DNA of 64,000 bases from Porphyridium purpureum (taxonomy: Eukaryota): positions 248,001 through 312,000 of the forward strand of contig VRMN01000012.1 of the NCBI GenBank assembly GCA_008690995.1. Direction: 5' to 3'. Position 1 is the stretch's first letter. Every line of letters begins with the position of its first letter. The notes below the pieces were generated by a model, which saw nothing but the letters and a program-made list of their open reading frames with translations, did no database searches and was not told where the DNA came from. Shown here one piece after another: positions 1 to 64,000 of the stretch. The translations under genes were made by a program, and so were the position numbers.

Positions 1-1539
1 GCAGTGGGTTTGCCTTTTGCGGCTGAACGTGATTGCTAACAACGCTGATAGCTGATAGTACAGAACGGTCTTCACATTCAGATTCCTGGCAATCTCGTAA
101 TATAGAGACACTGATATTTGTGGGAGATCAAACAGCCCCGGACCTGCGGTGAATACCGCGTCTTGCTGAACCAACAACCAAATTCCATTTTGCCAGAAAT
201 ATTCCTTTTCGATACCACTCCAGCACCAATTCTTGCAACGCAACCTAGACAAACAGGCTTGAAGATTGTAGTTCTGGTCAAGGCTGGCAAGATGAGCCCC
301 TCGCGGCTGCACCAGTTGCTTGAATAGCGCCGCGGCGCCGACCGGGACCACCCTACTTGTCGCGTAGTGATGAGGCAGTGACGCTCGTGTTCCGGTGACC
401 AGTTGCGCATTTCTACATCTTGTTAAGCTGTGCGAACAACAACCGCACGCGACCGCTGCTTGCGTGACGGAAAGTTTCTGCTCAGCATTTGGGAGTCGGG
501 ATAACTGATGATGCGCAAGAAAAATCAACACGTCATTGGTATTGAATATCGAGGCTATTTCACGCGACTTGCACAAAGTTTCTTGACACCTGCTAGCTTT
601 GCAACCTCCTCACCAGTGCTTCCTTGCTCGTGACGCGAAATTGACCAATGCGTGGCAGGATGTTTATACCCTTCGCGCTCTCGCGAGTCTGCCAGAAGCA
701 AACGAGCCCCGAGAAGGGGAACTCGTGCGGAGCACTCGAATGCTCGTAGCGTTTTCCTAAGAGGCAGCATGAGTACGTAGCATTCTTGCCAAAACTAAAC
801 CATTTCATGATGGGCAGCGGTATGTATGAAACAATATTTTGCAGATGCATGCTGCAATTCTTTCCGAAAAGCAAACCTCCTCCCAGAAACTTCACAAAGA
901 TATTCGTGCGTTCAGAGGAGATGGATACGGTCTGAGGCGCAGTTGCTCTCCTACACCAGTTTCTTGGCCATCACCTACTTTGGGAAAATTCAGATGGTAT
1001 TGATCCAGACGGAGATAACTTTCGATCTAGAACTGGTTGATCTTGATACGTTGTGCGTAAACTTGCAGAAAGCTAGAGAAAGGATTTCGTTGGCCGCTTG
1101 GGAGCCTCCGGCTTTGCGCAATGTGACGCGAAAAGGACGCAACTGAATTGCAAGGGAGCCAAGCGATTGCCGTGATACCCAGTCGTGGATAGCGCGCCGT
1201 CACGCCAGACGTGAGAAAGCGCCGGCTTCTTACTTGGCAACCAAGCCTCAGTACAAGTAAAGGATTATGCATGGATACGTATGAATTATGGAAAGGAAAC
1301 ACGGCGGCGAATGTAGCCGAGTCGGCTCCTACGGGGTTAAGAAAACTTGGGAAACAAGTCAAAGCAGGATCGATAAAACTCTGGGGAGGGAGCCTGCTCG
1401 TCCCAGCACACGCACGTTCGCGCACAGCTTTCCTAAACGGTTCAATGGCTCATAACCGATAAAAAGTGTGGAACCGCGCGGAGCGCACCCCGATGGCGGG
1501 AGAGGAAGAGTAAGAGAGCGAAGCACGGAGAGAGGAGCA

Positions 1540-2988
1540 ATGGGGCCGAATCGAAGCGCTGGAGCTCTGTTATCGAGTATACGTCGGCGCTACGTTGGCT
1601 TACAGGACGTGGGCTTGCGATCGGCGGTGCTGGGGGTGACGGAACGGAGGAAAAGCGCGTCGATGGCAGTGGATGCGTGTGTGTTGGAACCATGGTTTGG
1701 GCTCGGGATCGTCAGGTCTGTGTTGTCGGCGGCTGCAGCGGCTGCAGTGGCCACGGTGGTGGTGCGGACGCAGCAGGTGGCGCACGCAGATGATCAGAAT
1801 AGTGGCATTCGCCCGATGCGGCGCAGCACGAGCGTGTATGCGTGTGGACTGAATTTATCCGGGCAGCTCGGTAATGGAAGTGATCGCGTAGCCGCGAGTC
1901 CTGTGCCACTGACAGATTTGTCCAGTGATATGATTGTCAAGGTCGCCGCAGGTAATCATTCGAGCGCGGCTGTTTCGGGCGACGGGCGCCTCTTCACTTG
2001 GGGAAATGGATCGTACGGGATTTTGGGCCACGGCGACGAAGCCAATCTATCTTTACCCCGCCAGATTGAGAGCTTGGGAGGCTCTGGTGCGACAGAAGCT
2101 CCTGCTCGCTCGTCATCGGCGGTCACGGATGTGGCCGTGGGCGGATTCCACATGCTGTGTACGACAGCATCTGGCCAGCTGTTTTCGTGGGGCCAAGGCC
2201 AGGCCCACGCGCGCAAGGGCGACGCGTCCATCCCGATGCCGGTCACGGACGTCCCGCGGCCGGTGGTATCGATCTCAACCGGTCGTAAGCATTCTGCTGT
2301 GGTCACAGATGACGGCGCGGTGTATACGTGGGGCTCTGGGCACTCGGGAGCGCTTGGACATGGCTCCAAGGTTGACGAAGCGGCGCCCAAGCGTGTGTCT
2401 GCGCTGGAAGGCATTCGCGCTGTTCAAGTGGCTTGCGGGCGTGACTTCACCTTGATTTTGACTGACACGGGCGATGTGTACAGCTGTGGTGCGGATGATT
2501 TCGGCCAGCTCGGAAACGGCCGATCACACGGCGAGCGCTTTGTGAGACTGCCCAAGAAAGTTTTGCTCGGCCACGCAAATCACGTGATTCGGATTGCCGC
2601 GGGCGATTATCACGCGGTCGCAACGGACTCGCAAGGCGCGCTCTTCAGCTGGGGGTATAATCGCGATGGCCAGCTCGGCAATGGCGAGAAGACCGACACG
2701 GCAATCCCCAAGCCGGTCGTGCTGCCCTCGCCTGGCGCCAGTTCGCACCCCAAGCCCAAGATTGACGCTCTTTCCTGCGGAGGCGGGCACACCGCGGTCG
2801 TGGTCAATGGCGATCTCCTTGTCTTTGGACGCGGTCGCGATGGGCAATTAGGCCGAGGCACCGAGCTCGAAAGTAATGCCGCGTACAGAACGACGCCCGT
2901 GCGTGTCGAAAGTGTTCCGCGCGGGCAAGTTCGTGGCGTCGCAGCTGGTGCCGACCACACGCTGATTCTTGTAGCAGCAACAGACTGA
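1540..2988 (+). CDS. RCC1/BLIP-II repeat beta-propeller protein with an N-terminal extension (possible organellar presequence)
   Basis: About seven RCC1 repeats (VYACGLNLSGQLG, LFTWGNGSYGILGHG, VYTWGSGHSGALGHG, VYSCGADDFGQLG, LFSWGYNRDGQLG, VAAGADHT). First in-frame ATG is at 1540. The N-terminus is Arg/Ala-rich. Confidence 0.9.
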   Translation: MGPNRSAGALLSSIRRRYVGLQDVGLRSAVLGVTERRKSASMAVDACVLEPWFGLGIVRSVLSAAAAAAVATVVVRTQQVAHADDQNSGIRPMRRSTSVYACGLNLSGQLGNGSDRVAASPVPLTDLSSDMIVKVAAGNHSSAAVSGDGRLFTWGNGSYGILGHGDEANLSLPRQIESLGGSGATEAPARSSSAVTDVAVGGFHMLCTTASGQLFSWGQGQAHARKGDASIPMPVTDVPRPVVSISTGRKHSAVVTDDGAVYTWGSGHSGALGHGSKVDEAAPKRVSALEGIRAVQVACGRDFTLILTDTGDVYSCGADDFGQLGNGRSHGERFVRLPKKVLLGHANHVIRIAAGDYHAVATDSQGALFSWGYNRDGQLGNGEKTDTAIPKPVVLPSPGASSHPKPKIDALSCGGGHTAVVVNGDLLVFGRGRDGQLGRGTELESNAAYRTTPVRVESVPRGQVRGVAAGADHTLILVAATD

Positions 2989-3113
2989 CTGCAGTTCAAC
3001 TAATCCGCGTCTGCTTGCGCCACCTTTTGAGGTGCTTTGGTTTTCTTCCGATCCGTCCCACAAAATGGTTGGCGACGGATGGTCAGCATCGCTCGCAGTG
3101 AACGTCAAACCCA

Positions 3114-4196
3114 TCACTCGTAGACGCCTCTCGATCGTAGAATAATGTGTCGACACATAGCAATGCCCATGTTCAGCGTGGTCAGGTCAATAAATGCATC
3201 GACGCGCTGTACCAAATTGCCGGTGGTGAGCTGGATAATGAACTTTCCCTCGCCAGCAGCCATGCACCTCATATCTTTGCCCATGAGCCCGAACGAATCA
3301 AAATCGACGATCCAGCTCTTCTCATCAAAGCGCTTGACGGGCCTTGGGTGGCGCTTGGCGCTCAGCGCGGACCAAACGGGGCTTGACTCGAGCGCAAACT
3401 CAGACGGGAGATTCTTGGCAATAAAGTCGACTGACGCTTCCCTGCCGACACTCTCCATGGCGTCCTGCAAATTGTACGTGACATTGTGCGCGTAAAGGCT
3501 GCTCAGCAGCGGGCCGTCGCGTGTACTGATGCCATGGATCACGTTCCTCACCACCGACTCGGCCGTTGGAAATCCGTTCATCGCATCAAACAGCGCGCGG
3601 CGGTCGTCGGCATCGACCAGGTAGCGGAACGACTGTATTGTGCCCTCGTGATTCAAGGATCCGACGCACGTCGCCGGCACCCACGCGTTCTGCCCCGACG
3701 ACGAGAACCACAACGAGAGTGTGGATGCCTCGAAGTGCATTCCGGAAACGGAAAGCTGCTTGATGCGGGTCAGCACGCGTGTGATGCGCGCGTCTGATGC
3801 GACAAGCTGGCCGTGAACATACTCTTTAAACCCCTGAATCGCCGCCAGCCCGACTCCGTCCAATCCAAAAATTTTGACAACAGCGTCTGCGGCCAGCGGG
3901 AGCTGCTCCAACAACCTGTGACCACCTTGCCGATCAGCCTGCAGGCGCTCCTCTCCATCGTGAGAGTGCACCACGTACTCACTGAACACACGTTCCATTG
4001 TGTCCAACATGCTCATCACCTCATCATGCGACGGCGGCCCCCCTCCGCCCGCCCTCCCGCCTCTGCCTCCCTCCGCAACCCTCGGATCCACAGCCCTCGC
4101 CCATCCCAACCTCGTGCACAACCCCACCACTATCACAATCACCCCCACCAACCCCACCACACACACACTCCCCCGTCTCCTCCTCAATCCATCCAT
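3114..4196 (-). CDS. Secretory-pathway protein with a signal anchor and two SnoaL/NTF2-like domains (paralog of 6270-7403)
   Basis: RRRR is followed by the hydrophobic VCVVGLVGVIVIVVGL. SnoaL-like pattern LSSLYAHNVTY...VGREASVDFI. Shares blocks with the paralog (RVLTRIK/RVFTRIK, HFEASTLSLW/HFEATHLALW, WSALSAKRHP/WSSATSERHP). First ATG is at 4196. Confidence 0.7.
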   Translation of the reverse strand: MDGLRRRRGSVCVVGLVGVIVIVVGLCTRLGWARAVDPRVAEGGRGGRAGGGGPPSHDEVMSMLDTMERVFSEYVVHSHDGEERLQADRQGGHRLLEQLPLAADAVVKIFGLDGVGLAAIQGFKEYVHGQLVASDARITRVLTRIKQLSVSGMHFEASTLSLWFSSSGQNAWVPATCVGSLNHEGTIQSFRYLVDADDRRALFDAMNGFPTAESVVRNVIHGISTRDGPLLSSLYAHNVTYNLQDAMESVGREASVDFIAKNLPSEFALESSPVWSALSAKRHPRPVKRFDEKSWIVDFDSFGLMGKDMRCMAAGEGKFIIQLTTGNLVQRVDAFIDLTTLNMGIAMCRHIILRSRGVYE

Positions 4197-4299
4197 CCAT
4201 CCATCCGTCGACGCAAACCACAACCCTGCCCTCAGATCCTCCACTTTACCACATCCCACTCACCAATACCCCTTTCTACTCTACGCCTTGTTCCCTGTT

Positions 4300-4620
4300 C
4301 CCTCTCTCCTCTCTTCCTCCTTCTCTCTTTCTTCTCTCTCTCTTCTCTCTCTTCTCTCTCTCTTCTCTCTCTCTTCTCTCTCTCTTCTCTCTCTCTTCTC
4401 TCTCTCTTGTCTCTCCTCGCTAGTCTCTCTCGCGACTTCCGTCTCTCTTCTTTCTCTCCTCTCTCCTCTCTCTTTCTCTCCTCTCTCTCTCTCTCCTCTC
4501 GCTCTCTCCTCTCTCTCTCTCCCCTCTCTCTCTCCTCTCTCTCTCTCCTCTCTCTCTCTCCTCTTCTCCCTTCTCCCTCTTCTCCCCTCGCCCTCTTCTC
4601 CCCCGTCCCTCCTCCCCCAT
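4300..4620. repeat. Imperfect (CT)n / polypyrimidine microsatellite
   Basis: About 320 bp of almost pure C/T, directly visible. Confidence 0.95.
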
Positions 4621-5561
4621 TCCCCGTTCCGTGCACATCCCGCTCACCCACCATCAGTTCCCCGCGCCCGTTTACCAAACCCGGCCGCAGCACATTCACC
4701 CTCGTTCCACACACAGTCACACAGTTTACAGTCCGTTTACACCAGTTTACAGTTTATTTATACCTGTTTACAGTCTTTTTACAGTCGCGCCCCCTTGCGT
4801 GTTCGCGCTGTACTTCCCACGGCGTTGGTTATTCTTGTCTATGGCGTACACGCGCATGAACTTGATCTGTTGTTTAGATGAGGTCTGCCATGGAACAGAG
4901 TGGCAGTTGGCCATCATACCTCGACGACGACACTTGCCGCTCTTCATGTACACAGAGGTAATATAATGCATTCAGATGTTCGCGTCAAAGTATGTGTGTA
5001 TGGTGAGAAGAAGCAGCATGCGAAGGCGCGCACTGCGGTATACTGTCGTCGTCGTCGTCGTCCTCCTCCTCTTCTCCTTCTTCTTCTCTCCCTGGTCATG
5101 TTTGACCGCGTGAGTGTTTCACCGGTGGATGGAATCTCTACGCGGCGTTGTACACCGGCAGCAGGTCAAGCATGTGCAGAACGGTGACGTCTTTGCGCAC
5201 TGCAACACGCGCGTGCCCGGCATCAAGGCGCGCGTGGGGTTGGCAAGGAAAGGCGGCTTGAGAAAGTTGACAGCGACATTGCGTTCGCTGACCCGCCCAC
5301 CCAGCTGCGAAGATGCGGCGTTCTGTCCGCGGGCAACCGGTGGTTTACGCGAGACAGGCGCGCGAATAAGCTAGCTGGGTCACCCTGGCAATGAATTCGT
5401 CGACCGGTTTCTTGGCCGTGCGACTTGGCGGAGAAGCGATACCGAGACATATTTGTTTTTGGCGGATTTGACTCTTCACGATACTTGTCAACTCGATGAA
5501 TTAGTTAACGTTGCTGCTGTGTCGGTAGCATACGTGGTGCGTGTATGTCTGTGTGTAAACG

Positions 5562-5595
5562 TATGTGTGTGTGTGTGTGTGTGTATGTGTGTGTG
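5562..5595. repeat. (TG)n microsatellite
   Basis: tatgtgtgtg...gtgtg run. Confidence 0.85.
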
Positions 5596-6269
5596 ACGCG
5601 AGCAGGCGTGGCTGGATGATGTGAAATTCGGGTTCCAGCAGAAGGAATATCCATCCAGGTGGACGGAAAAGGTGTGATGGTGTCAGTAGGGGCATTGCTG
5701 GATGAGATGGAGATAGATGAGACGGCGACATGCTGCAAGCTGACACCAGCGTGTTGAGTGGCGGTCGTACCTGAATGAGAGCACCGCAACGTTGTGTCTC
5801 GACGCATTGTAGCGACGTGCGCAACAAGTTCCTCGTTCGATGTATCCACGAGCGAAAGAGAGAGAAAAAGGTGACAGAGGCGGATGTGATGGCGGCGAGC
5901 GACCAGGGTGCGTGTGCGGAATACGAGCAGGTCTGCGGGAGCGGAGCACGGAAGGGACCCCGCGGGGGTGTGGTTCGTGCGCACGGAAGGACGAAAGTCG
6001 CGCGGGGGAGGATCTGTGCGGAGGGTGGTCAAAAGGTGGATGATCGGCTTGAGGACACGGAGCTGAGCGAGTGAAAGAGCGGTGAATGGTCGCTGTGCGT
6101 GCCGAACGCGTTGGGCATTAGGTGGCGAGAGAGAGAGAGAGAGAGGGAGAGAGAGCGGTGCGTCGGAGCGCGCGCGGCGCTGCTGATTTGGCGACGCCGG
6201 GGTTTAGACAGCGCACGAAAGCGAGGAGAGAACGGTTCGCGGGGAAACACGTCGCGGTGGTTCGGGAGA

Positions 6270-7403
6270 ATGACGGGCACGATCGGGGAGGAAGTGGGGA
6301 CAAGCAGACGAAGATGGGGAGCGCACAAGGCGGTGGGCTTGAGTGGGCGGGGTTGGAGCTTGTTTATGGCGGTGGTGATGTGTGTGATTGCGGTAAAAGT
6401 GGTGGTGGTGGCGGCGGCGGCAGGGACCGATGGGGATGAGATGGATGTGGAGTTTGACATCGGACTCACGCCAGGGAAGAACGCGGTACATTATCCGTCG
6501 TACGATAAGGTGGTGCACTCGGTGTCGACGATGGATAAGTTGTGGACAGACTACTTGGTGGACGGCGTGGATGACTTCTCCTCGGTGCTGGCGCCGGGCG
6601 CGCGGCTAAACTTGTTTGGCGTGGAAGGCATCGGTCGCGAGGCGGCCGACGCGTATGTCGCGTCGGTGCGCGCACAGCTGGTCGAGCCCGGCGCGCGTGT
6701 GCAGCGCGTATTCACGCGCATCAAGGATATGCGCGTTTCGCTGGGCCATTTCGAGGCCACGCACCTCGCGTTGTGGCGCTCCAAGGCAGGTGGTTTCGAG
6801 TGGGTCGCGTCCAGCCTACTCGGCAGGGCACGCCTCGACGGCAAGATCGAGGAGTACAGCATTGTCACTGACATACACAACATCCGGGAGCTCTTTGAGA
6901 CCATGAATGGGTACATGGCCGGCGACGAGGTCGCCAAGCGGCTGATGCTCGCACTTCAGGCTCGCGATCCAGCGATGGCCGAGCCGCTCCTCACGGACAA
7001 TGTGAGCATGGTCGTCCCGGGTTTCCCTGACTTCTCAGGCAAGGACGCCGTGCTCGCGTACATCGCCGGCGTGGACGGCGAGCTCATGGTTGAGGCTACG
7101 CACGTGTGGTCGAGCGCCACGTCAGAACGCCACCCCATTGCGCCGCGCCGAATAGGTCCACACAAGTGGTCCATCATTTGGGATTCGTTCCATTTGCTCA
7201 AGGGGGGGTGCTACACGTACACTGGCGGTTTGCTTGTCGTCGACCTCGACGCGCGCAACAAGGTCACCTTCGTGAACAACTACATCGACTTTGAAGTGCT
7301 GGCCATGCGTACCGCCAAGTGTCAGTTTCTCTTGCAGCAAAAGAATGATGACAATGCTGCTGGTGCTGCCGGCGGCGGCGACCTTGAGCATGCGGAATTA
7401 TGA
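6270..7403 (+). CDS. Secretory-pathway double SnoaL/NTF2-like protein with a C-terminal HAEL (KDEL/HDEL-like)
   Basis: Hydrophobic segment LFMAVVMCVIAVKVVVVAAAA. SnoaL-like motifs FSSVLAPGARL...GREAADAY and AEPLLTDNV...FSGKDAVLAYI. Ends in HAEL*. The start could be ATG 6270 or 6365. Confidence 0.72.
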   Translation: MTGTIGEEVGTSRRRWGAHKAVGLSGRGWSLFMAVVMCVIAVKVVVVAAAAGTDGDEMDVEFDIGLTPGKNAVHYPSYDKVVHSVSTMDKLWTDYLVDGVDDFSSVLAPGARLNLFGVEGIGREAADAYVASVRAQLVEPGARVQRVFTRIKDMRVSLGHFEATHLALWRSKAGGFEWVASSLLGRARLDGKIEEYSIVTDIHNIRELFETMNGYMAGDEVAKRLMLALQARDPAMAEPLLTDNVSMVVPGFPDFSGKDAVLAYIAGVDGELMVEATHVWSSATSERHPIAPRRIGPHKWSIIWDSFHLLKGGCYTYTGGLLVVDLDARNKVTFVNNYIDFEVLAMRTAKCQFLLQQKNDDNAAGAAGGGDLEHAEL

Positions 7404-7467
7404 CGAATCCATTCGCGCCACGCTTTGTGCAACGAAGAATCAAACGTTTTAGAGTCTCCACTCAAAC

Positions 7468-9222
7468 TCATTCGATGCACACAGCGCCGTCAGACCGGCC
7501 ATCAGATCCGCCCTGAAGCACGCCGTTGCGAACAGCAATACACTGCGCGCGTCCAAACACATACCTGCGTACGCCGTCCACTTTGCTGTCCAGGCGGGCG
7601 TACCGCGCACTCAGTGTTCGCGCGGCATGCGGGTCCATGCCGGCCTCCAAATGGATCATATCCAGGTCGCTCGGATTGAACACGTCACCAAGACAGAATC
7701 GCGGGTAATCGACGGCGCTCTGTGCGTCCATCGCGTAATCAACCAGGTTCACTACAAGTTGTGTGTGACCCTGGGCCTGTATGAAGCCACCCATGTTACC
7801 AAACGCCGCGAGAAGCTCGCGCTTGCCGCTGCTCGGCGACACTGTGGTAAGGATGCCTGGAATGATCGTATGGAATGGCCGCTTGCCTCCGGCCAGCGCA
7901 TTCACGTGCGTGGCGTCCAGTTTGAACCCCAGACTGCGGTTTTGCAGTGCAAAGCCCGCATTACGCGGCACAATCGCGCTCCCAAATTCGTGAAAGACCG
8001 AGTTAACCCCGCTGACGGCGTTTCCAAATCGGTCAACGACACAAAATTGAACCGTATCCGATGGCGGTGGTATATCTGCAGTGTGGGGCCTCGACTGATC
8101 ATCCACTGCTGCACGTGCTAATCGTTCCTTAATCTCAGAGGCGCGCCTTTGTGCGAACGATGTGGACAAAAGTTCTGCTTGCGACCCGCGCGTCGAACCA
8201 TCACTCACCGGGGCATTTTGATCATCGCCAACGTGCGCATACGTGTCGACCAAAGCACTGCGCACACACTCGATCATACTTTCAAGCACAACTGGATGCA
8301 TTCTTCCAAGCTCTCGCATCTCACTGCCGGACAACACATGCTGCAGAGCGTCTAGAGCCATTAGCACAGCCACACCTTGCGTCGGAGGAAGCACTTGATG
8401 TACCGTCACGCCCCGATACTCGGTTGCTACGGGGTCTCCGATCTCGGCCTCCTGCTCGTGCAGGTCTTGAAGCGTCATCCGGCTCCCAAACTTTTGCAGC
8501 TCGTCCACCACCGCGTGCGCGAGCGCTCCGCCATGGTAAAGCGCCGCCCCGCCTTGTTCGGCTAGCATCCGGTAGCTGCGTGCCAATGCGTGATTATATA
8601 TCACTTGTCCCGCATGCGGCGCAGGCAGAAACGACTCGCATCCTGAGGACTTGCGCGCGTCCAGACGACTGGAAGCCTTCTGCCAGAAATGCGCCGTGAT
8701 TGGGCCGACGCATACTCCGTTCTCGGCGAGTTCGATGGCCGGTGCGAGGACGTCCTCCATGGTCAGCTTTGCACTCCCAAATACTTGCTTGCCCAATTCC
8801 CATGCGGAAAAAGCGCCGGGTACCGTGACAGTGTGCACCGAGTCAGCATGCCATGACATGGGAGCCGACCGAATGCGCCGCACAAGCTCATCATCTATTC
8901 CGCGTGGTGACTTGCCATGTCCACATACGGTGCGCACCATTCCTGACGCCGCATCATAGTGCAGCATAAAACAGTCGCCTCCAATGCCCGTGGAGGCCGG
9001 CTCGGCCACACCCAATGCCGCCATCACGGCCACTGCAGCATCCATTGCGTTTCCTCCGCGTCGAAGAATCTCTGCTCCACACTGTGACGCCGCGTGCTGC
9101 GAGCTGGCCACCATGCCTCGGCCACGGTGGCCATTGTCAGCGGATGCTAGGGGCACCATCACGCAGCTCCGCCGCGAATTGTACCGAAACGCGTCGGCGT
9201 CGGCGTCGGCACGTGTCTGCAT
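7468..9222 (-). CDS. ggt: Gamma-glutamyltranspeptidase family (YwrD-like Ntn hydrolase)
   Basis: GGNAMDAAVA, EPASTGIGGDCF, VTVPG, nucleophile Thr in SDTVQFCVVDRFGNAVS, LQNR, GKRPFHTIIPG, MGG..Q.QGH, C-terminal GGSDGRSDG. Confidence 0.93.
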   Translation of the reverse strand: MQTRADADADAFRYNSRRSCVMVPLASADNGHRGRGMVASSQHAASQCGAEILRRGGNAMDAAVAVMAALGVAEPASTGIGGDCFMLHYDAASGMVRTVCGHGKSPRGIDDELVRRIRSAPMSWHADSVHTVTVPGAFSAWELGKQVFGSAKLTMEDVLAPAIELAENGVCVGPITAHFWQKASSRLDARKSSGCESFLPAPHAGQVIYNHALARSYRMLAEQGGAALYHGGALAHAVVDELQKFGSRMTLQDLHEQEAEIGDPVATEYRGVTVHQVLPPTQGVAVLMALDALQHVLSGSEMRELGRMHPVVLESMIECVRSALVDTYAHVGDDQNAPVSDGSTRGSQAELLSTSFAQRRASEIKERLARAAVDDQSRPHTADIPPPSDTVQFCVVDRFGNAVSGVNSVFHEFGSAIVPRNAGFALQNRSLGFKLDATHVNALAGGKRPFHTIIPGILTTVSPSSGKRELLAAFGNMGGFIQAQGHTQLVVNLVDYAMDAQSAVDYPRFCLGDVFNPSDLDMIHLEAGMDPHAARTLSARYARLDSKVDGVRRYVFGRAQCIAVRNGVLQGGSDGRSDGAVCIE

Positions 9223-9789
9223 CTCGTTCTTCCGCGTGTCCTTAGCCGGGACAACTCGGCCGCCATGTCGAGACAGAGAAGGACGTGGATAAGACTTTTA
9301 CGGCATATAGATAAGGCACCCTTTGCGACGTACAAGTGAGCGCCCGAGGGTTTTAGCGTACCGCTGCTTGCTCGTGCGCGCACGCGCGCACGTGCATATC
9401 TGAAACCTTGATCAACTTGACTGCACTATTCGAAGCTATGAATCTGTACAACGAGTGAGAAGGCCTCTACCTACAAGGAAAGTGAGCGGTCTGGTAACTT
9501 GCAAACAGACGAGCCCTTCCTCCCTCTGTCGGCAGCTGCTGTTGTTCTGGGGAGTCGAATGTGATTCTTCGACGCTGCTTCCTCGTGAAAGTCGATTTCG
9601 GGGTCTTTGCGAGAAGACAGTCGATGCACATCCCGATTTACACGATGGATTGGGCCTTCAACAAGAGGCGTCTCCTCGAGCCGGACCTGCCAGACAACTG
9701 AATATGCACGCACCCGAGCAGGAGCCAGAAAAGATCCGTGTAAACAGTTTAGAGCGGACTTGGTTCGCACAATGATGTGCTCTTGCCCA

Positions 9790-10759
9790 TCACGACGGTA
9801 TTGTCAGCCAAGGAACATGCGGGTGAGATGCGTGCGCGTGAGACGGGCTGAAAAGTAGAGCTAGCGTATGCTCGAATGGAGGTCCCACGGCTGCAAGCCG
9901 CATCAATGCAGTGGTTTCGAGCTCATTCTCTGCGTCGCGGTTCATGTCCGCGCCGTCTAAACCGAGAAGTTCGAAAACGGACAGGGCAACCTCGTTATAT
10001 GGGGGAACGCACGAATCAGTCACAAGGTCAAGCGGCGACTTTCCGGTATAGTCCAAAGAGTTCAGTGGTATGCCATGACGCACCAGTACGTGAACGGTAC
10101 GGAGTATCTTGCTGGGTCCACTCTCGCTCGAAGCATGTAAACGCGTGCTGCTGCAGGAAGCCGTTTTCGCTGTCCAATGCAGCGCGTTCCTCCCAACGGT
10201 GTCGGTCATCTTCACATCTGCACCAGCAAGCGAACAGTCTCGTCGCTTGCTGTCCAAGCTGCCCACCTCAGCGCATTCATTCTCTCGGCTGGGCAGTAGT
10301 CCAGTGCTGCCCCATTCGCCATCAAAATCTCTACAACCGCAACGTGTCCTTGTCTTGCGGCACACAGCAAAGGTGTGCCATAATCTCGATGTATAGCGTT
10401 AACATTGGCCCCATGTGCAAGCAGCTCTTGAACGCACGCTTCATATCCCTTTGTTGCCGCCCACAGGAGCGCCGTGCGCCCAGACCGGTCAGCCGCGTTA
10501 CAGTTTGCACCAGCCTGAAGTAGCAATCGCACACATGCGTCGTTTCCGTTGATGGCGGCAAGTCTCAGAGCCGTTTGCGACCGGTAATCCGCCGCGTCTA
10601 TGTCCACCCGCTGGCGAGAATCCCGGCAAGTCGCTCCGCCTACCCTTCCTGCGCCGCGCGGCGCGTCTCCTCCGCCCTCGCCCAGGGGCTCCTAATACGC
10701 AGACGCCTTGTGGCGCGCTCCAAGCCGGCATCCGCGGAACGTCCTTCCGTGCTTGCCAT
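9790..10759 (-). pseudogene. Ankyrin-repeat protein pseudogene
   Basis: From ATG 10759 the reading is ...AAQEG*AERLAGILASG with an in-frame TAG. A frameshift near 10608 leads into VDIDAADYRSQTALRLAA...GRTALLWAA...TPLLCAA. A second frameshift near 10225 leads into AGADVKMTDTVGRNALHW...GKSPLDL. Confidence 0.8.
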
Positions 10760-12586
10760 CACAACTAAAGAGCGGCAGTCGGTCAGCTGGTCAGTTAGCC
10801 GGTCGGTCGACAAGCGTTCGGAAATCCAAACTGGCAGAGCGACGCGAGATTCTCAACCCGCCCTCACTCGATGAGCAGCTGAAACCCCTCGCACAGCTGC
10901 ACAGACCTCGATCCCGCGCCGTCTCATACAAATTTCAGTTCCCAAGGCCAACCTGCCGCGCAAGTCAAACAAGATCTTGCGAACCCGCGCTGTTTGCGCA
11001 GATTTCCGAACTGCAAAACCCCGCCTACTTCAGCCTGTGAGGGCGCGGACTGACCAGTTCCTAACACTCATTTCCAGCACTTCACATGTGCGTTCCGGCG
11101 ACAACGTACATACCTACATCCTTACCACCTAACTCCCCCTCCCCCGTTCCTTCCTCTCCCACTTGCTGCTCGCAGGGATGTATGATCGCTGTACCTGAGT
11201 GTTCAGTAAATCTCATTTTTTACCACTGTTTTACTGTAAACTTGGAGTTTGGTAGGATGACACTAGAATATCGGACAGAAAGGGCGGTGTGCGAAATATG
11301 ATAAAATAGGTGTGTTTTATTATATGATTGCATTGAGGGTGTACAGCGGGTGTTCAGTATGTGCGATGTTTGGTTGTGCGGATGGACAACAGAGCAGGCA
11401 ACTCAACTGGCACCTGCAGATGGAGGCGGAAATGGATTGAAGGAGAGGAACGGATGAGCTGCACGACAAAGTGTGAGAGAGCTGCGTCTAGTTTCTGTGC
11501 GTGTTGGGGCGCGTGCGTGCTGAGATGCGTGGGACTTGGAGGGTACTGTGGGAAAAACGTTACAGCGGTCTCCGCAATGGCGTGCATGGGTATTAGGCAG
11601 ACGTGTGTGTGTCATGGCGGATTTGCTGAATCTAAAGGAATATCATTATTTGCTTCAGCTCGGTTCGGAGGAAAATGTGCATCTTCGCAGACTGAGTGTT
11701 TTTGAGTTGCAGCTGCGATTCGATGGCAACGGATACGTGTTCAAGGTCTCGGCGCGCGTGCGCGTCTGTTTGTTACTCGGCCAGCGTTATATGACGACGC
11801 ATACGCTGCAGACGCATAAATCCGTGTTAGTAGTGACAGCAGATAGCTAATTATCTTCAGCAAGACTGCAAATTCGATTCTCGTGCATCTGGACTGGAAC
11901 CTCCACCAATGTTGTAATAGCTCACAACCTAGCAGTATCTCATTTTATCCCAATCTGGGTGGGTTCCATGGCTCTCTCAGTGTCTATCAGTGCTTCCGCC
12001 ACAGAGCCCTCTGCGTACAGGAAACGAATTTATGTCATGCCTGTTTGTGTTTAGCCGCATGAGATTTGATTACTCATCGTTTCAACGATGGAAAAACGAT
12101 CACCTACACATGCCGTACGCCTTGCCAGACGATGCGCCGGTCTACTCGACGACTCTTTCCGAAAGGTATGAAACGCATCAGCCATCTCGAATCTGTTGTC
12201 CGCGAGAGTTACTAAAGCTGCTTTGAAGATGATTCTCTAGCACATGCGATTTTCTTCGTCCTCGTCAATTCCGGACCCTGCCAAGAGAGGCACGCAGATG
12301 CGTACCTGTAATGATAAAATTCAAAAGTGAGAGTCGTCGGCGGCAAGGAATCACGGCTCAAGTGATCTGAGCTTACCTTGATGATAGATGTCTGCATGGG
12401 AAATTGATGGTTCGAACGAATGACGACAAGCACTGTGAGATGGGTGGAGCAAAGAAAGGGCACCACTCGATACATGCATCAGCCGCAAAGCTTGCGCAAT
12501 CTTCCTTTGAAAAGATTTCTACCAGATGAATACCAGATACCGACGCAGTAAAGGGAAATGCATTCATCCGAATTTCACACGGCTCA

Positions 12587-15500
12587 TCAAGTCGAGGTCC
12601 ACTCCTTCGCGTTCGGTTCACCCGGCCACATGCCTAGCTCCGGGAAAAGCTGCACGAGCGCCTTCATATTTGCACGCTTGCTAGGCTGCCTCTGGAACCA
12701 CAACCACTCCTCCAAGTTCGACACAGCGTGAGATTCAAAAAGAAATGCACAAGCACGCTCAGCACGCTCCACGTCACCGCCAAGGACGCCCAACATATAC
12801 TCCTCGAAGCCTTCGTATGATTTCCGGCTGGCCACCCAATTTTCAACTTTCATCTTGTCTGGTAACGACAGATGCACAAAGCCTTCGAACTCGCTCATGT
12901 CATGCAATGCCTCTCCATTCACCTTGCGCTCTCTTACATCCATAACCGATGCGGCGTCAACCCGCAAGACCTCCTCCAGTACTCGAGCCAGCTGCTCGCA
13001 CGTCAATTCATCAAGGGGAGTTTCCGCCAGCACACTCTCCAAGTCAGGGTCGGACCCGTCGCTTGATGATAGAATCTCAGCAGCATGATGATCCCCGTCG
13101 CTCTTGGTGTCAGGTGGGGACTGCCTGCTTTGATCCAGCGCCTGGGGCACAGACGTTGCGGCCTCGATCTGGATGTCCGCGATCAACTCCATGTCTCCAC
13201 ATGTCGCCTCGTCCACATCCAGCTTTATTCCTTTCTGCGCCATCGCCACCAGCCGCAACGCAATGTTGAACCGCTCCACATCAAGCCAGGAAAACAACCC
13301 TTCGCTGGTTGCAATCCCCCAGATCTCGTTCAGTACGCGGTTTCGCAGTCCGGATTTGGACAGAAATGCAACTGCGTTCTGCACGTCCACCTCCCCGCTT
13401 CCGCCCGCGTCGGCCAACTTCCAGTACTCGTCATGTCGCGTTGTCTCCAAGGGCGTACGCATGCACTTGGCGAACGGATTAGACCCTGGAATGTCTATCT
13501 TGGCGAGCAGCGAAGGCGAGCCTTGCCGGACACGAGACAGGCTTGCCTCTTCGCCGTTCTGCTCCAGCGCAATGAAGCGCAGCGCAAGCACAAAATCGTC
13601 ATACTGGAGTGTGCGCTTGCAGCGGGCTGTTGCAATCTCATTCCACATCCGATACAGCACCGAGGGGGCCAGCCGTGCCTTTGAAAAGAACGCCAGGGCC
13701 TTCTCAGCGTCCAGCTCTCCGCTCCCATCCGAGTCGGCAACCTCCCAGTAGATCTTGCAGTGCTTTTCTTCGTCGGCCACGGCTGACATGCTTTCTGGGC
13801 CACACTTCAGATCGCTTGTGTCCCACACCTTGATCGTCTGATCACCGCTGCCGGACACGATGAACCTGCCATCGGGCGAGAAGCGCATCGTCAGAATACG
13901 ATCTGAATGCCCTATCATGGTGCGCACACACGACCCGGTGTGGACATTCCATATCTTGATCGTCTTGTCAGCGCTGCCGGACGCGATGAAGCGACCATCC
14001 GGCGAGAAGCGCACCGCCAGTACCGAGTTTGCGTGCCCCATCATGGTGCGTACGGACGCGCCGGTACGTGTGTCCCAAAGCTTGACCGTCTTGTCCACGC
14101 TGCCGGACGCTACGAACTTGCCATCAGGCGACCAGCGCACTGCGAGCACCGAATTTGAGTGCCCCGTCATGGTATGCATGCATGTGCCAGCCAGCGCGTC
14201 CCAAACCTTGACCGTCGTGTCATCGCTACTAGACGCAATGAACCGGCCATCGGGCGAGAAGTGCAGCGCGAGCACAGAATTTGAGTGCCCCGTCATGTTG
14301 CGCAAGGACGCGCGGGCCAGCGCGTCCCACATTTTGACCCTTTTGTCACGTTTGTCCGGCGCGCTGGATCGAACGTCCGGCGACAAGTGCACTTCAGGCT
14401 CCGAGTCCGAGTGCACGCTTTGATCCGAGTCCGAGTGCACTTCAGGCTCCGAGTCCGAGAGCACTTCAGGCTCCGGATCAAAACGCACGGCAGGTGCTGA
14501 AGTGAAGTGCATCGCGGGCGCCGAATTGAAGTGCTCCGCGGGAGCCAAACTTGGATGCTCCGCAGGCGCCAAATTGAAGTTTTCCGCGGGAGCCAAACTT
14601 GGATGCTTTGCGGGCGCCGAATTGAAGTGCTCCGCGGCCGCCAAAGTTGGATGCTCCGCGGCCGCCAAAGTTGGATGCTCCGCGGCCGCCAAAGTTGGAT
14701 GCTCCGCGGCCGCCAAACTTGAGTACCCCGTCATGGTGCGCACGCACGCGCCGGTTTGTGCGTCCCACATCTTGACCGTCTTGTCACCGCTACCAGACGC
14801 TATGAACAGGCCATCTGGTGAGAAACACACCACCAGCACCGACTTTGAGTGCCCAGTCATGGTGCGCACACAAGCGCCGGTGTGTGTGTCCCATAACTTT
14901 GCCGTCGTGTCATCGCTGCCGGACCCAAGAAAATTGCCGTCGGGCGAGAAGTGCACCGTCCACACCCCATATGAGTGTCCCGTCATGGTACACACACATG
15001 CGCTTGTCTGCGCGTCCCACAGCTTGACCGTTGCGTCGTAGCTGCCCGTCGCGATGAGCCAGCCATCAGGCGAGAAGCGAATCGCGCACACCCAATCTGA
15101 GTGCCCCCTCATGGTACGCACGCAAGCGCCGGTGTGTGCGTCCCATAACTTTGCCGTCGTGTCGTCGCTTCCGGACGCAATGAACTTGCCATCGGGCGAG
15201 AAATGCACCGCACGCACCCAATCAGCGTGCCCCGTCATAGTACGGACGCACACACCGGTCTGCGCGTCCCAGACTTTAACCGTTTTATCACAGCTGCCGG
15301 AGACGATGAGCTTGCCATCGGGGGAGTAGTGCACCGCCCGCACCCAGCGTGAGTGTCCCGCCATCGTGCAAACACACACGCCGGTCTGAGCGTCCCACAC
15401 CTTGATCGTGCCGTCATCGCTACCAGACGCGATGAACTTGCCGTCGGGCGAAAAATGCACCGCCCGCACCCAATTTGAGTGCTCCTCCAAGACACGCACG

Positions 15501-15634
15501 CAGCTTCCGGTCTGCGCGTCCCACAGCCTGATCGTTTTGTCATCGCCGCCCGTCGCGATAAAGCGGCCGTCGGGCGAGAAGTGCAAGGCCCTCACCTCTC
15601 CAACGTGCCCCGGCAGAACCGACGCAGCCGCCAT
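12587..15634 (-). CDS. WD40 (11 intact + 1 split blade) - EH - NPF - EH - SAM-like multidomain protein
   Basis: Highly similar GH..V....FSPDG..IASGS.D.T.K.WD repeats. Two Eps15-homology-like domains (ADSDGSGELDAEKALAFFSKARL...LYRMW...FVLALRFIALEQNG and ADAGGSGEVD...AFLSKSGL...LNEIW...FNIALRLVAMAQKG). NPF at 13472-13480. SAM-like segment LTCEQLARVL...KVNGEALHDM. ATG at 15634. Confidence 0.88.
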   Translation of the reverse strand: MAAASVLPGHVGEVRALHFSPDGRFIATGGDDKTIRLWDAQTGSCVRVLEEHSNWVRAVHFSPDGKFIASGSDDGTIKVWDAQTGVCVCTMAGHSRWVRAVHYSPDGKLIVSGSCDKTVKVWDAQTGVCVRTMTGHADWVRAVHFSPDGKFIASGSDDTTAKLWDAHTGACVRTMRGHSDWVCAIRFSPDGWLIATGSYDATVKLWDAQTSACVCTMTGHSYGVWTVHFSPDGNFLGSGSDDTTAKLWDTHTGACVRTMTGHSKSVLVVCFSPDGLFIASGSGDKTVKMWDAQTGACVRTMTGYSSLAAAEHPTLAAAEHPTLAAAEHPTLAAAEHFNSAPAKHPSLAPAENFNLAPAEHPSLAPAEHFNSAPAMHFTSAPAVRFDPEPEVLSDSEPEVHSDSDQSVHSDSEPEVHLSPDVRSSAPDKRDKRVKMWDALARASLRNMTGHSNSVLALHFSPDGRFIASSSDDTTVKVWDALAGTCMHTMTGHSNSVLAVRWSPDGKFVASGSVDKTVKLWDTRTGASVRTMMGHANSVLAVRFSPDGRFIASGSADKTIKIWNVHTGSCVRTMIGHSDRILTMRFSPDGRFIVSGSGDQTIKVWDTSDLKCGPESMSAVADEEKHCKIYWEVADSDGSGELDAEKALAFFSKARLAPSVLYRMWNEIATARCKRTLQYDDFVLALRFIALEQNGEEASLSRVRQGSPSLLAKIDIPGSNPFAKCMRTPLETTRHDEYWKLADAGGSGEVDVQNAVAFLSKSGLRNRVLNEIWGIATSEGLFSWLDVERFNIALRLVAMAQKGIKLDVDEATCGDMELIADIQIEAATSVPQALDQSRQSPPDTKSDGDHHAAEILSSSDGSDPDLESVLAETPLDELTCEQLARVLEEVLRVDAASVMDVRERKVNGEALHDMSEFEGFVHLSLPDKMKVENWVASRKSYEGFEEYMLGVLGGDVERAERACAFLFESHAVSNLEEWLWFQRQPSKRANMKALVQLFPELGMWPGEPNAKEWTST
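14385..14722 (-). repeat. In-frame 24-bp (8-aa) tandem repeats (AAAEHPTL/APAEHFNS, then EPEVHSDS) inside a WD40 blade
   Basis: ggatgctccgcggccgccaaagtt x3 plus variants, and cacttcaggctccgagtccgag units. Confidence 0.9.
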
Positions 15635-15770
15635 CCCACCTCTCCCCTCTTCTTCCTTCAAGCACTGTTTACAACGCACCGTACAAAGCTACCGTCTTGG
15701 CGATTCCAACGACGGACGTGCGCAGCTAACCGCCACCTCTCTGCTCCAGTAACGCGCAAACGCACGCGCG

Positions 15771-15823
15771 CACCGGTTTTCCTGCGGAATGTCGAAATCG
15801 CTCGTGTTTCACGATTTTCAGCG
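15771..15823 (-). promoter_or_regulatory. Conserved bipartite upstream element shared with the paralog promoter (27243-27296)
   Basis: Minus strand reads CGCTGAAAATCGTGAAA-N16-ATTCCGCAGGAAAACCGGTG. Confidence 0.6.
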
Positions 15824-16403
15824 AAACGAGCTGCAGCGGGCGACGCGAGCGCGCACGAGAAAGTGTGAAGGAAATTGAGTTGGACGGTACCGTCTCACCT
15901 GAATACTACGGTGCGACCAGAAAGGATCCCGGCTACGCAGTTGCGAGAGCGTGGTGGAAGCGTGAAGTGGCATTTGCTCGGAAGATGCGAGCCGACATTG
16001 TGCGCGGAGGCACGCTTACAACGGGACTGGGGCCCAAGCTTAGATGCGTGCCAGAGGCTCGAGTGTTGCAAAGAAATGCTGCAAACCACACCGATTGAAA
16101 CTTTTTTGCCGAGCACAAAGTGCCCGCGCCTTGCAGCATTCTGCAATGATATCAATACCTACACGTTGACAGGGGGAAGTGCCTGATGTTGAAAATGGCT
16201 CGTCGTCCGCGCAATTCGCCACTCGTCCTCCGTGCCTGGCGCACCGCGCAGGCTCTCTGCCTTCGCCGGAGATTCCCTCAAGTAAGCTAATGGAGCACCG
16301 TTTACTTCTATACCTTCAGCCAAAAACCTCTGCCTCTATCTCTCTTGCTTCTCGCGTCTTCCGTGCGCTCCACTCGCCCTTTTATGCTCATCGTCTTCAC
16401 GGG

Positions 16404-16458
16404 AAACTGTGCAATCCGAAACCGTGCAATCCGAGGCTGTGCAATCCGAAACCGTGCC
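16404..16458. repeat. 15-bp tandem repeat, about 3.5 copies
   Basis: aaac(t/c)gtgcaatccg units. Confidence 0.8.
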
Positions 16459-16581
16459 ACCTGAAATTTTGTTCCTTGAGGTGGTGTGGGTAGTCGAATT
16501 CCAACTCAGACGGGACACAACATTTATATGAATTGCAGAGAGTGGAGGACTAAGGATTCTCATTAGGGTCTGTGTTCTCGC

Positions 16582-18405
16582 CTAAACCGCCAACGAGGAC
16601 AACTTGGAATCTCGTTTGAACCCGAATGGGTTTCTCAGACGCGAGGAGGTTCGATGCTTCGAAGACCTAGAAGAGCGCGGTGAGGTCGGGAACGGTGCTG
16701 CGTGCTTATTTTGAGGCAAGTTGAAAGGGTTAATGCCGGCGTCGACGCCGTGCCCATTTCCCTTCAACGACTTGGAGCTCGGCGATTGCGGGAACGGTGC
16801 CGCGAGCCCTCTTCCCTGCGCGCCAATCGGTTTGGTGCCGCCGTTGACGCCGTACTCATTTCCCTTCTGTGACTTTGACGAGTGCGGCGACTGCGGGAAC
16901 GGTCCCGCGATCCGGCTATCCTGCGCGCCAAACGGATTGCTGTCGTTCGTGTCGTCGCGCACCTCTTGCTTCAGCGACTTTGACGAGTGCGGCGACTGCG
17001 GGAACGGTCCCGCGATCCGGCTATCCTGCGCGCCAAACGGATTGCTGTCGTTCGTGTCGTCGCGCACCTCTTGCTTCAGCGACTTTGACGAGTGCGGCGA
17101 CTGCGGGAACGGTCCCGCGATCCGGCTATCCTGCGCGCCAAACGGATTGCTGTCGTTCGTGTCGTCGCGCACCTCTTGCTTCAGCGACTTTGACGAGTGC
17201 GGCGACTGCGGGAACGGTCCCGCGATCCGGCTATCCTGCGCGCCAAACGGATTGCTGTCGTTCGTGTCGTCGCGCACCTCTTGCTTCAGCGACTTTGACG
17301 AGTGCGGCGACTGCGGGAACGGTCCCGCGATCCGGCTATCCTGCGCGCCAAACGGATTGCTGTCGTTCGTGTCGTCGCGCACCTCTTGCTTCAGCGACTT
17401 TGACGAGTGCGGCGACTGCGGGAACGGTCCCGCGATCCGGCTATCCTGCGCGCCAAACGGATTGCTGTCGTTTGTGTCCTCACGCACATCTTGTTCCTCC
17501 GACTTTAGCGAGCTCTGCGAGCGCAGGAACGGTGCCGCGAGCCCTCTTCCCTGCACGCCAAACGGATTGGTGTCGTTTGTGTCCTCACGCACATCTTGTT
17601 CCTCCGACTTTAACGAGCTCTGCGAGCGCAGGAACGGTGCCACGTCCTCTTTCATGTTGGGGACAAACGGGTTGGTGCTGTCAATCTCGCTCGGCCCATC
17701 TCCCTTCAGCAACTTTGACGATTGCGGCGAGAGCGAGAACGGTGTGACCATAACGTTCTTCTGCGGGACAAACGGGTTGCTGACCTTCGTGTCGTCATGC
17801 ACATCTCCCTTTACCGACGTTAACGGGTGCGATACGAGCGGGACCGGTGCCATGTCCTCGCTCATCTTCGTGACAAACGGGTTGCTGCCCGTCTCAATTT
17901 CAGAATAACTTGATTGACTAGAATCAGATCGATCGACCGAAGATTCTCTGTCCATTCCGTCTTTCACGTATGTGTCAAGCATCGGCTTCGTCCCGTACGA
18001 GACTGGAGTTCGCTCGTCTTCCCTTCTTTTCATTCCTGGATACGAAACACCATTCTCACGCGGCTGCGGAATGGGTTCGGGAACATGCAGCGGAATCGGC
18101 TCCGAAATCGGCTGCGGAATAGGCTGCGGAATAGGTTGCGGATAGAACGTCTGATTCGTCTCTACCTTTTCCTCTTGTTCTTGCTCTAAGGGTCCCCAAT
18201 AGGAGAAATCAGGTGATGACCTCGAAACTGGCTCATCGCGCACGCCAACCCCTTTTCCGTCGACAGGTTGTGCGACGACGGCGGCATCGTTTTCAACGCT
18301 GCTCGGGATGGGCACGCTCTCGGTCGTTTTCGTCGGCGCTGCGTGGCTGTTGTGGTTAGCTTGAGGTTCTTCTCTAGGAAACAAGCATTCGCAGATATTC
18401 CCCAT
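16582..18405 (-). CDS. NPF-repeat disordered protein A with a putative N-terminal myristoylation/palmitoylation signal
   Basis: Starts MGNICECLF. Contains 12 NPF motifs. S/P/D-rich low complexity. Tandem paralog at 20504-22450. Confidence 0.85.
   Translation of the reverse strand: MGNICECLFPREEPQANHNSHAAPTKTTESVPIPSSVENDAAVVAQPVDGKGVGVRDEPVSRSSPDFSYWGPLEQEQEEKVETNQTFYPQPIPQPIPQPISEPIPLHVPEPIPQPRENGVSYPGMKRREDERTPVSYGTKPMLDTYVKDGMDRESSVDRSDSSQSSYSEIETGSNPFVTKMSEDMAPVPLVSHPLTSVKGDVHDDTKVSNPFVPQKNVMVTPFSLSPQSSKLLKGDGPSEIDSTNPFVPNMKEDVAPFLRSQSSLKSEEQDVREDTNDTNPFGVQGRGLAAPFLRSQSSLKSEEQDVREDTNDSNPFGAQDSRIAGPFPQSPHSSKSLKQEVRDDTNDSNPFGAQDSRIAGPFPQSPHSSKSLKQEVRDDTNDSNPFGAQDSRIAGPFPQSPHSSKSLKQEVRDDTNDSNPFGAQDSRIAGPFPQSPHSSKSLKQEVRDDTNDSNPFGAQDSRIAGPFPQSPHSSKSLKQEVRDDTNDSNPFGAQDSRIAGPFPQSPHSSKSQKGNEYGVNGGTKPIGAQGRGLAAPFPQSPSSKSLKGNGHGVDAGINPFNLPQNKHAAPFPTSPRSSRSSKHRTSSRLRNPFGFKRDSKLSSLAV
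16871..17470 (-). repeat. 105-bp (35-aa) near-perfect coding tandem repeat, about 5.7 copies
   Basis: gactttgacgagtgcggcg recurs at 16871, 16976, 17081, 17186, 17291 and 17396. The unit is DDTNDSNPFGAQDSRIAGPFPQSPHSSKSLKQEVR. Confidence 0.95.
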
Positions 18406-19330
18406 ATTTCCGCGCTCCTAGACAAGCCTCTCACAATCAAAACAAGCTTCCTCGAACGTCCGCCTCGACCTTTCGCGCCACTTGTGCACCAACGCCTTCC
18501 AATCTTTGCTTGCCGGAACCAAACTTGTACAAGTGCGCAGCGCCGTTCACTCCCTTCCTACCTTCGCGCGACATCCTCGCCATGTTTCTTTACCTAAATA
18601 TATTCTGACCCAGTCTCGAAATTCACACAGCAGGCCGACATCGGCGGCAGAAACTGCGGTTTCATAGTAAAACAGGCCTGTTTAGATATAGAAAATGGTC
18701 GAGCGGGCGCATCATTTGTCGCGTGGTGCGGCAAACTGACGGTCGGGTCGAGAAATGGCCGTGGCGTGCGCGTGGCGGTCGTACGCGAAGAGCTCGGCTC
18801 CGTGAACGCAGATGATGCCGGACTTCAATTTACGAGTGCGATGAACCGTTCGGCGAGAGCCGCAGAATGTCGTAAATCCTAAATTCATTTAGAGCTGTTC
18901 ATGTTGCCAATCGATGGTACCGTGTTGAAAAATGGCTCGCCATCCGCGCAATTCGCGACTCGGCCTCCGTGCCCGGTGGAGTGGGTTGTCGAATTCCATC
19001 AAGCGTGCGTGTGCGCATGCAGATTGTGGAAGGTTTTCAACTTCAGCTCGGAAAGCTGACCCTTGCGAGTCAAGAGGAACCATCGCAGTACTGTGTATTG
19101 TGCAGCCGCGCTGCAGTGTGAACCCAACACCATGCATCACTCTACGTGTGGGCTCTATGCAGGAGCCGGAAATGAAGAGTTGCCATCTGCTTCTACACGC
19201 GATCCGAGCCGTTCGTTGGCGGCGTTCCCCACTATGACTGCTCAGGACGGACTTGGCAAGTCGCTTCAACACAGGCGCTCGAACTCGCTTCTCAGCAGGA
19301 GCCCAAGCCTTCTCCCGGCACATCCACGCT
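18091..19330. repeat. Segment duplicated at about 22136-23280 (tandem duplication, offset about 4045 bp)
   Basis: 18091-18600 appears identical to 22136-22645. Similarity decays gradually further upstream of the genes. Confidence 0.85.
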
Positions 19331-20503
19331 CAAGCCTTCGCGGGCGCTCTATGGCCTGGCCACGTATCGCACAGACACCCAGTCGCGGTTTCCGGCGCTC
19401 CGGTGCACGCACTGAACACCGTCACTGAACCTCCGGGGAACTGTACCATATCGTATAATGTACACCCGGCGTGCGAGGGTACAGCGTAAGCACGTCGCTG
19501 CGGCGCGGGCCGGGCGAGGGCGGCAAGCGGTGGTTTGAAGCCGGATGATGCGCGGCGGCACGCGCGTGGACGAATGCGATGGAGCGTGTCATTGCCTTTC
19601 CGACCGGTGATGACGTGCTCATGCCAACGCCGTCTGTTGCACGTCAAATCGTACTCATATCGACCTCTCAGTCTAAGGAGGGGACATGACAAACACAAGC
19701 GCGCCACTTTGAGATCGCGGCCTCGCGGTCCCGCTCGGACCGAGGCGGGCTGAGGCTTGAACAGCGCGTGCATGTGGCGGTTCGCTGCGCGTACCGGTCG
19801 TCGCTTTGGTGCCCCCATTGGCGACGAGCCCTCGGGTCATCGCGAGCTTAAGTATGGCGCCCCCACGGGTCGTCGTCGCGCTCATCGCGAGGATTTGGAA
19901 TTTCTCGTCACATATAGTCCTACACAGATGACGACCACGAGTGCAGCTCCAGGCGAACTGCAGCAGCATGTCGATCGCATGGCCTTCCAGGCTACCAGCA
20001 TCCGCTGTGCTGTCGTCAGCGGCCCCTTCGTGCTCGAGCTCAGGACAGCCGCGAATGAGTGAGCGATCATGACGTCCAGTACGCGAATCCTGAACGACTC
20101 GACATGGCACAACGGCAATGCCGGGCCCCGCTTGGGCTACTGGAAGCTGGACTACGCGACGCGGGCCGTACATGCCCCAGCGCACGCCGCGGGCACGGCT
20201 ACGGCACGTTGTCGAGCATGCCACTCCTCCCACAATGGCTGAGGCTTCCAGCACGCAGATAACGGTCCGCGGCTGAGTACCACAGCTCCAGCGCCAACTG
20301 TCTTTATGAGCGCGACTGGCGTCTACGCATGCGTAAGGTACAACACAGCAAGACCGCAGCAGAGACAACACTTTTACATGTACTACAAAGAGCAACGTAC
20401 AAAGGAGTCTGGGTTTGGGTCTGTGTTCTCGCCAGAAGTAGCTGCGTGCATCTGAGAAGCTGCGGGGACATTTATGCATCCAAAGCTCGTCCTGGCACCT
20501 CGC

Positions 20504-22450
20504 TTAAACCGCCAACGAGGACAACTTGGAATCTCGTTTGAACCCGAGTGGGTTTCTCAGACGCGAGGAGGTTCGATGCTTCGACGACCTTGAAGAGCGC
20601 GGCGAGTCCGGGAACAGTGCTGCGTGCTTATTTTGAGGCAACTTGAACGGGTTGCTGCCGGCGTCGACGCCGTGCCCATTTCCCTTCTGCGACTTTGACG
20701 AGTGCGGCGAGTCCGGGAACGGTGCTGCGTGCTTATTTTGAGGCAACTTGAACGGGTTGCTGCCGGCTTCGACGCCATACCCATTCCCCTTCAGCAACTT
20801 TGAGCTCGGCGATCGCGGGAACGGTGCCGCGAGCCCACTCACCTTTGCGCCAAACGGGTTACTGTCGCTGCTGTCGGCGTCGACGCCATACCCACCTCCC
20901 GTCTGCGACTTTGACGAGCTCGGTGATCGCGGGAACGGTGCCGCGAGCCCACTCACCTTTGCGCCAAACGGGTTATTGTCGCTGCTGTCGGCGTCGACGC
21001 CCAGGCCATACTCTTTCAGCAACTTTGAGCTCGGCGATTGCGGGAACGGTGCTGCGAGCCCACTCGCCTTTGCGCCAAACGGGTTGTCACCGTTGCTGCG
21101 GACGTCGACGCCCAGGCCATACTCTTTCAGCAACTTTGAGCTCGGCGATTGCGGGAACGGTGCTGCGAGCCCACTCGCCTTTGCGCCAAACGGGTTGTTG
21201 CCGTTGCTGCCGGCACTTATGCCAAGCCCATCTCCCTTCAGCGACTTTGACGAGTGCGATGATTGCGGAAACGGTGCTGCGAGCCCACTCCCATTCAAAC
21301 TGAACGGGTTACTGCCGACGTCGACGCCAAGACCATATTCTTTCAGCAACTTTGAGCTCGGCGATTGCGGGAACGGTGCCACGAGCCCACTCGCCTTTGC
21401 GCCAAACGGGTTGTTGCCGTTGCTGCCGGCACTTATGCCAAGCCCATCTCCCTTCAGCGACTTTGACGAGTGCGATGATTGCGGAAACGGTGCTGCGAGC
21501 CCACTCCCATTCAAACTGAACGGGTTACTGCCGACGTCGACGCCAAGACCATATTCTTTTAGCAACTTTGAGCTCGGCGATTGCGGGAACGGTGCTGCGA
21601 GCCCACTCCCATTCAAAGCGAACGGGTTGCTGCCGACGTCGACGCCAAGACCATATTCTTTCAGCAACTTTGAGCTCGGGGGTTGCGGGAACGGTACCAC
21701 GAGCCCACTCCCATTCAAATCAAACGGGTTGTTGCCGTTGCTGTCGGCACTTATGCCAAGCCCATCTCCCTTCAGCGACTTTGACGGGTGCGACGATTGC
21801 GGAAACGGTGCCGCGAGCCCTCTTCCCTGCGCGCCAAACGGATTGCTGCCGGGAATGCTATCTTTACGCACATCTTGTTCCTCCGACTGTGGCGGCTTCG
21901 GCATGTCCGCCATTGGTGCCACGGGCTTGCTGACCTCCGGGACAAAAACATTGGTTCCGGTCCCAACTTCAGAATGACTTGTTTGACCAGAAACAGATCG
22001 ACCGCCCGAAGATTCTTTCTCCGCTCTGTTTTCCTCGTCGTTGCGGACATGTGGTTCAATGATTACCAAGACCGGAATTCGCTTTTGAGGTTTGGCTTTT
22101 TGCTTTCCTGAATACGGATCATCCACTTCCTTCGGCGGAATCGGCTCCGAAATCGGCTGCGGAATAGGCTGCGGAATAGGTTGCGGATAGAACGTCTGAT
22201 TCGTCTCTACCTTTTCCTCTTGTTCTTGCTCTAAGGGTCCCCAATAGGAGAAATCAGGTGATGACCTCGAAACTGGCTCATCGCGCACGCCAACCCCTTT
22301 TCCGTCGACAGGTTGTGCGACGACGGCGGCATCGTTTTCAACGCTGCTCGGGATGGGCACGCTCTCGGTCGTTTTCGTCGGCGCTGCGTGGCTGTTGTGG
22401 TTAGCTTGAGGTTCTTCTCTAGGAAACAAGCATTCGCAGATATTCCCCAT
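20504..22450 (-). CDS. NPF-repeat disordered protein B with a putative N-terminal myristoylation/palmitoylation signal
   Basis: Same first ~105 aa as protein A. Contains 12 NPF motifs in 32-36-aa imperfect repeats (GSNPF...GLAAPFPQSPSSK). Shares the C-terminus ...GFKRDSKLSSLAV with A. Confidence 0.85.
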   Translation of the reverse strand: MGNICECLFPREEPQANHNSHAAPTKTTESVPIPSSVENDAAVVAQPVDGKGVGVRDEPVSRSSPDFSYWGPLEQEQEEKVETNQTFYPQPIPQPIPQPISEPIPPKEVDDPYSGKQKAKPQKRIPVLVIIEPHVRNDEENRAEKESSGGRSVSGQTSHSEVGTGTNVFVPEVSKPVAPMADMPKPPQSEEQDVRKDSIPGSNPFGAQGRGLAAPFPQSSHPSKSLKGDGLGISADSNGNNPFDLNGSGLVVPFPQPPSSKLLKEYGLGVDVGSNPFALNGSGLAAPFPQSPSSKLLKEYGLGVDVGSNPFSLNGSGLAAPFPQSSHSSKSLKGDGLGISAGSNGNNPFGAKASGLVAPFPQSPSSKLLKEYGLGVDVGSNPFSLNGSGLAAPFPQSSHSSKSLKGDGLGISAGSNGNNPFGAKASGLAAPFPQSPSSKLLKEYGLGVDVRSNGDNPFGAKASGLAAPFPQSPSSKLLKEYGLGVDADSSDNNPFGAKVSGLAAPFPRSPSSSKSQTGGGYGVDADSSDSNPFGAKVSGLAAPFPRSPSSKLLKGNGYGVEAGSNPFKLPQNKHAAPFPDSPHSSKSQKGNGHGVDAGSNPFKLPQNKHAALFPDSPRSSRSSKHRTSSRLRNPLGFKRDSKLSSLAV

Positions 22451-24437
22451 ATTTCCGCGCTCCTAGACAAGCCTCTCACAATCAAAACAAGCTTCCTCGA
22501 ACGTCCGCCTCGACCTTTCGCGCCACTTGTGCACCAACGCCTTCCAATCTTTGCTTGCCGGAACCAAACTTGTACAAGTGCGCAGCGCCGTTCACTCCCT
22601 TCCTACCTTCGCGCGACATCCTCGCCATGTTTCTTTACCTAAATAGATTCCGACCCAGTCTCGAAATTCACACGGCAGGCCAACATCGGCGCCAGAAACT
22701 GCGGTTTCATAGTAAAACAGGCCTGTTTAGATATAGAAAATGGTCGAGCGGGCGCATCATTTGTTGCGGTGCGCGGCAGACTGACGGTCGGGTCGAGAAG
22801 TGGCCGTGGCGTGCGCGTGGCGGTCGTACGCGAAGAGCTCGGCTTCGCGAACGCGGAGCATGCCGGACTTCAATTTACGAGTGCGATGAACCGTTCGGCT
22901 GGAGCCGAGGAATGTCACAGATCCGAAACCCGTTCGCAGCTGTTTAGGCGGCGAGGTGACTTTGCCTGTGCGCAGGCGGATCAGGGAAGGTTTGCAACTT
23001 TAACTCGCGAATGTGAACTTTGCGAGTCGAAGGGACCATCGTGGTAGTGTATAGTCAACCCGTGTTTCGGTGTGCATCCGACACCAAGCGTCGGTTCACG
23101 TGTGTGCTGTATGTAAGAGGTGGTGAAGAGATCCCAGCTCCTTCCGCACGCCATGCACGGCGCTCGTTGGCGGCTTTCGCTATCGGGCCCTTAAGGACAG
23201 ACAGGCCAAACCGCGTCGGTACGCGCGCACGAAGTCCGTTCTCAGCACACGCACAATCCTTCTCTAGGCACATACGTGAGATCTTTCTGTCTCTCTACTT
23301 TCTCTAATTTACAGCACAGCCACAAAAACCGTGGGAACTTTCGACTTGGTCCTCATCATTCTATCGCGTCGTCATGACCTAGCGACTCGCATAGTATCCA
23401 AGAACGACCTTCTCCCTTGGTACCCATCTGATCACAAACTCGACCGCACGAACCCATGATCAATCGAACAGACCTGTTGCGCGCTAAAGGTAGTTTTCAT
23501 AAGATCGCGAAAACCTTGGCAAACCAACGCCCGCCGGTCTCCGTATCCGATACGATATTACAATTATTATTATTTGTCAATCCTCGTCCTGTGCAGACCC
23601 TTTTCTCGTGACCACGTCAGTTTCCCCCTCCAAAAAGCCATGATATGATTTATTTTTCCACGGCATCCCAAGAAACAGAGCAAGAAAGACACCTTTGGAC
23701 GTTCCACTCAACGTGCGACTCCATCATGAGCGCATACCGCCGTGTCCATTTACAACTCACGCAAGACCTCCCTCATTCCCCCCGTTTCCCCCCTCCCCCA
23801 CACACACACACGCTTCTGAAATTTTGCAGTGTCGGTTTCCGTAGCAAAACCACACGAATTTATGGGAGTTAGAAAGGCGAGCACCAAAATTGAATTCATC
23901 TAGCAAACGATGACTTTTTAGTAGGAAACAGTGAGCACAGCAATTCATATGCGTAGGTGCATTCTTTTGATACCGACGGCTGACAAGATGACACAAGGGT
24001 TAGTTGGTGTGCAACGTTTATATTATGGTCTAGTGTGACACGACGGGCATATGCTGTATACGGCGACTGCCTCGATTGGGAAGAAGTCTTGCAACACGAA
24101 CCGGCCTGTTTCAGTAGATCGTTCGACAATCTCACCGTGCGTACTCAAGCCTTCCCGTAGGAAAGAGACGGTGGGAAAGAAGGAAGGTGACAAGGAAAGA
24201 AAGCTGGGAACGATAGCCAAGGGGAATAAGTGTTGTTGTACCGTGGCAAGCCGTGAAAGTTGTACAAGGTGTCGTGTTGCTCGGCTGCACGGAAAAGAGC
24301 GGCAAACAGACTTGCACGACTGCCGACGAGTCGAACTTTTTCGTGTTCGCATTGCGGCACCTAGACGTAGTGCTGGCATCTTCACGCGCGGACGCCGATT
24401 GTTACAAACGGGGAGCACGCACGAAGGACAGGACAAC

Positions 24438-26324
24438 ATGGCGTCTGTGAGTGAAGGTACCACAGCGCCTGGCGAAGCCGGCGCAGCCAGCGGTCCTTCG
24501 CGCCTATCGCAGGAGCGCGCCGCGTCAATTAAAGTCATGCAGAGGCAGATGGAGAGCATTGATGCTTCTGTGCAGAACATTGGCAACGAAATTCAAGCCG
24601 CGGACGCCGCGTTGAAGGCAATGACGGAAGATATCAGCGCCAGAACAGAGAGAATCAAGCGGCTTATCGAACGTGGCAAGAGCACGGAATTGACTCTAAA
24701 CCAGGAACGAAAACTGCTTCAAGAAGCCGAACAAAAGCTCCATGAGACGAAGCAGCTGATTCGGAGACTGGACATGCAACACAAAGCTATACATTTGGAG
24801 ATCACCAAGAAACGTGCAAAACTCGCGGCGCTTGATGACCCGCGCGTCGACGGTGCAAAGCTGGAACATCTGCGCAACGAACTGCGTGAGACAGAATCTA
24901 AAGTGCAGCGGACGCAAGAGGAGCGCGCAGCGATCTATCGAGAGCAATCGAGGATTGAGCTCGAGAAGCAAAGGGTCCAGAGCGATGCCAATAACAGGAA
25001 GTTGGAGACGGAGAGAACGCAGCAGCGGATTCGGGAGGCCCAGAAACAGCAGCTGGCTGTAAAGCAGCGAATGCTGGATCTCAAGCGGGCCATGGAGGCC
25101 AAAAACCAGGAAATTGCGCTCGAAAATCAGAAGCGAGAGGCGGCACAGCAGTTCGGCAAAGGCGCGGTTACCGCGGGGACAATCGGTGCCCTCGTTCTTC
25201 CTGGCCTTGGTTGGCTATTTGCAGCCGGTGCTGCCGCCGCTGCCGTCGGAAGCCTGGCACAGGTATGCTATCACATGGGACGCGCGAAAAGCCTGAGATC
25301 CCAACTGGAGCGAATGCGGGCTGATATGGTGGACTTGGAATCATTGATGATGAACATCGGGGTTCACATGCAGCAGTTAAGCGAGGAGTTGCAGATGAAC
25401 AAAGCGTCAGAACAAGCCTCGGTTTCGGAAATGCACAAGGTAACCGGAGAGGAGCGCGAAGCGCGTCGTCGATTTGAGGTTAAAACGCACCAGCTGGAGG
25501 GTCTTGTTGAGAGGCAGGGTAAACTTGAGGGGCTCACAGTGACCGAACAGGAGAAGATTGAGAGAATGAAGGCGGATCTGCACCAACAGTTGGGTGAGCA
25601 CGTTGCCTCGATTTCCGAGGTTGAGAGCATGCTGATGGTCCAAAATGAGGCGTTGGCCGATGGTGTCGAGCTGACAAAGCAGAAACAGGCTCAGCTTACG
25701 AATTTGACCGTGGCACTGGAAGAGGTTAAAGGTGAGCTGATTGTCGAAAATCAGGAACTGACTTACGCGAAAAAGAATCGGGACGCAAAGTGTACAGAAA
25801 TGACGTCTCTGAAGCGTGCTGAAAACGAACTCAAGAAGGATCAGAAGGAACTGAAAAAGACGGTCGCAGAAACGATACAATCGCTACGAAATGAGGAGCT
25901 TGCAAGAAAAAAGCAGGAGGAACTTGCCAAGTTGTTGGAGCAGAAGAAGCAGGAGCAGCAGGAAAAAGAAAAGGAGGAACGCTTAGCACATGAGCACCAT
26001 TTGAAAGAGAAGGAAGAGATCAGAGCGCGCTTGGCACTTCAGCAACAGCAGAAGAAAGAGAAGGATTACACGACCGTTCAAAATACCGGAAAGGCGACCA
26101 ATGTCACGGGAGTAACGACCACTCGCTATACGTCGGTGCAAGGGTCACACGGGCAAATGTCCGGAGAGGCGCCGCAGTCAAAGAGACAATCCGCATTAAA
26201 TCTGGAAAAGACAAAAAGTACTTTGCAAGCGCTGGACGAGGCAGCGACACTTCCCGCAGGTGCAGAAGTGCCGGAGAAGCAGAAGTCGAAGAAGATGAGC
26301 TCGGTGATGCAGTTGGCTGCTTAG
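24438..26324 (+). CDS. Long coiled-coil protein with a central Gly/Ala-rich hydrophobic hairpin
   Basis: ATG 24438 (MASVSEG). E/Q/K/R/L heptad-rich helices flank GAVTAGTIGALVLPGLGWLFAAGAAAAAVGSLA. Confidence 0.8.
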   Translation: MASVSEGTTAPGEAGAASGPSRLSQERAASIKVMQRQMESIDASVQNIGNEIQAADAALKAMTEDISARTERIKRLIERGKSTELTLNQERKLLQEAEQKLHETKQLIRRLDMQHKAIHLEITKKRAKLAALDDPRVDGAKLEHLRNELRETESKVQRTQEERAAIYREQSRIELEKQRVQSDANNRKLETERTQQRIREAQKQQLAVKQRMLDLKRAMEAKNQEIALENQKREAAQQFGKGAVTAGTIGALVLPGLGWLFAAGAAAAAVGSLAQVCYHMGRAKSLRSQLERMRADMVDLESLMMNIGVHMQQLSEELQMNKASEQASVSEMHKVTGEEREARRRFEVKTHQLEGLVERQGKLEGLTVTEQEKIERMKADLHQQLGEHVASISEVESMLMVQNEALADGVELTKQKQAQLTNLTVALEEVKGELIVENQELTYAKKNRDAKCTEMTSLKRAENELKKDQKELKKTVAETIQSLRNEELARKKQEELAKLLEQKKQEQQEKEKEERLAHEHHLKEKEEIRARLALQQQQKKEKDYTTVQNTGKATNVTGVTTTRYTSVQGSHGQMSGEAPQSKRQSALNLEKTKSTLQALDEAATLPAGAEVPEKQKSKKMSSVMQLAA

Positions 26325-27242
26325 TGTCAATTTGGCTTTTGTTCATTCGGTTGTACATTGCAGTCTATCATGTCAATTGTGTGGGGTGCAAATTGCGAGA
26401 CGCTTACGTGCCTTCGGGGCCAAGAGAGGCGCGCTGCGTTTAGATCAACGGAGAGGTTTCTCGAACACGAAATGTTGGTTCGATTGGGGTCCGCCATGCA
26501 GCTTGGGGTGCAGTAATGTTGCTTATTGAGCAGAGGGCGCGGCCGTCGGGCGTGGAAAAGGCTTTGTTTGATGCAGGCCAGCATCCTTGTGCCACGATAG
26601 GGATAAAGAGATAGATCCGTTCGTTTGGCTTCCAGACTGTAAATTGCGTCTACTGTTCGTGGCGCTGCATTTGGCCGCACATGCGGACTACGACAACCAA
26701 AGACGAACGGGCCGGCGGTGGTGCTGTACCATGTGCGATCTCTTGAGCTCTGTTCAACATTAAAGTCCGTGCATATATTGAAGCCATACGTGTCGACAAT
26801 GGTAAGCCGGCCGCGGTCTGCGTGTGACGGAGCGTTTGTTTAGAGTCGTCGCACGGCTAGATACCTTGAATGATGATTCTTAGAAGGCATGCGCATCACG
26901 TGACGGCGTCCTACCTCCGCACTGCGCGAACATCCAAGACGGGTTTCCATTCCTCCGTACCACCACCATGATCCCTATGTGCCTGCGTGAGTCTCCTTTA
27001 TCACGCCGTGTCCATCCTATTCTGCAATTGTAATTCACTCTTTACACGCTGAGCAGCTATCTAACGTGCTTCCTGCTGATCTGCGCCTCATATGTACGTC
27101 TGTCCACGCGTGCACGCGACTCAGAATCAGCCATCGCTCCCATGTGCCCGCATGTAGCCGAGTCGAGCGCACCACAAGGCACAAAGTCGCGCAGCAGCCG
27201 CGTTGTGTGTTTATTTTTTGCTTCGCGCGCTGCGCAATGCTG

Positions 27243-27296
27243 CGCTGAAAAATCGTGAAAAGCTCGCGTGTTCGCGATTCCGGAGGAAAAGCGGTG
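27243..27296 (+). promoter_or_regulatory. Conserved bipartite upstream element shared with 15771-15823
   Basis: CGCTGAAAAATCGTGAAA-N16-ATTCCGGAGGAAAAGCGGTG. Confidence 0.6.
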
Positions 27297-27370
27297 TGTG
27301 CACGGGCAGGTGAGAGGGAGAGAAGGTAGCGTTGTGGACGGTCGATGTGAAGGAGGGACCAAGAGGTGCA

Positions 27371-29518
27371 ATGGCGGCTGTGCTAAATCTGACGGGGCAC
27401 TCAGACCATGTGAACGCGCTTGACTTCTCGCCCGATGGCAGGTTCATCGCGTCCGGCAGCTCGGACAAGACGATCAAGGTCTGGGACGCACACACCGGCG
27501 CGTGCGTGCGCACTTTGACGGAGCACTTTGATGAGGTGGGGGCGGTGCGCTTCTCGCCCGATGGCAAGCTCATCGCATCCGGCAGCAGTGACACTGCGGT
27601 CAAGCTGTGGGACGCACACGCTGGCGCGTGCGTGCGCACCATGAAGGGGCACTCAGGTTTGGTTTGGGCGGTGGACTTTTCGCCCGATGGGCGGTTCATT
27701 GCATCCGGCAGCAGTGACACTGCTGTCAAGGTATGGGACACACGCACCGGCATGTGCGTGCGCACCATGACAGGGCACTTGAGTTCAGTTTTGGCGTTGG
27801 ACTTTTCATCGGATGGCCGGTACATCGCCTCTGGCAGCAATGACAAGACGGTCAAGCTGTGGGACGCATACACCGGTGCGTGTGTGCGCACCATGATAGG
27901 GCACGCAGATTTGGTGTGGGTGGTGCAGCTTTCGCCCGATGGCCAATTCATTGTGTCCGGCAGCGCCGACAAGACGGTCAAGCTCTGGGACGCACACACC
28001 GGTGCGTGCGTGCGAACCATCGCGGGGCACTCAAATTCGGTATGTGCGGCGCACTTTTCGCCCGATGGCCGGTTCATTGCGTCCGGCAGCGCGGACAAGA
28101 CGATCAAGTTGTGGGACGCAGACACCGGCACGTGCGTGCGCACTATCACAGGGCGCTCAGATTGGTTACTCATGCGTGTTATGCGGTATTTAGCTGGGGC
28201 GAACGAGGGGCATTCAGGTGAGGTGCAGGCTGTGCGCTTCTCGCCCGATGGCCGGTTCATCGCGTCCGGCAGCGCGGACAAGACGACCAAGGTGTGGGAC
28301 ACAAGCGACCTACATTGCGGCCGTAGAAACACGTCGAGTGCGCCCGAGGAGGACCAGTATTGCAAGGGCTATTGGGAGATTGCCGACTCGGATGGGAGCG
28401 GAGAGTTGGACGCTCAGGAGGCGCTGGCGTTCTTCTCAAAGGCGCGGCTGTCGACTTCGGTGCTACATCGGATGTGGGATGAGATTGCAGTAGCCCGCGG
28501 CAAGCAAGCGCTAAACTATGACGACTTTGTGCTCGCGCTTCGCTTCATTGCGCTGGAGCAGAACGGCGAGGAGGGCAGCCTGGCGCGTGCGCAACAAGGT
28601 CCGCTCTCGCTGTGTGCCAAGATAGACATACCAGGGTCGAACCCGTTTGCCCTTGGCGCGCGCACGCTGTCGGAGACAGCGCAGCACGAGGTATACTGGA
28701 AGCTGGCCCAGGCGGACGGAAGCGGTGAGGTGGACGTGCAGGGAGCGGTTGCGTTTTTGTCCAAATCTGGACTGCGGAACCGCGTGCTGAATGAGATCTG
28801 GGGCCTTGCGACTAGCCAAGGGGTCTTTTCGACGCTCGACATGGAGCGGTTCAAGACTGTGTTACGGCTGGTGGCGATGGCCCAGAAGGGAATGAAGCTG
28901 GACTTGGACGAGGCGGCAGGTGGCGACATGGAACTGATCGCGGACATCAAGGTAGAGGTCACAACAACTTTGCCAGAGCCAACGAGTTCTTTTGCGCGGC
29001 CTTCGCGTCCCGCGACAAGCGTTGTGGACTATCATGCCGCTGAGATTCAATCGCCAGGCAACGGGTGGGACACCGACTTGGAGAGTATGCTTGAGGAAAC
29101 TCCCCTGGACGATCTGACTTGTGAGCAGCTGGCTCGAGTTCTGGAAGAGGTCTTGCAAGTTGACAGCGCATCAGTGAGGAATGTGAGGGAGCACAAGGTG
29201 AACGGTGTGTCTCTGCACGATATGAGGAGGTTTCAAGAGATTGCAAATCTGTCATTCCCGGACAAGAGGAAAGTCGTAAAGTGGGTCGCGGAACGGAAAT
29301 CGGACGAAGGTTTCAAGGAGTACCTGGCGGGTGTCTTTGGCGGTGACTGGGAGCGTGCTGAGCATGCTTACGCATTGTTGGAGAAATACGCAATTTCGAA
29401 TCGAGAAGAGTATCTGTTGTTCCGCTCACAACCAAGCCAGCGAGCAGCTGTGAGGGCGATTGTCCGGCGCTTTCCAGAACTTGGCACGTGGCCGAGAGGA
29501 CCGGTCGCACGGAAGTAG
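27371..29518 (+). CDS. WD40 (7 blades) - EH - NPF - EH - SAM-like protein (inverted paralog of 12587-15634)
   Basis: Seven FSPDG-type WD40 repeats. EH1 ADSDGSGELDAQEALAFFSKARL...LHRMW. DIPGSNPF with NPF at 28640-28648. EH2 AFLSKSGLRNRVLNEIW...LRLVAMAQKG. SAM-like LTCEQLARVL...KVNGVSLHDM. ATG at 27371. Confidence 0.88.
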   Translation: MAAVLNLTGHSDHVNALDFSPDGRFIASGSSDKTIKVWDAHTGACVRTLTEHFDEVGAVRFSPDGKLIASGSSDTAVKLWDAHAGACVRTMKGHSGLVWAVDFSPDGRFIASGSSDTAVKVWDTRTGMCVRTMTGHLSSVLALDFSSDGRYIASGSNDKTVKLWDAYTGACVRTMIGHADLVWVVQLSPDGQFIVSGSADKTVKLWDAHTGACVRTIAGHSNSVCAAHFSPDGRFIASGSADKTIKLWDADTGTCVRTITGRSDWLLMRVMRYLAGANEGHSGEVQAVRFSPDGRFIASGSADKTTKVWDTSDLHCGRRNTSSAPEEDQYCKGYWEIADSDGSGELDAQEALAFFSKARLSTSVLHRMWDEIAVARGKQALNYDDFVLALRFIALEQNGEEGSLARAQQGPLSLCAKIDIPGSNPFALGARTLSETAQHEVYWKLAQADGSGEVDVQGAVAFLSKSGLRNRVLNEIWGLATSQGVFSTLDMERFKTVLRLVAMAQKGMKLDLDEAAGGDMELIADIKVEVTTTLPEPTSSFARPSRPATSVVDYHAAEIQSPGNGWDTDLESMLEETPLDDLTCEQLARVLEEVLQVDSASVRNVREHKVNGVSLHDMRRFQEIANLSFPDKRKVVKWVAERKSDEGFKEYLAGVFGGDWERAEHAYALLEKYAISNREEYLLFRSQPSQRAAVRAIVRRFPELGTWPRGPVARK

Positions 29519-31348
29519 GCCTTGAATTTGATGACTCTGCACGAATATCCTTGAAAATGTAAAATATCTTGATCACGGGATCTACGGTTCACTGTACGCG
29601 TTGACATGATTGTGAGAAGCGGGTCAGCAGAGATATCACGGATATCCTTGGTCTTGTGGGTTCTGCGGTGGCTCCCCATCGACATCTGCCGAATGTGTCT
29701 GGGTGATAGTTCCTTGGCATAGACTACGTGCCCCGCGGTCGCTCAATGTCTACGATGCATCACGGTTGACTCAAGTCACACATCTCTTCTGCATACTCCC
29801 TCCCGGGCGCCTCAGACACAACAGAGGCGGAAGGAACAAAGAACCACGCGCCTTCAACAAGAACGCCACAATGCGGCGGAACACTGACCGGGTCCATCAT
29901 GAGGTCTCGCGAAAGAGCAATTGACCGAGTTTCGCACGTGCCCTTGTTTCGACAGACAGAACGACGAATGGAGCCGCGTGAAGGTGAGCCTGACGTGCGC
30001 AACGGCATACGACTTTGGCTCAGCAATTGTGGCGATCTGGGAAAGTGGTGCGGGTCCTCGTGGTGTGGCAGGATAAACACCATGTTCATTGCAGGGTCTT
30101 CGACAGTAACTTCAATGGATACGCGGGCAGTGCAAGAGTCCGCTTCGACAGAGATAGGGAATGACTGATCTTTTCTAGTACGAAATGGCATGACGTATGC
30201 AGTGGTGACAGATAAGGCTCCTTCTACCATGGCTTTGATATTGTAATGCAGTCCTGCTTTAGTCATTTGCTGCCGTGTACCTCGTCACGAAGAATAGGCT
30301 CATTGGGCGCTTGTCAAACGCTCGCTGTGTCACGTTTTGAAGGTTTTTTTTTTTGGCTCCCGAAGACAAAAGAAAGAGTTGGGACGTGCTCCCTCCAGGA
30401 AGCACAGGGCTCTTTCTCGTGGTCACATGATCTTGTCCCCGTCAGCCTCTTCCAAGGCATGCGTGCGAGCTTGGGAAACCATGCTTCACGATTCAAGCCC
30501 GTCAAAATACACAGACCTTGCGCAAGGCTTGGCAAACCTCCAGCGGATCCCGACACTCAATGAAGCAAGATTTCGATCTCATGGCGGTAGACGATCGGGT
30601 GAAACTGATTCACTGGCTCTTCTCCTGCGCTGGCGCCGTGAAATGATCTAACGGAACGGTTGCACTACGACCGAAGTAGCTGCATCCTTTGATCTTTGCT
30701 CTGGACGAAATCGTTCCGTCCGCGCTTGTCCCGGCCAATCAGAGAGCGATAACTCGCTCGGATTCGATCCAAGGACACTCTCCTTGTCGTTCGCGCACAA
30801 GATATTTCGACCGGCCGATCGAGCTCTGTGTTAAACTGAGTGAATTTAGTACGAACCGATGGACAGATTAAATCCAGTGGAAACGGGTTGCTGGTGGCGA
30901 CTTTTTATTGCATTGCGGCGTGTCGCATTGGGCCGAAAAAAAAGTGAGCGCCAGCTTGCGGGTTTGACAGATGTCTTGCAGCCGTTGGGGGTGTTGACCA
31001 AGCGACGATAGATCCAAGTTCGAAGGGGAAAGGGACGTGGGGGGCGGAGAGGACATCTTCGGTTGGTTTCTTCATTGACTTTAAAGCCCAAAGTGCGGGC
31101 AGCCGGTAAGGAGCGCACATTGGCAAAGGAGTTGCGTCGTCGTGCGACGCGCGCGCTTTGTGCTGACTTTTCTGTTTGGTCCTTCACCTGCCCTTGCGCG
31201 CGGTAGAGGTTCGTTCTGAGACACGATCGGTCTTGCAAGGGGTTGCACGCAGAGCGTGTCGCGTGAATCACTCTCGAAACGTGCCGCTTGCCGCCGGTGC
31301 TCGGGCCAAGGTGTTGAGTGAGATTGTGTTTGACAAGTCAAGTGTATA

Positions 31349-34300
31349 ATGGTCTCCGAAGATATTGATTGCTATAGCGTGTGCCAGGAGCATGCGGAAG
31401 TCGCGGCCGCGTTTGCGGAAGCTCGCTTGAAGCACGGCCTTGGTGCTGAAGACGCTGAGCGTATTTTGATCGGACGCCTTGAGGAGATGCAGGAGCTCTC
31501 TGAAGTACCCTACGTGAAGTTCCTTGCCAGTAAGTCGACGGCTCAGCTAAAAGACGAAGTTGTCTCTCTCATGGAACTTATGGGAACCTTGGAGCAGGCG
31601 CAGAAAGGAGCAGAAAGGTACGAACTCGGGCGTTTCTTAGGTCTTTCGAAAGGGCAGTCGATGGTTTCCTCCTCAAATGCAAATGGGAATTTGGGCAGTG
31701 GGCCTGATGCACCCGCGGCGCCTGCAAGCTCAGTTGGCACCGCTAGTGCTCAGTTTCAGGCCTTTCCGGATAGTCCTCGCGACGAATATGACAGTCTAGA
31801 GGCCCCCTCTCTCCATCTCGCGTTCAGTCAGCAGACGCACCATGACTTTGTGCTCGCAAATTTCTTCCAGGGCAGCGTGGACGCGTTCAAAGAGGCACTT
31901 GCAGGCTCGGCGCGGTATCAGGCTCAGCAAGGCGCGTCCAAGCTGTTCGCGGATATTGAAATCGATGAGGAGCCTTCGCAAGGAGGTACGAAGCTTATCC
32001 CAGAGCCTTTTTCGTGTCGCGTGTTGCCGCCGACGGTGGCGGTGATCAAGGAAGCCAAGGCCGCGTTCGTGCAAGCGAGTCACGTGCATGTCGCTGTGGG
32101 AGGTGCTGAACAGCCGAAGCTGGAGAAAACGGTCGTCGCCGAGCGAAAAGTGGAAGAGGAACTGAGGGCCTTTGCACGATACTTGATTTATACCGCGCAG
32201 CCGACGCCAGACCCCTTCAAGAACAATTGCGACCTCAGCTTACGTTCGCAGGATGTGTTGGGCGCAGTCGCGGAGGTAGGAAACGTTCTCATGGGTATTG
32301 AGGACGTGCAGCGTCAAATGCGTATCGGGTTCCGGCTGTTTGAGAGCACGAAATCGCTGCCGCGCGGCGTGATGTTTTACGGCCCTCCGGGAACCGGTAA
32401 AACCTCTCTGATTGTCAAGCTCTGCGCTCTGTTGGACATTCACTTGGTGGCTCCCATGCTTGCCGCGGGCGACTTTGCGAAGCCATTGGTCGGCCAAGCA
32501 GAGGAGATGATCAACCAACTTGCACTGCGCGCCGCTGCGGTTCCATGGCGACTTTGCTGTGTTGTTGTTGACGAGATTGAGTCACTCGTAACTTCGCGCG
32601 GCAAAGGCGGCGGCGACTCGAGCAAGCTGAGCGTACTTTTGTCTCGGATCGGCGGCGTATCAGACGTGCCCAACTTGATGTTCTTTGCGGCGACGAATCA
32701 TCCAGAAATGATGGACTCGGCATTTCTTCGGCGCATGAAGATCAAGATTTTTGTAGGACCGCCTTCGTCTGAGGGCCGCGCGAGCTTTGTGCGCCGACTA
32801 GGGAGCGATATCTTTGAGACCAAGGGCCACGTGTGCAATGATCAAGGTGAAGACAAGGGAGGGTCATGCGATCATGCCGGCTGCGCGCTGGAGCGTGCCA
32901 CGATCAAAATGACGGTCAATTTTGCCGCGTCACAAATTGTGGGTGCTCTCACACGCGTGCGAAGCGTTCTGGCTGACTACAAGGCCGAGGACATAGCTGT
33001 CAACGACGCGTTCGATCTGATACATGCGGCAGTTGCGCAGTTTACGGAAGAGGAGAACATTCTCATCTCGTCGGTGTACAACCAGGTTAATATCATGGCA
33101 CCCTTCGTGCGACCCAAAGGGCGGACGCTGGAGCATCTGGTGCGTGATAGTAAGAGGCTTCAGTACCTTTTGTCTGAGAATGGCCGTCGCAAGGCGAATT
33201 GTTCGGGTCGCATTGTCATAGACTTGACTGCTCCAAGGGACCACATCCAAGTGCAGCTGAAGCCGCAGAAGATGGATCTGGGTCAGCAACGATTCATCGT
33301 GGAGCCGGCAGAAGTTGACCCGAAAGAGTTCCCGGACTCGATGTTGATCGGAGGAGGACAGAGCTTTGCAGACGCATTGGGCGACGAATCTATGCCATGT
33401 CTTGAGCTTTTGCCCTTGGTGGGACCATTGCGACAGTATTTTCGAGACTCGCCGGTTTGGGTGGAAGGTCAGACATTTGTCAGTGCCATCCTTCAGTACA
33501 AGGAATGTGTTGGGCTTGCTCCGAAGAAGCGCAGTTCAAAAACTGTTCAAGCCTTCTTGGAGCAAACAAAGGCCTTATGGCATGCTCCTACTCCTTCCCC
33601 CGCTAGTGGCGCCGCTCGTAGCGCTGGGGCTATACCCAAGCTTGTGCTGGAGCAGTACTACAACGGAGACTCGAAGCCATACCGTTCTCTTCTCGAACAA
33701 ATTGAGAAACGGGTGAGAAGTAGAGCGCAGGCCCTTTCCTTCGCTCTGAAAGAGCAGTACCCGAAAGAAGTACTGGAGGAGCGATACGAATGCTTTTCTT
33801 TTGTCCGGGACGCGCGCGACTTGAGTGTAGAGGATCTGTTGGCTGTGTATTTGCATCTGGGTGTTGCGTGCAACACGACCCGACTTCTTTACATTTGCAG
33901 AGAATTTTTTCACAGCAACAAGATTGTTGCAGAGGGCGAGATGGAACTGTTCTGGCACGAGCAGATCAAGTCCTTGAAAAATGAGTACAAATCTGGCATG
34001 GTGATCATTGACTACGACTCTCTCGCCAACCCTGTGAAGGACAAGCTAGGCGAGGACCGCTTTGATCTCGTTCAGCTCATGGCGTCCATTGCGGCCACAT
34101 TCCGAGCGTCGTCAGACCACTTGTGGTTCCTCGCTGTCAGTGGGAACAAAGCCATTATTTCGCGCATCATCGAGAACAGCAAATGGCGACCAGCCATTGA
34201 CACAGATCCGCCGCTTCGCTGTTATAATTGCGGCAAGTGGGCGCGTCAGAGCATTAACAAGAAAACGTCTTGTGGGCGCCATACGGGAGACTTGGTTCTA

Positions 34301-34537
34301 TACATGAAGGAGGAAGACGGCGTGCAGGACACGGGTCCGGATGGGAAGAAGAAGGAACCTGAGGTTTTGAAGCGCTTTGCTGCACAAAGCTTTGACGAGC
34401 GCAAGCTTATTATCGAAAGAGTTGAAAGCGGCGGGATCAACTGGAAGCAGCTCAGATGGAACTGCTGCGAGCAAGGCCTGTTTTCTGGAAACGGCGGCGA
34501 GCTCCTGGGTCCGCATGAGTTCATGCGCGACGACTGA
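31349..34537 (+). CDS. AAA+ ATPase with one intact AAA module, a probable degenerate second module and a C-terminal Cys/His motif
   Basis: PRGVMFYGPPGTGKT (Walker A, 32381-32404), CCVVVDEIES (Walker B), AATNHPEMMDSAFLRR (sensor 1/SRH). Later EYKSGMVIIDYDSL. C-terminal RCYNC...CGRHTG...WNCC. Confidence 0.88.
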   Translation: MVSEDIDCYSVCQEHAEVAAAFAEARLKHGLGAEDAERILIGRLEEMQELSEVPYVKFLASKSTAQLKDEVVSLMELMGTLEQAQKGAERYELGRFLGLSKGQSMVSSSNANGNLGSGPDAPAAPASSVGTASAQFQAFPDSPRDEYDSLEAPSLHLAFSQQTHHDFVLANFFQGSVDAFKEALAGSARYQAQQGASKLFADIEIDEEPSQGGTKLIPEPFSCRVLPPTVAVIKEAKAAFVQASHVHVAVGGAEQPKLEKTVVAERKVEEELRAFARYLIYTAQPTPDPFKNNCDLSLRSQDVLGAVAEVGNVLMGIEDVQRQMRIGFRLFESTKSLPRGVMFYGPPGTGKTSLIVKLCALLDIHLVAPMLAAGDFAKPLVGQAEEMINQLALRAAAVPWRLCCVVVDEIESLVTSRGKGGGDSSKLSVLLSRIGGVSDVPNLMFFAATNHPEMMDSAFLRRMKIKIFVGPPSSEGRASFVRRLGSDIFETKGHVCNDQGEDKGGSCDHAGCALERATIKMTVNFAASQIVGALTRVRSVLADYKAEDIAVNDAFDLIHAAVAQFTEEENILISSVYNQVNIMAPFVRPKGRTLEHLVRDSKRLQYLLSENGRRKANCSGRIVIDLTAPRDHIQVQLKPQKMDLGQQRFIVEPAEVDPKEFPDSMLIGGGQSFADALGDESMPCLELLPLVGPLRQYFRDSPVWVEGQTFVSAILQYKECVGLAPKKRSSKTVQAFLEQTKALWHAPTPSPASGAARSAGAIPKLVLEQYYNGDSKPYRSLLEQIEKRVRSRAQALSFALKEQYPKEVLEERYECFSFVRDARDLSVEDLLAVYLHLGVACNTTRLLYICREFFHSNKIVAEGEMELFWHEQIKSLKNEYKSGMVIIDYDSLANPVKDKLGEDRFDLVQLMASIAATFRASSDHLWFLAVSGNKAIISRIIENSKWRPAIDTDPPLRCYNCGKWARQSINKKTSCGRHTGDLVLYMKEEDGVQDTGPDGKKKEPEVLKRFAAQSFDERKLIIERVESGGINWKQLRWNCCEQGLFSGNGGELLGPHEFMRDD

Positions 34538-35513
34538 CGGCCGTCAATGTGTCCGGTATAGCTGATGACACAGTCCGAAAGCTAGTAATCTTTTCTCTTC
34601 TTAAAGAATGTTTGGTATGAATACTGAGCACATTGTCATTGTCTTCGACCCAGCTTCCTAGCTTGTGAGCGCTTCGTCGTCGTGTTTGTCTATGCGCTCG
34701 TGCACTGCAAGCGTTGCGTGCACTTTTGCGTGACTGGTCTCATGCGTGTCATTAAAGCCAATCTCGTGATCGACTGTCTCAGTTTGCTGATACAGCTCTT
34801 TCGCAAGTGCACATGTGACATCCAGTTGATTCGCGTGCGCACGGATCCGCACCTGTCGGCTGGATACCCTTTTGTCGTGAATTGAATCATAATTTATCTG
34901 ACCGCTCGGCAGGCACATAAATTGCCCGCACATATGCCGTCCAGGTCCAGGTCCTCCCTGGTGCAGAAGCCCACCGTGCTGTCGGTCACACGGCAACCTG
35001 GACGCGCCAGCAACCGCTGCTCACAAGGATCGTTCCAACTGTCCTTCCTCAAGCAAAAACGCGGTGTTTGAATAGAACGATTTCTGTAGCAATGTAGGAC
35101 GCGGTCTGGCTCGACATGGACTACTGTTTGACATCAAGGAGCTGCCGTGCAAGGCGACTGGTGACTATCATGTAAATTTGTATGTGGCAAAGTCATCCAG
35201 CCATCTTTTTGCTCCTGTGCTAGTTGACTCAAGATCGCGACTCTGACACGCACAAGAATGGGTCTTCGATCGATGGAGCACAGAGCAAAATATGCGTGGC
35301 TGGTGCGTCCGCATCATATGCATGAAAGCAAGTCTCGACCGTACCTTGACGAAATTTTGGGCTTGACAAGCTTTAGATGGTGGCCAGAAGCCTCAAGGAC
35401 ACTAAGAGGGTAAGACGGACTTCCCGAGAACAGAAACAGAGACCAGGAAACTCCACTGCATTGCCAACGGACAGAAAACAGACAAGCAGGCGAACTCGCA
35501 CTCAGAAGCACGT

Positions 35514-35539
<26 letters not shown>
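35514..35539. repeat. (AC)n microsatellite
   Basis: acacacac run. Confidence 0.85.
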
Positions 35540-35544
<5 letters not shown>

Positions 35545-35682
35545 AAGAAATAAGACGATTTTCTGGTTGAGCGATGTCGCCCCCTTTGTACATTGTCCTG
35601 ACCGTGAAAGCCTTCAAAATCCGCGTTCATGCGTCAGAGGAAAGGAACAGAGAAACACAACCTTGGTCATCAACACGGTACT

Positions 35683-37767
35683 TCACAGTTCCCATACGAT
35701 GTGCGGCATGTGCATGGGCACAGGCTCAACTCGGTACAGTGGCTTCACTTCAGGTTCAACTCCTTCAGGGGTGGACGGTGTAGGAGAAGCCTCCGCGGGA
35801 TGGACATCGCTTTTGAGCTCTAATTGCTCGACAGATCCCGATCTTTGGCGGACACGTGAAACATTTTCTCCGAAAGAGGGCTTCAAGGTGGCCTGGAATA
35901 GACGAAGGCTCAGGCGATTCATCTGGTCATCATCGTTCTGGGCGTAGCTCTTTTTGCCCACGCGCTGCTCCTCAATGCGTTCGCTTCCGATCTCAAGCTC
36001 ATCGATCGCAAATTCAGAGCGCCCTACATGGACTACCATTTGTGACTTGGCGTACCTCTCCAGTGCTTCTGAGTCTCCATTCAATAAGATCTGGCCGAGC
36101 GGCCCATCTTCATCTCCACCATAGTGCGTGCGCATGACTCGCTCCTTCAGATGATCAGTCCATCCAGCTTTGCCTCCTTCATGAAGTGCACCACCGCTCG
36201 ACGCATGGCCCTCATTGTGTGCCTTTGATAGTTGTTCTAACCATTCTGACAAACCAGCGTGCTCAAGTACTCCGTCGTGCAAAGCATCGACATTGGCTAT
36301 CAACGCAGCCTCAACAAGAGCACGCTGATCGCTGTCAAGTCCGGCTTCGCCAAGAGCAATGCTTCTGAGCGCATTTGTATCCCCGCCGATTGCAGCGTTC
36401 ACCACGTTGATCTGATCGTCACTGAAGCCGGCTTCTCGAAATACTAGGTTCTGGAGATACTCCGTGTCGCCATTGATCATCGCAGAAGCGAGCGCTCGTT
36501 CCTTTGAATCCATTCCAATCTGCGCGAATGTTATCTCTTGAGCAATCTGTCTAAACCTGTCTGTCTTTCCTGGATCTAATACTGTGTGCACAAGTGTATT
36601 TTGATCTTTGGACAGATTGCTCGCGTCCTCGAGGCCGGTGCTCAGAAACGGGCGTTGTACACCTTCGGCTCTCCTAGAGACCGAAGGGCCACCGACTTTC
36701 AGTGCCACGCGCGCCTGGCTTTCGCTCAAACGCGCTTCTTTGAGTGCACTCACTTTTAGGGCATCTTCGTAAGAGTAACTTTCATCCAAGGCCGCCCTCG
36801 ACAGTTCTCCTGCCGTGCCTTGATACTCGCCGGGAACGTAGCCACCAGTGACCACGGCGACGCCCGCATCAATCAACAGCTCGGCTCCATTTATGTCGTA
36901 ACCTAGCATGCCATCCACCACTGCACTTGCGAAAACTTCACCCAAAGGCCCACCGACCGCATCGCCAGCGGCAGCAGCCGCATGTCGTGTCAAATTTTCA
37001 GCCTGACCAACTCGACCAATGCATTCGGTTGTGTCCTCACCGAAAACCAAGTTCCCAACGTCTTTCAGAGGCTCGAGGATATTCTCATCCCAGAAGGAGC
37101 CGACTGGGGCGGTGACGTCGCCAACCACATCGCCAACGCTTTCGAGCCCGTCTCCGAAATCCTGCCCGAGCCGATCTAATCCCTCCGAGATGGCCTTGAA
37201 AAAATCTGTGTCAGTACCACCATCAATTTCGCGAAGCGAAGCGTCCGCATCGGCAGGACAAAACTCCGCAGAAGGGTCTGCCGTGATGTCCGTGTCAAGA
37301 TTCAGGGCATCTGCAAATGACGAAAAGTCATCAAACGCAGATCGCTCGTCCAATGTGCTGCAAGCTTGTGCAGCTTGTTCCGTGTCCCAAGCCGCGGCCG
37401 ACTCATCAAACGTCAAGTCATCAACTGCAGATATATTGTAATCCGAGCCGAGATCCCCAGGCTCCGTAAAGTCGGCCAGCCCGCTCTCCGCCTCTCCCAT
37501 GGAGCCATCGAGGGTATCTTCATAGTGCCAATCATCGAAATGATCAAGCGGGTCGCCCAAATAGTCCGTATCGATGTAAGGATCGGTCACCGCATCGAAT
37601 GCCGACGCGCAGAGATCATCGTTAAAATTGAAATCAATCGTGTCGATGGAATCGCTGAAAAAGGTATCCGTGTTGTCTATTGTGCCCTCCCACGCACACG
37701 ACCCAAAGTCGGACACGCCTGCGACCGCGTCGCTCCCAAAGGAGGCCAAATCGAATAAAAGCTCCAT
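35683..37767 (-). CDS. Hypothetical protein: very acidic D/F-rich N-terminus, glycine-zipper-like segment, 29-aa helical repeats
   Basis: Long ORF from ATG 37767 (MELLFDL). Contains AAAAAGDAVGGPLGEVFASAVVDGMLG and the repeats GMDSKERALASAMINGD / GFSDDQINVVNAAIGGD / GLDSDQRALVEAALIAN. Confidence 0.75.
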   Translation of the reverse strand: MELLFDLASFGSDAVAGVSDFGSCAWEGTIDNTDTFFSDSIDTIDFNFNDDLCASAFDAVTDPYIDTDYLGDPLDHFDDWHYEDTLDGSMGEAESGLADFTEPGDLGSDYNISAVDDLTFDESAAAWDTEQAAQACSTLDERSAFDDFSSFADALNLDTDITADPSAEFCPADADASLREIDGGTDTDFFKAISEGLDRLGQDFGDGLESVGDVVGDVTAPVGSFWDENILEPLKDVGNLVFGEDTTECIGRVGQAENLTRHAAAAAGDAVGGPLGEVFASAVVDGMLGYDINGAELLIDAGVAVVTGGYVPGEYQGTAGELSRAALDESYSYEDALKVSALKEARLSESQARVALKVGGPSVSRRAEGVQRPFLSTGLEDASNLSKDQNTLVHTVLDPGKTDRFRQIAQEITFAQIGMDSKERALASAMINGDTEYLQNLVFREAGFSDDQINVVNAAIGGDTNALRSIALGEAGLDSDQRALVEAALIANVDALHDGVLEHAGLSEWLEQLSKAHNEGHASSGGALHEGGKAGWTDHLKERVMRTHYGGDEDGPLGQILLNGDSEALERYAKSQMVVHVGRSEFAIDELEIGSERIEEQRVGKKSYAQNDDDQMNRLSLRLFQATLKPSFGENVSRVRQRSGSVEQLELKSDVHPAEASPTPSTPEGVEPEVKPLYRVEPVPMHMPHIVWEL

Positions 37768-40367
37768 CGCATGCAATGACTCTCTTTCCTTTCCCTTCAC
37801 ACCCAAACGGCTTGCCAACTGGAAAAACACGACAAGCGCACCCAACCTGCACCTCTCCACGTCTTTCTTACTTGTCGTCTGCCCACAGCGGCAAGCCGCG
37901 ACACGCTCTCGAGCTTCTTTCTCACTCCGTTTCACCGCAGTCAGTCTGCGCGGCGTCGCGCAACGAGGGCAGAAACGTAGCTCGACACTATCCTTGACGC
38001 GCGACTTTTGTCAGAACGGCGCAACCTCTTGCGACCCGACGCGGAGAAAGAAAAAGTCCGCAAATAAACACCGAATTCAAAGGAAATCGGGTTTCGCGGT
38101 GAATTGCGCGGGTTTTCAGGCAGTGCGCGTGTCATTTTATGGATGTAGTCAGCGTTGCTGTGTATGATTTTTGATCTCATGAAAGATGTTGGAAAACATC
38201 GAGAAGGGCACAAAGACTGAGGACCCTTTCAGTGGCCACGTTCGACCGATTGCATCAATCATGTGGTTGATTCCTCGCCGGGACAGTAAAACTTGTCGCA
38301 ACCAACCGGTTTCGCGAGACTTTGACGTCCGTGGAGAAAGCTGATACGCGGCCGTCAGGTGGGATTCACAACACAGACACGCAGCTTTTCTCGCAGGTGA
38401 TGGCTGGTCAGCTGCTTGCCGCTGTGACCGCACAACAAATTGGAAGGCTTCCACATTCTGCACGGTAATCTCTACGTCTAAACTCGAGCAACACGGGCGA
38501 ACCCACCGAAATGGGGCGCGGTACGAATGTACGAGTTAAAGCAGCACTGCATGCCTCACGGCGACGATGGCGATGGACGCAACGAGCAGCGAGCCGCATG
38601 AAAACTATCTACCGCGCCTTGTAAGCACAGCTGCATTGGAGATACCCCATTTCATGACACGCAAATGTAAAACACTTGACTCTCACGAGGCTTCAAAACT
38701 ATAAACGCACGCTCTACTCTTTTAAGTGGACGCCGCAGCAACAGCAGCACATGTATGCGTGTGCCCATGAACAACAAAGTCCGAGCAAAGCCTGCTTCAC
38801 TCATCCAAGCTGCCGATTCATACCGGCGTTGCAACGTATCTCCCCCGAGCCTCCGCGGCCTCACTTGGAATGTTTGTTCATGCAATGCATTACATCACAC
38901 GCATTACATGGTTCCGGGCGGTCCAGTTTGGGTGTACATCAACTGTACTAAGTGTACCGTCACGGCACATTATCGGTTTGAACCGTTTGGCTCTTGTTTT
39001 AGAGCCGGTATTGGAATGCAGCTGGTGAACATGGGCCTGTGAGGTCTTGGTCGTGAATGTGTGCTAGACGTGGCACACGCGCGGGTCGAGCGTGCACGCG
39101 ACGCTGCATGCCGTGCGGCAGTGTTGCGTTCATCCTTGAGCTTGGTGACGATTTGTCAGAATCGTCCGGGCAAAGAAATCTGGTCCAGGCCGGGCGTCCC
39201 GATTTGCTCGCGGGTCGCATGACGAGTGCTTGTGCTCCCAAACGCATCTTCTTTGGCGTGCCGAACAACGCGTCTCCGATCGACTTGGTGGAAAATGTAT
39301 GCCTGGACGTGGGGAATAAGATAGTTGCCGGCAAGGAAAAGTAATGCTTCATCTCAGTGGACTGCAATCTTCGAAATGCTGACCTGCTCGCTTCCGAGCT
39401 TTGAGGAGTATGCAATGCCGGAGCTGGGCATCGTCTACATTCTGGTGTCTTGGATTTCTCCACCGTGTGAAGATGTGGAATAGGTGGCGTTTGGCAGAGA
39501 TCGGGAAATGACAGCGCGGCAAAGGTCTCAATCATGAAGCAGAAATGCAAGAATTGGTAGACCGAATTCCATGCGGATTTTCCAGGCCTGACTCCAGACA
39601 ACGTGCTTTGCGAGTCCTTTGTGCAATCAAAGAGATTTTTGTATCCGAAAACTCACAAAAGGACCGATAAGCTTCGATTTCGCAAGCGATTAGCTAATTG
39701 TGAACCGCACAGTTTTGCCAGCGCAAGCGTGAATGCACGGTCTCAAAGATGCCGGAATGGCATTCGTGGCCATCTTTTTTAACTTTTGAGCGATCATCTA
39801 GCGTACTTTTCCGATTACCGGGTGTCGATCGTTTGAAAGCCAATCAAACGAGATTTTCCGACTCCCTTGCATGCACGCTCGTGCAGAGCTCGTTCACTAT
39901 CACACCAACTATTCAGCCGGTCGCAATAATCGGTTAATCGAATGGGATGACGGTTTAAACGCTTCAGGTACAAAGATCATCGAATATCGCAGTGCCCTCC
40001 GGACGAGATCGACGAAAAATGTCATTCAAATGCGTGCAATTCCTTATCTTCCGTGTTTTCGTATAGAATCAGCGTTCTTTTACAGGAAGCGAGCAACGCA
40101 CTTTTCCGGATGCTGGTGGACGGGAAAAGTACACTAGATGGTGATAGTGTACAGTCCATCGTGAAGCTCTTCCGTGGGAAGATGCCATCGGGCAGCCGCG
40201 TGGGAACGCAGTCGACACAACTCGCATCATGCGCGCGGTTTGGCGCTACGTTCTTCACGCACTATTTAGAGCAAGTTGCGAGTAGACCAAATCACCATAC
40301 CATTCGGTAGCCATCAAGCAACATCCAAGTTCCTTTCACTCGTCCTCATTTCCACCATATTTTGACT

Positions 40368-40681
40368 TGAAAGCAAACAACCCGATTTGTGATACAATTC
40401 TTGAGCTTTCGCTCCAACTTTATTCCACACAATAACCAATCAACGGGCAAGTGGACAGCAACACTCCTTGCCCGTGAGTGTGCTTGTCCGCGCCCTACGC
40501 TTCGTCGTGCCAAGTACATTTATATCCGCGCGCCGCCGCTTCGCCTACATCCGCGCGCTTCTATTGCATGTCCCCCGCGCGCCCCCACGCGGCACACGCT
40601 TTTGTAACGCCCACCTCGCGTCCACGCGTACCTATCGCCTTGCCGCACCGTTACACTACCTGCTTGCAGTATACTTCTTCA
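40368..40681 (-). repeat. 3' LTR of the Copia element (314 bp), preceded by a short polypurine tract
   Basis: Aligns to 46126-46418. The minus strand reads AAAAGGAGTG|TGAAGAAG at the inner boundary. Confidence 0.9.
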
Positions 40682-40902
40682 CACTCCTTTTGCAAATGCG
40701 TGCACCTCGCTCACGTGTTGATGCCGGAGCGCGCGTGCGTCCTTCATCTTGGTAATGCCGAGCAAAGCGTCGCGCATCCTGGCGAATCTCTTGCCTTGGA
40801 GCGGCTTCGTCAGGGCGTCTGCAAGAGTATCGTCTGTCTTGCAGTATTTCATTGTCACGTTTCCCTTTTCCACATGGTCGCGTATGAATCAATGTCTGAT
40901 AT

Positions 40903-41211
40903 TGTCAGAATACTCTGTTTGTCCTTCAGTGACTGTACACCTAGGAGAGTCGGACGAGTCCACTGCGTGTATAAGTCTCGCCGCAAGCTCCACTAGAGGT
41001 GCCGCGGTAGTGCTTAGAAGGTAAGGGGAAACTATTTTGATATATTCAAAAGGGATTGTGTTTACGTGTGTTACACACCTATAGGCTTGAACTACAGTGT
41101 CAGAGGTCCTCTACAAGGAAGCTCCACACTGAGTCGCCGACGCGCCCGTTACCGTTCCGGCTTCCCGTGCGTTTAACCTTCCGGGTTTTCCGCTACCCGA
41201 TATTAGCGACA
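40903..41211. mobile_element. Nested solo LTR of a different family (309 bp) inserted in the Copia RNase H
   Basis: TGTC...GACA termini with 5-bp target-site duplication GATAT (40898-40902 and 41212-41216). Removing it rejoins SRHMNI|RH*FIRDHVEKG. Confidence 0.9.
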
Positions 41212-42971
41212 GATATTCATGTGGCGGGAGCGCTTTGTCTTTCCGCGGCCCGCTTTGATCAGTGCCATGGCGGCTGTGTTATCCTGTAGGACGAAGACTC
41301 CTGGTACTGCGACCACCTTATGCTGTAACATGTTCGATGCCCACAAGCTCTGACCAACTGCGTCACTGAGACCAACGAGCTCAGCCTCTGTGGAACTTTT
41401 AGTGTTCATCTTTTGCTTCGTACTTGATCCATGCACCACGCCCTGTCCAATACTAATCACGCAGCCCGTATGGCTCTTGTGATCGTCGTGCGTCGCAAAC
41501 GATGCGTCAATGTAAACTCGCATGCCATCGTCTGTCATTCCCAAAGTCAACGCCAACTTACGTGTCTCGTTCAGGTATTTCAAAATCCTCATCATTTTGT
41601 CTGTGTCTTTTTCATTTGGTGATTGTACTCTCGTCGCTAAGAATGAGGCAACCGTAAGCACATCCGGTCTTGTTCGCTTGGCAAGGTAGAGGACCTTGCC
41701 CACCGCGGCATGAGACCACTCCGCGTCAATTGCACTTAGCGGCTTCGCCTCGAGCACCATGAACAGGTCACTTGCTGCAGGCGCTTTGGCGCCTTTCAAG
41801 CTCGGGTATTCGTCTAACAGCCTCTGTACGTAGCCCTCCATACTGACGACGACTTGTCCTCTGCCTGTGTAGTCGAAGACCGTACATAGGTAGTCGAGTC
41901 TCCTGCCGCGGTTTACCGTCAATCTTGGGTACGCCGCTCTTATCTCTGCCAGTACCTCGTCTACCAACCGTTCTGATGTCGCAATGATTTTCATGTCATC
42001 AACGTAGAGCAGCAGGTGAACAACGCCGTCGCTCGTCGCTCTTTTGAACAAACATTCATCGCGAGCGTTCATTACGAAACCGTTTTTTTCCAGGAGCGAG
42101 CATTAAGGTGATCGTAGCACCTTCTTCCCGCATCTATACAGCCGTACAACGCACGCTTTGGTCTGCACGTTACCGCGCCTCCGTGGTTATACTCGGTGTA
42201 CTTGCCGTCCACAGCCACAAGGTATTTGGCCAGCGCGCCTCCTATCCGCACATAGGTGTGTTGACCCGTGTCCGGGAGCGGAACATTCAAAAAGGCGCCG
42301 GGGAAGTCGACTGTGGCGACTGCTGCATTCGTCCTTGCCGCTTCCGCTGCAAGTAGCAGGACCGAGTCTGTCGAAACTGTAGGCGATGAGTAATCCGGAT
42401 ACAGTTCTCTCAACTGCTCAATACCTCCTGCGACCATACGTGCCTTCACCTTCTGAAACTCACCATCACCGGCGTATTTCTCTGTCACGAACATAAAGGT
42501 CGGTATAATTGATTTACGTTGCTCATGCGTGAGGTCCGTAAGCCTCACCGGGTCTAGCACGTCATATCCCTTGCTCGACATTTGATGGAGTTCAGACAGT
42601 ATGGCCTTCAGAGCCACGCTGCCATGCTTGGCTATCGCTTGTCTCACGCTGGCACGATAAGCAACCCTCTTCAGTCCGGCAGACTCCATATCGTTACCCG
42701 CCTTGCGCTTCTTACTCTTGGTCACAAGTGCCCCGGGTTTCTTGCGGTGTGGGCCTTCCTCATCGTGCTGGTGTTCCGCTGCCCTTTTTCGGACACATTC
42801 TTCTTCGTTCATTCGCGCGCGCTCTTTTGTCGTTATTTCCCTGACGAGCTTGGTTTCGCGCTCTTCCAGTGCCTTGATCTTTTCCTCTATTTCTTTGATT
42901 CTCTGGTACACCAGTGCGGGGTGACTGGCCGCAGATTCTTGATTCGCGCCAGTTTCGTACGCGCCACGCAC
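41212..42971 (-). pseudogene. Copia reverse transcriptase - RNase H (frameshift near 42075)
   Basis: ORFs 42072-42971 and 41203-42072 carry the RT and RNase H motifs. The RNase H tail continues at about 40760-40902. Confidence 0.9.
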
Positions 42972-43175
42972 TTCACCTGCACTTTCCGCATAAGCTCCCT
43001 CAACTGGTATAGTATCCTGCCTGCCGTCTTGTTGCCCTTTGCTCGGCGATTCTGTCTGTTCTACGCGCAGTGCGTCACTCGGTGGATAAGACGTGGGGTC
43101 CGCGGATACACCTGGGTCACTTACCGGCGGTTCTGCTAGAGGCCCAGCAGTCGCTGTCGACCCTGGCGCACTCCA

Positions 43176-44981
43176 TTAGGGCCCAGTCAGTGCTTCATCT
43201 TGCCAATCTCCGCTTGCCTCAAGTACTAAGATTGGTGCCGGATCTTGGGCGCTGTACCCTCTCTGTGCAAGCGGCTGCTCCTCGTTGACCTCCACACTTC
43301 CTTCGTATAAGGGCAGAGGCTCCTCTTGCGCGCCAAGCTGGTTCTCCGCTGCGCATAACTCGGTCCCTCGTACGTCTACTGTTCCGGGCTGGTCCATGTA
43401 TTCTCGTCCTTCAGCCATACCTTGCCCAATCTGCATATCTGTGTCTTCGTCCTCCTGAGCATGAGGCGCTTGTGGATCCGTACCTTCTCTCTCATCGTCT
43501 GTCCCGCGCGCCCGCAATTCTTCATCCACCCCGGCTACGTGAGGCATGGTATTCAGAAACGTAATCAGGTGGTCGGGCATGGGTAGTGGCACCCATGTTT
43601 GCCTCACGACTGTCTGCATTGTGTTCAGGTTCAGCAACTTCCAGCTACCGACGCCATTCTCCATGGCGTGTAGTGCGACGCACCCAATCGTTCGTTGGCG
43701 CATCCTGTTGTCCACCTCTGCGGATCGTGCTTGCACGTAGCTCCCAAATGTCGCTCTCAAGTCTGTCTTCACATTAGGTTTCCGCCCGAAAAACACCGTG
43801 TGCGGCGTCTCTCCTGCATCCGAAGCGCCGCTAGGTATCATGTTTATCCTCTGACGGGCATACTCGACGGCCCCCGTTAACATAACCTTCAGCATCTTAT
43901 ACGGCAAGTCGTAGACGATCACACGTACCCTTTCCTTGATCTGTCGGATCGCCCGTACCGCAGCAGGAACTACTTCACCTGCGGCCGTCAGCTCAGTGAC
44001 CACGCCCGCTTCGCCAAGGTCATTCATCAGCGCTTGGACTGCTCCTTCTCTGTCAAATCGCATCTCGGTAATATCGATGCCGCGCGCGTTAACGCTGGCC
44101 TTCATGCTACGAAGCGCCACCCATATTGAGGTGTCCTTGCTCTTGACCGGCTCCACCAACACGTACTGGGAAGGTTTCAAGACCGCGAGCAAAAACGGCG
44201 ATTTGTCAATGAAAAACAGGTCCGCATGCATCTCTTGCGGCCTACGAGGGCCTGGTATGCCGGTCTCCGGCACAAATGGTGTCGTATGTCCCGTGCTTCT
44301 GCCCTTCAACGCTGCTAGAGACGGGCCCCAGATGCGCTCGGCACGGTCTATGTCGTCGACGACTACATCAACATTCGCGAGGTCGCCACGCGCAACGGTT
44401 CGCTTGAAGCTTGCCAGACCTGGATACCCCAGTTTTTGGTGTAAGTCTCTTGCTGCACTGGCACGCCTTACTTCTTGCGTCGTGCATTGTGCTACATTCT
44501 CTCGCACTGTAGCAACTCCACCTCTTCCTTGATTACCAAGACTGGTCACCCACACAAAGGCGTTCTCTGCGCTTTGTACGCTCATACCGCGGCGTGATCC
44601 CCTGAATCTCTTCACCGGTACACGTGCTGCGTAGATTCCCGTATCGTGTCGTCGAAACTCGAGCCATTGGTCCGCACCTGCTCCTAGTGGCCACCGCACG
44701 CAGCACCGATCGTTCTGTGCGTCGTACTGCACGCAATGCCCATCTTGGACCAGCTTACTCGCAAACAAAATGTTTCCTGTCACCCCGGCGTGGTGATACG
44801 CATTCCCAAACGCGGTGCTCCCTTCCCGCTCCACTATTAGGCCTCCCGCAGCTTCATTGATCCCAAATAGGGTGAGTGCCTTAGAAGACTTTTTAATGGA
44901 TCCAGGCGCAAGGAGACTACGTGTGTTGAATATGTGCTCTGAGGAGCATGTGTCAAAGCCCACTAAGCACTTCTCCTTCAA
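43176..44981 (-). pseudogene. Copia protease - integrase segment
   Basis: FDTCSS protease motif. LHQKLGYPG. DDE core with D (HAD) and D (FDREG). The expected third acidic residue is apparently replaced (AAVRAIRQIKER). Confidence 0.85.
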
Positions 44982-45014
44982 GCTCTTCTTTCCACCCTTC
45001 GCCAGGCCGCACCA

Positions 45015-46110
45015 TCATGCACGCGGCTGCATGTTTTCCCGCTCGATTTGCTCAACAAGACCCGGCAGGTGCTCACCTTCTCGCATCCGCTCGTGCGAAA
45101 TGCGCGTCGCGTGCTTGCCATACCGCTCCTTCGCACGCTTCGCCTTCCCGATCTTCACCGCCATCTGCTCATCCCTTGGGCGCTCGTCGCAGTCCCTCAT
45201 CAAGTGATCACCACCACAGTTGTAGCAGGTCCTGTCATCCAAGCGCGTCGCGGCCTCTTCGCGTGGCTCACCAGTCACTGCTGCCCACGTCCGACCGATC
45301 AGCGGCTGCCTCGCGTACCCATATTGCGCGACATAGGATACGACCTCGTCAACAGACGCAAACGTCCGAGCCTCGTTCAGGCATTTCCTCGCGGCCTCAT
45401 CCCAACGCGTGCCTTCCAGGCGTGACATGAAGTCTGCTGCTCGGCGCTGCGTGGTCGGTACCAACTCTCCTACTGCCTCCATCGCTAACAGCGCCGCCTT
45501 GAAGCGGACCTTAAAGCTGAGCAAGGACTCGTCATGTCCGACGCGCAGGGTCTCGTATGCATGTCGCGCATATTGCTGATTACGCGTGTTGTCGTCGTAT
45601 CCACGCGTCAGATGCGTCGCCAGCACGCGCTCTACTAGCGCCAACGGATCATTTGCGGAGGCCGCGAGTGAGTCCCAGCCCTCTTTCTCGGCTAGCGCGT
45701 CCTTTGAGGACCTCGACAACTGCCCGAGTATGAAGCCGAAGCACCGCGCCTTGCGGTCCCCGGATATCGCCTTCCTCCCTCTCGCGCGCTGCGAGCCTGA
45801 CCTTGAGCTCTTCTTTGAGTACAAACGCCTCCAAGGATTCCGTCCCAAACGATGCGGCTTGCTCCTCGGTTAACGCCGGAATCGGCTGTGGCACCGGATA
45901 CCTGCGTACTGCCCCGTCAAGCGTGAAAATCATCGCAAGGTCCCCGTATTCTTTGCGGGCGTATTCTCCTACGACCTCTAACCAAAGAACCACTGCGGCT
46001 GGTGCCACATGCACCCCGTCGTACTCCAAGACGGGCAGTGCATTGACCAAGCCATGGTCTCTCACGTGGGCACTGCGCCCCGGCGCACCCCGCTGCTTCC
46101 CGTCTTTCAT
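45015..46110 (-). pseudogene. Copia gag (frameshifted)
   Basis: ATG at 46110. Overlapping ORFs 45649-46134 and 45015-45848. Contains a CX2CX3HX4C knuckle. Confidence 0.8.
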
Positions 46111-46125
46111 TTTGCTGTCCGCTTG

Positions 46126-46418
46126 TGAAAACAAACAACCCGATTCTTGGTAACTTTACTGCACACAACAACCAACCAACGGGCAAGCGGACAGCAACAC
46201 TCCTTGCCCGTGAGTGTGCTTGCCCGCGCCCTACGCTTCGCCGTGCCAAGCACATTTATATCCGCGCGCCGCCGCTTCGCCTACATCCGCGCGCTTCTGT
46301 TGCATGTGCCCCGCGCGCACCCCACACGGCACACGCTTTTGAAACGCCCACCTCGCGTTCACGCGTACCTATCGCCTTGCCGCACCGTTACACTAGCGGC
46401 TTGCAGTATTCTTCTTCA
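46126..46418 (-). repeat. 5' LTR of the Copia element (293 bp) with a TATAAA box
   Basis: Aligns to 40368-40681. Minus-strand GATATAAATG near 46255-46261. Confidence 0.9.
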
Positions 46419-47001
46419 GTTAGTGGGGATGTGTCATGACTCGCTCCCTCCGCCGTACCCCTCCATGCACTGTACAGCACTGCCCCGCACTGTACCCTAA
46501 CAATCCTTGTCCTTACCGGGCCGCGGTTATTCTTAGGTTCTTAAACAGTCTAACGGTTAGCGTAGGGTAGAGAAGGGTATAAACAGTTAATTTCTATCTC
46601 CACAAACGGTTTACTAGCTTATCTTCTATCATTTTGGCAGAAAATAATTTGAAAGCGAAAATAATTTCTAAGTACTGTGATAGTAAAAATCGTCTGTTTT
46701 CCTATGAAATTTACTTATCGCGTCGCTTCGTGTAAAGTTGAAAACTATTGTCTGCGGAAATGATAGAAGATAATTTGCATATGCCAATCTCCTGTTTTAT
46801 AAGTAAGACGTTACCATCACTCTTTTGGGTTGCGATTAAGCAAGTCAAGCAAGTGCCAAGCATTGAGAGAAAAAAGAGGCGAGTGGGCGAGCCTGTGTGA
46901 GGCGAAGTGCGCCCTTTGTTTTTGTGTTTGAAGCGAATCGCGGTGAGAGTAGACGAAGTCGTGCGAGTCGATTGCTGCGGAAGAGCGAACTGGGCGGCGC
47001 C

Positions 47002-49167
47002 ATGGACTTGAACGAAAGCGCGGCATTGATCAACGCGCTCGTTGAGCAAGAAGAAACCGTCGACAACGACTGGATGCAGGATGCTCAAGAGTATGCGAGA
47101 GCGAGGATAGGCGAAAGTTCGAGGAGAACTTATAAGACGTACTGGAAGCGCCTCTCTGACTTTTTAGTCCAGCATTATGCGAATACTGGCGCTATCAGCC
47201 TTACTGATGAACGAGGCTCTGCTGAGACGCACTTTGGTATCCAAGCCGGCGCATTGACGAAAGAAATGGTTACAAGATTCCTCGTGACTCTCAAGAAGAG
47301 CAAGTCAGGTGCTCCTATCAGCCCTGATGGCCTGGCATCCGCAAAGTCAGCTTTGCGAGCACTATTTGCCGATCAAAAAGTCGCAGTGCCTGTCTTCTTC
47401 AAGACAGAAATCAGCCAGCTGGCGCGCGGAATGAAGAAAAAGAGGTTGCAGGACAAACATAAGGGAAAAGAAAAGGATGACGACGGTAAAATGTACCTGG
47501 CGTACTCTTTGTATGTTTTCCTTTGCTCTTTCTTAATCTCTAACGTCTCCACCCCCGCGCGGGCCGCAGGTCAGAAGGGCAGAGCATCAGGCTCCAGTGA
47601 TACAACAACTGCTCCGTTTACTCACTTGTTCTCCATTCTCTGTTGGAATCTGATGTGCCGAGGAGATAATACGTAAGACATTACATTCAGACACCTTCAT
47701 TGGGCGGGCGATGCTCTTGGTGTCCATTTTACAACGGCCAAAAATGATACGGACGGAGAAGGCCTCGCACGGGAGACAAAACACGTTTATGCAAACCCGA
47801 CCGAACCACGGATCTGCGCAATCCTTTCGCTGGCGATATACTGCGTGAGCGGGCTAACCGCAACCGGCGTCGAACTATTTCCTGGAGGTCATCAAGCCGA
47901 GCGCGTCCGTAAAGGCATGCAAGATGCATTTTAAAGCCCTTCTTGCTCTATCCTTCTTTCGACATTGGGCAGAAAACCGAAGGAGTTTGGATTTCACTCA
48001 TTGCGAAAAGGCGCAGCAATGTACGCGACATGCGGTTCGGTTGGTGGGTCAAGCTTGATATCGATCCTGCGCAGACGAGGCTGGTCAGTTGGGGACACGC
48101 TCCGGAGGAACTTGGGGGCAGACAGCGCTGGTGACCAATTTGTGGGTCGTTGCCGCGCTGGCCTTCCGATAAACAAGGCTACCTTTGCCCTGCTTCCGCC
48201 GCACTTTAAGACTGAGTCTCTGTGTAACCAGTTGATTAGCACGAAGATCAACACTGCCATTCACATGGTCTTTCCGTTTGTCGACCTAGCTGAGTACATG
48301 AACATGCGTGAAGTTCTGCTCATGTGTCTGGCCTCTTTAATATATCATCGAGAGTGGCTACAAAGTGCGCTACCAGCCAACCATCCTCTGAGGCAAAACT
48401 TTGCCATGACTGCACCGGAGATTGCAGAGCTTGCAGACTACGTAGTCAGAACGAGTGAAAGTGGCATGACGGCGACAGGTATCCCGCCTTAGACTGCGAT
48501 CCTTAAGCAGCTTCAAGAGTTGCGTCCAGAAAACTTGTTGGACGGAGTGAAGCGCATTTTAGAGGAATGTGCCGTAAGCGCAGACTGCGCGTACATGGAG
48601 CAGCGGCTCGTCGGTATGGAGCAAAGAATCCAGAGCTCGCTGACCCGCCTTGAGAGCGGCCGTCGCGTGGATGCAGATGAGCGTCGACATGATCGCCCGG
48701 TTAATGCAGAGTCTCTTATGCACTTCTGGAAAGGAAAGTACCGCCTCGTGCCCGAGAAATGGCCCGGCTTGCCCACTGTCTCGCCGGCAGCAGGTTGGCA
48801 ACCCTGGTGGGAAGGATATGAACACAAGTTCTAAGAAACAGAGTCCGTACGCATTCCAGCCTTCCGGCTGTTGAAAGCATCTGACCTCGCGACCAGGTCC
48901 GGTCAGTGCGCACTGACTGAGTGGCGCAATTTGATGACGTATTACACGAATAAGGTACGCATCTTGGAGCCTGCGATTGATCACACACACCCAAGCTTAG
49001 CCGACATCCAAAATATGTGGAAGGCTCTTGAAAAGCACGGCATTGCGCCAAAATCTGCTGAAAAGATGACGCAGCGCACAATTCGTGCGTCGAATCGTAC
49101 AGTCCTAACCACTGCAAAAGTCATTCGAAAGCGGAGGCGCGCTGAAAATGCATCCGCACTGCCTTAA
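47002..49167 (+). mobile_element. Crypton-like tyrosine-recombinase transposon ORF, inactivated by in-frame stops
   Basis: A single frame reads SRRTYKTYW..., CWNLMCR (catalytic R), KND..G, KHVYANP..P.IC, FGFHSLRKG (HxxR), RRRGWSVG, AGDQFVGR, TGIPP. Stops at 47674, 47932, 48490 and 48832. Element ends were not resolved. Confidence 0.75.
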
Positions 49168-49291
49168 CAGGCTCGCACAGCGCCTGGTGCGTGAATCAAA
49201 GGAAAACGTTTAGAATAAAGCTACGTTGCGCGTTGATCACTTGACTCGAACTGCATACGTTCCTCTGTGAGACAATTGTGAAACCATCATC

Positions 49292-49496
49292 CCCCACTCC
49301 CTTCCCTCCCTCCCTCCCTCCCTCCCTCCTCCTCCTCCCCCTCCCTCCCTCCCTCCCTCCCCTCCTTCCCCTCCTCCTCCTCCCTCCCTCCCCCTCCCTC
49401 CCTCCTCCTCCCTCCTCCCTCCCCTCCTTCCTCCCTCCTCCCTCCCTCCCTCCCTCCTCCTTCCCCTTCCTCCCCTCCCTCCCCTTGCCCCCCCCA
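49292..49496. repeat. C-rich polypyrimidine tract (CCT/CCCT units)
   Basis: About 200 bp of almost only C/T. Confidence 0.95.
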
Positions 49497-51369
49497 ATTC
49501 CTTCTCGTCGTGCCTTGAAACACACACAAGCCCGATATCGTGAAAACATACCATTTTTACCATATCTTTATCGTCTGTCATTTTGATAGACAATAGTGAT
49601 GGATAATTGTATTTATGTTATGCTGTGTGCGCGAGCTAGGTAAACCGTATCCAGACAAAACTAGTCAGAGACGTGACAGCATGGGAGAATCGTACAAGCA
49701 TGACATCTCAGAAACGTCTGCGGCGGCTGCGATAGTTTAAGTTAGGCGAAGAGTGTTTGTCGTGAGTGGTAATAAAGGTTGGAGCGTCGACAAGCGGGTG
49801 AAGAGTATGTCGTCGAGGGGACCTACCGGGTGCGTTAGAGTCACGGCTCTATAACAATTTAAGACCGCCGTCGCGGCGATTTAGTAAGAGTAAAGGGAGG
49901 GCCGATGGGGCCAGCAGGATTGAGGTAGTGGTTCTCTGTGCGGCCGGGCTAGCGGAGGAGGGGAGTGAGTGGGCCATTCGGGACCACATCACGGCATGTT
50001 CTACTTACTCAGTCTATCGATCCCAGCTTACCATCACGGCCGTTTACAGACGGGTCTTAGCGCTAAAAAAACAACCCTCTCCGGGAAAAAAGCCTCACCA
50101 GAGTTCGCCGCCGCTAATCGCTTCCACCGCAACCCTCCAGCGCGCCGCTTCGATTCCGGCGGCGGCCCCACCCACGGAAGCCGACACCCTGCCAGGCTAC
50201 ACGCGTTTGCGCCTGGCCACGCCGGCGCTTGTACCATCATGCTCTTCTGCAGCCCACCTCGAGCTGTCTTGCAACAAAGTGAGACATGAACGGACACGAC
50301 TTTTTCTGTGAGAAATTTGCCCACGGAATGGCAAGGGTCGCGGCGACCGGTTGAACGGCGCGGAATAATTCGGTCGAGTTCGTGCCAATATGTGGCTCAA
50401 CGACCAGACGAACGACCAAAGGCACGGTTTGGAACGTGAAGGGGCACAGAGAGCGCGACCCCTCAGTTTTCGGAGACGGCGCGCTCACTGCCTATAAAAG
50501 GGCGACGGATTTTTGCCTCCGGGTTTTTGCCGACGTCCTAATTCTTTCTTTCTTTTAAGGGTTTTATAAGATAAAGTGATTGTTTGAAGCAATTTTGCGG
50601 GAGCCATTGCGATCTGCTCCTGCACGCGCCTTGTCCATTACGATCGACACGGCGCACAAAGTTGTGGCCAGCCCTTCGGCCATTCGCGAGAGGAAAGAGG
50701 CGGTTTTAAACCGTTTAAACCGGTTCTTTCGACTTTTTCCACACCTTATGTTTGGCGGACACGCCGCAGCCGCGTCGTGCGTGTCCATCGGCTGCATCGG
50801 CTGCACCCACTGTACAGGCCACACGCGCTGTACCCCCTTCCGATGTTTTCTGATGTTTTGGGGGTGTTTTGCTATGGGGTCAAGCGCGCCCCCGCTAAAA
50901 CACGGTGCGTGCTCATTTTTGAATCCGACCGATCTTGCGGAGCGCGGAGGATCGGCAGGCTGGGGAGGATGTTCCGACGATTTCTGTAGTCCAGCTGGCG
51001 CAGTTTGGTACATGTTGAGCTCTCTCGGCACCACCCCTTATTTCCGTCCATCTGTGCTCCACGCCCGGGCCTGCTGCGATGCCGCCCAGTGGCGTCGCGG
51101 AGAAGAGCGAGCACACTTGCGTAGACCAATGCGCGTGTGCGCGTGTGATGGGCTGGGCCGCGAGGGTTTGGTGGACGGCGAGGTGCGGTGAAGGCGTGAT
51201 ACAGAAGAACACGCGCACGACGCTCAGGTGAACGCACACGGGCTTGCGTGCGCGGTCTTGGTGGAAGAGGTCAAGCAGCTCACTTCTTCCGCTGCGCTGA
51301 AGGGTGTTCCCGCATAGGCGCACGTCGCGGCTGAGCTTGGTGGACACGCAAAAATACCTCAAGATCGAG

Positions 51370-52983
51370 ATGGCGCGCGCGGCTCCGTGGGCGTGGACAT
51401 TCGCCATCGCGCTGCTTGCCGCACTCTGCTCGTGGCACCATGTGGCAGCAGAGTTCTGCCAACTGGTCGAGCTGAGCGATCCGTGCTTGGCGGCCGGGAG
51501 CATGGGCTTGATTCCGGACTCCGCAGGGGCGTTCACATGCCAGGCCGTCCCCGCGACGTGCCTCAGAGAGTTCCCAGACTGTGAGCCGACGCCCTGCCAG
51601 GGATACGTCGAAACTGAGGAACCCCGGATGGTGCTCGATTACGAGGATGTTTCGGAGGTATCGTTGGAGTTTACCGCTCTGCCCGTGGACGTTGTGGTCG
51701 ATTATGGCGATGGAACATTGACGGCGTACGCGAGCATGGGGACATTTGATCACACGTACAGCGTTCAGGGCAACTATCGCGTCTTGATCTCGGGAAATCT
51801 GGGCGGTATCAGGTTCTTCGAAGGCCTTAGTAATGTGGTTTCGTGGGGCGAACTTGGCCTGACCACGTTGAGGAATGCTTTTTTTCAAGTACCTGTGCAG
51901 AGTGTCCCCGTCGACCTACCGCCGACGGTCACGGATCTGACGCGTACGTTTCTTTTTTCAAGTTTCAACGGAGAAATTGGAACGTGGGACGTCAGCCGTG
52001 TGACAAGAATGGTCTCCACTTTTACCGGCGCCGCTTCTTTCAACCAGGACATCTCTGATTGGGACGTCAGCAATGTGACAAGCATGTTCGGCATGTTTAA
52101 CGGTGCCTCTTCTTTTGACCAGGATATTTCTGATTGGGACGTTAGCAGTGTGACAGACATGACCTCCATGTTTGACAGTGCCGGTTCTTTCAACCAGGAT
52201 ATTTCCGGCTGGAACGTCAGCAGTGTGACAATCATGGATTCCATGTTCGACCGTGCCGCTTCTTTCAACCAGGATATCTCTGGTTGGGACGTCAGCGGTG
52301 TGACAGACATGACCGACATGTTTTTCAACGCCTCTTCCTTCAACCAGGATATTTCTGAATGGGACGTCAGCAGTGTGACAACCATGGTTGGCATGTTTAG
52401 TCGCGCCTCTTCCTTTAACCAGAATATCTCTGGTTGGGACGTCAGCGGTGTGACAACCATGAGCGGCATGTTCTTCAACGCCTCTTCCTTCAACCAGGAT
52501 ATTTCTGAATGGGACGTCAGCAGTGTGACAAACATGGCTGGCATGTTTAGTCGCGCCTCTTCCTTCAACCAGAATATCTCTGGTTGGGACGTCAGCAGTG
52601 TAACAAACATGGGTTCCATGTTCAGTCGCGCCGAGTCTTTTGACCAGGATGTTTCTGCTTGGGACGTCAGCAGTGTGACAAGCATGACTTTTATGTTTAG
52701 CAGCGCCTCTTCTTTCAACCAGGATATTTCCGATTGGAACGTCAGCAGTGTGAAAACCATGGCCGACATGTTTAGTCGCGCCGCTTCTTTTAACCAGGAT
52801 ATTTCCGGTTGGGACGTCAGCAGTGTGACCGACATGCTCTTCATGTTTAGCCGTGCCTCTTCTTTTAATCAGGACCTCTCGGATTGGGATGTAGGAAGTG
52901 TGGTGGTTTGCGGTTTCTTCAATTTCGATTCTCCGCTGACGTGCGAATTTTCCGCCGGGTGTGCGACGTTCACGTGCGCATGA
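51370..52983 (+). CDS. Secreted DUF285 / BspA-like repeat surface protein with a PKD-like N-terminal module
   Basis: Signal peptide ([17 protein letters not shown]). Cys-rich cap. PKD-like VDYGDGT...HTYS..GNY.V. Thirteen 25-aa repeats FNQDISxWDVSxVTxMxxMFxxA. ATG at 51370. Confidence 0.9.
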
Positions 52984-53670
52984 GCGCGCGTCGACAGGCC
53001 GGCCCCATGTCGACGTAATGAGCTGAAGACAGTTCGCGAAGGGGCTTTCGTCCATGAATGTTGAGTGGTAGTGTACTTTTCTTTCTGTGCGTGCTCCAGA
53101 GTCCACATTAAAGATGCGTATGGTTTCCGAGCTAACAAGCGCGCAGCAAGTGGGTCGCGCCCGGCAGGAATGCCGAGCTGGCAGGCTCCTGCTGTCTTTC
53201 CATTGACACCCACTCGTGTCACTGTGTCACTTCGGAGGGAACACATGAGGGAGCGAGAAGACGGAATGGCGCAAGGAGGCAGGAAAGTCCATGCAGAAGC
53301 TGAGGTGGTGTGCTTTAATGCGTCGCGTGATTAAAGCAAAAGGGGGTCACGAAGACAAGCGACCCCCGAGACGAAGACAATAGCGCACGCGAGAATGGTA
53401 ACTCATCGTAAACCAGCCGCGGCGAGTCTCGGGGCAAACCGCCGAATCGAGATTGTCGCAGTGCACAGATGAAGGGGACGGTAGCAGTCAAGGCGGCGCG
53501 CCTGTATATCCGCAAGGTCGCGCTTCGTTCCGTGGACGCGGAAGCGGCCGACTCGGGCCAGAGTCCAGCCCAATGGTATCCGGTGCGGCGCATGATGCGG
53601 ACGTTGCACGAGAGTAGTACGCACATTCAAATCCCGTGGCGGACCACCCGGCCTGGCTATTGCCTCCTCG

Positions 53671-55074
53671 GTGGAAGTCGAGGCGCCAGTTGCACGACAA
53701 ATCAGTTTGCTCAGGTGCGCGGAAACGCCGCGCAGTGGATGGATGGCTACGCTTGACCAGCGCCGAGGCTGCTGCAGGGTTTTGACGAGCGGCGCTCTGT
53801 ACACGCACAAAAATGGAGAGATGCGGGTGCAGCGGAACAGGCGGCGCACCGCTCGATGGTGGTTCTTTTCGTTTAGCTAAAGAAGAAAAGAGGCTCACGC
53901 CAGTACGATGGAGGCCGGGACGGTGAGTGTGTTGCGCGCGCGGGAAGGAATCAGGTATTCATTCTCGCCGACGGCAGCGCAACCATGCTGTGATCTTTTT
54001 CAAACCCGAGGTTTGGTTGGCACAGACACGCAATGCAAGGCGTTGCAGCCGCATGTGTCAGAACATGTGTCTGCGCATGACGCCGCTGTGGCCGGCCTGT
54101 TCCGTTGCTTGGTAGACGAAAGCCATCGAGACACGGCCAGGATCATGCAGCTGCATGCAAGCCGCGCCTCGAGCGCCACGGACTCGTGTGACGATGCCTC
54201 ACAAGTACCGCGACCAGGTCCGAGCAGCACGGAGCAATATTCCGAGGATCAGATCTAGCAGCGTCATTTCATTCTTTGCACGGCGGTGCCCCAGGTCGCG
54301 CATCTTGCCATCATCCGGTTCCGAGACGCGCGCTGCGGCGGCTTTACATCTTTTCGCCATCGAGCCATGCGACACAGCGAGCGTCAAAACCGATGTGTCA
54401 TTGCTGAGCGACGCGCGAGCGCCGAAACGCCGCACATTGTCAGAGCTCATGTGGAAAAGACAACGTACAGCGTGTCTGACTGGATGGCCGCGCAATGGAT
54501 GCCGCGCCATCCCAGTGACCGAGCTCAAAGGTGCTCGAGTGACCCCGCTGGCTTGGGTGCCAGCAGCGCCAATGGGAAACGTATGTATGCTTAGCATCAA
54601 GGCCTTGCGCGTGGTGTGGACCTGCAAAGCCCAGCCAACAAAGGCAGCGCGCGAGTCACAACTACGCGGGTGAGTGATTCCGAGGCACCACACTGCGCGC
54701 TTTGCAACGACAAGCTGGACAAGTATGGCGGCGCTGTGGAGCCGTTTTCACGCGGCTCTTTTGCACAGTATTAGCGGGTGCGTCGGTGAGTGCAACGTGC
54801 GAAGGTACGAAGGACGGCGGACGTCGCTGAGGATTTGGACTGGACCAAACCGGAACAGATGGCGACGAAGATCATGTGCGCCAAGGAGAAGGTGGGTACG
54901 AGAGACAAGGCACGCACGCATGTGCTCCCGTTTACCATAGGCTTCGGATTGAAATTCGCGGTGTTTGTGCACTTGCGTGTGCGTGCGTATGTCTCTCCGA
55001 TCATATCTGAGGAACGGTGCAAATGCCCTCGAGTGGCCAATTTTGATCTGCTGAACTGGACAGAATTGTGGTAG
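53671..55074 (+). pseudogene. Possible decayed gene of unknown family
   Basis: ORFs at 53671, 53908, 54286 and 54790 all lie in one frame, separated by stops. No recognisable domain. Confidence 0.3.
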
Positions 55075-55276
55075 CTCTGCAACTATGAGCGTCACTATTC
55101 GTTCCACGTTGATCTGCGCAGACGTGCTGCGGTCTGCATCAGAGGAAGACGTGGGCCACCATGACAAAGGCAGCACAGGGTTGCCATGCAATGTACGAGC
55201 AGCATTTCTGCATGCTTGGCGTCGATGTCATGTGCCTCATAGCTGGAACGGCTTGTTTCCATTCCTGCCTTCCTCC

Positions 55277-56350
55277 TTAGACCGAGTCCACGGCCGGAAA
55301 CCCCATCCATGTTTCATTGAGGACTGCCGCCAAGAAGCACACGCGGCCACCGCGGCCGTTGAAAAGCGAGTGTGGATCATCCAGGCCCAGCCGAGGCGCG
55401 TCATCTACAATGGCTCTCGCGAAGTGTCGGACGCGTTCCTCATCACTCGGCGTGCCCCACGGAGACCGTGCCAAGGATAACAAGGCCCATCCGTTGCCCG
55501 CCGCGCCGTGACACAAGCCGACGCCCTTTGCTCGGCAGAACGGATCACTTGCAGCCACGTGGTCTGCGGCGAGACGAGCGGCCTGCAGCCACCGCTGTGG
55601 GGATGCTGATGACTCGCTGCCACTGAACAACTGCGCCGCGCGGCACGCACGCATCAGACACAACAGCGCGCCTGGGCTTCCATGGCACCACTGCGTGAGG
55701 CGCACCGAGCCGTCTGGTCTTGACGGAAATGCGCCATGGTGTGCGAGAACCAGGTCGGCAATGCGGTCTATCATGGAGTGCACAGCCTCCGGTGGCCGCA
55801 CGTCGAGTACTTCGTCGTAAGTCGCAATCAGTGAGTGTGCGATGCCGCACAAGCCATGCGCTGCGCCAAGATACGTCTTTCCGTGCCATGAATATTCTGG
55901 GCCAGCTGCCAAAAGTTCGGCTGCAAGCCGTGAAATAAGCGACTTTGGCGTAGATGGTGCCAGACGAAGAGCGTCCAGCGTTCCAGCGCGTCCATACAAT
56001 GTCTCATTCGCATCAAACGTGTTTGGCACCACGAGCTCAGCCGGCGCGCCCGTCATCGCTTCATTCACCACGCGGGCACCGGCAGGACCACATATCATGG
56101 TTCCTGAGCCAGTCCGCCATCTCGACCTGGACGTCGTCGCCCAAGATGCCAGGGAACATGCCTCTGCAGCACGACACCGAGCAGCGTCAGCGTCTCCGCC
56201 ACGCATCAGCGCAATTGCATCGCCTGCAGCACCAGTATACACCGAGAAGTCGGTTCTTCCGCCAGGCTGACTCACAGCATACGTGCGCGCGCGGATGACG
56301 GCCATGTCGGCCGCGAGCGTCGTGCGCGTCGCCGGCGAAAGCGGAGCCAT
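55277..56350 (-). CDS. Lanthionine synthetase C-like protein (LanCL/GCR2-like)
   Basis: SVYTGAAG, ETLYGRAG, WHGKTYLGAAHGLCGI, QWCHGSPG, GLCHGAAGN, SLFNGRGG. Zn-ligand Cys/Cys/His retained. ATG at 56350. Confidence 0.9.
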   Translation of the reverse strand: MAPLSPATRTTLAADMAVIRARTYAVSQPGGRTDFSVYTGAAGDAIALMRGGDADAARCRAAEACSLASWATTSRSRWRTGSGTMICGPAGARVVNEAMTGAPAELVVPNTFDANETLYGRAGTLDALRLAPSTPKSLISRLAAELLAAGPEYSWHGKTYLGAAHGLCGIAHSLIATYDEVLDVRPPEAVHSMIDRIADLVLAHHGAFPSRPDGSVRLTQWCHGSPGALLCLMRACRAAQLFSGSESSASPQRWLQAARLAADHVAASDPFCRAKGVGLCHGAAGNGWALLSLARSPWGTPSDEERVRHFARAIVDDAPRLGLDDPHSLFNGRGGRVCFLAAVLNETWMGFPAVDSV

Positions 56351-56803
56351 GGCTGGCTCGCGGAACACGCCTTGCCGCCTCGCCCACTCGCGCGAACCGC
56401 AACAAGAAGAGCCGCATCAAATGCCGCATTCTTATGCAATGACACATTCCACTAGAATGCCACATGACAATGTAATGCAGTATTCAATTGTAATGCGACA
56501 TGTGTATGTAATGCGGCATTTGGGGCATGGCGTTCGAAGCGCGTGCGGCTTGTGGATGGCACCAGCAGCACCACCAGCAGCAGCAGCAGCAGCAGTGAGA
56601 GCTGAGCTGTGTCGACATGGAGAGATGCGCTGATGCGTTGCTCCTAGATAATGCCACGCGACCGAGACGTTCTGCTCTGAATGTGCTACAATGTCCGTAT
56701 CCGGTTTAGTGTTAGGTGTCTACAGTCGAGCGAGAGTTCAAAAGGCGTCACGGCGCTGCGATGTGCCGGCAGAAGAACGAAAGATGCCATTGAGCGGCAC
56801 GTC

Positions 56804-58210
56804 TCAAAGTTTGAAGCTTGAGAAACGCTTCCAGAGAGTGGAAGACATTGCTCTTGCTGGCTGCGTTTCAAGCGATTCGACAGCTGGGCGGAGCAGGCGA
56901 CCGGAGCTTGCCAAACTTAGACGAGTCTGCACTGCAGGCAGAAATGATAGCAAGTTTGTTGCGACACCCATGACGCTTCGACCTGCCAGACGGCTTCGAC
57001 ACAAGGTTTTGAACGCGCCGAGGTGTGCAGAAATGCGCGATGTCCGCGCGCCGAGAGCGAGTATCTTTGTATTGAACGCTTTCGGTTGCCACACGCTGGA
57101 AGGCTGTGCCAGAAATTTGCTGGTCTCGGTCATCGGTCGTGCGTCTGCGCCAACAAGTTTGTCAGAATCACCGAGTCCAGAGACCTGGTCAAAGAAGCGA
57201 GACGCAGGGCCGCGGTTTGGTTCTGTGTCTCTGATCCCGGCAATATCAGACCCGTCGCCTGGGTCAGAGTCATTCAGGTCACTGATATCCCAAAGCTTAA
57301 CGGTCTCATCATAGCTACCGGACGCCAACGTTTTTCCATCTGGCGAGAAAGCGAGGCAGTGAACGTAGGCTGTATGACCCTCTAGCACGCGCACGCAATT
57401 GCCCGAGCGGGTCTCCCACAATCGAATGGTGTGATCGTAGCTCCCGGAGGCAATGTATTCGCCGCGCGGCGAAAAAGCCACAGCCCGTACCGCTTTTCTG
57501 TGCCCGACCATCGAACGCACGATCTCACCAGTCTCCATACTCCACAAGTTGACTCGCTTGTCGTGGCTGCCCGACACCACATACTTGCCACACGGCGAAA
57601 ACTTGACCGAGAACACCAAGCTTGTGTGTCGCTTAAAGGCGTGCACACAGTCGCCGGAAATGGGTTCCCATAATCCGATCGTCGCGTCGTGGCAGCCGGC
57701 TAAAATATAACGCCCATCCGGGGAGTAATCTACCGAACTTATCCAGCCAACATGCCCGACCATTGTGCGCACATATTCGCCCGTGCGTGGGTTCCACACT
57801 CTAATGGTCCACATGCGGTCCCCCGCGGCGAGATAGTTGCCATCTTTCGAAAAGGACACGGACGCCACGCCGGCCTTGTGCCCCTGCTTCCCCTTTTCTG
57901 AGCGGCTCGAGTACGGCGGCGTCGCGTGCTCGCACATCCCTGTGCGCACGTTCCACAGACGAATCGTGTGGTCATTACTGCCAGACGCCAACAGCTCTCC
58001 ATCTGGCGAATGCTGAATCGTCAACACCAAGCACTTGTGCCCTCTGAGCGTTCGCATGCAATGCCCTTTCCGCGGATCCCACAGCTTGATCGTGCCGTCG
58101 TCGCTGCACGACGCGAGATGCCGTCCGTCTGGCGCAAAGTCCACTCCAGATACCCAATCGCTATGACCAGGCAGTGTCAGCGCGTCGTTCTGCTTGGGTA
58201 TTGCGTCCAT
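56804..58210 (-). CDS. WD40-repeat protein (7 blades) with an uncharacterised C-terminal tail
   Basis: Seven GH...F(S/A)P(D/C/R)G...WD repeats ending in LWDISDL. Confidence 0.85.
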   Translation of the reverse strand: MDAIPKQNDALTLPGHSDWVSGVDFAPDGRHLASCSDDGTIKLWDPRKGHCMRTLRGHKCLVLTIQHSPDGELLASGSNDHTIRLWNVRTGMCEHATPPYSSRSEKGKQGHKAGVASVSFSKDGNYLAAGDRMWTIRVWNPRTGEYVRTMVGHVGWISSVDYSPDGRYILAGCHDATIGLWEPISGDCVHAFKRHTSLVFSVKFSPCGKYVVSGSHDKRVNLWSMETGEIVRSMVGHRKAVRAVAFSPRGEYIASGSYDHTIRLWETRSGNCVRVLEGHTAYVHCLAFSPDGKTLASGSYDETVKLWDISDLNDSDPGDGSDIAGIRDTEPNRGPASRFFDQVSGLGDSDKLVGADARPMTETSKFLAQPSSVWQPKAFNTKILALGARTSRISAHLGAFKTLCRSRLAGRSVMGVATNLLSFLPAVQTRLSLASSGRLLRPAVESLETQPARAMSSTLWKRFSSFKL

Positions 58211-58548
58211 CACGACCTATCCCACTGCGCTCCAAAGACTTTCTCTCTGTCTCTCTTTGTTGTTCTCCCTCTCCAACTCTGCGACGAACAGACCGAAAAA
58301 GCTCCCGAGTCATGAACATAGTAAAACGAGTGCATTTACATAGACAATTCAACCCTCCGTAATAACCCGTCGAATTCCCATAAAGCCGCAGAACGCGAGG
58401 GAGCAACGAGCGGAGAGCACGGTGTATGTGACATGACAACTTGGATTGAATGCGATGTATCTGCCTCTCTCTCTTTCTCTCTCTCACTGTGTGTGTGTGT
58501 GTGTCTTGCCGACGTATGTCACTAGGTTTGTGATAAGCAGAAGCGGGA

Positions 58549-60480
58549 TTATAAGCTTGGGTTCCAGATCCACGACGGATGGTCTGTGGACGCCCGGCCT
58601 TTTCGTGGTTCCATGTGGTGGGCGAAGAGCGATGGAAGCACTGTAAAAAGGCCTGCTACGATGCCGCTGTACGGGACTCGGGTTGACGCAAAATGCGGAC
58701 GGTAGGGATGCAGCAGTTTGGAGAGGCTGCCGGGCTCTGGCGAACGCACGCTGGAACGGTATTGGGTATTGGAAGTCGAAAACATACCATGCGCCCGTCT
58801 GGTGGCGTATGCTTTCAACGTCGTCGCGTATCTTCCGACCGCGAAAGCGACTGAAGGTTGAGGGCATGTGTGCATGGCATACGGTACGCGCATACGGAGC
58901 TCTTTGCTGATGTCGCCGAAACGTGAAAAGAGAGCGCAGAAGCGAAGCATGCTGCCGCTTGGCAAGGCGTCGCTGCCAGCGCCGTCGCGATCATTGCCAG
59001 AGGAATCACGCTCAGGGTCAGCTTTGTCGCTGTCCCTCCCAGTGCTGACATCCTCGAAATCATACGCGTCGCTGTCGGTGCCAGCACTGTCATTATCGTC
59101 ACCGTGCGCGTCGCTGTCGCTGCCAGTGATATCATTTTCGGAATCATACGCGTCGCTGTCGCTGCCAGTGATATCATTCTCGTAATCATACGCGTCGCTG
59201 TCGCTGTCAGTGATATCATTGTCATTAGCATGCGCATCGCTGTCACTGAGTGCGGAATCATTCATTTTTTCGGTGCGACGACCTCCATCTTCTGAAGGGT
59301 ATTCAGTGTCATCCCACGAAAGATCACCCCCTTGCCAGGGGTCTTCTCCGTCACTGTCCAGGACATCCTTACCCAAAATATCGCGATCCGTGCCGTAGCC
59401 ATCGTCGTCATCGCTCTTGCTCCCAGATTCGGTGAGTCTGGCGCTAGCAGGTTTCGGAGGAAGCGGCTTTGGCTCGTCAAATTTGACGCGCTTCAAATCC
59501 CACACCTTAACCGTGTTGTCGCGGCTGCCGGAGGCAAGATACTTTCTGTCTTTCGAGAAGCGCAGCGACCGAACGCGCGCAGTGTGCCCTACGAACGTGT
59601 GCAAATGGACGCCTGTCGCCACATCCCATACGCGCACCGTCGTGTCATCACTGCCAGACGCAATATACTTACCATCGGGCGAAAAAGTCATGGAATACAC
59701 CCAGCCCGGACAGTTCAACAGGGTGCGCACACACTCGCCCGTTTGCACATCCCACAACCTCACCACGTCATCGCTGCTGCCAGAGGCGAGCAGCCGTCCA
59801 TCAGGCGAATACTCGAGCGCGAGTATGATGCCGTCGAGCTCTGGAAACGTGCGCACGCACGCACCTGTGCGCACATCCCACACCTTGACAGTTCCGTCAC
59901 CGCTTCCGGACGCGACAAACTTTCCACAGGGAGAGAACTGAACAATTAATACCACGCATGCATGCCCCTTCAATGCGTGCATGCACGCGCCAGTGCGCGC
60001 GTCCCACAACCGAAGCACACGATCGTCACTGCCAGACGCCAATATGTGCCCGTCGGGCGAGAAGTTCACCCAGTTCACGTACTGTCGATGTCCGATAAAT
60101 GTGCGCATACATTCGCCACTGCGCGTGCGCGAGTCCCACAGTCTCACGTTCGTGTCGGAGCTGCCGGATGCGAGCATGCTTCCGTCCGCCGAGAAGTGCA
60201 CTTTTTCATAAAACCCGACGTTGCCCTTCCACGGCAGCGTTTTTGGATCGGTCGGTTCTTCCTGCCACGGCGGCGGTGTCGCATCTTTGCCGCTATCTTT
60301 TGCCATCTTCTCCAGCAATTCGACCGTTCGCACGCACACGCCCGTGCGCACGTCCCAGATCTTCATGCTCTGGTCTGAGCTCGCAGACGCCATGTACAAG
60401 CCATCGCGCGCAAACTGCACGGCCGTCACTTCGCCCTTGTGGCCCAGCAGCGTCAACGGCGCATACGCGAAATCAGACAT
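58549..60480 (-). CDS. WD40-repeat protein (7 blades) with an acidic Asp/Ser repeat tail
   Basis: ATG 60480 (MSDFAY). WD40 repeats, then 14-aa repeats (DSDSDAYDYENDIT-like) at about 59050-59250. The true 3' end is uncertain. Confidence 0.82.
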   Translation of the reverse strand: MSDFAYAPLTLLGHKGEVTAVQFARDGLYMASASSDQSMKIWDVRTGVCVRTVELLEKMAKDSGKDATPPPWQEEPTDPKTLPWKGNVGFYEKVHFSADGSMLASGSSDTNVRLWDSRTRSGECMRTFIGHRQYVNWVNFSPDGHILASGSDDRVLRLWDARTGACMHALKGHACVVLIVQFSPCGKFVASGSGDGTVKVWDVRTGACVRTFPELDGIILALEYSPDGRLLASGSSDDVVRLWDVQTGECVRTLLNCPGWVYSMTFSPDGKYIASGSDDTTVRVWDVATGVHLHTFVGHTARVRSLRFSKDRKYLASGSRDNTVKVWDLKRVKFDEPKPLPPKPASARLTESGSKSDDDDGYGTDRDILGKDVLDSDGEDPWQGGDLSWDDTEYPSEDGGRRTEKMNDSALSDSDAHANDNDITDSDSDAYDYENDITGSDSDAYDSENDITGSDSDAHGDDNDSAGTDSDAYDFEDVSTGRDSDKADPERDSSGNDRDGAGSDALPSGSMLRFCALFSRFGDISKELRMRVPYAMHTCPQPSVAFAVGRYATTLKAYATRRAHGMFSTSNTQYRSSVRSPEPGSLSKLLHPYRPHFASTRVPYSGIVAGLFTVLPSLFAHHMEPRKGRASTDHPSWIWNPSL

Positions 60481-62024
60481 CGCTATGCCCTGTCTGCCGC
60501 TGCCCCTTGGCTGCTGCGTTCGCTCAGACTTCCAGCGCTGCCACTCAAGAGGACGGTCTCGCACGCGCGTGTCCAGCGTCGAGAACGTCACCGATGAGAC
60601 ACAGGTTTAGTTGACCATGTGACCTTGACGGGTTGGCGCCGATGCGTCACAGGTATTGTGGACGCGCCAATGGTGCGCGAGTGGCGCGAAAATAAGTCCG
60701 CTCAGCATATTTAAAGGTCGCGGGATCATGGCATCGATGCGTCTAGCTCGGTGGACGCCCATGTGAGTGTCGTGCATGGGCAGAAAGTGTCCTCATCAAC
60801 GTTTCCTGCACTTTGCAGAAGAGCGTCGTGTCTTGGAAGGTGAGTGCGTACCTGGACCAGATCGAAATAGGCCCATCCAAGAAGGACGCCGACATTTCAG
60901 TCGCGCATGCCGTGTTACCCCTCTCGAGCTCGGTCGCAATGGCTCTGCCGTGCATCCGGCTAAACAGCAGAAAAGACGTTCTTCGTCATGTGAGAGAATC
61001 GCTTGTGTCTTCTGAAAATACCATTGGGGCATGAGAAGGCTCCTTGGTGAGCTATTCCTGCCACGTCCAGTGAGCAGCCCTGAGGCAGCGGGGGCGTGAC
61101 CTGAGAATTCGAGTCTTCGTGCGAAGGACCGTCTTTAACAAAGAACGAAATCGCCTTCCAGACGCTTGTCAAGGTCACTTCCGCGGTGGCCTTCATCAGC
61201 AGTCTGTGCGCGCCGTCCAAAAAGATCATGAAACAATCTGTAAAACACAGATTTGGGATGGTTCTTGTGACGGTTGGTAATCATCTTTTTCGTCAATTTC
61301 TGAATCGAGCACCGACAGAATCTAACATTTCGGCTTCGATTTGTATCCCGACGAGCCTACCGCAATGGCAACCAGGAAAATGCCAATCAAACCTAACGCG
61401 GTGTATGGTTCATGGCGTCGCTGTTTGACCGCCTACAATATCTGACGATGGGCACCATCAAGCACTAATTTAAGCGCGTACTCCTGTGCACAGCAATCAC
61501 AGATGCCCTCCTGGAAGTGTGAAAGCTCTGTCACATGACTTTTTTTGCCCGTCGCGCCTCATCCAAAGCGCCCAATCGTGATCTCGTGTGACGAATCGCC
61601 AGGTGTGGATACGATCCGCGCAAGTAACCGCGCGCCTTCAATCCTTCGTAAGGAATGACGGCGTGAAGTCCAGAATCATCCAACCACGTCCTCACCCAAC
61701 AATCGCCTTGTACCCAGACAAATCGACCTCCTCGGCGAGCGAGCGCATACTGCACCCACAAATAATCACCAGCACATTCACTGTGCACGCTGCGGCCTTC
61801 AGCTCTGCAAAACACTCTTCACAAATCCTCATCGCCATTGCTTCGCGTGCGGCCACAATCTCTTTCACCACCACCACCACCACATCCTTTCTCGCCCAGC
61901 TCCACGAGCGCCACTTTCGCATCCTCCTCGTCAACTGTGTACATCGCGCTTTCCCATTGGAACGTCGCAATCGGCACCATCCACATCTACACTAATGAAC
62001 ACTTATCAAACCATACGAAACTGT

Positions 62025-62230
62025 CATCCTGCATCCTGCATCCTGCATCCTGCATTCTACACCCTGCATTCTACACCTTCACACCTTTTCCAAAAGCCAC
62101 ACCGTGCCCCACTCGCACCTGCTCCGCTACCAAACCGCACGCGCCACGGACCCGCAAAATCCGCTCGAAATCCCTTCCGACTAAACGGTCCAATCCAATC
62201 CAATCCGGTTCAGTTCGGTTCGGTTCGGCT
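62025..62230. repeat. Cluster of short tandem repeats (CATCCTG, CATTCTACAC, CAATC, GTTCG)
   Basis: Directly visible. Confidence 0.7.
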
Positions 62231-62909
62231 CATTCTTTCTAAAACTTGAGCACACAGGTATATATATTTTAAATTTCCCGCCAAATTAACTTTGCGAAGT
62301 AGACGACTATAACAGAGAAAATTAGCGAAACCCGAGCATATCGACGGTTACTTAGCGAGACGATCACCTTTCTTAGACTCGAGCGCGCGCGCAGTGCATG
62401 TGCGAGTCGGAAGACGTGATTCTTTGCAAAGTGGTTGAAATTTTTTTTATTTTTTTTTTGACGTCTTGCTCGCTTTCACTGTCCTTGTCGTCCTTCCTCG
62501 TTTTGTCCGGCTCTTCTCGCTGTGTTTCTTTTATTTTGCTCATTCCTACATTTGGCATCACGCTGCATCTCCCTTTCTCTCTCTGTTTCTCTGTTTCTCT
62601 GTCTGTCTGCGTGCGCTGCTGCGCTCGTGCACGCTTCTCCGTCTTCTCCCGCGTCTTCTTCTCACTGTGAGTTGGTGTCCGGTCCTGCTCTCGCCGCGGA
62701 GCAAACGACTTGGCTGTGGCGCCTGGCGCGGTGTGACAGGTGCGAGAGTATGTTTGATGGGTGCTTGAAATGACTTGTGGCGGGAAAACGTGACATGTGG
62801 ACAGCGCTTAGAAAAGTTGTCTGATACAGGAAGCAAAAGTTGGATCATAAACAACGACAAGAAGAAAAGAGTATTGATTCAGGGGGCGGAGCACAGACAG
62901 TTCTCAGCA

Positions 62910-64000
62910 TCAGTCGTCTTTAGGCGTGGAAGAGGCCTTGGAAACCTTGTCGGTGACAGCGTCAGCGACGGTCTCGAAATCGTTCTGCACGGCGCGCTTC
63001 GAATGAACAAATTTCTGCTTCTCGGCACGCTTCTGCTTGGTGTCCAACGTGCCTACAATGATGGTGTTTCTCTCTGGGTCAAACCCATCGAATCGGCCCT
63101 GGCTGAGCCCCTGGCACGCAACCATGGCCTCGACGTGGTTCTGCTCGTCCTTGGCAATGTTGCGGAACACATCGTACAGCGATTCCACATAATCGAGACT
63201 CTCCACTGCTATCGACTTGTCCACCGGCTTGGCCACCTGCCTAAAGTCCGCAAAGTCAAACTTGGGGAACAGTCTGCGCTCGATGGTTTGCGCCTTCGCA
63301 TCGTCCGGGTCATTGTAGTACAGGACCGCACACTCGGGCGGCGGAAGCGCCTTGAGCCTGGCCTCATTCTGCTCGAGAAAGACCGTGTACGTGTCTGTGG
63401 CGTGCGCCTCGAGCAGCTGTGAAAACGCATAGCTCTGCTTTGGCGAGATGAGGAAGAGCACCACAATCGCCCAGTAGTACATGATCGCGAGATGCTCGGC
63501 AAAAAAGCGGTCCTTCCATTTCCGGTTGCCGCCGAGTGATTCCATGACGAGCAGGTGCATGTACTCATTCGCGGCCTCCAAGCTGTGCAGCTGGATCAGC
63601 TTGGCGTCGCGCCACCAGCCGAGCGTCTCGTACAGGTGAAGGATCGACACGTACGAAAAGTATGGCACGCGCGCCACGGTCTCCAGAAACCAAAAGCGCT
63701 GGATGGGTGCGTTGTCGTCAAACCACACGTCCAGCAGCTGGCACAGCACGGTGTACAAGGCCTTGACAGGCGGCCACACTTCCGGAATCTCCTTGAGCAC
63801 ATCCTCGCGGTAGCGCTCGCGCGCGTTCACGTCTTCATTCGATACGGTCAGTTTGAGCATCTGCGGCAGCGAGCCGTCGTCCCGCTTGCCTACCAACGAG
63901 CGCAAGGCCTGGCCAATCTCACCTGCGATGGCTTCGAGCTCGGAAACAAAGTTACGCCCGGCCATCAGCAGCGCATTCTGCGGGTAAAACTGGTACCGCG
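62910..64000 (-). CDS. PTOX: Plastid terminal oxidase (AOX/PTOX di-iron family), possibly 5'-truncated by the window edge
   Basis: RFWFLETVARVPYFSY, NEYMHLLVMESLGG, LEAHATDTY, YDVFRNIAKDEQNH. The frame stays open to the window end. Confidence 0.9.
   Translation of the reverse strand, partial: RYQFYPQNALLMAGRNFVSELEAIAGEIGQALRSLVGKRDDGSLPQMLKLTVSNEDVNARERYREDVLKEIPEVWPPVKALYTVLCQLLDVWFDDNAPIQRFWFLETVARVPYFSYVSILHLYETLGWWRDAKLIQLHSLEAANEYMHLLVMESLGGNRKWKDRFFAEHLAIMYYWAIVVLFLISPKQSYAFSQLLEAHATDTYTVFLEQNEARLKALPPPECAVLYYNDPDDAKAQTIERRLFPKFDFADFRQVAKPVDKSIAVESLDYVESLYDVFRNIAKDEQNHVEAMVACQGLSQGRFDGFDPERNTIIVGTLDTKQKRAEKQKFVHSKRAVQNDFETVADAVTDKVSKASSTPKDD

Follow-up and report, generated by a model that had tools for sequence, protein, structure and literature searches.

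Apparently lineage-specific WD40-EH-EH genes beside 12-motif NPF-array genes in Porphyridium purpureum: candidate trafficking adaptors and multivalent ligands

Recognition of Asn-Pro-Phe (NPF) motifs by EH domains is textbook knowledge, and epsin, AP180/CALM, and stonin are NPF-bearing ligands of such domains. In EHD/RME-1, an EH domain and an NPF/GPF-type motif are carried in one chain and may self-dock. The non-opisthokont form of the Eps15-type EH protein is described as lacking other globular domains (PMC4824007). In plants, the ligand SCAMP5 carries several S/T-NPF motifs in a low-complexity chain that is probably disordered, and binding of an EH domain to a double NPF has a Kd of 59 uM (PMC8144573). 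Within the window, a 64,000-nucleotide stretch of the Porphyridium purpureum genome, genes for WD40-EH-EH proteins lie near genes for NPF arrays. We judge it about an even bet (roughly 0.5) that these encode Porphyridium-specific WD40-EH-EH trafficking adaptors and disordered multivalent NPF ligands that would bring these adaptors, or other EH proteins, together on a membrane, and that the genes were joined in a fast-evolving tract by separate local duplications rather than by copying of a linked pair.

The genes follow the order WD40-EH (minus strand), NPF array (minus), NPF array (minus), coiled coil (plus), and WD40-EH (plus). Gene 1 (12587..15634, minus strand; 1015 aa) and gene 2 (27371..29518, plus strand; 715 aa) are open reading frames for WD40-EH-EH-tail proteins, covered by sense RNA (depths of 1.9-3.7 at 12828-13491 and of 12.7-20.3 at 28764-29427, respectively). 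Between them are NPF-A (16582..18405, minus strand; 607 aa), with a sense RNA depth of 4.1-4.5 at 17476-18139, NPF-B (20504..22450, minus strand; 648 aa), and a transcribed coiled-coil gene (24438..26324, plus strand; 628 aa). The sequence-only reading had the two WD40-EH genes bracket the NPF genes; they do flank both, but the unrelated coiled-coil gene also lies inside the bracket. The gaps between WD40-EH and NPF genes are 947 bp and 4.9 kb. The two WD40-EH genes, NPF-A, and NPF-B are real, intronless, and weakly transcribed. No GT..AG joint linking the minus-strand genes was seen in three RNA runs of low depth, and no fused form of gene 1 was found in the 717-2045-aa range of the public protein collection, the latter being weak evidence; that collection holds gene 2 (P0003), and the other three of these four genes were not found in it. 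A search for structured RNA or tRNA found none. A short dispersed repeat in the interval between gene 1 and NPF-A (16187..16466, with a related piece at 18923-18998), detected by self-BLAST, shows increased DNA depth together with numerous loose ends, and the interval between NPF-A and NPF-B contains a dispersed repeat of high copy number (19736..19912), with an X1 bin depth of 945 versus about 25-50 in unique bins. The coiled-coil protein has a single hydrophobic Gly/Ala-rich segment (about residues 252-270); Pfam, PDB, and Atlas searches with it were blank, and its NCBIfam SMC matches fall far under the cut-off. We rejected its reading as a split-off Eps15 coiled coil, its match to EH proteins (E = 0.039) being no better than a reversed control (E = 0.085).

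The EH assignment is borne out by profile, PDB, and fold comparisons. Scanned alone, each of the four domains exceeds the Pfam EH (PF12763) cut-off of 22 bits: gene 1 EH1 (13496..13780, minus strand; 26.6 bits), gene 1 EH2 (13172..13444, minus strand; 33.1 bits), and gene 2 EH1 (28340-28624) and EH2 (28676-28948) on the plus strand, the remaining scores being 30.7 and 30.9 bits. The top PDB sequence match is Eps15 EH1 (E = 8e-10), and the structure model is a paired EF-hand fold whose top Foldseek match is the AtEH1/Pan1 EH domain (TM of 0.80 by target; rmsd, 1.8). The pocket floor of Eps15 EH2 consists of Val151, Leu155, Leu165, and Trp169 (PMC2238750); relative to these reference positions, all four domains have Ala, Leu/Phe, Leu, and Trp, and they thereby keep the Leu and Trp that had been picked out in both reading frames (LYRMW/LHRMW and LNEIW). 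Between gene 1 and gene 2, the domains evolve under purifying selection (dN/dS of 0.33 for EH1 and 0.21 for EH2), which together with the intact floor favors a working site.

Unlike the floor, the pocket rim is atypical at the equivalents of Gly148 and Gly166. EH2 has Val and Asn there, residues that 0 and 1, respectively, of 336 other EH-like motifs have at these positions, and this rim is fixed in 8 of 8 family copies, while EH1 has Ala at the former (83 of 336 background motifs) and, in the window genes, His (8/336) or Tyr (2/336; gene 1) at the latter. In addition, 6 of the 8 family members having a linker between EH1 and EH2, including both window genes, carry an NPF motif in it (IPGSNPF in gene 1, 13472..13480, minus strand; 28640-28648, plus strand, in gene 2). 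The rims and the linker motif lend some weight to a possible, if rather unlikely, alternative: the genes are unrelated neighbors, the NPF arrays serve an Eps15-/EHD-type or other NPF receptor, the WD40-EH pockets are respecialized or self-filled by the linker NPF, and young repeat-rich families simply collect in this tract. The evidence for a working site speaks against it.

Like Eps15, Ede1, intersectin, and AtEH/Pan1, the WD40-EH proteins have tandem EH domains with the pocket Leu and Trp, both resembling the first EH domain of the Eps15 type. They differ from these EH-EH-coiled-coil proteins in the atypical rim residues, the internal NPF, the multicopy family, and the chain layout: in the Eps15/Ede1/AtEH family, N-terminal EH domains precede a coiled coil, whereas here the EH pair comes after WD40 repeats and before a short helical tail, and the chain itself lacks a coiled coil. 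They share with EHD/RME-1 the presence of an EH domain and an NPF in a single chain, but they have no dynamin-like ATPase, and their EH pair is of the Eps15 EH1 type. The chains are fully accounted for by WD40 repeats, a low-complexity spacer, the two EH domains, and a 150-aa tail, as judged from the best 25 of 56-58 families.

WD40 repeats were confirmed in both proteins; the proposed single propeller per gene, however, does not describe gene 1, which has two WD blocks (7 and 5 repeat ends) at about 14765-15631, followed by the low-complexity spacer, and at about 13820-14362 (both minus strand). Gene 2 has seven repeats (27374-28300, plus strand). Mean identity among 18 WD repeats is 61%, and a comparison of 36 gave 59% within and 58% between genes. 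Such high internal conservation is also a feature of fungal HET-E/HNWD proteins, as is the placement of variable repeat positions beside fixed ones (PMC1805685): here the near-invariant V9 and D27 are adjoined by positions 8, 10, and 26, which rank with the most variable ones. Positive selection on four repeat codons is a further mark of HET-E/HNWD proteins; here, uncorrected pN at positions 8, 10, 26, and 28 (0.58, 0.61, 0.58, and 0.40) barely exceeds the mean pS of 0.47 where it does so, and positive selection is therefore not demonstrated. Unlike HET-E/HNWD, the proteins bear two EH domains instead of a cell-death module, and neither a NACHT nor a HET domain was seen in their sequences. Paralogs are named HET-E-1 in the source records. 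The conserved, all-helical tail (12590..13045, minus strand, in gene 1; 29075-29515, plus strand, in gene 2) has a dN/dS of 0.18-0.29 between the two genes. It had been read as SAM-like, which we could not confirm: Pfam SAM and PDB profile searches gave no match, and fold searches with a weak model (pLDDT of 61.7, with residues 45-79 below 50) returned no SAM entry. ESM Atlas clusters, which place the tail with SAM at 0.85, provide a weak lead.

NPF-A and NPF-B each contain 12 NPF motifs, spaced by ~35 aa in NPF-A (16624-17883, minus strand) and by 34-38 aa in NPF-B (20645-21844, minus strand), and both begin with MGNICEC, as the sequence-only reading had it. Shuffled sequences have a mean of 0.17-0.19 NPF motifs, with a maximum of 3 in 5000. 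NPF-A is of low complexity with a basic C terminus; neither protein has a folded domain or a transmembrane segment, and scans for DPF, DPW, and clathrin-box patterns found none. The repeated motif in a low-complexity chain recalls plant SCAMP5; NPF-A and NPF-B are set apart from SCAMP5, epsin, AP180/CALM, and stonin by their regular array of 12 motifs at 35-aa intervals and by adjoining EH genes. Of 19 distinct repeat units, 18 retain the NPF, usually preceded by S, T, or N, while the flanking residues drift; pN at its three codons is 0.04, 0.00, and 0.04 versus 0.30 repeat-wide (pS, 0.32), with synonymous variation present. Another PF, located 12 residues downstream of it, is likewise kept in 18 of 19 units, so the repeat may be maintained for another reason. 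In membrane traffic, the arrays likely provide EH domains with multivalent docking sites. IPGSNPF occurs once in the array and once in the WD40-EH linker, but it is encoded by different codons, and DNA comparison gave at best a 10-nt match (E = 0.43); we rejected an origin of the array from the linker.

That the NPF genes are instead recently expanded, near-neutral repeat frames or assembly artifacts with no protein function we regard as highly improbable. Across the repeats, pN is about equal to pS; NPF-B, whose first 316 coding nucleotides and 195 upstream nucleotides are identical to those of NPF-A, shows as much antisense as sense RNA over its 5' half; expression is low; and neither homologs of NPF-B nor NPF-B itself was found within the 356-1134-aa range of the protein collection. 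Against this stand the 600-aa open frames in both copies, the conservation specific to the motif, a dN/dS of 0.31 in the last 64 codons, piecewise coverage of the region by DNA contigs from two runs, and sense transcripts of the NPF genes in 3 of 3 RNA runs.

The MGNICEC start had been taken for a dual-acylation anchor. The N-myristoyltransferase (NMT) motif, worked out on human and plant enzymes, is given as M-G-[^DEFRWY]-X-[^DEKR]-[ACGST]-[KR] in a study where Cys5 was a poor palmitoylation site (PMC9018777). Dual acylation is doubtful because Glu at position 6 fails this human- and plant-derived motif; Cys residues are nevertheless present near the start, Cys5 and Cys7 being the only ones in NPF-A or NPF-B.

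The WD40-EH-EH family comprises 10 loci on 6 contigs, 4 of them on the contig of the window and at least 8 outside the window, all in P. purpureum records. The sequence-only reading named as refuting evidence that both families be numerous and randomly scattered; this holds for one half, the WD40-EH family being numerous and scattered while the NPF family looks small. A third locus shares the leader and the 3' end of the NPF genes. The architecture, not recognized in the sequence-only reading, does look new: it was absent from other organisms in sequence searches and from the literature searched, and neither the EH alignment nor the NPF N terminus found a related locus among JGI metagenome contigs. 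Both families appear lineage-specific. This and the short gaps tell against unrelated neighbors, whereas the dispersal of the WD40-EH family and the intervening coiled-coil gene suit that alternative, as does the other content of the window: two further WD40 genes of HET-E-like type and genes for a DUF285 protein and an AAA ATPase occur there too, along with an LTR element and dispersed repeats. For a genome that we take to be 20-22 Mb, random placement within 5 kb has a probability of about 0.5%, which argues for more than chance, although the locus was chosen after the fact among many windows, so the apparent odds are inflated.

Family members on both sides of the NPF genes, at about 0.1-1% per side, and the HET-E-like repeat variability could also reflect a selected cluster, in which the genes for sensor-adaptors stay with those for the scaffolds as a matched set, much as NLR and effector genes are paired in fungi, and work as a single unit of recognition and uptake. 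We consider this unlikely, given the many loci elsewhere, the post hoc choice of locus, and the gene order, ages, and tree described next. The proposed co-duplication as a pair does not agree with gene order, orientation, and divergence: order and orientation do not follow from a single block duplication, the ages differ (dS of 0.74 for gene 1/gene 2 versus 0-0.43 for NPF-A/NPF-B), and the tree gives no support for genes 1 and 2 as sisters, the log likelihood being 23 lower when they are held together (AU P = 0.069). Gene order, dS, and family dispersal fit separate duplications.

Under the favored reading of adaptors and multivalent ligands, the HET-E-type propeller would pick cargo or a foreign ligand via its variable face, and both EH domains would recognize S/T-NPF. 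With 12 motifs at 35-residue intervals, weak binding could turn into avidity, and the linker NPF may fill one EH pocket at rest until displaced by the array. NPF-A and NPF-B would contact the membrane through S-acylation of N-terminal Cys, the basic C terminus, or both, rather than canonical myristoylation. The atypical rims, the equally conserved second PF, the mismatch to the NMT motif, and the low, partly antisense expression weigh against this reading. A bolder extension, quite improbable at present, is a variable-receptor uptake system: diversifying propellers would sense changing ligands, the linker NPF would shut the EH pair, and the adjacent 12-valent membrane scaffold would open and condense it at uptake sites, the genes being kept as a cluster. 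If true, an immune-like sensor would here be coupled to endocytosis and not to cell death.

Sequence and literature searches returned neither another WD40-EH-EH fusion nor another domain-free array of 12 NPF motifs. Through the fixed Val/Asn rim of its EH2 and its internal NPF, the family offers clear-cut tests of the evolution of EH specificity and self-inhibition. TSET subunits are few in red algae (PMC12167817). Their endocytic machinery has received little study, and a private and expanding family of adaptors, paired with a multivalent ligand that matches it, would therefore be a concrete entry point.

Translation confirmed four long ORFs at this locus: two outer paralogs of WD40-EH-EH-tail type, gene 1 (12587-15634, minus strand) and gene 2 (27371-29518, plus strand), and two inner genes with arrays of NPF repeats, NPF-A (16582-18405) and NPF-B (20504-22450), both on the minus strand. 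The four-gene cluster described in the sequence-only reading is hence present, but a fifth ORF within the bracket had been overlooked, namely, a coiled-coil gene (24438-26324, plus strand; 628 aa), which is transcribed, has a single hydrophobic Gly/Ala-rich segment in mid-chain, and was assigned to no family in domain and family searches. Likewise, one WD40 propeller had been read in each outer gene, but gene 1 encodes two WD40 blocks separated by a low-complexity spacer. The stop of NPF-A lies 947 bp from the start of gene 1, and 4920 bp separate the start of NPF-B from gene 2. Upstream of each outer gene lies a related 77-nt stretch, the two being 74% identical (about 15890-15960 for gene 1, by upstream count, and about 27220-27296 for gene 2), which may be a promoter element of the family.

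The WD40-EH-EH architecture is real and apparently undescribed. All records of close relatives come from Porphyridium purpureum; among the best 150 of 606 matches in a set of 1.84 billion representatives, the leading entries with more than 36% identity are all from this species, and the remainder are multi-EH or Eps15-type proteins. The architecture had seemed unfamiliar from the start, and this impression stood: a WD pattern scan of 143 nonfamily proteins found no WD repeats, and the mostly open-access literature searched yielded no account of a WD40-EH fusion, of these genes, or of a cluster of this kind; Porphyridium gene-family tables might bear on novelty. A set of the fetched proteins (P0012 and P0014-P0023) carry 2 to 6 EH domains each, some with SH2, SH3, PTP, or PDZ domains, and the three named entries that were checked come from choanoflagellates. 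The family comprises 10 loci on 6 contigs, including both window genes, with six full forms, of which two do not differ across the EH-tail region, and four that are partial or split; the window's own contig carries four of the 10. Searches of the protein collection turned up no entry for gene 1, NPF-A, or NPF-B. Identity among the WD repeats is about 60%, whether within a gene or between genes, and their variable positions 8, 10, 26, and 28 border fixed V9 and D27, matching the pattern of variable codons 7, 9, 25, and 27 of HET-E repeats (PMC1805685). At these positions uncorrected pN is little higher than pS, which falls short of establishing diversifying selection.

The EH assignment was upheld for all four domains, each of which, scanned singly, scored above the Pfam cut-off. 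The closest solved structure is Eps15 EH1 by sequence and an AtEH1/Pan1 EH by fold, and the EH1 and EH2 family profiles each have as their best match the first EH of Eps15-type proteins from a mixture of eukaryotes. The comparison of gene 1 with gene 2 gives dN/dS values of 0.33 in EH1, 0.21 in EH2, and 0.18 in the initial part of the tail. When pocket residues listed in PMC2238750 were placed by distance from the Trp, the pocket floor proved preserved and the rim atypical. As background, we used 336 EH-like motifs from 141 of the 143 other fetched proteins, these being the query's top hits and the motif pattern holding Leu and Trp fixed by construction. Where EH2 has a rim Val, the background has 224 Gly, 83 Ala, and no Val; its rim Asn recurs in 1 of 336 motifs, and this Val/Asn rim is invariant in 8/8 family EH2 copies. 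EH1 of the window genes has a rim His or Tyr (8 and 2 of 336, respectively). The EH1-EH2 linker contains NPF in six of the eight linker-bearing members and NPL in two. The tail is conserved and all-helical; it may be SAM-like, judging from Atlas look-alikes at 0.85, which that tool grades as a lead, and Pfam, a PDB profile, and two fold searches with a low-confidence model of the tail gave no SAM match.

Both inner genes encode 12 NPF motifs and begin with MGNICEC, as originally read, whereas shuffled sequences averaged 0.17-0.19 NPF with a maximum of 3 (5000 shuffles). The units lie 34-38 residues apart, with none skipped. With each gene's terminal unit set aside, the 24 units reduce to 19 distinct sequences, 18 of which keep NPF intact; pN at N, P, and F is 0.04, 0.00, and 0.04, against 0.30 overall (pS, 0.32), and the unit tree requires 1, 0, and 1 changes in the motif (both in one unit) versus 3-8 at flanking positions. 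A second PF, 12 residues after NPF, is equally conserved, which tempers this reading of NPF conservation. In three stranded RNA runs from a single study, of each of which 20-25% was read, all five genes, the coiled-coil gene included, have sense-strand reads, at depths of 1.9-3.7 in gene 1 (bin 12828-13491), 4.1-4.5 in NPF-A (bin 17476-18139), and 12.7-20.3 in gene 2 (bin 28764-29427), with no splice joints in these runs; over the NPF-B 5' half (21460-22790), antisense reads equal or exceed sense. With motif conservation and sense reads on one side and this antisense signal on the other, we consider it very improbable that the NPF ORFs are nonfunctional.

Domain and sequence scans of NPF-A and NPF-B found no folded domain or transmembrane segment, and no homologues were found in the protein collection (356-1134 aa) or metagenome contigs. 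The C-terminal 30 residues of the NPF gene product have a net charge of +7. Across the arrays, DNA depth is at single-copy level in sequencing run X3, so no additional near-identical arrays are evident. One contig each in runs X1 and X3 joins an NPF-gene leader, with 5 differences, to the last 24 coding bases and a different 3' flank (window 16582-16605 to 18421 or 22466), pointing to a third locus, known here from its ends only. Short multicopy dispersed repeats (16187-16466, 18923-18998, and 19736-19912) flank the NPF genes, are transcribed from copies elsewhere, and may have helped duplication.

The operon-like, co-duplicated, dual-acylated module first proposed did not hold up in that form. 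Duplicating a WD-NPF block in tandem would give alternating gene types, and an inverted copy would set the NPF genes opposed; the observed order and orientation fit neither. MGNICEC departs at position 6 from the NMT motif as quoted in PMC9018777, in whose reporter Cys5 was poorly palmitoylated. Gene 1 and gene 2 have a dS of 0.74; NPF-A and NPF-B are identical across 316 bases of coding and 195 of upstream sequence; their dS is 0.16 for the 3' end and 0.43 for a poorly aligned middle, so conversion may mask their age. In a poorly resolved family tree, forcing gene 1 and gene 2 to group lowers the log likelihood by 23 units (AU p 0.069), a cost at which the test neither supports nor rejects their pairing. 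That this is a selected gene cluster seems to us rather unlikely.

It is somewhat less unlikely that the two gene types are unrelated neighbors. A random locus would fall <5 kb from one of the 10 family loci in about 0.5% of cases, taking the genome to be 20-22 Mb, a figure that takes no account of after-the-fact locus choice or of how many young repeat families the window holds (two further WD40 genes, a DUF285 gene, an AAA ATPase gene, an LTR element, and dispersed repeats). The further WD40 genes (56804-58216 and 58549-60606, both minus) have HET-E-like repeats and differing tails, one an acidic repeat; translation and a family scan showed no EH domain in either. The AAA ATPase gene (31349-34537, plus), 1.8 kb after gene 2, encodes 1062 aa with one PF00004 domain (E, 1e-20) and large unassigned flanks that include a Cys/His cluster near the C terminus. 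The LTR element (40416-46418) is bounded by terminal repeats some 267 nt long (94% identical) and has broken minus-strand ORFs; an RT-type YVDD motif, identified by eye, leads us to take it as Copia-like. The DUF285 gene (51301-52983, plus) is predicted to encode a secreted repeat protein, which has a PKD-like stretch. Also present are a LanC-like gene (55277-56416, minus) and a long, acidic, Gly-rich ORF (35683-38010, minus) with no match in Pfam or NCBIfam.

The NPF genes encode a plausible ligand and adjoin the WD40-EH genes. We give a probability of about 0.5 to the reading in which the arrays would act as multivalent EH-domain ligands and the WD40-EH proteins as adaptors coupling a variable recognition face to them, with binding and every later step inferred. 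EH-NPF binding in plants is of low affinity (Kd, 59 uM; PMC8144573), so 12 copies would provide avidity. The linker NPF could compete for the EH pocket at rest. The locus would then represent a variant of the known EH-NPF trafficking modules, for which epsin, stonin, AP180, and EHD are among the comparison systems.

Follow-up and report, generated by a model that had tools for sequence, protein, structure and literature searches.

Probable Tf1-like self-priming in a Copia lineage represented in the red alga Porphyridium purpureum

What primes reverse transcription in a Copia element whose 5' LTR is followed by a stretch complementary to the LTR itself? The question is raised by an LTR element on the minus strand (46418-40368) of a 64,000-nt stretch of Porphyridium purpureum contig VRMN01000012.1, which was analysed as a whole and is called the window below. 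We describe the element and the edges of its LTRs, the pairing and its recurrence in related elements, and then weigh self-priming against other explanations.

The Ty1/copia identity of the element follows from the order of its domains, as, read along the minus strand, the integrase (44450-43782) precedes an RVT_2 reverse transcriptase (about 42650-42100); the TG...CA LTRs at both ends and the purine tract likewise fit Ty1/copia (Table 1). The initial annotation of this DNA had assigned the element to Copia, and the RVT_2 match together with an integrase fold upstream of the RT bears this out. The RVT_2 match of the frameshifted fragment (E 5.9e-7) lies below the curated cut-off of Pfam, which all 30 of 30 intact relatives pass, and a PDB search with the RT/RNase H profile returned chance matches only. 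The integrase part displays the conserved residues D77, D133 and E165, and its best PDB sequence match is an integrase (E 0.007). A model of the integrase from the single sequence was too poor for use (pLDDT 46); the model retained has a pLDDT of 91.4, and its structure matches retroviral integrases (E 1.5e-7). Pfam detects neither the integrase core nor the protease in any of the 30 intact related polyproteins (P0126-P0232), although the fold is clearly that of an integrase. The unmatched core suggests a divergent lineage, one that domain-based annotation will miss.

Table 1. Features of the Copia element and its LTRs in the window (positions of the forward strand)
Feature	Position	Strand	Remarks
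5' LTR	46126..46418	-	293 nt, TG...CA; from LTR-LTR alignment; other copies part from the sequence at 46126 and 46418
TATAAA box	46255..46260	-	function presumed; upstream of the paired segment by 63 nt (from first T) and of G46198 by 62 nt
Competing hairpin	46180..46226	-	-23.1 kcal/mol; would bury part of the primer for starts upstream of about 46220
Putative self-primer	46184..46197	-	14 nt; exact complement; inside 5' LTR
Putative primer-binding site (PBS)	46112..46125	-	14 nt; abuts the final CA of the LTR; no TGG
gag with zinc knuckle	45015..46110	-	frameshift near 45790-45845; single in-frame stop, then pol
pol, protease-like and integrase part	43176..45014	-	D-D-E integrase core about 44450-43782; linker stop 43178-43176
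pol, reverse transcriptase and start of RNase H	41212..43175	-	RVT_2; tblastn with intact relatives; frameshift near 42099
TG...CA insertion splitting RNase H	40903..41211	-	309 bp; 5-bp target duplication; single copy in window
End of RNase H (with stop) and purine-rich tract ahead of 3' LTR	40682..40902	-	
3' LTR	40368..40681	-	314 nt; U5 22 nt longer than that of the 5' LTR; from LTR-LTR alignment

The Gag of the element matches the P. purpureum protein P0121 at 100% and P0122 at 54%. P0121, annotated as the hypothetical protein FVE85_9728, is the Gag of this element, and its gene model bridges the gag frameshift through a gap predicted at 45718-45629. P. purpureum has further Gag families, several of its hypothetical CCHC proteins being related to the Gag of the element; a search with its N-terminus retrieved seven proteins, six named as P. 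purpureum and one unnamed, all of them without DNA context. gag and pol share one frame with a single TGA between them (45012-45017), and several P0122 copies also end after the zinc knuckle. The TGA may therefore be a natural read-through rather than a product of decay. The 309-bp insertion in RNase H is likely a solo LTR or a MITE of another family. Given this insertion, the frameshifts in gag and RT, the stops in pol and the missing target-site duplication (no repeat of 4-6 nt lies within 3 nt of the element ends), the element is a decayed Copia, and this copy cannot transpose on its own. The lack of a target-site duplication may indicate that the copy was recombined or rearranged.

The edge of the LTR was fixed without use of the pairing. 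The 5' and 3' LTRs are identical at 272 of 292 aligned bases (8 of the 20 substitutions are G>A) and diverge past TTTCA. Contigs of another LTR copy depart from the window sequence exactly at 46126 in six of eight public runs, and do so at 46418 in four of the eight. From 13 nt outside the 5' LTR onwards the flank consists of a high-copy repeat (46431-46500), whose summed depth in run X1 is about 8,000, compared with 250. A related motif flanks another copy of the LTR in six runs, which hints at a target preference. Farther out lies an inverted repeat of 32 nt (46619-46773, 88% complementary), to which 49568-49597 adds a related third arm; these may be the ends of a DNA transposon. The window also contains repeat-rich host genes (12587-15679, 16582-22450, 27332-29518, 51304-52983 and 56804-60591), among them a DUF285 gene, two near-duplicate genes spaced by about 4 kb, and WD40-looking arrays of 126-nt repeats.

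The 14 nt that follow the 5' LTR, CAAGCGGACAGCAA (minus strand, 46125-46112), are the exact reverse complement of TTGCTGTCCGCTTG (minus strand, 46197-46184), and each of the two occurs once in the window. The perfect complement reported initially is thus reproduced to the letter, and its register likewise holds, the pairing abutting the independently fixed LTR edge at 46126. The other details of the arrangement given there agree with the sequence: no TGG is found past the 5' LTR, only base 46111 lies between the site and the gag ATG (46110), a TATAAA lies about 60 nt upstream (the first T of 46260-46255 is 63 nt before 46197), and the LTR alignment places one mismatch, a G>A, in the primer segment of the 3' LTR. 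The duplex of primer and PBS amounts to -24.9 kcal/mol, and among the rows listed for eight public runs no variant letter falls into 46112..46125. As a separate observation, the U5 end (46113-46139) resembles the primer with C>T changes and is able to anneal to the PBS by G-U pairing (-10.5 kcal/mol); this may serve as a switch or stem from base composition.

Related elements were collected with an RT/RNase H profile, which yielded 95 loci, 17 in genome bins (evidently eukaryotic contaminants) and 78 in metagenomes, the metagenome search contributing the best 80 of 534 confirmed stretches; none of 28 candidate viral contigs held a relative. The best RT/RNase H segments of the 95 loci are 33-46% identical to the element. 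In 46 of them at least 230 nt precede the candidate gag start, and here a perfect complement was sought 0-1 nt past a CA with its partner 30-330 nt upstream, using 103 coding windows as controls. A complement of 12-19 nt starting from the final CA of the LTR is present in 26 of the 46 loci and in none of the 103 coding windows, and one of at least 11 nt in 28 loci versus one coding window, the LTR end of the relatives resting on the CA (AACA in 20 of the 28) and not on second LTR copies. The test had been widened after misses in a narrower pass and was repeated on the full set of 46 loci, none being excluded by hand; the narrower pass (260 nt before the ATG) had given at least 10 nt in 24 of 44 rows, including the window element and two rows of locus L081, with 17 rows excluded. 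The complement is shorter than 11 nt in 18 of the 46 loci, in several of which the gag start is mis-called or the leader too short, and some of which are weak cases of 9-10 nt that still end in AACA. At least three, L074, L083 and L090, are unexplained misses: their gag starts are plausible, and the available leader shows no LTR complement and no TGG site.

None of the 28 related sites contains TGG, and they represent 28 distinct 11-mers, so that no fixed host RNA is able to fit them all. Their GC content is 0-40%, that of the site in the element 8/14. Sites that differ in all 28 cases and are nevertheless paired appear to us as covariation in the strong sense, albeit between sequences too distant for base-by-base alignment. 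The covariation that the initial annotation had proposed as a check is thus seen across distant relatives, where the pairing is kept with different letters.

The upstream partner starts at a CA in 24 of the 28 relatives and at a TCA in 20 (backgrounds 0.11 and 0.039), a property that was no part of the search. This TCA resembles the Pol II initiator TCAKTY (PMC3601003). Counted from the A of the initiator, the primer has a median length of 15 nt (exactly 15 nt in 13 of 28), and its first base is often unpaired. When relatives are folded from the predicted start, the pairing probability of the primer helix is at least 0.88 in 21 of 22; no TATA distance is conserved among them. In an RT tree of 115 rows, calculated with a quick method and labelled for self-priming from the narrower first pass, pairing-positive elements occur throughout and do not cluster (13 changes versus 14.1 when shuffled). 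The phylogeny that had been suggested as a check thus speaks for a trait spread across the lineage and leaves the element itself on a long branch of unsupported placement, with 46% best identity. As the tree is quick and midpoint-rooted without named outgroups, it gives neither origin nor donor.

For the element in the window we predict G46198 as the transcript start, which would result in a 15-nt primer with an unpaired first base. This base follows a T (pyrimidine-purine step 46199/46198) and provides the same 1+14 layout as in the relatives. The start had initially been placed near 46197; the region is retained, and the 15-nt median primer of the relatives favours G46198 over 46197 itself. 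The LTR has no TCA initiator at the primer, the nearest TCA being at 46211. It is able to form two competing hairpins. For starts at 46199-46197 the pairing probability of the primer helix is 0.73-0.95, and for starts 25-35 nt past the TATA box (46235-46225) it is at most 0.05, because the hairpin of -23.1 kcal/mol takes the primer. A diverged LTR copy (87% identical; runs X1, X11 and X17) carries several substitutions that weaken this hairpin and one changed base in the TATAAA (46257); in X17 three adjacent primer bases are changed as well, and flank, not PBS, comes next. Among the RNA runs, which consist of assembled contigs only, the X20 contig ends at 46192, an end that we do not count as support for a start site since X17, X8 and X19 span the whole LTR. 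The accessible text of PMC12770821 states that TATA and start-site information is missing for endogenous promoters of C. merolae, so that a TATA spacing of 63 nt is not to be judged normal or abnormal; data on red-algal promoter spacing were not found in the open-access literature.

We consider it probable that this Copia lineage primes in the manner of Tf1, with the first ~15 bases of its own RNA and not with a tRNA. From the observed geometry, register and recurrence of the pairing we infer the following route. Transcription would begin with the paired segment or immediately upstream of it (predicted G46198), and the 5' end of the RNA would fold over a 58-nt loop onto the site beside the LTR, or pair with that of a second packaged genome. 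By analogy with Tf1, the RNase H of the RT would then cut past the last paired base (46184), and the RT would extend the cut 3' end into U5 and R to produce minus-strand strong-stop DNA. Plus-strand synthesis would finally copy the primer into a new PBS, whereby the two segments would stay matched while their sequence drifts.

The pairing may also be real and selected and yet have a structural or regulatory role, such as control of translation at the ATG, packaging or dimerisation, with transcription starting further upstream and priming taking another route. The 63 nt between TATA box and segment, the lack of a TCA initiator there, a PBS that ends 1 nt before the ATG, and the two alternative hairpins that compete for primer and PBS would agree with such a role, and in fungal GalEa Copia a conserved hairpin whose role is unknown replaces the PBS (PMC5445492). 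We nevertheless regard this explanation as unlikely. The pairing of the relatives starts at the CA of the LTR even where the ATG is 360-750 nt away, which ties it to the edge of the LTR rather than to the start codon; in most of them the partner starts at an initiator-like CA, and the upstream hairpin is weakened in the diverged LTR copy.

A host tRNA, half-tRNA or other small RNA could be the true primer through the 14-mer, the match to the LTR being secondary, and most Copia lineages indeed use tRNA-Met, half tRNA-Met or half tRNA-Ile (PMC6317226). The absence of TGG from the element and the 28 relatives, and the variety of their sites, make this very unlikely. A search of Rfam over 45900-46700 gave one chance match only (E 0.89), and ARAGORN found no tRNA within the 64-kb window. 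Read as an Asp anticodon loop, the CT-GTC of the site would put a pyrimidine at position 37, where tRNAs almost never have one. It is highly improbable, finally, that the pairing arose by chance or by a single local inversion in a decayed element. In favour of such an origin, the element is degenerate and GC-rich and lacks a target-site duplication, and wide search windows can pick up unrelated inverted repeats such as 46773/46634; six of 25,468 sampled window positions give a complement of at least 14 nt, a count that may include the 46112-46125 site and the inverted repeat at 46619-46773. However, none of 20,000 dinucleotide shuffles of the LTR attains 13 nt (the best reaches 12), the register at the LTR edge is exact, and the same design recurs in relatives and not in the controls.

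Tf1-like self-priming thus remains our preferred reading, and the known systems differ in how far they resemble it. [quoted passage not shown] As in Tf1 and Tf2 of Schizosaccharomyces pombe and the Tf1/sushi group, which includes Tcn1, the PBS beside the LTR of our element complements its own LTR and not a tRNA. Unlike these Ty3/gypsy chromoviruses, in which the integrase follows the RT, the element is Copia-ordered with an RVT_2 domain and a predicted primer of ~15 nt. Side helices as in Tf1 are not enriched, occurring in 3 and 1 of 28 relatives against 1 of 28 in the control (p 0.37 and 0.12 in the element), a comparison in which short helices could be missed. The lineage would accordingly be Tf1-like at most in its central duplex.

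The closest precedent within Copia is the plant TAR lineage of Ty1/copia (Houba, Osr-1), for which self-priming was predicted in 89% of 203 elements, scored by an LTR complement of at least 10 bp that starts 0-5 bp past the LTR (Neumann et al. 2019, PMC6317226). Our element is likewise a Copia that scores as self-priming on this scale, with 14 bp at 0 nt and no TGG. It differs in its red-algal host, and no plant-named protein is among the best 120 matches of either RT/RNase H search, which again suggests a divergent lineage. Since Neumann et al. also cite earlier self-priming proposals for Houba and Osr-1 (PMC6317226), the concept of a self-priming Copia is not new. The self-priming Copia lineage proposed in the initial annotation consequently stands insofar as the geometry recurs with different sequences, and the novelty it implied was too high. 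Over prior work, a red-algal host and the evidence from the initiator are added; the open-access literature yielded no description of an algal Copia that primes itself, and subscription papers may bear on the point.

The CoDi-type elements of diatoms are, like the present lineage, divergent aquatic Copia. We take the RT/RNase H motifs of the element to resemble those of diatom elements; no named CoDi sequence is among the matches listed. The accessible text of Maumus et al. 2009 (PMC2806351) defines the CoDi lineages without discussion of primer sites. GalEa Copia have been reported from metazoans, fungi and red algae including Porphyridium (Piednoel et al. 2013, PMC3587641; PMC5445492), and the element shares with them the generic motifs KARxVA, YVDD and ADxxTK (PMC5445492, PMC3587641). 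Metazoan GalEa possess a tRNA-Met site beginning with TGG, and fungal GalEa a palindromic hairpin past the LTR without LTR complement (Donnart et al. 2017, PMC5445492). Unlike GalEa, the element has neither of the two past its LTR.

Within the literature found, self-priming has been shown experimentally in a Ty3/gypsy element only, and for Copia it was predicted in one plant lineage. If true here, it would extend to a second, very divergent Copia branch, implying that tRNA-free priming arose repeatedly or is old, and it would be relevant to the idea that LTR elements were originally self-primed (PMC3601003). As a broader picture, which we put forward tentatively and hold at somewhat less than even odds, the elements would form a very large and ancient branch of Copia in algae and further aquatic protists, red algae and diatoms included, whose tRNA-free priming evolved independently of that in Tf1/sushi and plant TAR. 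Its primer, of a roughly constant 15 nt, would start at the Pol II initiator and require no pretzel, and primer and site would be copied from each other in each cycle, leaving their sequence free to change. The initiator signature provides a sharp prediction of the start site. A lineage that primes in this way would probably be beyond the reach of silencing by tRNA fragments, and annotation that relies on a tRNA site could overlook it for this reason.
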